64,000 nucleotides of DNA from Azolla caroliniana (lineage: Eukaryota > Plantae > Polypodiophyta): NCBI GenBank assembly GCA_043228905.1, contig JBHGNT010000002.1, forward strand, positions 26,474,001 through 26,538,000, given 5' to 3'. Under the pieces are notes generated by a model. That model was not told the DNA's origin. It did no database searches and saw only the letters and a list, made by a program, of their open reading frames with translations. Below are positions 1 through 64,000 of the stretch, one piece after another; position 1 is the first letter of the stretch; the number at the start of each line of letters is the position of its first letter. The position numbers and the translations under genes were made by a program.

Positions 1-699
1 TTTTCATCAGTAGCGATCTTCACTAGAGCAATCTCACTACATATATTTTAGCATAATAAGCTGGTTTGAATCTACAAACACCATAATATGAAGTTCATAT
101 AATTGATATGTATAAGTGGTGGGCAAAATATTGAGCTATATTTAGCAATTTCCATGCCTTCTGAAGCACCTCTTGAGCCTTTATGATAGAATAAAGATAT
201 ATCACAATTTTACCATAGGGCATTCACCCACTTTTTCTTTTTCTTTGTGGAGACTCAACTGAACCTGGATCGTGTTGCCAAACTCTAGGCTTGTTGTGGT
301 GTAAAACAACAATCCCTTGATACAATTTGATTCCTAAGCTGGTTTATTGTGGCAATGAGAGGAGACTTTGTTGTGCTTTTCAATATCCAAATGCATGCAA
401 TTACTCATATCAAATGACCGTGTTTCGCCATATTTTCCTTTGGAGTATACAATCTTTTTTATGAAACTTGTCTTGGCAAACACATGTTTTACTCTAACAC
501 ATGAGGGGGTATTTTTCATTATGTGAAGTTTGGGCCACTAAGGATGCCCAAAAATGATAATGAATAGCTTTTTTAAAAAGTAATGGAATAATAGATAACG
601 GTATAAAGAACCCAAACTCAATTATAAACATGATTTCAAGGGGGAATATGTCGGTATACTTGTCCACATTTGTAATGTGTTAAGAGTCTATTACTAAAC

Positions 700-1630
700 A
701 ATACGTACCATACATGCATTCGCATTTGAGTATGGTAAACACCCTTGAAGTATGGTAAATACCATATTTTTGTATTCAATATTTCACTATAATAGTTATT
801 TACCCTTGAAGGACCGAAAGGGCAAGTAGTGGAGAGGCGCGATGAAGGTGGATTGGTTGAGTTGCACCAGTTCCATGCTATGGTACTACATATGGCTATG
901 GCGAACATTTACATCTCCATACATACATACATACATACATACATACATACATACATACATACATACATACATGGAGCTTTCGTGTGAACCCAAATTAAAA
1001 ACATCACATAAATATTCGTTAATAATGCAAGAAACCCATCATCATGCAATCCAAATCCAACCACCCCACACATCAATCATGACAATAATAATAATATTAG
1101 TAATAGTATTAGTGAATCGTGATAATAATGTTATTATTATTGTTGTTGTTGTTATTAAAGACATCACCCTCGTCTTTTTAATTAGACATTTGTAGTGGCC
1201 ACTAATCGCATCCTAATCACTAATTGGCCATACATACCTACTCTTATAATTAGCGACCATTTAGAGTTGTCCTAATCAAGGACAAGTTTCAATGGGTGCT
1301 AATTCTATCCTAATCAGGCAATTCGTCATGAATTAATCCACGTCTCCATTAGAGTGGTGGAGAGATGTTGTGAAGGTGGAGGGGTGAAAGGGCAAAAACA
1401 ACATGGAGGTGTGGCGAAGTTCGGTGGACTGTGGAGGCATGGTGAGGGTCGATGCGTTCGGGGCTATCTACTCGACCCTCTATGACGCGGCCAAATCATC
1501 GAAAGTGAGTCAAAAAGAAAATTAAAAGTAAAAAGAAAACATAAGTATGTTTGGATAATATATACGCATTCGTTTGCAAACATATAACAATAAATGTTTG
1601 AGCAAATGAATGCATATGTTACGTTTTATA
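700..1630. mobile_element. Degenerate non-autonomous DNA element, longer relative of the MITE at 29066-29341
   Basis: Left part (atacgtaccat..gcattcgcatt..aaacaccct-gaagtatggtaaatac) and right part (atacgcattcgttt..ttacgt) match the two ends of the 29066 element. Termini are decayed and no TSD was seen. Confidence 0.55.
918..970. repeat. (ATAC)n microsatellite
   Basis: Direct tetranucleotide run. Confidence 0.95.
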
Positions 1631-1887
1631 CAATAGTGCAGTTAAATTTTTTTAAAGGTAAATAGATTGGATAGAAGAACCCGTTCCACCCGACCACCCA
1701 TGAGCTCCCATATTGAAAGATATTAGCGGTAGGTTGATTATGTCTTGATCATTTGACTAGTTACTGTAGCTTGTACAATGTTACGTTAATAACATGTGGT
1801 ACATAATATCAACCACTAAGAGCATATATGCATATAAGATTAGAGACTCACATAAATAGATAATTTCAAAACTAGGGTTATAGCCAC

Positions 1888-1927
<40 letters not shown>

Positions 1928-2436
1928 GCAAACACGCTTGCTATGTTGGCATTTTGGTCTAAATCCAAGTCAACCCCTCTCTCTCTTCCGCATATTTAGG
2001 AATCCGCGTTATATATCCACCTACATGCGTGATTAAAAAGAGACAATGAATTGATAGAATAGTTTAGAAAATTTTATATGAGAGTATTGACTTGTGAATT
2101 TCTCGAGGAGGTGTTTAGGTTGGCGTCACATTACATCATCTAATGACGGAAATACATAAAAATGTGTATTAGACTTCCAAAAGACTAATTCACGTTTGAC
2201 AACGAAAGAAGCTAACTATTATTCCTCTTTGGTCTATAGTAGCCTCCATTATTCATCCCTAGGACAACGATTGCAATATGTGGGACTAACATAGCACATG
2301 TACATAGAGAGAGATTATTAAAGCACACAAGAAACTAGATTATTGACATGCACATGAAAGCGACAATGATCATGGACCAAATACAAAGAAAGAAGCTAAT
2401 TATTCTTCATTTTTCTCTCTCTATATTAGCCCCCAT

Positions 2437-2512
2437 CATATTGTGACTAGGTCTACACACATTGCAATTTGCTACATATTGTGACTAGGTCTAGACACAT
2501 TGCAATTTGCTA
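2437..2512. repeat. 38-bp tandem duplication
   Basis: catattgtgactaggtcta(c/g)acacattgcaatttgcta occurs twice, starting at 2437 and 2475. Confidence 0.9.
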
Positions 2513-3578
2513 AAGAGGCACAACTATGTGTGCGGGAGAAGCTAACAGTTTTTGCTTTCTATATTAGGAACCATCATTTTGAGCTTAAGTTCTATCCACG
2601 CCAAAAAATAATAAAAGAGACTCTAGAAGACAACACACAAAGAGATTATTAACAATACCCATGAGACTCAATACAATGTAGTAGATAGAGTCCAGCCTAT
2701 GGCAAAGAATGGAGTTGTGTTCTACCTTATGATTTTAACATGACCACATAAACCACTAGGTAGAGAGAGGTTACTTCTCATCAAAGTGTGTAAAATGTTA
2801 ATCTATGGTGGCAAAGGATACTTGTTTACTCTAAAAAGTGTAACATTTGTTTTTAATTTATCAATATACTATGGAAGGCCATGTGCACGACATCGACAAA
2901 CACAATCACCCATATGTTGACCACGAAACTTACTAATATAGTTCTCTACCCAAAGAGAAGTTGGAAATTAAATGCTTTTCCACCCATGTAGTTCCAAAGG
3001 GGCCTTGTGTACACACAAATTCACAATTGTAAGTGGTACCCCACACCCACCCATAGTGTGTAGGCAGCACACCACACTCTCTAGTATCTCCCTCTTTAAT
3101 GTAACTTCAAGAAACGTCTCTTGCTTCTTTTACTTGATTTGGTATCTCCCTCAATCAAATCATCCGAGGTTCCATAGATCTTAGAGGTCATACTAAAATT
3201 TAGCCTTCTATTTCTCTTTCCTAAGGAATGACTTCCATTTGGTTTCTTGGCTATATAAACACAAGGTTTGCCATCATGGTATTTGATGACAAAACATTTA
3301 TTTAAACCAATTGGAAACTTGGAGCTTGACCAATGTTGATTGCCTGAAACAACCTAGTTTTGTGCCTTATAGATAAATGGGTTGAGATGAAGGCAAATTC
3401 TTGATGTTTTCTAGATTCAGCATGGAAAAATGACATTCTCCCCACTCCACATAACACACGCATAATATATATATATATATAGTTGGCTTCTTGAAGCCTT
3501 CTTCGTTAGGCTTTCATCATTTATTCATTGCTTAAAGCCTTGTATTCCATAACTTGCCAACTTGACTTCATCATTCTT

Positions 3579-3628
<50 letters not shown>

Positions 3629-3979
3629 CCTTCCACAAAAGATTGTAAAAATCTCTACTTTCTTTCATTTCATGACAAAAACATATATATATATATATAT
3701 ATATATACATACAATGATACATACATACATACATATATAGATATATAGATAAATAGATAGATATATCATATATATAATAGGTGACTATTACTCTTCTACA
3801 AAACAACTAGACTTTTCGTGAAGTTATTAAGGATTCTATGCCACTACATAAAACCCGAAAGCAAGGGAGGAGGACGAGGAGAAGAGGCCATTAACATCAT
3901 AAATATATATTCTAAAACCAAAAGCAAAACCAAACCCAATATTAACACCAATTCTTCTTCTTCTTCTTCTTATGATGGA

Positions 3980-6900
3980 ATGGGCAATCCATCCGAACAC
4001 CACAAAATAACCCTTGCAGAACTCTTCAATAGTTCCCCTACTAAATCAACAGCCCATACCAATGTTGGTAATAACAACAATAATCTTAATCCACAGAAGA
4101 CTACATATGTGACCCCTTCTTCTCCTTCTCCTTCCCCTTCCCCTTCACCTCCTTCTCATTCTAAGAAAACATTTGCCCCACCCTTTACCAAGATATTGTC
4201 GAGCACCGGCAACAACATTCGAAGCTTATCACGGAAGTTGTCGTCGAAACATGTAAGAGATGTTTATATAAACCATTCAGGATCCCTCCTTATAAATCCA
4301 TCATCTGTTACCTCGCCCCCATCGATAAATCGGCATCATGTCCACCACCATGAATCATATGACATTTTTAATGGAGATGATGGTGTTTTCAATGATCAAT
4401 ACAATGAGGTGAGTGCCCCTAATAATGATTGTGGTGATTTGATCGGCCCCATCGATGATGATAATATCGGTCATGTTGATGACCCGATCGACATCAATCT
4501 TAGTACTATCAAGCCGGCAGTGAAATTATATCTAAGCGAGGATTGTGTGACCACCGAATCATCATTTGCAAACCACCAAGTATTTGAACCCAATCATCAT
4601 CTTCACGAAATCGATGATGCCACCATGGTTCCGACGAAGAAGGAGAAGCGCAAAGTCAAATTCCGGGATAGCATCCGTTACATTCTGGTGCCTAATGATG
4701 TGGCGACCGTCTCTAGTGCGAGGAACAATCCTGAGCTCACCAATGATTCTGAATCCATGGAAGTGGATCATATGAATGGGAATCAACTGAAGATTTGGGA
4801 AGAAGAAATGATGCAACATTACAGTTACAGTCCGAAGGAAGAATCGGTGCAGGGAATGAACAATATGACGAAGAAATCGGGGGCGGCGGGATTGTTTGGG
4901 AAGGTAGGGTTGATGACACCGAGGCAGACATGGAAGAAGAGTGGTCATTACTTCTCTCAAGAATTAGGAGGTCGAACGAGGGCGGCATTAAATTGGGCAC
5001 TGCCAGGGAAGAAGAGGCAGTATTATTCACAAGAATTAGGGATGGTGACCACGAGGCAGGCGGGGGCAGGGGCGGTGGCGCCGCTAGATGGTTTGGCGGT
5101 GGCCGCCAAATCTAGCGGTCAAGTGGCGGCGGAGACATGGCAGGATACAGGAGCAGGGCCTGCGGGGTCACATGGCCATGGCCATGGAGGAGGAGGAGTA
5201 GGGCAGCAGGGGGCGCCGCTAAGTTTGGCGGAGGAGTCACGGGGGCGGAAGCAGCAGCTAGTGGTGCCGCCGCTAGATTTGGGGGGGCCGCTAGATTTAG
5301 CGGGGGCGGACGGACGGGACCAAAGAGGAGGAGGAGGCGGAGGAGCATTATTGATGAGAAGAGGAGGGGGTAGGGGACGGGAGAGTGGAACGAAGATAAA
5401 GGTGTATATCGAGGACGGGATGATCGGGCTGGGATGGCAGGACGGCGTCCCGGTCATGCTGTCCGCGGGCGCCTACGATTTCTCCGATAGCACGCACCAC
5501 GGCCGCAGCCGGGGCTTCTCCATCGTGAAGAAAGTGAGTGAGAAGACGGTGTACGTGCGCCACGGGAACCTGAACCGGCTGAGGATAGGAGACGGTGGGC
5601 ACCTCGGGGTGGCTTGGGTGGATGGGCGCCCCCCCGTTCTACTCCACTCGGGATCCGTCTCGTTGTTCTCGTGCCAGGACTTCAGGTTCATCACCACTAG
5701 TGACGACATGCTCGCCCTCAAAGAGTTCACACTCGGCCCCTTCCGTATCGTCAACGTCGCCGACCACGAAATTGGTGTCAAGTTCCGTAACCGACAACCC
5801 CAGGTGCTCAAACCCGGGAGGTAGGTACTCTTTTACTTCCTCTCTCTCTCTATCTCTCTATGTATGTATCTATGTTTTTGTACCAAACCATGGGTAGGTT
5901 TTTTGTGTTTCATCTCATAGGTAGGTTTCAAACTTAGCCGAAGCAACCAACTTCCTTTCCTTCGTTTTGGTTGACCATTAGTTGCGCGTCCGACCTTAAC
6001 TACTACTAATTTCCAGTACATGTATAGTTCCATTGGATTATGACATGACTTTATGAGCTTTTGTCTAGCCAAGGTGGACCAAACATGGTTGGTAGTGGCT
6101 ACAAGTCAAGTGGTAAATTAATATGTAGTGCCTATAGACATATTTTCGATCTACAGTTATATCTTTCACATGAATATTGTACAATGTGCTCTTCATCTTT
6201 TATGACTCAAATCCATTCATTTAATACATAATTTAGTGCTTAAACTTTATCTCGATTTCTTTAATACACTTATATGACTCTCACGAAGTTATGTCCAATT
6301 AATGTGACGGTCCCGTCATACTCAAAATTGGTGTATGATTTACGAACATTAGTCATTGTCTAACTAAAATGGGAAAAAAAATTAGGGATAAGAAAAATGG
6401 CATGCTTTCTATCTCTAGATTCAAAATTTTGAAAATATTTTTGTTTTCATGCATGATGAGCGGTTGTAGAGAAGTCGTTGCATACCTACCTACCTAGATG
6501 CAATCCATACCTTTTCATGCTTTTATATATTGTCATACTTTATATGGCAAGGGCCTTCCCATGCTAGCTTCCTTCAAGTAAGAACACTCCTCCGATCAAA
6601 AGTCCACCAAGATCACACAACTACAACCGCTAGTATTTAAGGTGGATCCCATTATCAAGTTAATTACAAAGATGGAAGGAGTGCATGTGACAAGACAATG
6701 GTCAATGTGACAACAACTATTAGATCATGTGATATGCTTGCATGTTTAATATCCACATTGTAGGGGTCAATGATGTAGCCATGCCATGAATCTTGAGACA
6801 ATAAAAGAGCATTGTATTCAATGTATAATAGTTATAGAGCCAAGGTAAATCATAAGAACTATTTATACCGATGAACTATACTGTGGGGGGTGTTTGTGTG

Positions 6901-9134
6901 GACCAAGCATCTACATAGCGGATGGCCACCTTTGGAAAGGGCCAAACAACAAAAGTGTGATCATTAGCTTGGACACATATGGTATAAATAACTTATAGTT
7001 TCGATATATAAAGGGTTACTACAATGCTCCTTCATCCACTCTAATCATTCTAGGGAGGATTTCACTATTGTTAATGGTGGCAATAGGCATGCTGTTTAAA
7101 AATGAAGAATCCACTCTTCTACCCATGGCTCATCCTAATCACAACTCTTATGTAGTATTGAATGGATACTTAAGGGCTCTAGTTCGCTTACTGAATCTCA
7201 TCTCTGATATATTCAGTCTAGGAGGCAAATCTACAATACTTTCTTCTTTTCTAATTTAATGCTTTGATATCGGTGCTTCATTACATTGGCAATGATGCAC
7301 ATGCCATCAAGATGAGAGGCTAGGCCCATTGATCGACATGATGCATAAAATCTGAGATGTGATTGGAATAGTACATGGAAATCAACGATTTCCTTGTGTT
7401 GTTCCAAGCTTGTTGTTTAATAGTACAAAGGTTGTGTTGTTCTCAACAAGACATTGCATGCGAAAATGTAATGCGAGACCATATGCTTTCTATGTCACAT
7501 AGAGTTTTGATGCACCAAACTAAAGCTACATAGATTACCTTGCTCAATTTCTAGTACTTAATCATAGAAACATGAGGATATATAGTAAACATTCAGGTTG
7601 TGGGTTTCATTCTTGAATAATGGAGATTATCTTGTGTTTTATAAACCTTCTGTAGTACAAAAGTTTGCTTCTAAAATAGGCCTAACAACTTTGACACATG
7701 TCAAAATTTGAAAACCCAATGGGTTGAATACAATAGCATCAATTTGTAGAAGGTGTGGGCATTGGGTAACAAAGAAGTTGATGTATAGTAGTTCAATCTC
7801 GGCAAAAGTTCCACAACATAAAAGTAGAGTGAATGACCTAGGATTCAATACCGTGTTCCCTAGATAGCTACTAGTGTAAACATCTTTGGCATGATTGGTG
7901 ACTCTTTAAAAATATTCAATGACCTACGATAGAGTGTTACATTATGCGGTTGAGACCTAGCCCATCAACGATATTAAACAACAATCTTGTTAATCTAGAA
8001 ACCACACTTAGTTTGGTATACCTATTTTGAGGGACTCGTCAAATGTGAAAGGAGTAGATGCATGTTTTATGTGATGGTTCATTGTTGCTACCATACTAGC
8101 TTGTGAAGAGTAGGACAAATCAAGTGGACTAGCAAATTGTTTAAGATGAGTCACGAAAGGCAGATTAAATTTACTCATAATCATTGCAATTTGTTGAAGA
8201 TAATGTTTAACAACATGGTCATATAATGCCTCCAATATTAATTTGCTCCATGTACGCCATTTAGATGAGGCAGTGTGTGACCTCTTGTTTATGTCATTGT
8301 CGTTGAAGATTATTATACCATCTCTAAATTCCAAAATATTATTCATGCTTGACTTAGTTGCACACATGGAAATGCTCAATATTTGGTAAAATACTTATTA
8401 ATAAATTAATGCAAACTCACCAATAGGCAAGTGATGATGTCTACACGACCCTTAAACATCTAGACTGGTCAATTAGAATGTAAATATATATATATATGTT
8501 TGTTTTTCTCGATCTTTTTCATTGCTAGTGTGAAATAAAAGCATAAAAATATCTTACACTTAGATACGAGCTATTCTAAATTCAGAATCCTTTTTCTATA
8601 CCAGACATTACTTAAGCATGACAAAACTGGAGGTTTTTGCTGGGTTTGAGTCATTATTAAAGAGACAAAGTAAAATCGATGGAGTAATAGCAACATCAAA
8701 AGATGACACGAAAGTAATTGTTGACATAGTCTTAGAATGGCAAATAAAAGCTGAAGATGCGACTTTTGCCCGCCTTGCAAATATCAGCGATGTTGAAACT
8801 GTTGTTTGTGAAAAAACTCGCCGAGCCTTTCATTTAGTTATGTGGGACACCAATGCACAGGATTTACAGGTTGAGATAGTGAAACAAGGTGATGACCTTT
8901 TGCAATCTACAATTAACACAACATCATCAACTCTACAATCTTCCTTTAAAGACATATCCGCCAAAGTCTCAAGAGAGTGTATGGAACTCTTCGAAGAGGT
9001 AATCAAGTTTTTTAAGTTGAAGAGTTTATGTGAAGTTTATGATGCTAGAAATGGTTGATCATGCCATTTTCATGGTATGATGATGTGAGATTAAACCACA
9101 TAATGGATTTATTCTTTCTCACCATGCATATACA

Positions 9135-9170
<36 letters not shown>

Positions 9171-9323
9171 TATATATGTATATGTATATTCTACAATAAT
9201 CATGTTATAACGATGTGGTGTGCCATTTGTTAACCGCAGGGATGGACAATCACCCTATGGGATTTGCAATTGAGCAACATGATAATATCGCACAAATCCC
9301 AATTTGTACAAGATAATATGTAA
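3980..9323 (+). CDS. SPFH/band-7 family protein with tandem SPFH1-like repeats (vacuolin-like architecture) and a long low-complexity N-terminus; exons 3980-5820, 8605-8998, 9240-9323 (about 772 aa)
   Basis: First in-frame ATG is at 3980. GT-AG junctions are phase-compatible and give ...QPQVLKPGR|HYLSMTKLEVF... and ...ELFEE|GWTITLWDLQLSNM. SPFH2-like segment: IATSKDDTKVIVDIVLEWQI. Three repeats of the form V/I-x-D/E-G-x-I/LGx-W/F-x-D/N-G/R-x-PxxL-x-G. Confidence 0.8.
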
Positions 9324-12300
9324 AATAAATAAATCTTAGTGATGGTATGTTATGATGTCCCTGGGAGATTTTTCATATGAAACCCTAAGAATGTACATAG
9401 TGTATAATTGTTATAAAGAGATACATACAATGCCAGATTGATTCATGATTTTTATCATTGTATATTGAGTGAAAACACTCAATCTGGTCTTTGAAGGAAA
9501 TTTATTCCATGACTCTTTGAAAAGAGTGGTGTGAATTATGTTCTATTCAACAAAATATAGTTTTTGCGCTATATTAAGAAGCTATGAGGAGACGATGTGA
9601 ATGGAAAATGAAGCAGCAAGGAAGCAAGGAGGCGACAAGAAAGAGGAATCCATTAAATGACCAAACCAATTTTAATAATGCATCTGTGATGTTAGGGCGA
9701 TTGAGAAGCACTTTACAATAAGAGGATTCGTTTGGTGCCATTGGCAAATACATGTTGATGGATGTACTAAGGGGCTTTATATTTGGTAAGCTTTTGTGAA
9801 ATTGCATGGTTTCATATTATTTCTCAACATGTAAGATATTTGTACAACATATTTCCTAACCAATTCATCAAGTAACAAATGAGGGAGCCCACTGTGTGAT
9901 ACAGTATGATGCTTCCTTCAATTGACCTAAAGAAATTGAAGGAATTGTTACATCATCATAGACACCAAGCTCATTCAAGAATTAACAAGAAATTGGCATA
10001 CCAATAAACAATGTATAATAGTGGAGCTATTTGTATGTTGAAATTCATTGGAAGAAACTTGTAATGTTGAGCATCGGACTTAGAAACACAAGTTTTGCTT
10101 TTTATGTTTATTTTAATGATTTGAACTCTATATGAAAGTGGGGCAATTCATGACAGCATGCTTTGCTCTTAATATCGTGTCTCTAAGTCTACACCATTAT
10201 AATCTGTTGTCATTATAGATGTTTAATTATTTGCTTGTCCTTTCTAAAACATGATTAATTTCACTTATAATTTCTTCAATTCCATAATTCATTGTTATTG
10301 TAAGACGAAACTCTTTAATAAGCTTTAATTATTTGCTTCTCATTTCCGAAATCAGATTTAATTTCACTTGTAATTTCTCTTATTGAATCTTAAGCTATTA
10401 TCCTTACTAATTGATAGTTTAGTTAGTGGTGCATTACACCTTATTTCATAAGGTAAGCTAGAATTTAATGTTTAGCATACACTTTTCTAAATTGTGATTT
10501 TTATTAAAGTCACATGACGTGTCTGTTGTGAACTTGCTATAGCTTTTATATTGTACACGTTAGGCCATTACAATGAACAAGCATGCCTTTATTAAAGACA
10601 TCTTTTATGAGTTGCACTTGTATATTGTGAATTTAATTAGTTCAAATATTACAAAATTGTTATTTGGGGGTTATGAGTTTCAATGTTAAAAAACATTTGT
10701 ACATTTTTATACACGAAGGCTAGAAAAATTGTCGATAAATAAATAAATAAAAAGAGGTGAAGACAACCCCTTGGCATCGTTTACATGTCAATTAGATCTT
10801 GTTCTTTCACCCTGCAAACATCTTACATACATTTTATCTTTTCAATGTGGGAAACTACTTCACCGTTGGTGTTACCATGTCAAGATAAAAGAAATTCACA
10901 TAAAATGTGAGGTGATGTGTAGGCTCTCCAAGAAGTGATTCTTCATAGGAGAGCCCCTATGATAAATGATGTGTATTCCATTATGACTCTCTTTGTTGAT
11001 AAGGCATCCCATGAAGAGGGACCCTAGTTTTTGTATTTGCATGTGACTTTTTTGCATACATTGTCCCACATTACACAATTTGGGTGGGGTTTTGATTGCC
11101 CAAATCTTACAAAGGCAGAAAATTTCCATCTCTTAAGGGACGACAAGACCTTCAAACGAGGGTTATGAAACACATATGATATGTTTATATTCCTTAATGG
11201 CATTAAGAAACATAGGAGAGATTAGTAGTGTCAATGACAACTATAAGTTTAGGATTCAAACACAAGGCTTCAAGATTAACGTTGTCGTATCAAACAAATA
11301 TGAGCTAAGGAAGGCTTGAAGGAGATGCACTTCTAGGGACATTTTGTATGAGGAGAGCATGCTTGGAAGGAACCTAAACTTTAAGTCTTTGAGTCTTGGC
11401 ACTCAAATAGATCAAATACAACATGCAACCTTTGATTTCCATTATGTAGGCAAATGCTACATAACCATGCAATTTGTTGTGAGTGTGACACACAAGATCT
11501 ATGTGCAATTATTTGGGCAAGTGCAATAAGTTTTCCAAGGAAAACACTAATCTTACACCCATTCCGAAATTTGTTTATTTGCTTAAATTAAATAAAATTG
11601 GACATAAATTTATTTGTGTATCACATGGAAAAATCTTTGATTGTGACTTTGTCCTTCAACAAGGTTCCTATCGTGGCTTTTCACCCCACCTATGAATTTC
11701 ACAATACTCTCTCTTCAAAATATTAAGATCAATGTCTTGTTTTTTGGGGAAAAAAAGGATCAGTGTCATGTTTTTAATGATGACAATATACCCTTAACAT
11801 TTTAGAAATGGTTAGAATAATGTAAATACCCAAAAACACTGACAAAAGAGAGAGAGGTAGATATAAGGTTCTAGCACCACACCACCAATTTGAATATCAT
11901 TCTTGCATCTGAGTACCAATAACAATAGTTTTAGAACACTATGAATGAGGTTTTTGGAGGTTCTATGTCACATGCATGTGAATTTTCTTTTGTCAAGTAG
12001 ATTTACATGTTCAATCCCTGTTTGAAGTTTCTTTTTCAGAATAGTCTTTTTTGAAGACTTAATCTAATAGTATACTTTCCTCAATATTTAATCTAATAGA
12101 CATTATTGTTACAAATCACAGATTTTGTCCTTCTCCAATCAATGATATATTTTGTGAGTGGAGACCATTTTGATTCATTACTTGACCTTAAGAATTTAAT
12201 GGTGATGTGTGGCAAGTGTAGCAGATGGATACATGCTACAAATTAATTACTTGTTAAAAGCAAGAGGAGTCCATTATGGTCTCAAACTTGCCTTTCCATT

Positions 12301-15300
12301 CAAGCATTGGGCATGTTCGAATCCATAATGGACTTCTGGTTACAAACTCTAGATTTTCATTAATCTTCAGAGTGTTGATGTTTTGCATTCACACCTTGTT
12401 TGTTGATGATAGATACCAATCGTGGGCCAATCAATGCACATGTGAACCCTATTCTTAAGAGCTTCATATCCAGTATTTGCTTTACAATGCTCCACTATTT
12501 CAATTGGAAAGTACAACTTTCGGATCATATTAGTTAGTGTTAAAGGTAGCACCACACAAGCTTTTGTGTAAAGAGTTAGTAACCCAATGGTTGGGGCATT
12601 TATGTGTATAGTTGTGTGGGATAATTGTCCATTTCTTTAGTGCTCTCCCATGCAAAGTTCTTGGGTTTTTTCTTGGTTATATAAGTCCTCCAATGATTTT
12701 TAACTCTAATAGATAGGAGACTCTAGTTTCATTTATTCTTTATAGCAAAAAAAACTCCATTTATTTTGAATACAACGGAGATTGGAAGGCATATTTGATT
12801 TGGTTTGGACTTGAGCACATCTGATTAATTTCATGTATGTGTGTGAGAGAAAGCCCATATGGTTGTAGCTTAGTTGGTAAGGTTGTCTAGGAGCGACCAA
12901 AAAGTCAATGTGGCATCTAGTGAATTAAGGAAAAAGCAAAATAGGCATGATAGTCAAGCCTTGATCTCAAAGTTGGTAATCTAGTGGCTTACCATTAGTA
13001 ATTACCTCACTCTATTCTTGTCTAATTTCATTTTCATAAAATTCTAAGTTCTTGTTTTCTCTTATTCCTTGAAAAAACTCTTTATCTTGGTGTGATATGA
13101 CATATTCAAGGATAAAGGACATAAATTAATCAGACATTTTATTTTGGTGGTCAAACAAGTGGGAGATGTAGTTGATGCTTGATCTTATCAAATTTTGGAC
13201 TTTGCTTATTTTTTCCTACCAAATTATGGCTTTGTTTAGCTACAATCACAAAGAAAAACATTGATGCAAGTTTCTTTACCTATACAAACTAAAGAGAACC
13301 CATACGCTCATAAGGATTTATGGAGTTAGACTAAGTTTTTAGAAATGACCACCAATCTCTTGTAATATTTCTCAATGGAGTCTCTTCAATAACCTTATCA
13401 TTGAAGGTTGAACAAGAAAGGAAGGTACATAACTATAGTCTATGACGATGGATGGCAAAAAATCGTGAAACATACTTGGCATTCTAAATTGCCACTTCTA
13501 GCAAATATTTCCATTTGGGAAGTATTGATTGGGAGTTAGCTTCTTCTAAATTAGCTCTAACGAGAAGTAATATCTTGTTGGTTGGATATGTGAACTAGCA
13601 TTTTATCTTCTATCATGGCCAACATTGAGGGTTAACATCTGCAATGTAATATTTCAATTTTGACATTTTAGCATATTTCCACCTCATCCTTAGTGTCTCC
13701 TGTAATCAATCCTTAACTATCACAAATTCCATAACATCACTTTAGAGCTCCAATAGATCTTCTATTTATCATATTTTTAACCATTTCAAAATGTCAGGCA
13801 CCTAGCCAAATGAAAGAATTGTGCTCTTATTAGTTTTTTGTGCCTTGAATCCTACCTTCCAAACCTTGTTTTGAGAGTTTTTTATTGGGCATATGCTTGA
13901 TTTTTTTGATATATGTGTGTACTCTTGGCACACCTAGCACCTCTAAGGGGTTGCACATATGTTTCTAGTAGCATTATAGGACATGATGTTGACGATTTAA
14001 CTCCCAATTATCTACTGAACATATACTTGTGAATCTCATGTATTTTAATTCCATGCACTAAGTGAGATAGTTTCAGCCCACACTTCCAACTTCCACCCTA
14101 TAAAGTAACGCTTGGACCACTTAGCATTGATTAACACCAATCTCACTTTCCATCCACGAGTATCACTTTGCTTGCATTGATTCTCAAACATATAATAATT
14201 ATTCTAACTTTCTTGTACTCTAGACTCATAACATACATATTTGCCGATGGGTCATTAATACCAAGATATTGGAAACTTTGAACCACTTGTATTTGTTATA
14301 CCTTGTATGTAAAAGTGGAGTGGTCTTTGTTGGATTGCCGTTATTAGTAATTACCAAGATTTTGTTTTGTAAAAGAGAGAAAGATGTCCGCGAGAGACTA
14401 TTTGTGATATTAGATGGGGCCTATTCCATTGCGAGGATTGAACTTTGGTTCTCTCATTTTTATAGCTTTGATGTTACAATGAAAACCACCAACCTAATTG
14501 CCAAAGAGAAATGTAAACTATTTAAAGTGTTGGATGAAAAGAAAATGCTAAACCCTAAAATGGAAAACTAAGCAAGTTCGTAAATGTTGGTGTTGGCAAC
14601 GTGGTTAAGACCACAAAATTCATGGAAGTAACTGCTTTCAAATTTGCCACTATCTATCTACTACGAGAATAATGTAATTGAAGTGCTTCAAAGTTTCAAA
14701 AGATTTTGAAAATTCTGGTTAGAATATATTAAAATTAACATGGTTGAGTCATGGTAGTAACTACTCTCAAATTTGGTACAATGAAGACGGCAAAATTGAA
14801 GCACTTCATTATTTCAAACACATAGTTAGAGTCTTGTCTTACACATTTTGCATAACTTCGAATATATCAGAAGTATGACATGTTTACATAAATCGAAAGC
14901 AATACATTGAAATATAGATAGCAAAAAGAATATGTCCATGGGAGCCCAAAATGATATAATAAACAAGGTTGGACCTGTGATGAGAATCAAACATGCCTGC
15001 CGCCAATCTTTACGACTATCTTAAACACTCAAAAGTAGCTACTACAATGGATGAAATACTTTTCTAGTGTAAACTCTATGAATTGACTCAATCCCTTTGT
15101 CCACACAAATCCCTTATGCGTCACGTCAGACTCTTTTTTTAGCAACACCTTGCTCCTTGCCAATGGTAAACAAAATCTTGATAATTTGAGGAGTTGCAAA
15201 AATGGATTAGGGAATGTGATTCCAACTTCATGTTCTCGAGTTTTAGAGAATGATCCAAATTCAGACAATCTTTCTAGATTCACTCCGCTTTATGACCTTG

Positions 15301-15359
15301 CTTCCTATTGTGATTGCCATTGTAGCACGTATGTAACCTAACCCACAAGGGAAATGTGA

Positions 15360-15960
15360 AGTTTTGTTTTATAAAAGATTTTCTTCAATAGTATTAAGAA
15401 CAAAACCCGAAGGCTACAACTTGAACCTAGCTACCAAGGAGGTTACAACTTTTCCTATACAATGTTGTAAAATACAAGGATGTTTACATTTGTTGATATT
15501 CAAGAAAGAGTCCATGGAAAGTCGATATTGCCATTGAGGCTCTTGAGTTGACATTGTAAACAAGGGCACCTTTTTCCATAAGTGAAGAAGCTTTTTCCTT
15601 TTCTGGTTCACAGTATCTGGGGAACCCCGCATATTGTCATACTGGCCACAGACTACTGCAAGCAAGTTCTCCCATATCTCAAACAACACATCTGAGAGAT
15701 GAATGTCTACCCCATCATAAAGTCGGTTACATCGATATTTCCATAATGCCCATAATGTTATTGTGGTCACAGTTTTCCAAATTTGGACAGATCGCACCTA
15801 CTTGCGAGGTTGTTGGAAGGGACTAACTAATATCAATCTTCTATTATGTATTGTCATTGCCTCATGAACATCGTTTGCCTCATACAACATCAAGCCAGAA
15901 TGTTATAGGAAATGTGAACTTGACGTCATCCTAGATGTAAAACCCCATTGGCATCCATTA
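15360..15960 (-). mobile_element. 3' fragment of a LINE (non-LTR retrotransposon) ORF2
   Basis: ORF 15414-15797 reads IWKTVTTITLWALWKYRCNRLYDG, the typical plant L1 post-zf-RVT 'W.IW..RN...F' region. It parallels the segment at 37440-37510 and has an A-rich 3' end. Confidence 0.7.
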
Positions 15961-17212
15961 CTTGCACAAAATATAGCTTTGCATTCCTTAGGTCAAGTAG
16001 TTTGCATTAATAGAGACATTCGCTATGAGTTTGAGCAAAGGAAATGTTTGAATGCATAATCTTAATTTGGTTGTGACAATGTACATAAAGGTAGTAAACA
16101 ATGGTCATAAGTTATAACATACATAAGGCAATGTATTGAACTATCCATTTTGATCAATGCAGGATGAGGTGTAAGATAGAGAGTTCTTGAAATTTTCATA
16201 GACAATTGATTAATGTCCAATTATTTCTACTAAAGGGCATTACATGTATGCATGAGCATTTGCCAAATTGTTTCGATCAAAGTGGGCATCATATATATAG
16301 AAAAAGGAACTTCCCAATCAACTCAAACAATTGGTATATGGTAATCATGCCCAATATAAGAATTAGGAGGTATATGAAATTGGATACTTACTCCATAGTA
16401 ACACACTATCCTAAAGGTCGCAAGTCATAATAAAAGCTCAGAACTCTATGTCACCCTCAAAAGAGTGACATCATGGTAATAACAACATGTAGGTGACAAT
16501 CAATTTTTCAAACTAGGCTTTTCAAAACAATAGATAGTTTTATACTACAAAAAGGGCATGTTAGACGATTGGTCCACATATGCATTAGACATTTGTTATC
16601 AAAATATTAATAATCGATCACAATATCATCAATTTGTAATGAGATGTGTAAAGTGCGAACATCGTGTAGGTGTTTATGTAGCTGGATAAAAACCACATCA
16701 AACAAATGTTATTGAATACTAAAAGTTGCCTAAGTGACGATTTTTATTTTTTTTAAACGAGCACATTGTCGATAGTTACAATAGCCAGAAAATCTTGCAT
16801 CAGGCAACTTGAATTGGTTTATTTTGCAATTCAGGGGATCTACAAGAGTCGAACACCACCATGGGCACAACAACATCATCGTACAAGATTGAGGTGGAGG
16901 GTAGAACGATGTATTGAATGACCACAACAGCGCTAGCAAGAGTATGAGATGGGGGGGGGGGGGGGGGGGAGACGAACAAAGATTGAAAAACACAAGTAGC
17001 GGACGAAGAAAACCCCGCTTTGGGAAATTCGAAGGTTTTAACATTAAGCAACAACAATATGTATTTTGAAACCAAGGCTAGTAGTGGGGGAGCTACAAGG
17101 ACAGTGGACGGCATTATGGGGTTGGGTGAGTGAAGGAGGAGGAGGTAGGTGAAGGGGGGGGGGGGGGGGGGGGAAGGGTAGCATCATGCATGTGAGGAGG
17201 AAGTAAAAGGGT

Positions 17213-17492
17213 CACGTGATAGACAGGAGAGGGGAGCCCTACCACACTCTCAGCTGAGTGGGACCCCCCCCCTTTTCTTCTTTCTCCATACGCCCAATTT
17301 GATTGTGTGTGTGTGGTGACCAAACGAACAACGACCAACGCCAATAGCGACACAAATATGTATGTATGTATAACAAAGCGATTGGGGGGGATGCAAATGC
17401 ACGTGGGTTTCCCAACTCCTCATAACAAACTTTTGTTTCCACAAGAGAGAAGGAGAGAGAGAGAGGGGGGGGGATGATGTGTGTCACGTGAC
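17213..17492. promoter_or_regulatory. Cluster of three G-boxes (CACGTG) upstream of the bHLH gene
   Basis: CACGTG at 17213, 17400 and 17485. The last lies within the perfect palindrome GTCACGTGAC and is followed by a pyrimidine-rich leader. Confidence 0.55.
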
Positions 17493-18455
17493 TCCTGCGG
17501 CTTTTTGTTTTGTCGCCTTCCTCCTCCTCTTTTTTTAACAGCTGTCGACATCACGCGCCCTCACGTGCCTCCTCCCCACCCCCCCCCCCCCCATTCTTCT
17601 TCATTGCTTCCTTCTTCTTCTTCTTCTTCTTCTCCTCCTCCTTCATGGCCCTCTTCGATCGCTGTTCTTCCCCCCCTTTCTTCTTCTGATTCTCCCTGCA
17701 ATCGTTTCTTCCTGCTTCCGCTTCTCCTGATTCTCCCTGCAATCGCTTCTTCCTACTTCTTCTTTGACCTTCATTCTTTGTCGTTCTTCTTCTTCTCTCT
17801 TCATCCTTTGTTGTTCCTTCTCAAACTCTTGATTCTCCTCCGCGTTACCTTTCCTTCTCCGTTTCCCGATTCTTCTTCTCATTCTTTCTTTCGTTCTTTC
17901 CTCTCCGTTCTCTTTACAACATCACAAGGTCATCGCTCCGTCAGGATCTCTGCAACAGATGATTCAACTAATCCAACACCTGTAAAATTAGCTTCCATGG
18001 ATTCCGATCGACCTAAACATACCTCTAATCCGACAGATTGTCTGTCAGGAATATTTGAGATTACCACCAAGCATTGAACACTGCATAGACAATGCTGCAG
18101 ATCAGTACAAGTAAGTAATACAATTCTCTCCTGCGATCATGCTTCTTGAACTTTATTCGAATTCTTTATGTTCTAATCCGCTCTGGTAATCTTGCTTCTT
18201 TAACTTTTCGTCGAATTGTTTATGTTCTGATAGATTTTCCATAACTAGAAAGCAACAGAATGTTAATCATTTCTTCTCAATGTTTTGTCAGAGAAATCAA
18301 GTATAAGGATAATTTCTTTAAATTTCATGATTCCGTGGTCTATCGTGATTGTTTATTATTTTAGCAGGATCATTGGAATGGTGGTGATAAGGCATGTTAA
18401 TGCTAAATTCTGACTATTTATTAGTACGGTTTCGTAGAACCTGCACACCAACATA

Positions 18456-21400
18456 ATGTCTCAGTTAGAGATCACAAGTAATCCTCACAAATTCGCGCAG
18501 AATATCATCAACAGCAATTCGCTTCAAAATGATTCTTCTTTAGTTTTGGATAATTTGGTCGAGGTCAATCAAGACTCACCTTCTACTGCAGAATTAGCAG
18601 ATCATGATTCAGGTTCGTATTTAAATTTCTTTCCTTTGATCATATTCCAGTTCTTTTGCATTCTTTGCTTTTAACGTGTAATTCACATTTTCAGGATTAT
18701 TCCCTTCTTTGCCATCTGTCTCTCGATCTGTCTTTGCTTTACGATTTCTTTTTCTCTTTGCTTTTTCCTAATCGTTCGTTTCTTTTTTCTTTATCTTTCC
18801 TTTGATTTTTCTTTTCTTGCTTTCTCTGTTATATCTCTCTTTCTTTGCGTTATCTTTTTTCCCATTTCGGCCTTCCTTTTTTGAAACTAGTTTAATCAAG
18901 GCAGGTGATAACGTTATTTTGGCAGGAAAAGAAGCAACGATCCATGATTTCTTGTCTCTCTCTGGAACTGCAGGGAGCGCCTCGTCGGCTATACTTACTG
19001 TAGCGAAAAATGGTATGCTTAATTTGTTTTTACTACATGCGAGTATCTGGACATTCCATTAACAATTTGCCACTATTAAGTCATTAAATTCATTTTGATT
19101 TTTCAATTTCATATTCATTCTGTGGTGCGTAAACATGCCAATGTGAAGAATTTCCCAAGTTAATATTGACAATCATACACTTAATGATTCTGTTGTCATT
19201 TTGGAGGTTGTCTTGGGTAAGTTGGTAAAAGTTTCATATTTTGGGAATATCTAGTTGGAGGCTGCAACGAGCCCTATGAAAACTCTGCCCAAACGTATCA
19301 TGTAGCATACTATTAGACAGACATTGATGTATAGTCCAAGTATGGCATAAATTTATGCATCTTTTCCACTCAAGTAGTGGAGCTTTTCCTGATTTTATCA
19401 AACACAACCTCAGATTCTACCACCAATCCTCTGTTAAGCATTTCGTAAGTTGCCATTGACATCCATGCAATTTGATCTTGATCTTCTTCAAAGTTCCAAT
19501 TTAAAGCTGCATATCTTGAGATTGTCTTATAACACATTTCAATTTTGATCTGCTCAGAAGTACCAGTACTAAGCATTTCCTACAGCATAAATAAATCTCA
19601 ATTTTGATGTTATACCAATTGATCTGTGATGCTCAGCAGTAGCGCTAGTAAGCACGTTTGAAGTAATTTATTCATACATCCAAGCTTGACTTACAAATTG
19701 ATTGACCTGTGATGCTTAAAAAGTGCCAATGTCGAGCATTTCCTAAGTTATGTATAGAAGGAAAATGAAGTAATTGTATGCATGTTAATGTTTGTGAGTG
19801 AGTTTTTCAGGATCTCAGAGTTCTAGTGTTACAACACAAGATTTGCTTCAGCCATTGCAGAAGCACTTAAATCCCATAGCTAGCAACAGCCTCAATCTGT
19901 TACCTAATGGATTTGTACTCGGTGCTGGGAACACTCAGAACAGTACCTTAGAGTATAGTTGTAGCCAGCAGCAAATACCATATGCTCTTGTTAATGGAAC
20001 CTTGGAGATTGCGTCAAACCATCAGTCAAAATACAAGACTCCAAATGTGAATTTTCTTTCAAAATCGCATGTTACACATGGAATGCCTCTTAACAAGTAA
20101 GAATTGGTATCCATTTCTTTTCATTGCATGAATACACTGCTGTCATTTACCATTAAAATATTGCAAAATTTGAAGGCACTGGCAAAAAGGGAGTTTAGAT
20201 ATATCTGATAGCAATAAGAGAATAAAGGCACTCTCAGAAGATGATGACGACGACGATGATGAATCAATGGATCAATATGGTTGCAACCCAAAGAAAGAGG
20301 ATCACATTCGAAAATGTAGGTTAAGTTAGTCACTATTTCTATAAACAAAGCTTTTCAACCACATTATTCAACACATTTGTCTTTACTTCATAATAACATT
20401 TCAACACATAATTGCAACCCAAGGAAAGAGGAGCACATTCAAAAGTGTAGGTTAAGTTCATCACTTATTTTCTAAACAAAGCATTTGAACCACATTATTA
20501 AATGCAGTTGTCCTTGCTTCATAATAGCATTTCAACACATATAGCAAATTTTTGAATCCGACATTAATTGCTTCATAGTAATGCTGTAGAAACACATAAT
20601 CAAGGTAAGAGGATGTAGCGAGCCATAACTATTTCTAGTGTTTCCAGCTGATTCAGTACAACAGGAAGGGCGGCGGAATATGGATGGCAATGGAAAGGGA
20701 ATGACCCCAAGGTCCAAACATTCTGCCACAGAACAACGAAGACGAAGTAAAATCAATGACAGGTACCACAGAAAATGCATGAGGAGATTATGTGGCCTAT
20801 AGGGTGAATAATATTCTATCAGGCCATGTGCACTATTTTGTGTTGTTTCAGCACTCTTTTCCCAATAAATCTGCCATAAGCTTGCAGGTTTCAGATGCTA
20901 CGACAAATGTTGCCAAATGCCAACCAGAAAAGGGATAAAGCTTCATTCTTACTAGAGGTAATTAGAACTTAGTTATTTCAAAACTTTCATTTATTGTGTG
21001 TAGTAACGAGCAAGGAAAACATACAGAGCACTTTATCGCATTCGGCTATTTTGCAAGGATTTTGAATTTTTTCGGTTATTTCCATGAGAAAGAAATTTCC
21101 CAAGTTACAATAATTAAGAGTTACTAGTAATGCCCGTCAAAAATAAAGTAAATTTTATGACATTGTGAAAGATTGCCCCAATTTTCTATATCGTTAGGGT
21201 ATCAATAAATTCGTCCAAGCATTATTATAAACAGTAACTTCTTGAAGTTCCTTATTTCGATACCCTGGTACTAAGTGTGTTTCGTGGTGTAGAACCTAGA
21301 CCTTTTGTAAGATTTTTTGAATTGGTATAAGTGGTAGATAGTTTCGTATATTGCTATGGTCTTGCTTGGGGAGACTGTGGTGGTCTTAGTTGGCTGTATT

Positions 21401-23028
21401 GTATTGGTTAGTCTCGTACTCTATGTCTTCCTTGTCTAGGTTGTGGTTTTTAGTCTCATATTTTCCTATGGTCTTGCTTGGCTAGGTTATTCAATACATA
21501 CAAATGCTGCATGAAAAGGTCAAAAGATATGAGACTGGAGAACATGGGATATTGCAGCAAGAAAGGACAAAACTCATCTCATGGGATGTGGGTGACCAAA
21601 TTATCATTTGAATGGAAGTTATAAGTGTGTTTGTGCATATGTTAATTTTTAAACAATGTTGGCTATCGTGGGAACTTATCGCAGAAGAATTCTGGGCATC
21701 GAGAGACAACTCCTAACAGTTCATATGTTCCATTGGTCTCCACCTTAAACTATAACACAAGGGAAATTTCAGATTCAAATGGATGTATGGAAAAAAGTCC
21801 ACTGAGAACAAATGAGAATACAGTTGCAGCCTCTGAATTGTTAGTCTCTAAACCTGCATCATTAACTTTCCCTCAACATCAATCGATAATATCTACATCA
21901 GAGCAAGCTAATTCTATTCCTATGTTTCGTGCTGCTAATAATAATAATATGTTTGGTCATGGCATTTACAATGATGAAGTCAAGGCCAAGAGCTCTCTGC
22001 TTAGCTTACAACAGTCAAATAACCATTTGGCATCTCAAACTTCAAGTTATGTTTTGGATCATGAACACGAGAAATTCAGAAGTTCGGAGAATAATCTAGC
22101 TGTTACAAATCATCAGAGATCAGATAACGAACTGGAGGATAGTAAAAGATCCAACTGTCAACTTAAAGAATTATACCGTCCTGATGCAATAAAGCATTCT
22201 GGGAATAATGATGACAGTTCAGTACACGTTTCTGATGGGGCCAAAGAAGAAAGAAGAGCACGGTGTCAATATGATAGGCCGAAAGATGCGCGAATGGCTG
22301 AAAATAACCAAGATCCTCCAGCAATTCTTGGTGGTGTCATTAACATATCTAGTGCTTATTCACAAGGGTGAGTGACTCATGCAATGTTATTTTTTTCATA
22401 AGTTGTACTTTTTGGGGAACGCCCAACCTCAGATTTTGTTTAGCCCCCCCCAACCCCTGAAGAAAAAGAAAACCCAGAGAGAGAGAGACTCTAGGGTAAC
22501 TGGGAATTCTTCCGTGTTTATGATTTTAGAATTTTTCTAAGGTTTTATGTGTTGTTTTAACTTCGTTTTTTTCTTCTGATGATGCCACAGACGGTAGGGT
22601 AATTGGGAATTCTTCCGTGTTTAGGATTTTAGAAATTTTCTAAGGTTTTGTGTGTTGGTTTAACTTCGTTTTTTTCTTCTAATGGGCATCATCTCAGCAG
22701 GTTGCTTGACACATTAACAAGGGCATTACAGAGTTCTGGAATAGATTTGGGCCAAGCAACAATATCAGTGAAGATAGATTTGGGTAAACCTAGTGATACA
22801 GTCGGGACAAACTCAAATATGGTATGGGTACATAGATATTAACTATACGTCAATTTTTTAAGTTTTATTCACCGTTCAAATACAGTCCTCTTTATTAATT
22901 GATACATTGTTTTTCGTTAACAGTCAGCATTGCACATGGAAATGCCATCTTCACAAAGTAAAGAAACTAGTGTTTCAAAAGAACCACAAGAACCAAGGAA
23001 AAGGCCCAAGTTTGAGATTGATACATAA
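18456..23028 (+). CDS. BIM: BIM-type (BES1-interacting Myc-like) bHLH transcription factor; firmer exons 20648-20762, 20888-20957, 21486-21587, 21685-22367, 22701-22821, 22924-23028; 5' exons approximate
   Basis: Spliced bHLH reads [55 protein letters not shown]. N-terminal HDFLSL motif and C-terminal [37 protein letters not shown] are characteristic of BIM proteins. Confidence 0.9.
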
Positions 23029-24743
23029 ACGGCTCCCATACCGACAGATGAATCTTGCGACCTACTGGTATTTTAACGGTAGCTTTGAGGCAGGTTCTTT
23101 CCTTTCAAAGAAATATTTGGCGGGTCTCCTAATGAAGCAATCAGAACAAGATACATTATATGTGCACGAGTTGGATACTTTCGTGAATCAGTCAAAACGA
23201 GATATATTTTGTATGTGTACGAGTTGGATACTTTTGTGAAGCAGTCAGAACAAGATACATTTTATATGTGTACGAGTTGGATACTTTTGTGAAGTAGTCT
23301 TTATGAAGAGAAGACTTTCAACGAGGAGGCAATTCCATTGTATGGTATTTCAGCAAACAGCATAAAACTAAGCATCTCTTACTGATCTTTATAAAGCCAT
23401 GGAAACCATGATATTCCCTAAGGAGTTTATAAGGAGAGGCCAAGTCAACAAAGAAGGGTATGTCATAGACAAAAGGATGAAAAAATAATCTGGTCGTATG
23501 CAAAAGTAGTTTGTAACGAAAGGAAAATGTTATTCTATGTATGTGCATTCAAAATTGGTCACAGGGGTGTATATCCATATATAATATGTATGATTGAAAC
23601 TTGTCTCAGCAGCTTTATGTAAAAGATCAGAATAGAATTTTCTTGCTGAAACTTGTCAAACCAAAATTGAGTTGGTTTATGTATCAGAAGAATAGGGTTT
23701 CTCCCACTAAAAGTTTGTTGAACCCAAACTACAAGGCTCATGCATTTTCTTTTTGTTTCCAAAATGAAATTCAACCGCAACTCTATGTGAGGATTGTTCA
23801 TTAAATCTGAATTTGCACTATCCAAACAACTGCAATGGTGTGTGCAATATTACAGCATGTTTCTTGTTTCTATCATAAACTGCAACCTCCATTGTGGCAT
23901 GTGTCCTTTCATAACTTCACCCTTGCGACCATACCTGTATCTATATAACATCAGCATTATTTATGGTTGAGACTAGGATGGTATATGATCGACACTATGC
24001 AAACAAGTGCAATGTTTCTATCATAAACCACAACCTCCACTGCAGCCAGTGTTCCTTTCATCACTTCACCCTCGTGACCATACTCCCCTTTATATATATA
24101 AACGTCCACCAATCCCTAGTCAGCATTACTTATGGTTGAGACTAGGATGGTATATAATCGTATTCAAGTCCCCAATATCCATGGCAAATCCTTTCTTTCA
24201 CAGTAGTTGTCTCTAGCTCAAAAAATCCTTTCTAGCACACCATTTGTTCAAGGTTGGTGCTAAGATCAGACAAATAGAGAGGTTTGTAGCTCTGCCTCAA
24301 AAAAGGTCGAAGGTTCTTCAATATCTTTGGAAATATTGACTAGGTTCTTAATTTCAATACCTAGGTTCTCAATATTTCAAAGCTAGGTTCTTAATTTCAT
24401 GAAACAGATAACTATGCCTATCGTACACACATTTAACTCCCTTGCACTGCACACTCTTACCCACATCTATTGCTTTAAGAAACATTGTCAATCCATAACT
24501 ATTTGTGTGCATAATTTTATATTTACAAATGTGAAAATTATTGCTAGGAACTACATTACAAAAAGACATCTACATTGAAAAAAATGATTCTTACACGAAA
24601 TGAAGAGATTCTAAATGTTCAAGAAATAAAATTTTCTAATGAAAATTTAAGAATCTGGCTCACATATGTGTAATGAATTATTCAACAGATAAAAAGACCA
24701 ACAGGATCCTCAGAATAATCTGAAACAAAATCATCAATGAAAG

Positions 24744-27700
24744 CTATGCTCCACCAATCTCAGCACGTTTTGCCTTCTTTGCTTGTATAAGTTTATCTAC
24801 TATGGGTGATTCAAGAGGACTAGCATCAACACACCTCTCTGCTGCTGCAGAAGAAACCTACAAAACACAAGGAAATGGCAACATTGTTCTTAAACATGAC
24901 TTTTGACTTAAGTTTGATCCTAACTGACATCATTTTATCGTTCAGTATTGTTTTTCTTTTCCATCATTCAATCGAAAAATAGTAAGGGGGCCTTCACTTC
25001 CTCTAGCGCACCTCATCCAAGAGGAATTGAATGATATCTTCGTCATCAACGACCTCTCGTAAAGGATCCCGCAAGTATTGAGTATCAACCTGTATCTGCT
25101 GAAACCCACTCCTGCTGAAAGTTTCTAGCCTCACATACTCCTGGAAACTCTTGAGGCTCAGTTTGATAACAGTTGAGATGACAGATCCCTACAAGCCATG
25201 TGGAATGTTAAATAAATATTTCCATTTTGCTCACTCACAATCCTTAATTGCAATACCTTGGAGGTAAAGACTATATATGTATATACAAAATGTAGAGTTA
25301 ATCCCACATCGTTCTATTACTAATAGTAATTCATCATCATCAGTATCCTAATCCTCCTTGACTCTCTCAACTTCAATGGGAATTACTTCAAAATGTTTTT
25401 TGGCTATCAAATAGTAAAACCTGAGTGTACTCCAACTTGGTGAAGATCTCCACTTTTTGTTTAAATAGCTTCGCAACATCTCTTTCTAACAAATGACTCT
25501 TAGTCCTTTGAGCGATGCTTGAACGGCTGATTCGGTCTTCTCGTAAAGGATTGCTTCTTGAAGAACTTGCACTTCCTGTGCTATCCGATCGCCTGTGTGT
25601 TCGTAGAGTTCCTGGTTCAAGCACTTCTTTAACCTCAATGCTCATGGTCTCAATCTACAGGACAATTTCCAAAGCCAAACTTTCAGATATGCAGAAGCTT
25701 GTCTTGCATAAATATGAAAATTAAGCTTACCTCTTGTAGATATAAATCCACAAACATCCGCACCTCTCGTGGTTCCTTGTACTGTAAACAAACTATTCAA
25801 TTTTATTAAGGAAGAACAAAAACAAAAATATATATAACATTCAGAACCAAAGGCTTTTACCCACCCCACCTTAAGCCAATTGGGCGTTGTCACACTTTTC
25901 TTTATCAACATTGAGAGCTTCTTCGATTGGATTAAGACATACTGCAAAACAATGTACAAGATAACGTGTTGATTACCCCACCAAATATGCCACAATCAGT
26001 ACTGCAAAAGAGTCATCCTAGTAAACAAATGTATCTAAACATGACCAGCAATACAGATCATAACAGTAGCCATCATTCCAATGATTGCATGGAGCATCTT
26101 ATTTACATCACACATACGTTAGAAGGAAGAATACACTGAGATTCGTGATTACGCCTCAATACAGGTCACAAGGGTAATAATAGCCTAAACCCCTAAAATA
26201 TAAAATGTGGTGTGTGAGCATTCTGAAAACCACCTCCTCATACTTCAGTGATTCACAACAAGTATGATCAGATAAAAATATTTGCATTTTACACCACCTC
26301 TGTTAATCACAAAAACTTGGTCCTTGTGATGAAATCATGCAAAAACAACACTAGGAGAAATTGGATAGTCTTCAATTTCATGTTACATTTTGACAAGCTG
26401 TAATAGTCAATTAGAACTCACATGCTGAAGAAGTTGATCTCCTGTTGCTCTGTAAAGTCTACAAATCTCTGTTGGTATAAATGGAGGCCGATCCTTGGAA
26501 CCTTGTGTTCCACCTCCAGTGAATGAAGCAGCTATTTCCTGTATTTATGGCTTAACATATTTATTTGCAACCCAACTACAGAAAGAATTATTGCTAACTT
26601 GTTGAATACATTTGCTCAAGCACTGCTATTGCCATTTGAAGCCATGTGCATCATAACTTCTTTCATTAAGTATGACCACAATAAGTATTACGTACACTAA
26701 ATAAGTGATACAACAAATGACCCTGGCTAAAGAGCTAGACTCATCAAAATACTTGTACTCGTCGGGATACCTCTGTTATCTTTGGAACAGCGAACTGTTC
26801 TATATAGATTGAAAATCGAGCAAGCAGTAACACAAGCCCACTTGATGCAAGAATCTTTTTTCTGCTATCTTCAGGTACACCCTCTTGTTTGGAGTTGTCA
26901 TGTGGTGTTGATGTGCACATTGCCAGAAAACGATGATTCAGCATCACAAAAAGATCTTGAATACCTCCTTGTACCAAGTCAACATAGAGTGAGCGCCAAT
27001 TGACCATTAAATCCCCTTTATCATCAAGAAGCTCTTTCAAATTCTGCACGGAAATACAAAAGAGAAAAGTGCAATGCCAAAGAATATCATCAGCATTTAC
27101 AGAATTGCATGTTCAGGCCTCTCAAAAGGAATCAAAACTTTTGGTCCAAGGAGATTCTACCGACAACATGTCAAGACTGCCTTGAAAAATGATATTTTGA
27201 GCATTTAAGAGCACTCTTTCCAGTGATTTCTTTCCATTCACAATATCTTTATTGTTTCTAGCTTGTATTGAGTTAGCCACCAAAAGAGCAGCTGGGTTTC
27301 AAAGACATTGAAATATGATCATGAGATGATGTTCACAACTTGAAACACGCAGCAATTTAACATCCTAACATCATTACCAATCAAATTATCATGCAGTCCT
27401 CTAAATCTTCGGGTGACATGTTGTCTCACAGCACCTTCTGCTGCCTGCAATCAGCATCAGTTTTCTTCAAGGAAAAGGAACAGATAGACCTTAATATCAA
27501 AAAGATCACTGGTAGAAATCGAATGTACAGTACCTGCAACGCAAGCAGAGGAAGACCTGCATCAGGTACAACTTCATCCATTTGAGTGACATCTGTGGAT
27601 AAAATTTCTGCAGGATAAAATAAAATTGTGACATAAGTCAGCATGATGTGTAGAATAAAAATTACAAGTACAATACGCATCACCCACTGCCTAATACTTC

Positions 27701-30700
27701 TACTCCCACTTAACATTCTCTTTGATGCTAAGCATCATTCTCGTAATTCAGGATAATATAAGCATCTTGCACTCCATTATTATCATCCTTGCATTGTTTT
27801 TTTTTTGTACTGTCTCCAATAACAGAAGGCCTTTTGCACGTCTGATATGTCTTGTATGCCAATGGTTGCATAATAAATCCAAATAATATAAGCATCTTGC
27901 ATTCCATTATTATCATCCTTGCACTGTTTCTTTACACTTTATCCAATAACAGAGGGCCTTTTGCACATCTGATCTGTCTCATAGGCCACTTGTTGAATAT
28001 GTCATCAACCTCCCATCTCCACTCCCCAAACTTTCATTCTTCCTCCATTTTCCTTTAGTGGATATGCCACCACTCCTTCCATCTCCCCTCTCCTGTGTCT
28101 TTCCAAAGTTCTTAAAAATATGGAAGATCAAAGATTGGGAACATGGTTATGAGAAGATTAAAAGCACTGATCTATTAAGAGTAATAACAAAAGATGAGCA
28201 CATGAGATTATACGATCTGGTTTTTATACACATGCATTGAGAGGAGAGAGCCTTACACAGGCTATGCAAATGAGGCTCATTTCTCTCGATATGACTTCAA
28301 ATTTATTATATAAGTATTAACATTTACATAAAAGAGGTATTTTCTTGTTATTATTTTCAGACATCTCCTCGGAATCCATCTTTCCCCCTCTCCCAGTCTG
28401 TCTAAGAGAGTGGAATAAGGATATTAATCACATCAGTGTCCATTTATGGATTTCCAGATCCATTTGACAAATATCCAATGCATAACACAATGCTCTATCC
28501 CCACAATTCTGATACATAACCAAGCATAATGTGGTATGCATTACATGGAAAGTCATGTAGCATGCAATGCTGATGAGGCTCATTTCTCTCAATATGACTT
28601 CATCTTTATTATAAGAGTAATCATAATTGACATAGAATAGGTATTTTCTTGTTATTATTTTCAGACTTCTCCTCGGAATCCACCTTTCCCCCTTCCTCAG
28701 TCTGTGAAAGAGAGTGGAATAAGGATATTAATCACATCAGTGTTCACTTATGAATAGCCAGATCCATTTGACAATATCCAGTGCATAACACAATGTCTTA
28801 TCCCCACAACTCTGATACATAACCAAGCATCATACGGTATACATTACATGGAAAGTCATGTAGCATTACAACAGCACCAAATCAATAATTATTTTCACTA
28901 CAATGACTCTTAACTAATCAAAACCAAAAGTAAAAAGGGGAGAGTTCCTTCATCTTACTCAAAGCAGATATAAGTTCACTTGCAGAAGGATCTCCAAAGT
29001 CAGGCTGTAATGATTTCTGCACGCTTGCAAGATACCTGGATAACAAAGTTTAAAATAACATCAAGCATAGTATGAAGCATACGTACCATTCGTGCATTCG
29101 CATTCACGCACAATCTTATCATTCGTGTAAGAGAAACACCCTCGAAGTATGGTAAATACTAAATACTGAATACCATACTTTTGCACTCATTATTTATTAT
29201 AAGGTTTTCTTTTTTAGGGTAAGAAAGTTAAGGTAAGTTAAGGTATAAAGTGTAAAAAAAACCACAAGAATGATTTAATAACATACGCATTCGTTTTCAT
29301 ACGAACGTTTGGGCTAACAAACAGGAATATTACGTACTATGACATCAAGTATCCTAATCCACTCCTGGAACCAAATTGCGCTAGCTTGAAGACAAAATCT
29401 TACTTTCGGAATAAGTCCGTTGCAGCTTCAGTGAGACGTTTTTCAGCCATTGGAAAAATACTTTTGAACATCGATGCTGATTGAGCAAAGTCTGACAGAA
29501 ATTCCTGGTATGATGGAATATTTGAAGGTTACAAGACTTGATATCCTTGATCTAATTCAGCACAGGAATCATCCTTGGAACAAAAGATTTTCAATGAGGA
29601 AACTACATAATGTATTAGAAATTACACCTTATTAATAGTCTCCATCAACTTCCTTGGTGACTGATGTTCGGAATCATTCATAGGTGCATCATTTGACTTC
29701 TTTGAAATGCCTTCAACTCCTTGAAGGGCCACGGCAAGCCGTTCTAAAACTCCAGTCAAATATATATCCATTATGTTTTCAATCTGAAGCAATAAGGTCC
29801 CAAACTTGTTTCTTGTTATCATGGACAACACATGCAATTGATAGTACGTAATAAAGCGAAACCTTAACTCCCCAAAGTTACTTTGAGCAAAACTCAGACC
29901 AATAACTATGATCAAAACCTTATATCAACATAAATAGACACTCAATTAAACTCTAATACGATAGCGTACTACCAAACCAGTGACTCGCTACAATGGTGAT
30001 GATAATGTATTCTTTACATGACTAATTTATATAATCCCTCTCTCGATTATGATATATGTAGGATTTCTACAACATTAATTGTGCTGTCACATGATATGCA
30101 TACCGGATGGTCTAGTTCCCGTAATAATCCAACAGCTTCTGCACGGGAAGCTATTGGCTCTGAATCTGCCATTACATGAGCCTGCATCAGAAGACATTCA
30201 GCAAAAGCTACCTATACATATACAGTACAAAACCATAGAGTAAAGACGCAATGACTTACCTGTAGTCTTTTTGAAATTATTGCCATCACCTCTTCTGATT
30301 CTTCCTTGCAACTTTGAAACGATGTTTTTCCATACGCCTACCCTAAAAGAATGCCATAAGCAATATTTTCACTGAAGCAATGCAGCGTCTAGTAAGAAGG
30401 TATTACCTCAAAACCGTAATGCACAATATTGATTCTCAATTACCTTCAAAATAGGAAGAGCCCCTTTGTAAAATCTTACTGCATCTCGATAAGCCTCTGA
30501 TTTCAGGCACTTTCGAAGTCTTTTGGGCAGGTCAAAAACAAACTATACATAGCACACAGTATACATTTAGTAATAGGAAACGCACATAATGGGTACAAAA
30601 TCCCATACTTGATTATTACTTAGGTACCTGCACTTTCCTAAGAAGACCACGTGTCCCATTCAACTCTTCGATTCGCCCCCTTCTCTCAAATAGTGATGCA

Positions 30701-33700
30701 TTGACACCATCACTACTAGTCCTTACAACAGTTACCTAAATAGAAATATCATCAATGCAATAAGCATCTTCAGTCAATGACGATACTGTACAAACAAAAT
30801 ATGTCAGAACTCTTACTTTGTTAAGGAGCTGCTCAACATTTGACTCCATACCTGTGATATTTTCCTTCATCCTGTAAACGTTTTAAAAACCAATTATGAG
30901 ATTGGGAATGTCTGTTAATTACCACCCCCTCCTTTCACAAATAGCATGTTTCCCCTTCTCTTTGAGAACTTTTGGGTGGTGAGACATGTTATAAGCCAAC
31001 TCCCCTTTCTTCTACCAACGCATGTTAGAATGATTTAGGTATGGTGGACCATATATAGCAATGTGTGTGTGCATTAAATTTTACCTTCTTATCGTGTCCG
31101 TAGCACTAATGAACTTGTTATAATTCTCATATACCAGCATTTGCATGTCACTGTCAAGGTTCTTTATTTCAGCAGCCATTTCAACATGTTTTTTAAGCAG
31201 ACCCTCAAGGTCTGTTTTATGCACCTGCAAGTCAGGTCAGAATGAAACTAGATCATGAAAAGTCTATTTCTTGTGGATCCTTGAGTCTAACTTTTAGAGC
31301 ACATTAGAAAAAGTATATCAGAGATATATGTACAATATATGTCTCCAGTATTGACTAGTTTCAGTTTCACCATTTCATTCATTCAAATACAACTTATTTT
31401 TCATCAATCTGATCAAAATGATATAGAATAAGAAGACTCCAGATTTAAAAAGCTCCTCATCCATTTCATTCATAGAAGTATTGATTAGTTTCAGTTTCAC
31501 CGTTTAATTCATTACACTACAACTTCTTTTTCTTCAATCTGATCAAAATGGTATAGAATGAGAAGATTCCGGATTAAAAAAGCTCATAAACCATTTCATT
31601 CATAAAAGTATTGACTAGTTTCAGTTTCACCATTTAATTCATTCCACTACAACTTATTTTTCTTCAATCTGATAAAAATGGAATAGAATTAGAAGATTCC
31701 AGATTTTTAAAACTCATCATCCATTTCATTCATAAAAGTTACATCTAAAAATTTTAATTTTAGTAAGATATCAGAAATTGTGTCTACTTACATTATTATA
31801 CACACACACTGATTTGCATTACATTCCTCAATTGATCATTTCACATCAGAGGGCGTGGAAGCTATGAACAATTGCTGCCAAAAAGTGGATGGCCTTGGGT
31901 ATGTACCACATTGTCTGATTTCATTGGGAGCGATATGAAAAATCAATTGAGAAACGAGGTTCATCCACTCACTTGGAGATGTATTGCCATTAGAGTATTT
32001 TTTTTGGGAAATTGAAATTTGCAGAGTGATGACATCATCTCATCTACACAGCAAACACCTGAGGGCCCTTTATCATCTGCCAGATGGAGTCTTAATTGAT
32101 GGATAACCATAAAAAGTGATTTATCTAGAAATCCGGTGACCCTCTGGAGCCAATGTTTAACAAGTTTCTAAAGCATGGAACAACAACTGGTGAGATTCGC
32201 AGAGTGACAACCGCATCTCATCTACAATGCACACACCTTGGACCCTTTTATTATCCGTCAGATAGGATCTTAATTGATGTCCTATCATGGAGAGTGGATT
32301 ATCCACAAATCTGATGATACTCTGGAGCCAAAGTTTTATGAGCTTCTAGAGCATGGGACATCGAACGATTCCATGATATGATGTGCTAAATTAAAAAGGT
32401 AAAGAAAATAAATATTTCTAGAGATTCAAATCTACTTCAAAGAGGCCTACTTTTAATTGGAATTTGGAACCGAGAAATTTCAGAGCTGAATTCGATGGAT
32501 TTGAATCTCTAATTCCTATGTCGGCAGAGTTAAGATCCAAATTTTGTAGAAAATTATGTTACTAGAGAAGGGCTAGACTGTTTGAATACATCATTAAATT
32601 CAAAAAACCAAAGAAATGGTAACAGCATGGGAGAGTTCCAAAACATGAAAGACTACGAGATACACCTGAAAAGTATCATTATTAAGTTTTGATTCCTACA
32701 TTTTAGGCATTGGATACGTAGCTACATACGTAGCTACATTCAATTAATCAAAGAACATAATTAAAAATAGAGACCTACAGAGAAAAATAAAGAAAATGGA
32801 CGAATTTTGAGCTTCTAAATCATGTAAAACTACGAAGTATGCTTCAAAGAATATCACTTTAAAGTATCAGAACATCCTGAAACTGAGGATTTCCTACATT
32901 GTCAAAAAACAGTGTTGAATCTCAAAAGCTGGTAAGCTGCTCAAGTATATGGCTTAATAATAATAGTTCGGAGCTAAACAGACAAAAGAAACCATGACCA
33001 ATTTCGTTTTCCTTGATTACTTTAAAATGTGAAAGTTCAAGAGAAAGAAAGAAAATGAATGGCTTCAGAAATTCGAAAAAAGTGGAAGTTCATCCAATTA
33101 CCAATCGTTAACATACAAAGTAAATTGAGGCAGAAACAAAATGAATATGCTTCCGAAGCATGAGAAACTATAAGATATTTCTAAGGAGATTGCTTTTATT
33201 AGATATAGATTAGGATCCAAGCACATTTGTAGCCTAAACTTAGATTTATTGAAATACAGATCTAAAATCCAAACTCGAACCAGCCAAATAAATGCATTTC
33301 AAGCTTTTACACTATTAAAAACAACAAAATTCTTCGAACGGTTTCTTGCTCTCACTTTCCTAAACTCTACAGATTCGGCATTAGATCCAAAAAAGTTCAA
33401 AAAGAAATAAAGAACCAAAAAAATACTTCAAACAATCTTGCTGCTAACTCTTCATTTCCTAAAATCTTAAGATTCACCATTAGATCTAAAATATTTAGGA
33501 AAAAATAAATGAAAGAGAAAGAAACAAAAAAGTGAAGGACGAACGAACCAGGGAGGACATATAGCGTTCTGCATCAAAATCTTTGCTGTTGATGGCATGG
33601 ATCGTGTCTCTGCGCGAGATATGGGAGGGGGAGAGATCATTTTCTTCTCCATAGAAGCTGTTCAGCAGATCCCTCACGCGCTTCGTCTTCGATTCGAGTT

Positions 33701-33710
33701 CTTCAGCCAT
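24744..33710 (-). CDS. VPS51: Vacuolar protein sorting 51 (GARP/EARP tethering complex subunit), multi-exon
   Basis: N-terminus [31 protein letters not shown]. The next exon encodes [34 protein letters not shown]. Later exons give PNWLK|[36 protein letters not shown] and [16 protein letters not shown]. Stop TAG at 24744-24746. Confidence 0.93.
28271..28866. repeat. About 303-bp tandem duplication in a VPS51 intron
   Basis: tgaggctcatttctctc...gaaagtcatgtagcat starts at 28271 and again at 28574, with scattered substitutions. Confidence 0.9.
29066..29341. mobile_element. hAT-like MITE in a VPS51 intron
   Basis: Termini CATAGTA.../...TACTATG are inverted repeats. A perfect 8-bp target-site duplication ACATCAAG flanks it at 29058-29065 and 29342-29349. 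Confidence 0.85.
31347..31738. repeat. Three copies of an about 130-bp tandem repeat in VPS51 intron 1
   Basis: agtattga(c/t)tagtttcagtttcacc starts at about 31347, 31477 and 31607. Confidence 0.9.
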
Positions 33711-33835
33711 CACTGAGCTGTGCTGCTGCTTCTTCGTAGTCGTCGTCAGGAATCAGAGATAATAACAAATTTGTATCTCCCCAAAATGCCCTTCAATTTT
33801 CATAAATTCTCCAAATGCCCCTATCTCGCGCACCT

Positions 33836-33910
33836 ACATGTATGTATGTATGTATGTATGTATGTATGTATGTATGTATGTATGTATCATGTATGTATGT
33901 ATGTATGTAT
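33836..33910. repeat. (TATG)n microsatellite upstream of VPS51
   Basis: Direct run. Confidence 0.9.
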
Positions 33911-36599
33911 ATGCATGTGTATATATATGTACATGTGTTGCCTTAACCTCTTTAAGTGAGCTATATCCCATCTAGGCACCTCTCTCTATCAACTCACCAC
34001 ATAATCAATTAGGGTTCTCATGACATCCCTCATCTCTGGATACATCAATCATTATGTACCTGTACAACCCCATGTGATACTCTCTCATCTTTCTTCGTTT
34101 CATCCTAAAAACCAACACATTCAATACACCATTATCTTAAACACTGTACACATAAACACACTAATGTCTCTCGTTCAACTATGGATGCCTCAAAGGTTTC
34201 TTAAGTTCAACTAAAATGAATACACGCATCAATACAACGATTAAGAAACATGTATGTCTTATCTTATCCCTTTACCCTCTATGCATTTTAATTCTATTTC
34301 ACTAAAACCTTACAACCAATTTACACGTCCCTCATCGAATGACCGAAATGAGTTCATTGTGATGACCTAACTTTTATAACTATGGTCCTAATTTATCAAG
34401 GATGCAATGTTTGAACTTTGAAGTATATTTTAATGCTAATACAATGATGAAGTTACCGAGTTTTTATCTTATTTTTAGTTTATTGAGAAAGATAAATGAG
34501 TGAATATAATCATTAATAGGGAGGGGATACATCACCCTAGAAGCTCCATCCTCTTGATTATATAAGTGTGTCAAATGCATCCCTCTTGGAACTCAAGGTT
34601 TGGCAACATTGTGGTTTCTTGAGATGGATGAAGGAATGATGTGCAATGTTCATACTCGCATTTGATGGGTCTTAAGGTGACAATGAACCACGAGATAAAA
34701 TACCTATACATAATTGTTTAAAAGAAGGCAATTACCAAGGATATATTGATATTGCATACTAGAGAACATTGTGTGAGCAATGTTGTTTGACATTAGATTT
34801 GCATGTAAAATCATTGAGTTTTTATTTTGGAATTTCACATTTTCAAATATTCTATATGCTTAAGAACAATAAGGATATGGCTTTAAATGTAATTAGTGAG
34901 TTTGATTTTGCATTAATTAGAAAAACTCTTCGTCTTTCTCTTTGAGATAATGCACGCTACTAGTTTATTCCTAATGTCCCAATCCCCATAACAGGAAAGG
35001 TGAATGCAGTGAACTCTTTTGGTGTGTACAAACATTGTTAGATATTCTTTTTACATGAAGTGTGAATTGCTAGGTCTTAAATATAATATCCTCGTACTAA
35101 AGCCAATGTTTTATAAAATAACTTATTCTCCATAAATCGTGGATCGTAACTTGTAAGGTCTCAATTTGTTTATGTTGAATTGAATATCAACTCATGTGGG
35201 CCATTAACTTTCAACATTGCAATGATTACATGTACCGAGTTCCCCTGTAGGCAAAGCGTAAGAGAAATGATATTAGAGTCACGTGGAGAAATGGTCTATA
35301 TGTAGAATGAAAGTTATACATAGAGAGCATGTGCCAAGAACATTAGAGAAACAAGTAAGCAATTGAGTTGGACGTGCAAGTTGGTTACGGATTTGGTCGA
35401 TGACATGTCATGGACTTTTAAAATTAGAATATAATGATGACTAACCAGTGACTATTAGTGACTTCACGATTGAGTTGCAAAAAAAGAAAGGGTGGATTAT
35501 TAGGTGAGATGGGCAAATATGAAGAGGAAGGATGGGCATTTCACATCCACCAAGATTAATAAAGGTTGTATGCCTTGATTATTAAGGTGAGAAAGAAAGT
35601 AATCATTTTCATAAAATCTTATGGATAAGGCCCAATGCCACGCATGAAACAATGGAATACAACCAACCATCATTGAGGTTAATGGAGATAAATAAAAGGA
35701 ATAAACATTGCATTTATACAATAAATATAAAGTAATGATGTGACATCTAAGCCATTATACAAATAACAATTGAAAAACTAACATAAGAAATATAGTCATC
35801 TCAACGAGCAACATTTAGACTTTCATGGAAGAAATATAATTGGAAACTAAATGAAGTGAACTCATTGAGTTGTGATTGAGCACCTGTCAAGATTTCCTTA
35901 ACTACAACTTTTTGTTCACATCCAATACATGCAATATCCAATTGTGGATCATGTTGAATTACAACATGCATCTCGTATGTTGCATGTTGTGATAATGGAC
36001 AACGTGTTTGATATATCTCACTGGTCCTCTATATGCTCACTCTTCGTTTGAAACATGTAGAATAAATTAGTTTGTAATGTTGTCCCTTGACTAGAATAAA
36101 TTTGTGATTGTTCATTACATAAGTCGTCACGTTGTCTTAGGTATGTACTACATATTCAATGCACACCTTTTGTTTTTTGTGTTTATCAATTATCCAAATA
36201 CAATCTCTTTGATAATTTGGTTGGAAGTAGCTCGTTTATGCATTGTACATTCAAATGTTGAAACCATACATGTAATGTTGCATATAGGAATCGACAACCA
36301 TTCAGTTTTGGTTCACCTTTCCTTTACATAATTGGCAAATCACAATGAGATATGTGGACATCAACTTAGAAGTTGGTAACAAATCGCAGAACTATAAAAT
36401 GCGAGGGGCAGATTAAATTGGGCTCAAGTGGACTCATCTTTTGCCTCATCACTTAGTAATTGGCAACAGTTTGTTCACAACCCGACTCATATTATTCAAC
36501 AAGAATGTAGAGGAATAAGAGGAGGAAATGTGATAGTTGATGAGTTAAGGAAGTTGCGGTTACCCTTGCAATATAATATACTTTCTAATTGTCATAAGT

Positions 36600-37720
36600 G
36601 AATGGGATTATTTTCAAATTTTCAGGTTTTATTGGGAGTTCGTGGCCTTGGAGATGATGGTACTTTCTTAAGTTATGATGTTCTACAAGATGGATGATTA
36701 GGGATGATTACCCGGGAAGATGAATGTTTGGCTAAGGCTATATTAAAACCTATTAGAATTCTAGCTAATGTAGATAAGGGTTGGGTTCTTGACCCTAATC
36801 CTAATGACGTGCATCCATGGTGGGATCTATGGGTAGTGGGGAAAAAACCATTATGTGAATTGAATTGGGACCCATGAGAATGGAAGTGGTTGCCTACATC
36901 ATATTCTGGGGAGGATGTTAGGCTGATTCCGTTTTTTTAGTATTCTGTTTGATTGGGAAGGGAGATGATAAGACGTAGGGTACCCCATTGGTCGACAACA
37001 GCAACAAAATGGTTGACTTGTAATGTGGATCCTACTCACATGACAACATTTTGGAAATGGCTATGGGCTCTTCAAATTCCAAAGAAGATTATTCTATTTA
37101 GATGGTTGATTGTTAATTATGTGGTTCCTATTAGGGCTTGGATGTATTGTAAAGAAGTGGATAAGATGTGTGATTTTTGTGGTTTAGAAGTGGAGTCTCT
37201 TCATCACCTATTTTGGTCATGTATGGCTGCCAAATTGGTTTGGAAAAGATTTTTATGTCTCTTGCATGAGGTTTATGGCTCTAGAATATATAAATGGGGG
37301 GTAGATATATGGGCTAATATAAAGGGCGAGGTACAAGATTATGAAAAAGAAAATGTTAACTTTGCATTATATACAAGAGGTCGATATGTTGAGGAAGTGC
37401 CGCCATATATACCTATTAATTCAGTCCAAAATGGCATGGTTTGGGAGACGATTAGTTCAATAATCATATGGGTTTTGTGGACTAGTAGATGTCGAAGGAT
37501 ATTTCAGCAAATTCAATGGAATGTTGTGGATGACCTTAGTGCATACACTAAAAGGAGAATATGATGCTATCAAAGGTGATCCAAATGTAGTCTTTTGAAA
37601 GCAAGAGGTTTTTAAGAAGAGATGGGAAAGGATGAAGGTATTCTGCATGGTTAATGGTGGTATACGTTGGAGGTATCAACCACCACTTTGGGTATTTCCT
37701 CCACCGACATGAGGCATGTG
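36600..37720 (+). mobile_element. 5'-truncated LINE remnant with a zf-RVT domain
   Basis: ORF 36953-37564 reads FWKWLWALQIPKKIILFRWL..CDFCGLEVESLHHLFWSC..AKLVW, then IIWVLWTSRCRRIF. The upstream part has stop codons. Confidence 0.8.
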
Positions 37721-37829
37721 TCAATGTATAACTATTATTACTTATGCTTTGGGACATACATAGGTCTATAGCAGTCTAAGAGTAGTTGAAAGGGACTATG
37801 CCAAATTTTGTGACCTATATTTTTACCTT

Positions 37830-39560
37830 GAAGACATACATAAGCCTAAAAGATATCAGAAGAGGGCAAGACACCCATAATTAGATCATTGAAAGGGAGT
37901 TTGATTCAGATTCGTGTCTTGTGGTGATTCTAGTTTATGCGTATGCTAAATGTGGCATTTTTGAAGATGCTACTGCAGTAATCGGACTACTATCAGCCAG
38001 AGGCAAGGTTTTCATAAATAGCCTTATTGAAGGGCAAAGATGTGTCACTATACAACGGGATACATCAAGCTGAAAATTCATGGAATCACATACATCCAAT
38101 CCGAAATACAAAGTGCAAATTGTCTCCAAAATCAATCAACCAACAACAAGATGTACATTTTAATTAGGAGACATTGAGAAAGTATGAAGATTATAGGTAG
38201 ATATTGTATACATTTACTGGCATCTTGATGTAAAAGTTTATTGGAAGAGAATGTTATTCTTGATAATACTTTTGTTGACGTGTATGCCAAATGTGATGAT
38301 TTGGAAAAAGCTCAGTTGGTGTTTGATGAACTTCCTATTCAAGATTTGGTCTCATGGAGTTCATTGATCTCGAGATATGCTCATCATGGCCACAACGAAG
38401 GTGCATTGAAGTGTTTCAAACAGATAGGCATCACATTCACTTGCACCTTGAAGGCACGTGGAATAGATAGGGGGAAACAAATCCACCATATGAAATGCTT
38501 AAACAAGCATGTCGAGCCCGACAATGTGTTGGTGGATATGTATGCAAAATGTGGTGAGCTAGAAAAAACCGCAGGAAGTGTTTGATGCGCTTTGTGTTCG
38601 TGACGTTGTGTCAATGGAATGTTTTGATCTTTGGATATGTTCCGCAAGGGGAAGGAAGCAAAGCTAAAACTTATTTCAAGAGGATGTAGTGGAATCACTT
38701 CTTGCCAAATACAATCGCCTTTATTTGCATATCAAAGGCTTCTTCAAGCATAGGGGCTTTACATAGAGGTGAGCAAATTCATAGTGAAATTGTAAGTGAA
38801 AGATTGATCGGTAAAGTTTAGAAACTAGATACTGCTTTGGTGGATATGTATGTCAAATGTGGCGAAGTAGGAAAAGTACAAAAAGTCCTCAAGGGGCTAC
38901 CGATTCTTGGAATGCACTAATTTCATGATATTCCCAACATAGATTTGGCTAGGAAGCATGGAATCCTTTTGAAAAAATGCAAAATGATGGTCTTTCTTCG
39001 GATGCAAATACCCTTGTAGTTTGCTAAAGGCTTGTGGCAGTGTAGTCGTGGTTGATAACTGCATAGAAATTCACAATGAAATCGTGAGTACGAGACTGTT
39101 GGAAGACAATATTGAGCTTGGGAATGCTTTCGTGGACATGTATGCTAAATGTGGTGAGCTTGAAAAAACCCAAAAAACATTCAATGATCTTTCAGTTCGG
39201 GTGGGCTAAACAATGGATGTGAAACCTACAAGCCACCAACCAACCATTTGTTTAATGCATCTTGGATTATTCAAGCCCTTCAAATCAACATTGACAGTCA
39301 CTACAACGTTGTTAATGCTTGCATTTGCCGAGCAATAATTGACGCCCAAAAGCTTTGATGAATTATTGTTGGTTGGAGATATGGTACAATGGACTACCAT
39401 GTTATTCGGCTATATTGAGCATGCTATGCAATTTTATCCTCAAATGCTTGTGGCTTCCTCTTACCTTATATGATGACATTTTTTGGTATGTTGAAAGCAT
39501 GTGGCAGCATGGGAGAATTGTTTGTACATACAAAAATGAAATTAGATTTTGTGATGGATG
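37830..39560 (+). pseudogene. Decayed PLS-class pentatricopeptide repeat (PPR) gene
   Basis: Repeated (L/F)VD(M/V)YAKCG(E/D)LEKA..VFDEL...DLVSW..LI motifs near 37930, 38270, 38530, 38840 and 39130, plus LKACGS motifs, broken by frameshifts and stops. Confidence 0.85.
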
Positions 39561-42500
39561 GAGGTGTTGTGGGATAGATTGGCTTCAATAGTTGCACAAT
39601 CTCTACGGAAAATATAACATTGTAGCTTATGTGCCTTTTTTAAAACTAATGAAAGGATATTTTGTTTAAAAAATAAATAAATAAAATGAGAGGGGCAAAT
39701 CCCAATTGTTAAGAACCTTTTACCGCACAATAGACAAATATGAAGTAAATGGTAAATCAATTCGGTGGAAAAACTCAATCCTCTCAACCACCCTCACATT
39801 ATGATCAAGACATAGTCAACCTACCATCGACGACTCTTGTCGGTGGATATTGGGAAGATGAGTTCATTGGGACGGGTAACACCATTAACATGACGAAAGC
39901 ATAGTCATACCATTGGTGTATTGCAACTTATGATTTCGGCCTTGTTATGTAATAACCAAGCCTCGTATTTATCATATTCTCATACCCCTCGAATATGTGT
40001 GCCTTTTAAAAGACTCGCCCGCCGTCAATTGGTTGTCAAGCTTGTGATATAGCATGCACATATTGTTCCCTTGATCAAATCACACTTGTCCCTTTCTAAC
40101 ATTAACGAACATCTCTTCACTTATGTTTTTAAAAATGTGAGCAACGTTTCCTTGGTTACGTTATGCATGCATAACACCAATAGAGTGGATTATTCATTCC
40201 CAAGTCTAATTGTCCTTGATTTGATTGCATGTTGTCTAACTATTTGTTTTTAGTCATGTAGATTGAGTGTATATATGATTAAGTGGATAAAAGTAAAGCC
40301 TTCCTTTATATTGGAGGGTGTTGATGCATGAAGGCTAGAGTGCATTATTCCTTCCCAAGTCTAATTGTAGTTTATTTGATTACATATTGTCTAACTATAG
40401 TGATTTGATTCATGTAGTTTGAGTGTATATATGATGCCTTCCTTTATATTTGAGGGGTGTTGATGGATGGAGGCACTACACCCATACATTTTGACTCATA
40501 AAACAAGAACATCAACCTCAAAGTCTCCATCCAAATGTGCTATACAAATTGATGAATGCTAATTTAAATGATCAAAATCATATTTATCCAAAATCTAATA
40601 GAAGAAACATGCATGTTATGAAGAAGGTGTTACTTTTGAATTATGCATGCATGTGCATGAATGGGTTGTGTCTGCTGTGATTTCTCATTATATTACAACA
40701 TACTAGAAATGTATGTGAAAAATATGCAAGATATTCACCTCTTAGAAGTTTTACGCATACATACATGAATCCACCTCCGGTTAAGACCCAACTTTGTGAT
40801 TTTATCCCAAGAGTTCCTTTTTTTTCTAAGTATTGAGCTTATTATTCAATTCATACATCCAATCCTTTTTTCATTAATTTGTTCATATTTCCAAAAAACT
40901 CATTAGGTTAACACTATAAAATAGTATACCATCATGATTCCTTTTGGAAGTTGAGTTAACATCATAAAAAAGTAAATTTGGTTCTTGATTGTGGAGACCT
41001 CGATGAGTTGACATCTCTTGAATTTGTAACCTTTGAGGATCTTTATGGAACACTTTGACTAGAGCAATACAACCATGTTAAAGGAACTCATCGTGTAAAC
41101 ATATGAATGGTCATTATTCAGTGTTATAGCATCTCGAGTCAAAGTAATGGTGTGGAAATGACAATTTATTGTAAAAAACTATGATATTTAGCACTATATA
41201 TATATATTAACATTCTCCGTTGAGCGAGAAAAACGAGTTATTTTAAGAGAAATGTCTTGATTGTTTTTCTTGCATTTTCTAAAACTTTCCATGACACATG
41301 GTGAAAATTTTCATGTAGATGCATTAGTGCCAATGCAAGAAGACAACTCGTTTATGCAAATACTCAATAGGAAAAAGAACAAAGCTTTGAATGAAAAGAC
41401 ATACTTTGCGTTTGTTAAAGAAGCAATCCACATGGATATACATGCATGTAAATGAGCTATGCTATTTGCATATATTAAATTTTAGTCATGTCTAGAAATT
41501 ATTACTATGTTTTTCTACCTCAATGATTGTTAACAGTGTTTTGACAATGATATCCAATGATAATTTGTTGCAAATAGAATAACTAATTGCATGGTCTCGA
41601 CTCTTTATAAGTCATTATTGTGGACACCTTGTTTATTGGTAGCTTTTATGCAAATCAAGCTACTTCTTCAATAACTTTTTAGGTGAGATAATATCGACAT
41701 ATTTTCCATATCGTCTACTTTCATGTTCTCGACATTGCCCACTTACTCAATCTACATGGACTATATTCACAACAATTTCCAAGGCCGTCATGTTAATGGT
41801 CATTGTTGGGAATACTTGAGGATTGGTTTGTTATTTGAAGGATATGCATTGCTTTTTAACCAGTATAACGTAGAGGAACTTAATGCTTCCATTACTATAT
41901 GTATATATTTTACTGTGACCACTTTAGACATCCTTACAATGGCGAACTAAATGTTGATCTTCTTTAAATTCATATGTGAGAAGAATATGACGAGGGCAAA
42001 GTTATGCATACATGCACAACGAAATAAAATAGGAGGAAAAAATGAAACAATGTAAGATTCATTGGCAAAACAAATATGTTACAATCAAGGGCACATACTA
42101 AGCATAATGCTAGGGTCCACATAACATCCACCGGTTGGGATACAATACTCCTCACGTGTACCTTTAACGGCTATTGGAAAAGGTACCATAAGATAGAAGA
42201 TAAAAGTCATACGAAAAATAGAATAGTTTTTTGAGCACAAGAGATATGGAATCTAAAATGAGTGAATTTTATTAATACATAGGGGGTTTTGGCTTTGGTT
42301 TTATAGGTAAAATGATTGATTTGTAGTTAAAACTTGAAGTTCCCATATCCCCTTCCATCTCTTTTCTATTTAATATTCTTATAATATTGGAAGCGAAACT
42401 CATACATGACCAAATTTGTTTTATTTTCAATAGATTACATTCAAATATTACTTACTTGCCTTGAAATCGGGTAGCCAAACAAATCAGGTTGCCTCTGATG

Positions 42501-44155
42501 TTTGTTTGTTAATGAAGATTGGACAATGATGTAACCAAAAACCAATTGCCATGTCAAAATGCACTTACTACCTTGCTTTGGTAGCACGAAAAGTTTGTTA
42601 TGATATACTTCTTTACGACAAATAGTTTGTGTTCTTTAGTCCACAAATGCACATTTTATGTGGCGAGTTGACAAATCTCATAATTGTTAAAACCTACGTA
42701 CATGTATGCCAAGATAAGTTTATGCAGAATAACATTTTCAAGAGGAACATTTTATTGCAACATATTTTATCATCATAAAATTTTCCACATTTTTTTTGCA
42801 AGAAACACGTCTACTCATGTATTTAGTATTTTAGAGCCATAATATGTAAACCAATGGATGTAAAAATATTACAAACCTCCTTAAGAAAAATAAGATACAA
42901 CCTCCTAATTGTCCCATAAGCAACTGAAATGGATAGTAAACAAAAAGACTAGAATATGGACATACACATATACCACACATGTAAAAGACTAGGATATGGA
43001 AATACACATACACCACACATGTTCTACTGTAACAATTAGGTGCAGAGGAGGGTGATATATGTATTAACAAGTTGGGATCGATGGAGTGAGAGTAGGAGAC
43101 GTGTTTCTTATTAACTGAATATCATCTATTGACATTTGTATGGAAGATGTTTAGTTTATCGAGAGGCATTTATATAATTTTATGGGTATCTGGTAGAGAG
43201 ACAATAAAAAAAGCCAAAGCGAAGTGTTGTCAAGACGTGTTATAAACAATGGGTGTGAAAGAGTAAAAACCTTTTTGTTTAGTTAGTAAATCATCATAGG
43301 ATTATCGCAAAGCAAAAATCATTAGAGATTAGGGCTTTGCGGTTAAAGCAAATAATAAATGGAGTCATGATGAATGTGTGGGAGAAGGAAGGTAGACATA
43401 TTTCAAGTCATAACTAATTCACTTGTTTGAGAAATGAGAAATAGCAGACCCTAAGCGAGGTCGAAACAATCGGAATGAGATGAATGAATGATCATATGGG
43501 TTCGAGCCGAGAGTGATGAATGGTCTAGAGCACAGGTGGTCATGACGAGGTATGGGAGGCAAATATGTATATAGATATTCTTAACTTCACGAGAGACCAA
43601 AGACAAATAGAACGATAAGAAACCAAATAAGAGCGAGAGAGAGAGATAGGTAGGAAGGAGATGGGAATTGGACATCATCCCTGGGGAGATGAGTATGAAC
43701 GAACGAACGGACGGTTGAGATGTGATCGCAATTATTGGACAGCCACGATGGGTCAGAGAGGAATGGGACGAGCGGTCCGGATGTGATGATGAGATTGGAC
43801 GGCGCAGATGAGATGAGGGGGGGAGGGCGCAGAGAAAGAGAGTAATGTGAATGAGCGAGCGAACGAACGGTTGAGATGCAAGGAAGCAGATAATCATTTG
43901 GACGGTCATGATGAAGCAGGGAAATGCCTCTGCTTTTTTTTTTTTTGAGGGGCTTACTAAACCCTAGAAAGGAGATCCAACGGAGGAGGTTGGCATAAAG
44001 CTCACAGAGAAGATCGGACGGCAGGCATGGCATGCCGCTAGATTTGGCGGCACTACTAAAAAAGCCCTCTAATTTCCTTCATCTTTATGTTTGCCCTAAT
44101 TTTTAATGTCGTGAGCTTTTCATTCCGCATATCTCCCGTCTCTCTTCTCTCCCTT

Positions 44156-44159
<4 letters not shown>

Positions 44160-44192
<33 letters not shown>

Positions 44193-44230
44193 TTGAGCTC
44201 CATCTCTGCTAACCCTAACCCTAACCCTAA
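44160..44230 (+). promoter_or_regulatory. (CT)n tract followed by tandem CCCTAA (telo-box-like) repeats upstream of the GATA gene
   Basis: CT run at 44160-44190 and ctaaccctaaccctaaccctaa at 44209-44230. Confidence 0.5.
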
Positions 44231-44608
44231 TTCGTCTTTCTCTGATTTAGCTCGTAACTTTTAATCCTTTTCTGCATATTGTCTTCCCTTCCTCCTCTTT
44301 CTTCTCCGATCTAGTTCACTCCTTCAATTCTCCCCTGCATTTCCCCCTTTTTCTCATCCTATTTCTTCCTTCTCTGGCCACATTTCCCCCTTCTTTTCTC
44401 TGAGTCGTTCTCAGCAGATCTACTGGAAGATGGTCTCCTCCGCTTCATCCTCAGTGTGTACATGGCTTCTGAAGCTTATTCACCTCCTTAATCCTCCAGC
44501 ATAATATCCCATACACACACAACCACGCTCCGTCTGCATCAAATAAGCTCTAGCTCAAACCCACTGTTAGGATTGCAAAATTTAGGCTTCTAGTTCTTTT
44601 TTGGAACA

Positions 44609-46957
44609 ATGTTGCAAGCTCCTGCTCACCACTTATCTAGGGTTTGTGGTCATGGACATATCAAGAAGTTCTGGCTTATGCAAACACAGAAGGAAAACCA
44701 GTCCTGTGATCAGGGAAACAAAAACAGTGTTATAGTTTCTTCTTCATCATCCTCTTCTTCACCGATATATGGAAACAGAGTATCTTCATCAACATCACCA
44801 ACATCATCATCATCTTCATCAATGAAATTACTGGATGTTTCACAGAGGTGTTCCCCCACTCACATAACAACTACTCACGTGAACACCCATCTAACAGCAT
44901 CAAGCTCTGGCTTTGGTGAATCTCCATCTACAGGATTAACGCATTCTTCTTCTTCGAATTTCTCAAGAGGGATTTCCCGTTCTCTCTGTCAAAGGCCTTC
45001 TTCATTGTCGTCGAAAGAGTGTGAGAAAGCTATTCTACAAGAGGATTCATCTTCAGAAGCCCAAGTCTTAAATGCATCATTCTCTTCTTCCTCTTCTTCT
45101 TATTCTTCTCCAGCACAAACGCCATCAATGAATCTATTATCTACTGTTGAAATTGCTTCGATGAATGATACAAATCATGAAGAAGTTTATGTCGGTGATG
45201 GGTCCCCTCCTGGCCCAACTTTAGAGAGTAATTTGACCTCTATCAATGGATACAGAGATAGTATAATTCAACATAAAATACAAGAAACTGTACCTATCGT
45301 TACTCCTTCCTCTGATGTGAAAATTCTCGTTTCAAAGGTTAGTCAAGCCTCTGTTGTTGTCTAGTCACCCAGAATTCTTTTGGGCTGGTATTTTGTTGTT
45401 TTTTATGTTTTGAAATTGAAATTGTTTTTTTCCTTCTATTGTGATTGTGGTTTGTTTGTAAGTTTGTATGCCTTTTTTGTGTTAAAATTATCTTCATTTT
45501 GATAAAAACATTACCCCATACTATATATATGTTCAACTCTAAATTGTTTATTTTTGTGTTTTTGCGTATTCAAGCTTATCTTCACCTTTGGGTTCCAAGA
45601 TTTTGATGTGCGTGCAGGTTCTTGATTTAAATGTTGCCACTGTAAGAACAGGGGATTCTTATTACTTCTTTGTTTCTTTGTGTTTTTTGTGGATTGTTAT
45701 TGTGAACATCAGCATACATTGTCCCTGTGTTTGGACTTTAAGAGATGTGGGCAATGTGGTGCCCAATTTATAGAGGAGCTTTTTTCAAAATTAGCATCTT
45801 TTCACTCGTTTATAAGCTCAGTTTCTTGTTCTAAATGTTTTTCTTTTTTTAATTCAGCTTAATGAAGGGGAAAATGTGGCCTCTGCAGCAAGACTGGATA
45901 TAAGAGAGTCAGGGATACATCCTCGTAGGTCTTCTGGCTATGAAGTAATTCACGAAAATCATATGGGTGTGTCAAGTAGGGAGAACCTCAATCGTGCAGA
46001 TTCTTGCCCTTCTCTAAGGAAGATCGAAGCAAGACCAATTGCTCCGGATAATCTTGGTAAATGGAAGAGTAGGAATAGCAGCTCAAATGGTAGCCGAATT
46101 GAGGTCTCTCCTCGTGGATCTACTCAACTTGTACTTAAAGCTTGTTCATTGTGTGGGACCACAAAGACTCCTATGTGGAGAAGTGGACCACAGGGCCCCA
46201 AGGTATGTGTGGATCTACTGGCTTTACATGATCTCTTTTTGTTCTATATAATTCTTTCTTTTTCATTCATTGTAGAGTTGCTTGATTGATGTCCCAAGTT
46301 AGGTGATATTGTTAGGTTTCTTTCCATATCTTTGATCTTGTGGAAATTATATTTTTGTTTTTAATAATATATGTTGTTTGTGGAAAGCTCAATGTAACAT
46401 AGGAATGGCAACTCCTTAACATGTTTGTCAGGGCAGTCAAATAAATATGTATTCTCAATACATGAGTAATGATGCTTTAATGTCATTTTTTATTGCAGTC
46501 TCTATGCAATGCATGTGGCATTCGGTTCAAGAAGTATCGATCTTTTCCAGGGCATAATGACCCAGACCTTGCGGTTCCATTGCTCAGAAATTCATCACCT
46601 TCTCCTTCCAAGTATCTTTCAAGACCTTTAAAGAGAAAGCAAAATAATAATACTTTTCTCACACAAGAGGTGGGTCTCAAGCCTTTTGCTTCTGATGTTT
46701 CTCGGCATCAGAAGAAAAGCAAGTGGCATCAACTGGTGATAAAAAGAGATCAAGTTGACTTGTTAAGAGATACCCCCAATGCCTGGAAAGTTTCATCTGG
46801 ACCAGCCTCATTGAAGAAGATATATGGGTGCATGCAGTCAAGGTTTAAGAACTTAGGTCCTGGTGAAGAGCATCTAACCATGAAAAGAGTTTTTGCAAAA
46901 GATGAAGAAGAGGCTGCTGTGCTTCTTATGCACTTGTCATGTGACCTTGTCTGTTAA
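44609..46957 (+). CDS. LLM-domain B-class GATA zinc-finger transcription factor; exons 44609-45337, optional 45618-45641, 45858-46202, 46499-46957
   Basis: Spliced finger CSLCGTTKTPMWRSGPQGPK|SLCNACGIRFKK (C-X2-C-X18-C-X2-C). C-terminal EEEAAVLLMHLSC is the LLM motif. Ser-rich N-terminus. Confidence 0.9.
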
Positions 46958-48116
46958 AAACTGAACTATACTATCAGGGTCATTATGAATTGACTATGAT
47001 GGATGGTGGCAAACACTTGCAAGAGTGCATTGTATATTTTTCCCAGAGCAGTGCTAAAATCTACTCAACCAAGATATTGTTTTTAACTCAGCAAAGTAAC
47101 ACTAATCTTTTACTAATTTTATGATGAGTAAGGTTTTGTGTCAACATTATACTTTTTCACAGGGTGTGGGGTTTTGTATCTCAACAAGGACACTTATTGA
47201 TATGTATTCTGATAGGACAATGTATTCGAGGAGAAGATACAGCTGAGATGGAAGTAATTTGATCCAGAACATATTGAAACTGCTTACTGCTTGTCGTTGA
47301 TTCAGTAGTTCTTAGAAACCATACTAGAGAATAATGATAGAATGCATGGTTTGCTTGCTCGATTTGCAGAGGTTTGGAGTACATTGCAAAAATATAAAAA
47401 CATAGCCATACCTGAACTAGTCTCACCATGCTCTATGCATTTGTTCCTTATCATATGCTTGATTCCCACACCATCAAATGCTGTCTGTCTGTCATTGATA
47501 ACCTTGTGATTCATATAAACTACAAATGTTTAATATTATCATCCATGATGCAATTGGTCCTTGGATCCTTGACATCCAAAATGATAAAAGATTATTGTCA
47601 TCAACTGTATGGAGCACTTTTGTGGAAACTTGGGCCTTAGATTACAAAACTCTGCCCCCTCTCTCTTTGATTTCATAGCATTATAGAATTGTCTTTTAAT
47701 TCTAAAAGAGAAGGCACTCTAATTTCATATACCAATAGGAAGATTCAATTAACAGCCCACTTTCTAATTTCAGTCCAGGCAACACCTTATGATATGCATA
47801 GCTAGTTCAATTTCTAATTGGCACAAAATTCCATTAAAGTGCACAATCTGCTAAAATCTGTTTAAGCCATATTGATACACATGTTAACATCCAAGCATTA
47901 TTTTTGAGTAACAGATATCCACCAATGTCAAAGGACACAAAAATAGAAAAGATGGAATGTCCCATTGTATTGGAACTAACATTAGTCACGACCTACATTA
48001 GTTATCATATTACTGTAATCAACCTATTACATGTTACTGAAAATTCCGTGCTATGTTAGGTTTATTTTACTTAAATATTAACAAGGTTCACTTTAGAACT
48101 CAATGAACTATCACCA

Positions 48117-51100
48117 TCAAACATATGAGTAAACACCGCGACCAGATTTCTTGCCAAGCCAGCCGGCATCCACATAGTGAACAAGCAATGGACAGGGTCG
48201 ATACTTACCATCACCCAGGCCTTGATGTAGAACACGCATAATTGAAAGACAAGTATCAAGGCCAATGAAGTCTGCGAGCGTAAGGGGTCCCATTGGTTGG
48301 TTAGTTCCTAGCCTCATACCACTATCAATGTCATCAGCTGTGCCCACTCCTTCCATTAGTGCATAAAATGCCTCATTGATCATAGGCATGAGAATGCGAT
48401 TGACAATGAAGCCAGGATAATCTTTTGAAAAGCTCACAGTCTTCCCAAACCTGCCAACATACGTCAATAATTGTATTTGGCACCTTGGAGCTCTTAGTTT
48501 ATTGTTTGTTTTCCTATCCTCCTATATGTTTACAGGATATTGAAGAACATGCATAGGGAAAGAAGTAGATGGGGAATTTGGCTGCTTGGAAAAACCCAGA
48601 TCAACTAAACCTAATTTGGTAAGTATTTTCATTAAATCCTCCAATGGATTATTCATGCAGTTGCCAACTTGGACATAGCCAAAATTAATATATATAATGT
48701 TAAAATATGGTGCACAAGAGTATCAGTATTAATGAAGTTCTGTTCAGTGGATTGATATCAGGGTCTGTTGAAAATATCAGTATCAGTGATAGAGCTGATG
48801 CCAAATATAAACCAGTATGTGCCGGAACCAAAAATTCAAAAATTTAAAATCTATGTTCCAGATCACACTGAGATTTAAAATGGATGAATTGAACTATTGA
48901 TGATGCCATTTGGGAGAAAGAGGCAACTTTTCTATATTTTCATTGCAAGACTACCATTTTTTATATGAGGAGTAATATTAAGTGCAAAACCTTAACATAG
49001 TATTTAAGGGTAAACTTCTAATGGTTTTAAGGGTATACGAGGAGTTGCGACAACTCACATAAGGTCATGATATGTGGCAACATGCAGTGACCTGAGGACC
49101 TGCGTGCAAATATAAAATGAGTAGCTAACCTCAATAAAAGAGAGACATTGGTGGTGCAATAAGGCTCTTGTTGCAATAGCACAGTGTTGATTGTGCCCAA
49201 ATATGAGGAGTTGTGACAACTCACATAAGGTCATGATACGTGGCAACATGCGGTGACCTGAGGACCTGCGTGCAAGTATAAAATGAGTAGCTAACCTCAA
49301 TAAAAGAGAGACACTGGTGGTGCAATAAGGCTATTGCTGCAATAGCAGTGTGTTGATTGCGTCCAAGTATGACATTAGGCACTATTTGGTGGTAGGGGAT
49401 GCCTATGGTGTTTAAGATCCTAAATTAAGTTTGAGCGAAGAAATTGAGACGAATCTTAAACACCATCAACATCCTGTACCACTGAATATTTCCTAAGATA
49501 GTATGTTATTGTAGCGACAACCTTGACATACCACTGATGTCTCACAACTTTCTGATGGAGATGTTTGTCTCCCACGTATTGAGGTTAGGTACTCATTTTA
49601 TACTTGCACTTTGTGACCAAATAGATCTTGTTGATCACAACAATATTTCAAGGATGGGTGATCAGTTGTAACCATAAACCAATTTCCAAATAAGTAATAT
49701 CTGATCACAAACAAATCCTTTTCTTTAACCGAAAATCAACATTCAGTAGGTTTTAAGTTTTTACATTCAAATGCAAAGGGTTGCCATCTAGATAAAAAGC
49801 AACACCCATCGTATAATTGCTAGCTTCGGTTTCAACCTCAAAGGGTTTTGATAGGTCAGGAAGAATGAGTGTAGGAGCAAGGCAAACAAGTTCCTTAAGA
49901 ATGTTTAAATTATTATCAAGTTAATCATTCCAAATTATTGGTTTAACAATCTTAGGTGTCTGACCTTTTAAAAGCTTAGTATGGTTTTAAGTCAATTTAG
50001 AATAACCAACAAATCCTAGAAATGAGAGAAGTTCATGGACATTACGTGGAATAGGCCATAATTTGACCTTCAATAATATATTAAGGTTCTGCGTGTAACA
50101 AAACTCAAGGCATATTATTATGCCATCAAGTTTGCCAAATATTGGAGGATTAGTCACAAAAGTCAGAGGAGCTCAAGTAGAGTGAAGATCTTAAAGTTTA
50201 TGATCCCCTTAAACAAAGTAAATAGATATCTACATTGTGCAAGCATTGGAAACTGGTTTCTCTAAGGATTATTAGTTGGTTGAATCCTAACCTACAACCT
50301 TTAACTACCACCATTCACGAATAATTATCATGTATTATTGGACACTTTCAGAATCTTGCCATACTTCTTTTCGGCAGGAGTTGCCAGTGCTACTCGAGAT
50401 TGATGAAGAGTTTCAGGTCAAGAATTCAACCTCATGTTAATGGTATGAGCCCTGAATCTACACTATCCATATTAATAACATACACAGAAAGTACTCCAAA
50501 TCTCTAAATCATGACAATATTTGAGAATTTCATTATCTTTGTGCCTGGAAAGTGAAGCATAGAGAGCAATCGCTCATGAAACTCATTGCCAGAGAGATAG
50601 AAGATCTCAAGGACATAAGCTTTGTGGAAATTTCTAGAAAATTGTAGAAATAATGACATGACAGTCTTCAACCTTCTATGATGACATGAGCTGGGGGTTT
50701 CCCAACCTCAGATTGATGCCTAATTTGTTGGTTTCACGACTCACTTTTGGAAGTGAGTTGTTCAAGCCCCTTGTGTGCATTTGCATGTGTAATTTTATTC
50801 AGAATTATTCTAGATGGTGAAACTATGTCAGCTTTTTTAACACACACCATACATATTAAACTATGTTATGAAATTATGAAACAGACCTTTCAGCTAGATC
50901 TTTGGTAGTTTCTACAACAGAGTCATCTGTAGCCAAACCTCTCACAACTTCTACAAGCTTCATTACTGGGGGGGGATTCATGAAGTGCATGCCAATAACC
51001 TGAATAATGATATATAGAAATAGTTAGAAGAAGAAAACATAGTGAAATTTCTTTACACGCAATGACTTTGGTTTCAAGCATTACATGCCTGATTGGGTCG

Positions 51101-52211
51101 TGACGTCGCAGATGATAGCCGAGTGATTGAAATGGAGCTCGTATTCGATGCTAAAATCGCCGAAGGCTTCACAATCTTATCTAACTGTGTAAATATTTTC
51201 CTTTTCAGCTCTTCATTCTCCGAAACAGCTTCAATAACAAAATCTGCAGCATTTAATTCTTCCATAGAGGTTGTAGCCTTTATGCGTGCAAGTGATTCAT
51301 CCATCTGTTCCTGCACTATGCAAAAGCATTCATTATTCCTGGCAATAAATATGACCCTTTAAGGCTTATCATTCATGTATGCTTCACAAATAATTCCTAA
51401 CCATGAGTATTAAGGATTTTAAGAGAATAGACAAAGAGAAATTGTCTCTATTATGTCCTACTTTTATGGTACGTGAGACTATGACAAAACATGTTATATT
51501 TTATCTTTTGAAATGCTTGTAAAATCAATAAAAAAAATGTCTTTTAATTTATTAACGTTATTTTACTTTTAATGCTTAAATGAAGACCTTATCACGACTT
51601 CTATTTTCCGATTTCACATAGATTCAACCTTATACAATGAATGCAATCTTAATCTTCAGAACAATCAAAGAAAACCAATCTCCTGGTTTTAATACTGAAA
51701 GTCGAGAATAAACTTGAACAAAGACATTAGCTTTCATATAAATTGAATAGCACACTGTTAATTTTTCTTCTTATGAAAGCTAATCAATGTCAAAAGACAA
51801 TTTCTTTACTATTAGATACTAGAAAATGAAGCTATATAAAGACAATTACCATTTCCTTGCGATTGCCTAAAGGTCAGTATTTTTTTGCTCTTTTTCGAGG
51901 AGCACTTAAAACAAGGTCTAATTTTACTTTTATTTAAAACCAAAGGAAAACACAAAAAATGTACTATATACACTTGAAGAACTGTAGTGAACCAAGAATG
52001 GAGTTAGGGTTACCTGGGAGAGAGATCCTTTCTTGACAGAGCGAGATAGGGATGAGGAGATGGCATGGAGCCCTCTGGAGAGGGAGACCTGATCGATATC
52101 AGTCATGAGAACATGAATGTCATGAGCCATAACAGCAGCGATCTGAGCTATTCCACTCCCCATCTGACCTGCACCCACCACACCCATGACCTTGATTGGA
52201 GAACAAAGACC

Positions 52212-52214
<3 letters not shown>
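48117..52214 (-). CDS. 3-hydroxybutyryl-CoA / 3-hydroxyacyl-CoA dehydrogenase; exons 52014-52214, 51089-51310, 50887-50999, 48117-48450 (289 aa)
   Basis: Rossmann motif [14 protein letters not shown], then [17 protein letters not shown], catalytic [20 protein letters not shown] and [14 protein letters not shown]. Exon lengths sum to 870 nt. Confidence 0.93.
49039..49609. mobile_element. Fold-back (MITE-like) element 49270-49609 overlapping an about 166-bp tandem duplication (49039/49205)
   Basis: gtgcaagtataaaatgagtagctaacctcaata is inverted as tattgaggttaggtactcattttatacttgcac. Inner arms atggtgtttaagat / atcttaaacaccat are also complementary. No TSD identified. Confidence 0.65.
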
Positions 52215-52246
<32 letters not shown>

Positions 52247-52986
52247 TCCCTCTGTGTGTCTCTGCCTGTGTGTGTTCTAGGAACTCAGGAAACATCGGCT
52301 CTCACACAAATCGGCCCAAACCTTCGTTTTGTTATTTCTCAGGAATGCCCCTGGGCATTTTCTTTATTTTGGCACAAGATGCCCCTGAGAATTTTTCTAT
52401 TCTACAAGAATGCCCTTGGGGTTTTTCTAATCCTTTATGATCTTTATCCGGAGAGCTAGCTTTTCGCGGCCTCCTTTTGCACAAGGGTGGAGAACACACA
52501 ACATAAGACTCTCCCCTCTCACATATTGCCCATCGCACCGGTCTCTGACAATACACTTACTAACCCCCCTTTGTTCTTCTTTAATTCCTTGCTTGTCCTC
52601 CTCCTCCCTGTGTAGTCGCCGATTGACCTCCCCATGCTGTCCGTTCGAAGAGACAACGAGGAACGTTTCTCGTGTCTCGACCTTTCTATGTATCACGCAT
52701 TTCGCTCCTTGCATCGGATAGAACCTTCTTATATCTTTTTGTAAGGTTATATATAATAAAAGGGTGGAAAAAATAAGCATATCTTTCAAAATTCCTCACA
52801 TATTTAGTAGCCATGGCCCACAAAGCACATTTTTGCTTAGCACAAAGTTGCTCAAGATGAAAGAAAAGCATGAGTTTTGTACTCAAGGAAAGGGTAATTG
52901 GAAAGTGTGACAACACCCATATATGTAAAGATTTTGAGAACTAGATGGCAATTTTACACATGTTAGATAAATTGAGTATCTATGTT

Positions 52987-52987
52987 A

Positions 52988-53051
<64 letters not shown>
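52987..53051. repeat. Compound (TG)n(AG)n microsatellite
   Basis: Direct run. Confidence 0.95.
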
Positions 53052-53056
<5 letters not shown>

Positions 53057-53405
53057 AGATTAACACAACAAGTCTACCAAAGATAAACTGTATAATTTAC
53101 AAGAAAACCAAGAGAAAAAGGTTCATACCTTGAACTAAGGTAAAGGCCTTCTACTTATTATATCTATTTAATTCCTTGTCTGCTTTTGTCTTTAACTTAA
53201 TCACATAGCAAGATGATTAAAATACATCTCAATCCTTAAATATGTTTTTCAGATTATGTAAAAGCCTTTTATGGATATGTGTGGAATTTCCTATACATAA
53301 TTTTCCTTACCCATATTACACAGATACATGTAAGGCAACAAGTTTAAAAATCTGGATTCTTCTTCTATATTGCATTTTTCTTAACCTTATAGCAAAGGAA
53401 GAAGA

Positions 53406-53595
53406 TTCAAATACGTAAAGTCTGACCTTAAATTATCATTAGTTGATTTTGGATTTACTTATTAGTGAAACATTATCGTGTTGCTTCCCTTAATAGTAAG
53501 GTTCAAATACATAAAGTCTGACCTTAAATTATCATTAGTTGATTTTGGATTTACTTATTAGTGAAACATTATCGTGTTGCTTCCCTTAGTAGTAA
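53406..53595. repeat. About 96-bp near-identical tandem duplication
   Basis: ttcaaatac(g/a)taaagtctgacc... at 53406 and 53502. Confidence 0.9.
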
Positions 53596-54969
53596 AGCCA
53601 AATAATAAGTGTCTGATACATGCTAAACCTTAACACTTCGATACAAAACGTAATTAAAGATGTTTACATATTGTAAAAGCCTTAAGCTTATGTAGAGATG
53701 GTTTACCACTTGAAATGCATGTCATCTTAGGTTAAGGCATAGCAAGGTGGGAATCAACAAAAGAGGTTTAGTTAATGACATTGGATTACCTCATTTGTAG
53801 GTTAAGGCTTTTTATCTAGTTATGAACATTCTTATCTTCCTGCCCTTTAAACTTTTAGATAATTCAATGTCATGTATCAAGATTCAAGAACAAACGTTGA
53901 GCATGAGAGACTACGCATTAATGATTATGGTTTTTTGAGGGTTGGCCTTGCACTTTCAGAGACTATGAACAAGAAAAGGGAGAGCTTCATTTGAGCTCTT
54001 TTGAGTTCTGATTATTTACAGCTTAATTTGGCACAAAGAAATATTGCAGGAGACTATATAAAAAAAAACAAGAGTTGTCAATTTACTGATCCACAAACAT
54101 TATTTGTACAATCTGATACAATGCCTAAATTTGAGATATTGGGGTGTGTTAGTTCTTGACGCTTCAATGTTAGAGAATAATAAATTTCATAAACTGTCTG
54201 TCTAAAGCCAATTAAAAACAAGGACCTTAAAACAATGCTTTTTGGCGTATGAATTTGCCTATTTCACAGAACTACCATGAAGTTATGAAGTCCACTTGGT
54301 CTGACGTTTAGAGAATCAAATTTAACATACCCATGATTTTACTATCACTGCCGATAAAAAGGTATTCTTTACAATGAATCAACATAAATCTGAGGTGCAA
54401 CATAAGAAACCGCATAACAAAGTTTCACTTACCATTGATTATTACTTTTCATCCATCCAGAACATCTTTGAAATATTTCACAAAACACTCAATTCTCTCT
54501 CCAGAAGGTAGTGTGTCGTATCGATATTGTTTGATTGATCATTACAATAAATTCAACAGATGATAAAAATAGAGCAAAACTTGAATCTCAAAGAAAGCTA
54601 CACAGCACAACACATGCTGATAAAATAAAGCAAACTCTCAAATTTGCCATCTTGCCATCAATCAAAGCTCATGCTCAAGGAGGAAAGCAACATCTATAAA
54701 CACAATAATACTATTAAGTTTAAACTTTTATTTCCACATTCGTGAGACTTTAGCAAAAATTCTATTTGCTATGAAGTTTGATCCCGTGTGAGATTTAGGT
54801 TTTTGTCCTTAAATACCAAAAACTTTCTGATCCTTCATTCAATTTCATTCACCCATCATATCATATACAATGAAGTACTAAAAATAGTGTCGAGTAGAAT
54901 ATAAAGACCTCATATTATAGAATAGTTAGTGTTAGTGAAGTTCCATAACCATCTATGCTTTTATTATTA

Positions 54970-57900
54970 TCAAACATCAGCTTTGAGAAGCATTCCAGAG
55001 AGCGTGACCTACAAAAACACCCAAAAACAATTTATCAGGAATCCACGCAATCAAGCTCTTCAGAAATCAAAAGAGGGTTTGAAGAAATTTATATTAGGTA
55101 AAAACGGTTCATACAAGCAAAGCTTTTCATGAATCAAAATAAACTAAAGCGAAAACTTATATTAAGTTTAAAAATCATGAAAATATGAAATATGTAGACC
55201 TTTTCTCCAGGTTTAAATGCCGGCATTCCTTTATATGGACAAGTACTGCATCGAAAAGCATCTCCGAGGCCACACTGAAAGAAAGATAAAATATAATAAA
55301 ACCCAGATTATATATCCAAGTTTAATAAACAACCCAACTAAAGGTTTGTTATAAACCCATGTTACTTATTAGATTAACATACAATAAAAAATCTCTTCCA
55401 GCTAACACAAAAATAAAAACAATCTTACATTGCCACATGCTGATTTGAAATTATCAATCTGTTCTTCAGTCAAGGATATTGTGACTGAGCTTTCCATTTC
55501 TGCACGACCACATGTGCAATTCTTGCATGCTTTCTTTCCGGATTTCCCCACTTCACAATCATCGACTGTATTCTCGACAGAGTTGAAAAAGATAGTCATT
55601 AAGCATTATCTTGAAAAATTATAGTTCTTGGGTTATACTTAGTAAAATCATAGAAGGGCCAAAAATGATGGTCATCACTACTAGAAAAAGCAAAAAAATG
55701 GTCTTTCAATAACAAGAATGCTGAAATGCCTTGCAAATATGATGTCTTATGATCAATGGCTTTTTCGGACAAATACCATCATCATAACTGTTCGGGGAAA
55801 TTATCAAAACTGTGGATCTGGTTTAATGTAATTCCCAAAATGCTGCTTTTAACTTCTGCAAAACCATTGCTTGATATTTAAATTCTAATTTCTAGTCACT
55901 TTGAGAATATTCGAACAGATTCTACATGATTAAACCATACTCCGTAAATATCAAGAAAAAAAGAATGAGACTTTTCAATCTAATAGATGAAATAATCATT
56001 GTTACTTTTTTAAAACAGACTAATCTTTAACTACTTGTAAAGTTAAGATTAGTTTCCCACAATTAGCAAAGGAATGAAAAAGAGCAGTCTCAAAATCTGG
56101 AATTTGTAGCATTTTGGAGACAATAATCAAGAAATTCTAGGATCATATCATCAAGTTCTTCATTTTATGTCTCTTTCAGAGATACAAAATCCAAATTTAG
56201 AAAATCCCCCTCATTGCTTGAGTGCTTAGATTTAGGTTTAAAGAACCATTTTCTTTTCAATTGATATTTCCGTTGTAAATAAAAAATAGTCAAATTTATA
56301 TGCAGAAATCCCTGAAAGAAATGATTACCTTTTGGCAGTTCAGGTCTCTTCAGATCCTCCTCTGTAAGTAGTGAATCTTCATCAATTAAATCAAATTCAT
56401 CATCGACCTCAAATGTAGGCAGCTTCACTGGACCGGCCTTTCTAGACTCTGGAGAACCAGGACCATCACAATCAAGATATTCAAAAGATGTGAGGATGTT
56501 ACATTATGCATGAATAGGCATTCATTATATGCACACAAATAATGCACCTGTTCTCGTGCAAAAAATGCAGGAAACACATGTAATCCATGAACAATCATTG
56601 AAAGGATTCCAAATATATTAACCTCATACATAAATCCTTGCAATGCCATGATCACATACAAACAAACCTAAAAATATTCATGGATTTCTTCTAACGAAAT
56701 CAATACACATAATATGAATTATTAATAAACATTATACCTTGAACAGTTGCATTTACTTTCTTTTTTAAGGTAAAAGAAGCTCCAGCTCCCCAAGTTGGTT
56801 TTACAGCTCTTATCTGGACAACAAAGAAAGTAAAAACTAAAAATTAGGTAGGATCTTTGAATGAGCAAGTCCCCAATAATCATATGACCAACTTATATTA
56901 ACATTCTCTAGAGGAGATGGATCCACACTGTAGAAGCTATCAAAATAGAACTTTCTCAAACCATATATACTATGCATACTGGTATATAGACATGAACCAA
57001 TCAATCAATTAATTGAAAATAATTCAAACAAATTCAAAAACCGAGTGTGTAAAAGATTGAGCTTTTAGCACATCATTACACATGCACAGAAAGTAGAGAA
57101 AGAAAGATATATTAACTTCTTTTAAGAGTGAGGGAAGCAGGATATAATGGCCTATAACTCTCAATGACAAGGGTGACAAGAAGCTAAAGGTGTTGGATTT
57201 GTTGAGTTAATCAAAGGTGACTTACAAAAAAAGATCGTGGACCTAAGGGGCCAAGGGAGAGAAGCTTGTGGTACAACTAGCTAAAAATAAGTATGCATTA
57301 AGGGGGTTAGGGTAGGAAAGGTGGATTGCAAGGAGATAAATGCACGAATGAGGTTAGTATAAATGTGATCGATCAAACTACACTTATAAGAACGGGGAGA
57401 CAACTTTTCCTATTCCTTTTTAGCCCCATATGCAGAAAACAGTCCAAGGTTGTTATATATGAGCATACAAAAAACAAGTCTTCTTAACAGTGTGTTGTGC
57501 AATTGTGTGCACAACAAGGCTTGCTGTTGCTGTAGTACTATGGACCAGGTTTCCACATGTTCCTATTAATACATTACATTAAAACAAACTACATCACATT
57601 GGTCGAAACTTTTATATATACATAAAACAAAGAAACATATAAGTTATATAAATGGCATATGTGGTGGTATATAGGCTTGAAGATGGCATCTGTTTCAGTT
57701 CCTAGTTGGTTTCAACAAAAGCTCAATCTGAAACATGGCTAAATAGCTGGATACGTTTTATGGATGTGGCTTGGCAGAAATGGTGAATCAAACTGGTGTG
57801 GAAGGATTCATTGTCTCTTTAAGGAACTCTTATGGCTTCCATAGAGAATTAAGGAAGGGTTGCATTGAACCAATAAACAATCTCCAAACCATGTGACAGT

Positions 57901-59850
57901 ACATTGACATGCACTGACGAAAATTTGGATTATTACAGTAACCTCACTCATTCTAAAGTTCTACAGCACTACAGTGCAGTTCAGAAAACTTAGTAGATTG
58001 ACAGAGTATGACAACAACCAAGCTACTGGAGAGTCAGATTCTAGAGTTGAGAACTGTAGCATGGATTATATATACAGTGAATACGATTGTTACACTAAGA
58101 GATCTTGTGCATTAGTATCACAAGAAAGAGCAGAATCATAGCATAATTTTCATGAGAGCAGAAAAGGTAGTTGAGACGATGCCATGAGCCAGTCCTGGAC
58201 ATATGAAATAGCTAGGTGTACTAGATGACATATATCTGGGTATACAAAAATTAGCATAAAAAGTAACCTAGCACCTCAACACATGATAAACAGGTTAGAA
58301 AAACCACATGGAGTCAAGAAAAATGTTCAGTCAGCACTCCCCCACTTGGATTGAACCATGCTGGTCGAAAAAACATTAGATTATTCTGAGCCCAAAAATA
58401 TTGGAAATTTTCTCTTTTACAGGCATAACATGATATTCATGCATGATATCGATGCATTGGAAAAGATTCTAGTGCTCACTTTTAAATGATTTTGTCAATA
58501 GGATGAATTTAAATAGGAAATCAGCTCCAAAACTAACTTCTAACAATCTAGTTCCTAACAAACTCTTGGCTGGAACAGGGAGTATACCATAGAAATTAAA
58601 TCCTAATTTCCAGAAACTCTACATGCATTAATACGCTAATCTTTTTGCAAGAACCAACACATCCAAAAAAGAACGAACAACTACAATCATCACAGATATA
58701 TGAATAGCCAAATGTAGGTATATCTAGCACTGACTATTGAATTGATTCTCATCTTATTTACACACAAATGATTCAGTTCAGAGTTTAAATTATCACCACA
58801 GTGGTATGATATAAATTATCTTCAATCCTCTTTATTACTGACTAAATTGAAAGGCACAAGCAAAGAAAATCTCATATGTATCACAAAACACTGGGTGCTT
58901 CTGATCCTTATTTAATACGTGAACAATAAACCAAGAATGTGAACAATACCATGGCAAAGTTGTCTCCATTTTCTATATGTGCCAATAGCTGTGTGTCTAT
59001 ATAACCTGTTAGGAGGAGATTTCGATCCACCTTCTCTTTATTCTGCATTATATCATAAGAAATCATGTTATTGGAAATTATATTTATAAAAAGAAATAAA
59101 CTGCATCAAAATTAGGATTTTTTATTATCTTTTGTCTCACTTGGACATCTTTGATTTCTGGTTCATGCACCACTAAGACTCCTCCTGGCTTCAAAACCTT
59201 TGCTAGATCAGAAAGTAGCATTTCTGAATGGTATCCGATGATTTGAGAGAATGATACAACTAAATCTAATGATGATTGCCCAAGCTTCAAATCGCCTGCC
59301 ATGTAGAATGAAGAAATTACAGAGGGCCATATCAGTACATCACTGTGTGAGAATCGTTTTGGAAGCATCTCATATAATTCTAAATATCCCAAGAACTATC
59401 AGATATGCCATTAAAAATAGTTCGGAACTACCATATATCACTAAAATTTTCTTTAGAACCATCACATCACTACAAATTCGTTTAGAGTTATTACAAATCA
59501 CTGCAAATGATTTTAGAACTATCACAGATCACTAAAAATTACTTTAGAGTGTCACATATCATTAGAAAGATGTTTGCTCGGTAGAATGTAACATCTATCC
59601 TCTAATACAGATTTCAAGATTTTGTCCTAACAATATGTTAGAAAAAAATGCTGCGAACATAAAAATAGAAAATAGAAAAAGAAGAAGATGTGGGAGACAA
59701 ACCTATGTTGGATGCTTGCGTGACAATATTGACACATTTTCCACCAGCGATCATGTCTTTAAATACGTCCAAAGTCCACAAAACAACCTGAGCCGGAAGA
59801 ATGACCTCATTTGTGATGATAGCAACGGCAGTGGTAGGTTTCGAATCCAT
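54970..59850 (-). CDS. DRE2: Anamorsin / DRE2 (CIAPIN1), cytosolic Fe-S assembly; exons 59703-59850, 59141-59295, 58950-59042, 56738-56813, 56329-56448, 55429-55565, 55200-55274, 54970-55008
   Basis: Methyltransferase-like LAKVLKPGG, acidic linker [17 protein letters not shown], and two Cys motifs: [16 protein letters not shown] and [30 protein letters not shown]. Confidence 0.93.
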
Positions 59851-60811
59851 AATGTGCAAATTCTATCAGAAATCTGAAAGCAAAAGCCATAAAAACAGAA
59901 CCACTGTTAATAAAACCTAACAACCAATCGGATATTCTAAAACCGTGGAATTTTTCAAAACTCTTTTCAGCGGATTTTGTCTAGAAAAACGTAAAAAAAG
60001 AAAACCCCGGAGAAAAATGTTATAAGAGGAAAGGAAAGAAAAAGAGACGTAGAAACAGCGCATCGCCATCATCATGATCAGTTATGAGGGGGAAAAACGA
60101 AAAACAAAGAATCGCGAGCCCTAATTGACCGATTGATCGGAAAGCAGAATCGTTAAAATGACAAAAGGGTCTTATTCATATTTGGTCTTACAAACCCTAA
60201 TTTCGAGGAACAACGTCAAGCACAGTTTACTACTTACACGGGCCAGAAGCTGCTTCGTTCGATGAGCACGAACCGAGCTTCAAAATTGTCTCCTTCCTGC
60301 AAATTCCTTCCTTTATATATGATGATGGTATAATAACGCGATAGCTCTAATTTGTGAAGCTATACCTCTACTTCTTGAAAACTACAAAAATAGCCCCCCA
60401 TCCCTCCCTTCACAAAATCTTTCTACATTTCCATGTTCATCCAATCTCTTTGGGGGAGGCCTTTTTGCGAAGAATCTATCAATCAATCTCTGAGAGAGTG
60501 AATGATTTTGTTGCAAGAAATTTACATGTCGTAGCCTCGCTACATCTGGCCGCTAGATTTAATTAAATAAAGCCTAGGCCGCACCCTCAACAGCCTCCAA
60601 AGTGATGATTGAACTTCATATTGGGCGGTATAGACAATCGGATTTCCCATTCATATAGGGAACTTTTATGGGATTGTGCCTTCATTCTCATACTTGGTCG
60701 ATGTAGGACTAGAATGCTCTCAAATCTATGTTTTATGCTTTTTACTTGGAGTAAAAAAGATTAGCATTAGTTGATTATAATTTTCTAGGACATTCACAAA
60801 TAAGGAAGGCA

Positions 60812-62433
60812 TGTTGCGAAGGTCACTTGGTTGTTTGGGAGTTGTTTGCATATATTATATATTCCCTTATATGATTCCTTTGGGATAGTGACTATACATT
60901 TTTCCTTCTAAAGCTTTTCACTACTTCTAGGTTGACGACATCCCATGAGGTTCTCATCTCCTTTGACTTTTCTAGACGCTTCCACGCCTTCTTTGTGCTT
61001 CCAAAAGATCTGAACCATCTTTCATTTTTCAAAAACTTCCAATCTCATCAAAACTCAAGTATTCCAAATGTACATAGTTTGGATAAGGTAAGGGAAAGCA
61101 GTATCTACTCGAAACAATTCTTGATGTTGAGCAAAGTCAAGTTGAACTAACAAAGAATAGGGGTCTCCTTGTGATGCTCTTGATATGTGAAATCCTCTAC
61201 AAAAACTTTTGGTTTGTGTTGCGAAGGTCACTTGGTTGTTTGGGAGTTGTTTGCATATATTATATATTCCCTTATATGATTCCTTTGGGATAATGACTAC
61301 ACATTTTTCCTTCTAAAGCTTTTCACTACTTCTAGGTTGACGACATCCCATGAGGTTCTCATCTCCTTTGACTTTTCTAGACGCTTCCACGCCTTCTTTG
61401 TGCTTCCAAAAGATCTGAACCATCTTTCATTTTTCAAAAACTTCCAATCTCATCAAAACTCAAGTATTCCAAATGTACATAGTTTGGATAAGGTAAGGGA
61501 AAGCAGTATCTACTCGAAACAATTCTTGATGTTGAGCAAAGTCAAGTTGAACTAACAAAGAATAGGGGTCTCCTTGTGATGCTCTTGATATGTGAAATCC
61601 TCTACAAAAACTTTTGGTTTGTGTTGCGAAGGTCACTTGGTTGTTTGGGAGTTGTTTGCATATATTATATATTCCCTTATATGATTCCTTTGGGATAATG
61701 ACTACACATTTTTCCTTCTAAAGCTTTTCACTACTTCTAGGTTGACGACATCCCATGAGGTTCTCATCTCCTTTGACTTTTCTAGACGCTTCCACGCCTT
61801 CTTTGTGCTTCCAAAAGATCTGAACCATCTTTCATTTTTCAAAAACTTCCAATCTCATCAAAACTCAAGTATTCCAAATGTACATAGTTTGGATAAGGTA
61901 AGGGAAAGCAGTATCTACTCGAAACAATTCTTGATGTTGAGCAAAGTCAAGTTGAACTAACAAAGAATAGGGGTCTCCTTGTGATGCTCTTGATATGTGA
62001 AATCCTCTACAAAAACTTTTGGTTTGTGTTGCGAAGGTCACTTGGTTGTTTGGGAGTTGTTTGCATATATTATATATTCCCTTATATGATTCCTTTGGGA
62101 TAATGACTACACATTTTTCCTTCTAAAGCTTTTCACTACTTCTAGGTTGACGACATCCCATGAGGTTCTCATCTCCTTTGACTTTTCTAGACGCTTCCGC
62201 GCCTTCTTTGTGCTTCCAAAATATCTGAACCATCTTTCATTTTTCAAAAACTTCCAATCTCATCAAAACTCAAGTATTCCAAATGTACATAGTTTGGATA
62301 AGGTAAGGGAAAGCAGTATCTACTCGAAACAATTCTTGATGTTGAGCAAAGTCAAGTTGAACTAACAAAGAATAGGGGCCTCCTTGTGATGCTCTTGATA
62401 TGTGAAATCCTCTACAAAAACTTTTGGTTTGTG
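60812..62433. repeat. Tandem array of four near-identical 405-bp units
   Basis: Units start at 60812, 61217, 61622 and 62027 (tgttgcgaaggtcacttgg). The ORF track shows the same 72-aa ORF at a 405-bp period. Confidence 0.97.
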
Positions 62434-62619
62434 AGGGTCTTTCGGTGTTTACCATGGTAACAAAGGGCCCAAGCTAGCCTCAAATAAGTTACTTTCTATT
62501 GTATGCACCTTTCTATGGTCCTACCATGAGCCCTATTTGAAAATGTTGAGGACTTCTAAGTCATTCCTTATTTCTACAGTTTACTTCACAAGGAACTCTA
62601 AAGACATATTTTTAATTGA

Positions 62620-63560
62620 ACAAACATGAATGGCCTTCTAATGGTCCGATGAAAGTAACCATAAACCTATTTTCATAGCAATAGATTTATCCCCACGAGA
62701 GCAAGTTTAGTTATTGGCATTCCTCAAAAAAAGTTTGAGGATGTAATTGTGTGGAGCTACAAATATATGAAAGGAGTACTTCTTGAATTTGTCACACATG
62801 GCATCCATGTGTAAGAAGATATCGTCCCAATTTGCCAAAGGCCTAGATGGATGAACACTTGCAATGAACACAAAGTCACAGATGAAATTGAGAAGATGCT
62901 TGAGATTGTCGTAGGTTATCCTATAGAGTGCATTGCTTGGGCGTCCCTTATAGTCTTCATACCTAAAAAACTGACACCACTATTCAAGATAACTACTTAA
63001 TGCCTTAGAACACTTGGAATGGGTAGCAGGAAAGGATTGTACATCTACAACATTCATAAATGTTTTTTATGGTTATAGCCAATTAACAGTTGCCCCACGT
63101 GACCAATATAAGACAAGTTTTGCTAAAGTGTTTGATACTTTCATTTACAAGTACATGTCATTTGGACTTGCAAGTGCCTTCATTTCTTGGTCACAACTTT
63201 GTTTCCGACCTTAGAAAAGGTCCAATAGAATCCTTCGTCAATGATTTATGTTGCAACTCTACTTGAAGGTGAGAATACCAATTATTGTTAAAACCCAATC
63301 AAAAGCCAAATTTACATAAACAAGAGTTGTTGCTAGAACACATAGTATCAAAGCATAACATCCCCATAGAAGAAAGGTTAAACTCATGTGGAAGATGTCT
63401 CCACACACAAACGAGAAGAAATTGCAACATTTGTGTGGATTATAGGAGATTCATCAAGATTATTGAGGAAAAGTAACTACCATTGTATTGGTTACTTGAA
63501 TAAATTGGTTTTGTGCCTAACTCAAATGGATTTGGTACTAGCTTATGATTCATAAGACCT
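62620..63560 (+). mobile_element. Decayed Ty3/gypsy pol (reverse transcriptase) remnant
   Basis: Fragments read FEDVIVWSYKYMKG..VTHGI, PICQRPRWMN..KVTDEIEKML..YPIE..WASLIVFIPKK and GYSQLTVAPRDQYKTSF..FIYKYMSFGLASA, interrupted by stops and frameshifts. Confidence 0.8.
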
Positions 63561-64000
63561 ACTCTAATAAACTCTTGAGTTCCCCATAACAATACAATAT
63601 ATCAACATGGTTGATTAAAGAATTTAAGATTACATATATATATATACTATCACCCATATAAAGGCTTCTACTAAAGAATGCAGACTTACAAATATAACAA
63701 ATGCACCCACAAAAGGATGTTATCCCTTGGGAAGTTATGAAGCAACAAGGACATGTTGCCCTAGTTCCAAGAAAATAGACTAGAAGTTTACCTAGAAATA
63801 AAGCTTTGCTCCAAGATACATATTAGATTAAAGAAGTTGTAAATTATGTAGCTAGAAAATTGAATAAAGATAAATTGGTTTTTAATTATTTGTTTATGAT
63901 GAAGAGTGTTGACTAATTGTCCTTCAATGATGATGTCATGAGCTTTTTACGAAAGTTGGTAATAAAAGCGCTCACTCTCTCATTTAGCTCCTCTGTGCTC

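Follow-up and report, generated by a model that had tools for sequence, protein, structure and literature searches.

Can a plant protein of the SPFH superfamily work without the C-terminal coiled coil that ends its canonical relatives? The question is raised by a locus at positions 3980–9323 of the 64,000-nucleotide stretch of Azolla caroliniana DNA analysed here (the window), where a first-pass annotation, made from the letters alone, had described three tandem SPFH1-like repeats and an SPFH2-like domain with nothing resembling a coiled coil behind it, and had suggested a lineage-restricted family akin to vacuolins and to protist and bacterial band-7 proteins. We examined whether the gene is real, to which proteins it is related and what a protein of this layout might do.

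The gene is transcribed and spliced

The gene is real, transcribed and spliced, confirming the earlier sequence-level observation. A 772-aa open frame with a single terminal stop is assembled on the + strand from three exons (3980–5820, 8605–8998 and 9240–9323) by AG|GT...AG joins. Exon 1, supported by the open frame, contig cover and the donor joint, encodes aa 1–614, from the low-complexity N-terminus through repeats 1 and 2 to halfway into repeat 3; exon 2, supported by frame and contigs, encodes aa 614–745, completing repeat 3 and covering most of the SPFH2 domain; and the coding part of exon 3 supplies the last SPFH2 strand and a short tail without coiled coil, closed by a TAA stop at 9321–9323. 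The two introns (GT..AG, + strand) measure 2784 nt (5821–8604, phase 2) and 241 nt (8999–9239, phase 0), and both lie at identical positions in a paralogue in the Azolla genome (53% and 63% identity).

The predicted junctions 5820/8605 and 8998/9240 are in use, both GT-AG joints being present in contigs of three of four sequencing runs (X1, X2 and X3), while run X4 has almost no cover past about 5450. That these runs are RNA is only a guess, none being recorded as such, and the run labels were not used as evidence; the spliced joints in the contigs do, however, show transcripts. Contig depth is zero in all four runs across 5887–8273, within intron 1, and contigs pass unaltered through the stop codon into the 3' UTR (9324–10000, + strand), where cover reaches the end of the compared stretch. 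A 3970–5323 joint in one contig was rejected as a microsatellite artefact (21-letter side, non-canonical ends), and RNA editing was rejected as the source of genome–contig differences because these span all change types.

Three tandem repeats follow a long N-terminal region

The N-terminal region (3980–5389, + strand; aa 1–470) is rich in G, S, N and P and is predicted from composition and hydropathy to be disordered; in the AF2 model of a homologue, the N-terminus has a pLDDT of about 30. By hydropathy, no transmembrane helix or signal-like stretch is found in aa 1–470, and the highest 19-residue value is just 0.89–1.31 in eight of eight plant proteins; the protein is thus predicted to have no transmembrane helix. 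A TL[AG][ED][LF]F motif (4010–4027, + strand; aa 11–16) lies inside the disordered region and recurs in seven of the eight plant proteins checked, Selaginella being the one without it.

As the first reading had it, some 470 residues of low complexity give way to three repeats, starting at about aa 472, 528 and 585 and thus spaced by 56–57 aa; both linker strands of that reading, F..HG and F..LGP, are there as well. All on the + strand, SPFH1-like beta repeat 1 occupies 5393–5560 (aa 472–527), repeat 2, identified by the repeat HMM and by conservation in 11 of 11 proteins, 5561–5731 (aa 528–584), and repeat 3, interrupted by intron 1, 5732–8650 (aa 585–629). Repeat 3 corresponds to where Pfam Band_7 begins, the profile aligning from its position 2 at this repeat in homologues P0002 and P0009. 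The repeats exceed chance because an HMM built solely from eight repeats of one amoebozoan protein detects three units in all 11 full-length plant proteins, the third unit scoring just 2.7–10 bits, and by sequence the three are mutually homologous.

AF2 pLDDT over the repeats was 36–76 with 11 sequences and 93.6 for all three repeats when refolded with 89. The top VIA rows for repeat 1 are the SPFH1 domains of QmcA (Z 4.3) and HflK (Z 4.2), and across QmcA, HflK, erlin and stomatin the SPFH1 matches have Z 3.1–4.3 and rmsd 2.3–2.8 over 41–44 residues, at ranks 1–3 tied with unrelated beta folds. The models hence point only weakly to SPFH1 as the structural identity of the repeats (Z 4.0–4.3, with unrelated beta sandwiches tied), and Foldseek with the repeats gave no rows at E<=0.001. 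Of 302 domain positions, 67 show no variation across the 11 plant proteins, window copy included. Trp486 and Trp546 in the repeats are invariant, and cysteines are conserved at C565 (11/11, in repeat 2), C739 (9/11) and C682 (8/11); the window copy has Arg at position 603 and Tyr at 616, where nine and eight of the 11 proteins have Cys. GC3 rises to about 0.8 within the repeats of the window gene.

The SPFH2 domain ends the protein

The SPFH2 domain (8651–9290, + strand; aa about 630–762) spans intron 2. The SPFH fold that had been proposed is borne out in the fern-type homologue P0005, to the likes of which window exon 2 is 47–51% identical: in VIA, model residues 304–428 (pLDDT mostly 84–95, with loop dips) match HflK at Z 12.6 (rmsd 2.6, 107 aligned), PHB1/2 at 11.9 and erlin at 11.5, and the first non-SPFH row stands at Z 7.1. 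Foldseek on P0005 returned MVP, PHB, stomatin and HflK/C at E 1e-5 to 1e-3. Pfam detects SPFH in none of the four window exon pieces, and against the curated Band_7 cut-off of 23.6 bits the Ceratopteris homologue reaches 24.1 while five of seven other homologues fall below it (13.4–23.2 bits); 36 of 68 search matches pass. NCBIfam gave no matches above cut-off for nine proteins, sequence searches of the PDB nothing useful, and an Atlas search Band_7-type leads only, with the repeats weakly recognised. A word-index protein search with the repeats yielded 0 of 160 candidates, an index limit, and HMMER then gave 70 matches; P0049 was discarded as a false match with FG-GAP repeats.

About 20 aa remain beyond the last SPFH2 strand motif in the window protein and 14–45 aa in every one of the 11 full-length plant proteins, in agreement with the claim that no coiled coil follows SPFH2. 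Non-plant relatives carry tails of 137–283 aa, rich in A/E/Q/K/R, in 30 of the 31 rows (of 67) in which the last-strand motif was located.

The closest non-plant relatives are multi-repeat band-7 proteins

The supposed kinship with multi-repeat band-7 proteins of protists and bacteria holds: these are the closest relatives outside plants, with the plant and protist families aligning at 99.6% in hhalign (E 9e-25). Scored with the protist profile, plant proteins reach 74–100 bits, and frames taken at the canonical Band_7 loci of the genome do not exceed 5.3 bits. The relatives range over amoebozoans, Naegleria, Hexamita, diatoms, dinoflagellates, some bacteria and one giant-virus contig; those named are from Phalansterium, Soliformovum, Ceratiomyxa, Naegleria fowleri, Hexamita, Odontella, Epithemia, Gymnodinium and a Proteobacteria MAG, and one from Planoprotostelium is annotated 'prohibitin domain-containing protein'. 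Both groups share the repeat unit, and their last three repeats and SPFH2 start are collinear. The protist proteins have five to eight repeats and a tail of about 140–280 aa, whereas the plant proteins have three repeats and no tail, and add a disordered N-terminus of 155–470 aa that the protist family lacks. This wide family is apparently undescribed, and it bridges stomatin-type and vault-type layouts.

The gene falls outside the canonical plant SPFH families. With the family HMM, no frame taken from the nine Band_7 loci in the genome exceeds 8.2 bits (about three of these frames are doubtful as SPFH exons), and there is no grouping in the tree with prohibitin or flotillin, the two canonical families included, each on a long branch. 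No named Dictyostelium vacuolin is among the 70 + 116 + 7 search rows (names were retrieved for 25 of the first 70), and P0191 and P0192, which have a vacuolin-like layout (598–621 aa), show distant similarity only (hhalign 55%).

Plant distribution and origin

The layout of three repeats and SPFH2 without tail recurs in the Azolla paralogue and in Adiantum, Ceratopteris and Selaginella, a plant range restricted to ferns and a lycophyte, as lineage restriction had implied. No seed plant or bryophyte is among the named plant-type matches (4 of 13 with names), each search representative standing for one 50% cluster, and the family is probably absent from both groups. The window gene is thus likely a member of a conserved family dating at least to the fern–lycophyte split, and not a single-lineage oddity. 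Window copy and paralogue differ by a dN of 0.39 and a saturated dS of 2.2. In a careful tree of 27 chosen rows (two larger trees, one of which left out 26 rows as fragments, duplicates or a false match, were quick trees only), the plant proteins form one long-branched clade (100/100) in which Selaginella is sister to the fern-type rows (89/81), and P0032+P0070 are the tentative sister to the whole, with support of only 80/81.

In our model of its origin, the gene would have entered, or survived in, the vascular-plant ancestor, where the tail and two to five repeats would have been lost, and would have descended vertically through lycophytes and ferns, with loss in seed plants likely. We give horizontal gain slightly better than an even chance, and vertical descent with many losses slightly less than one.

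Discussion

We propose a model, to which we give an even chance, whereby the tail-less three-repeat protein is a peripheral membrane adaptor and not a closed cage. The SPFH1-like repeats would attach from the cytosolic side to the plasma membrane or to an endomembrane, in the manner of flotillin SPFH1, using the invariant tryptophans and the conserved cysteines, of which C565 and others are S-acylation candidates. SPFH2 domains might touch weakly side by side, giving dimers or open arcs at most, as tail-less SPFH folds can, while the extended, disordered N-terminal region, which carries the TL.[ED].F motif, may bring in partners. Against this model stand the weak structural assignment of the repeats to SPFH1, the Arg and Tyr that replace widely conserved cysteines in the window copy, and the Foldseek search with the full homologue model, in which MVP ranks first; the major vault protein is not primarily a membrane protein.

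MVP consists of nine repeats and a cap helix, and the cap helix has a role in vault assembly. The plant repeats and SPFH2 could stack side by side like MVP repeats and shoulder into a soluble ring or shell in the cytosol that does not bind membranes, the disordered regions lying either within or outside it; we consider this unlikely. The order of tandem small beta repeats and an SPFH-fold domain is that of MVP, the Foldseek match has an E of 1.4e-5, the MVP shoulder reaches VIA Z 7.9 and its repeats R1–R7 Z 3.3, a transmembrane helix is absent, and vaults themselves are described as probably absent from plants (PMC3762200). However, the MVP rows in Foldseek have a TM-score of about 0.19 and an rmsd of about 14, the domain is better fitted by stomatin, HflK, PHB and erlin (Z 9.3–12.6), the Pfam Vault family is found in none of 75 homologues scanned, and the protist profile, which finds stomatin at 3e-8, reaches MVP no better than 0.036, by way of the coiled coil. 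Moreover, the protein stops after SPFH2 and so lacks the cap helix, which is reported to drive vault assembly (PMC3762200, 10.1101/872010).

It is more doubtful still that, in an otherwise functional family, the window copy arose by recent duplication and is under relaxed selection, heading to a new role or to decay. Its end branch is 0.69 versus 0.28 in the paralogue, it is without the MVK.AQHI(E)W start shared by the paralogue and five fern-type homologues, and 8 of 11 coding genome–contig differences common to at least two runs (among 40 of 69 rows) are non-synonymous. That variant count is small and strains are mixed, however, and the frame is intact and spliced, the invariant domain positions are retained in this copy, and other sequences of the same subtype exist in P0008 (87% identity) and P0011. 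We regard as improbable that the protein is a chain terminator or decoy that enters full-length SPFH cages via SPFH2 and limits their growth. Tail loss is common to all full-length plant members and the genome has canonical SPFH genes, but no full-length multi-repeat partner was found in it (the nearest outgroup protein matches two known loci and one weak tail-region, 3 among 99 candidates), and the canonical frames are very distant, as their scores to the family profile indicate. Artefact or contamination, whether protist DNA in the plant assembly or a gene model that arose by chance, might be suspected from the soil and aquatic protists among the closest non-plant relatives, from the GC3 jump and from the same explanation having been offered for plant 'MVP' cDNAs (PMC3762200). 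This reading is refuted: the gene sits on a 28-Mb contig amid ordinary intron-containing plant genes (GATA, 3HCDH, PPR), its paralogue is carried by another contig of 22 Mb, homologues occur on large scaffolds in ferns and Selaginella, and the plant subtree follows species order.

Returning to the adaptor model, it is tempting to speculate further, though as a whole this is doubtful, that the family is a sixth plant SPFH family: the vascular-plant ancestor would have received the gene horizontally from a microbial eukaryote and seed plants would later have lost it, and a cage-former would have been rebuilt without its tail, with three repeats for membrane docking, a single SPFH2 and an extended disordered arm, and would organise membrane domains through open arcs or through condensation. 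If so, it would be a natural experiment on SPFH action without the wall helix. Retention of a tail-less family across lycophytes and ferns would itself reveal a cage-independent use of the SPFH module. A family is in any event added to the five canonical ones, overlooked because Pfam barely detects its members and Arabidopsis-type models seem to lack them; we found no description of a tail-less multi-repeat plant SPFH family in titles and abstract openings of the literature searched, in which subscription journals were thinly covered. The Ceratopteris homologue makes the family experimentally accessible.

FliL, a motor protein of the bacterial periplasm that is anchored in the membrane, offers an analogy (Z 8.4–8.6), and an analogy only, for an SPFH fold acting alone; unlike the plant family, it has no repeats. 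FliL-C in isolation assembles partial rings, so that the isolated fold can self-associate into arcs or rings (PMC8794807), and the stomatin SPFH domain by itself is reported to make fibrils (PMC9157467). Canonical plant SPFH proteins (prohibitin, flotillin, stomatin-like, HIR and erlin) share the SPFH2 fold with the three-repeat family, but have a single SPFH1 where 11 of 11 plant members have three repeats, and a coiled-coil tail and no long disordered N-terminus where the three-repeat family has the reverse. Flotillin SPFH1 is described as inserting into one leaflet via Trp and palmitoylated Cys (PMC11260169). Cages of flotillin, HflK/C and the HIR2 model rely largely on C-terminal helices, and removal of the C-terminal part of HIR2, reported to be essential for oligomers and nanodomains and dispensable for membrane targeting, abolishes the nanodomains (PMC13157961). 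Vacuolins A, B and C have a PHB domain away from the N-terminus, cysteines proposed to be palmitoylated and no membrane-spanning anchor described (10.1101/582049). Residence in membrane microdomains of late endosomes is a further vacuolin trait. The window protein resembles them, by description, in belonging to the SPFH superfamily, in its domain lying away from the N-terminus and in its cysteines. Vacuolins, however, oligomerise via C-terminal coiled coils (10.1101/582049), which the three-repeat plant family does not have.

Gene model, transcription and genomic surroundings

The SPFH-protein gene at 3980..9323 (+) comprises exons 3980-5820, 8605-8998 and 9240-9323, which join at canonical GT-AG sites into a 772-aa frame with one stop, as the first-pass annotation had modeled it. 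Both predicted junctions are used: introns of 2784 nt and 241 nt are precisely spliced out in contigs from three of four public runs, intron 1 has zero depth over most of its length, and the contigs extend unaltered past the stop into the 3' UTR. Because the contigs carry spliced joints, we conclude that the gene is transcribed, the runs being presumed to be RNA. Two out-of-frame ATGs (3972 and 3975 (+)) lie just 5' of the main ATG, with a 12-codon overlapping frame. GC3 is ~0.8 over the repeats (5231-5820 (+)) and lower, at 0.3-0.4, in the two exons that follow.

The gene is placed on a 28-Mb contig amid ordinary plant genes, which rules out contamination as its source. These neighbors include an intron-split GATA zinc-finger transcription factor gene (44594-46957 (+)) and 3-hydroxyacyl-CoA dehydrogenase exons (48117-52301 (-)). 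Fragments of two further kinds, a zf-RVT retroelement one and a PPR one that also counts as an ordinary plant neighbor, are recorded for 36953-38585 (+) and 15414-15797 (-); the frame at 15.4 kb resembles a similar retroelement remnant and is without a Pfam match. Exon-like frames without a Pfam match at E<=0.001 lie at 26744-27112 (-), which we take to resemble a vesicle-tethering subunit, 56165-56503 (-), presumably anamorsin-like, and 21646-22371 (+).

Protein architecture and fold

The low-complexity N-terminus, three tandem repeats and SPFH2-like domain proposed at first reading all hold. Residues 1-470 are rich in G/S/N/P, and a hydropathy scan found no membrane helix, no 19-residue window being hydrophobic enough. 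In the AF2 model of a fern-type homologue, P0005 (11 sequences), the N-terminus is disordered and the C-terminal domain confident; this domain matches the SPFH2 domain of HflK with Z 12.6 (rmsd 2.6, 107 residues), PHB1/2 with Z 11.9 and erlin with Z 11.5, the best non-SPFH row being 7.1. MVP (major vault protein), prohibitin, stomatin and HflK/C came up in Foldseek with the whole model, with E values of 1e-5 to 1e-3.

The window protein's own repeats, modeled with 89 sequences, are all-beta (pLDDT 93.6, pTM 0.81). The best structural matches of repeat 1 are SPFH1 segments of QmcA, HflK and erlin (Z 4.0-4.3), level with unrelated beta sandwiches, and Foldseek with the repeat model gave no significant match. 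The sequence evidence is firmer than this structural match: with an HMM from the eight repeats of one amoebozoan protein alone, each of the 11 full-length plant proteins shows three units, and the Pfam Band_7 alignment begins in repeat 3 of homologues, with Ceratopteris above the cut-off at 24.1 bits. W486, W546 and C565 are invariant in the plant family, four further cysteines are mostly conserved, and the disordered arm carries a TL[AG][ED][LF]F motif in 7 of 8 plant proteins.

A family of seed-free vascular plants

The three-repeat gene is a real, conserved SPFH variant of seed-free vascular plants. The genome carries one paralogue (620 aa; L004:750-3980 (+) on its own stretch), with 53% identity over the repeats and 63% over exon 2, which has both intron positions of the window gene and terminates after the same strand; it has an acidic D/E/G tract ahead of the repeats and a poly-His insert within repeat 2. 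Over 270 aligned codons the two copies differ by dN 0.39 and a saturated dS of 2.2. A start motif, MVK.AQHI(E)W, is present in the paralogue and fern homologues and absent from the window copy.

Of 3273 candidates, an exon-2 profile picked out seven proteins, with Adiantum nelumboides and A. capillus-veneris as the two named ones, and a repeat profile found 70 matches among 1.84 billion cluster representatives, eight of them plant-type, with Ceratopteris richardii and Selaginella moellendorffii named. The plant-type matches amount to 13 distinct proteins, counting P0015, whose lineage is not known; four have an organism name, and several of the other nine have fern N-terminal motifs in common. 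Seed plants and bryophytes are not among the four named, and their absence is only inferred, because each representative stands for a 50% cluster with unlisted members. In the same way, the nearest relatives and the tree point to a fern as the source of the window. No paper listed in a literature search describes this family or layout, and the tail-less plant variant is apparently undescribed so far.

Kinship and origin

The plant family branches from a protist-type multi-repeat Band_7 family, whose tail it lacks. Eleven plant proteins have only 14-45 aa after the last SPFH2 strand, in keeping with the missing C-terminal coiled coil noticed in the window protein; among the 31 of 67 non-plant rows in which that strand could be located, 30 have a tail of 137-283 aa rich in A/E/Q/K/R. 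The multi-repeat proteins rank below the plant matches (Band_7 cut-off passed by 36 of 68 matches scanned) and include named members from Phalansterium, Ceratiomyxa, Soliformovum and Gymnodinium; repeat counts in named non-plant members are 5-8. A protist-member profile retrieved 116 proteins, including Planoprotostelium, Naegleria fowleri, Hexamita, Odontella and Epithemia. The plant profile aligns to the protist one with 99.6% probability and plant proteins score 74-100 bits against the protist profile, whereas frames cut from canonical Band_7 loci of this genome, which we take to be prohibitin-, flotillin-, stomatin-like- and HIR-like, reach <=5.3 bits to the protist profile and <=8.2 bits to the plant-family profile. 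The suggested kinship to protist and bacterial band-7 proteins and separateness from canonical plant SPFH families are both supported.

The six plant sequences group as a 100/100 clade on a long branch (1.83) in a careful tree built from 27 chosen rows; Selaginella is sister to the fern-type members, and the pairing of the window copy with its paralogue is weak (87/64). Nearest to this clade, at only 80/81, are two proteins without organism name, and the tree does not resolve the backbone; two quick trees agree with this. Given the long plant branch and the unnamed sister group, the two origins are close in probability: horizontal gain, requiring one gain and one loss, is slightly better than an even bet, and vertical descent, requiring many losses, slightly worse.

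The protist family (P0013-P0192, from amoebozoans, Naegleria, Hexamita, diatoms and dinoflagellates) seems widespread and conserved at 40-60% identity; no paper listed in the literature search describes it. One clade (99/100) consists of 870-940 aa multi-repeat proteins on 29-107 kb metagenome contigs; its member P0014 (L009:3001-5712), the only one with a taxon placement, lies in a Proteobacteria MAG, and the proteins of this clade could be bacterial versions of a eukaryote-type scaffold. A long relative on an IMG/VR giant-virus MAG contig (L022:2001-3617; 25% identity over query residues 169-692) is a possible route of transfer.

Proposed function and comparison with known systems

Flotillin SPFH1 inserts in one leaflet by means of Trp and palmitoylated Cys residues, and a helical wall holds the flotillin cage (PMC11260169); the fern family is without the wall but keeps W486, W546 and C565. 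Arabidopsis HIR2 cannot make oligomers or nanodomains without its C-terminal part, which membrane targeting does not require (PMC13157961). Isolated SPFH folds are still able to associate, FliL-C into partial rings (PMC8794807) and the stomatin domain into fibrils (PMC9157467). On our favored reading, to which we give even chances, the window protein is a peripheral membrane adaptor, in which the repeats would dock the protein on the membrane, the SPFH2 domains would associate into putative dimers or open arcs, and the disordered arm with its motif would bring in partners.

Counted against this adaptor reading are the weak structural SPFH1 match and the place of MVP as top row of the whole-model Foldseek list; a soluble vault-like assembly seems unlikely to us. 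Further points against the adaptor reading are features of the window copy: it is without the shared start motif and two of the cysteines that are mostly conserved, evolves faster than the paralogue, and shows eight non-synonymous changes among 11 shared coding differences between genome and contigs (drawn from 40 of 69 difference rows). That this transcribed copy is a duplicate under relaxed selection is, in our estimate, somewhat less probable still. A role as cage terminator is improbable, and a genome search found no multi-repeat partner with a tail.

There is also the vacuolin-like layout, as the first-pass annotation called it. Vacuolins are described with a PHB domain in central position that carries two cysteines, and with a C-terminal coiled coil through which they form oligomers; the word 'repeat' is absent from the main text of that study (10.1101/582049). 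They are reported as SPFH members of narrower spread than TSET, loosely tied to it and missing from the Arabidopsis pull-downs described there (PMC4031984). No named vacuolin was among the matches of any sequence search, and proteins of vacuolin-like layout (598-621 aa, without organism name) fall within the wider multi-repeat Band_7 family, distant from the plant clade. The label is thus fair for the N-terminal arrangement, but the coiled coil that defines vacuolins is missing from the window protein. The protist multi-repeat family, for its part, has a layout that stands between stomatin and MVP.
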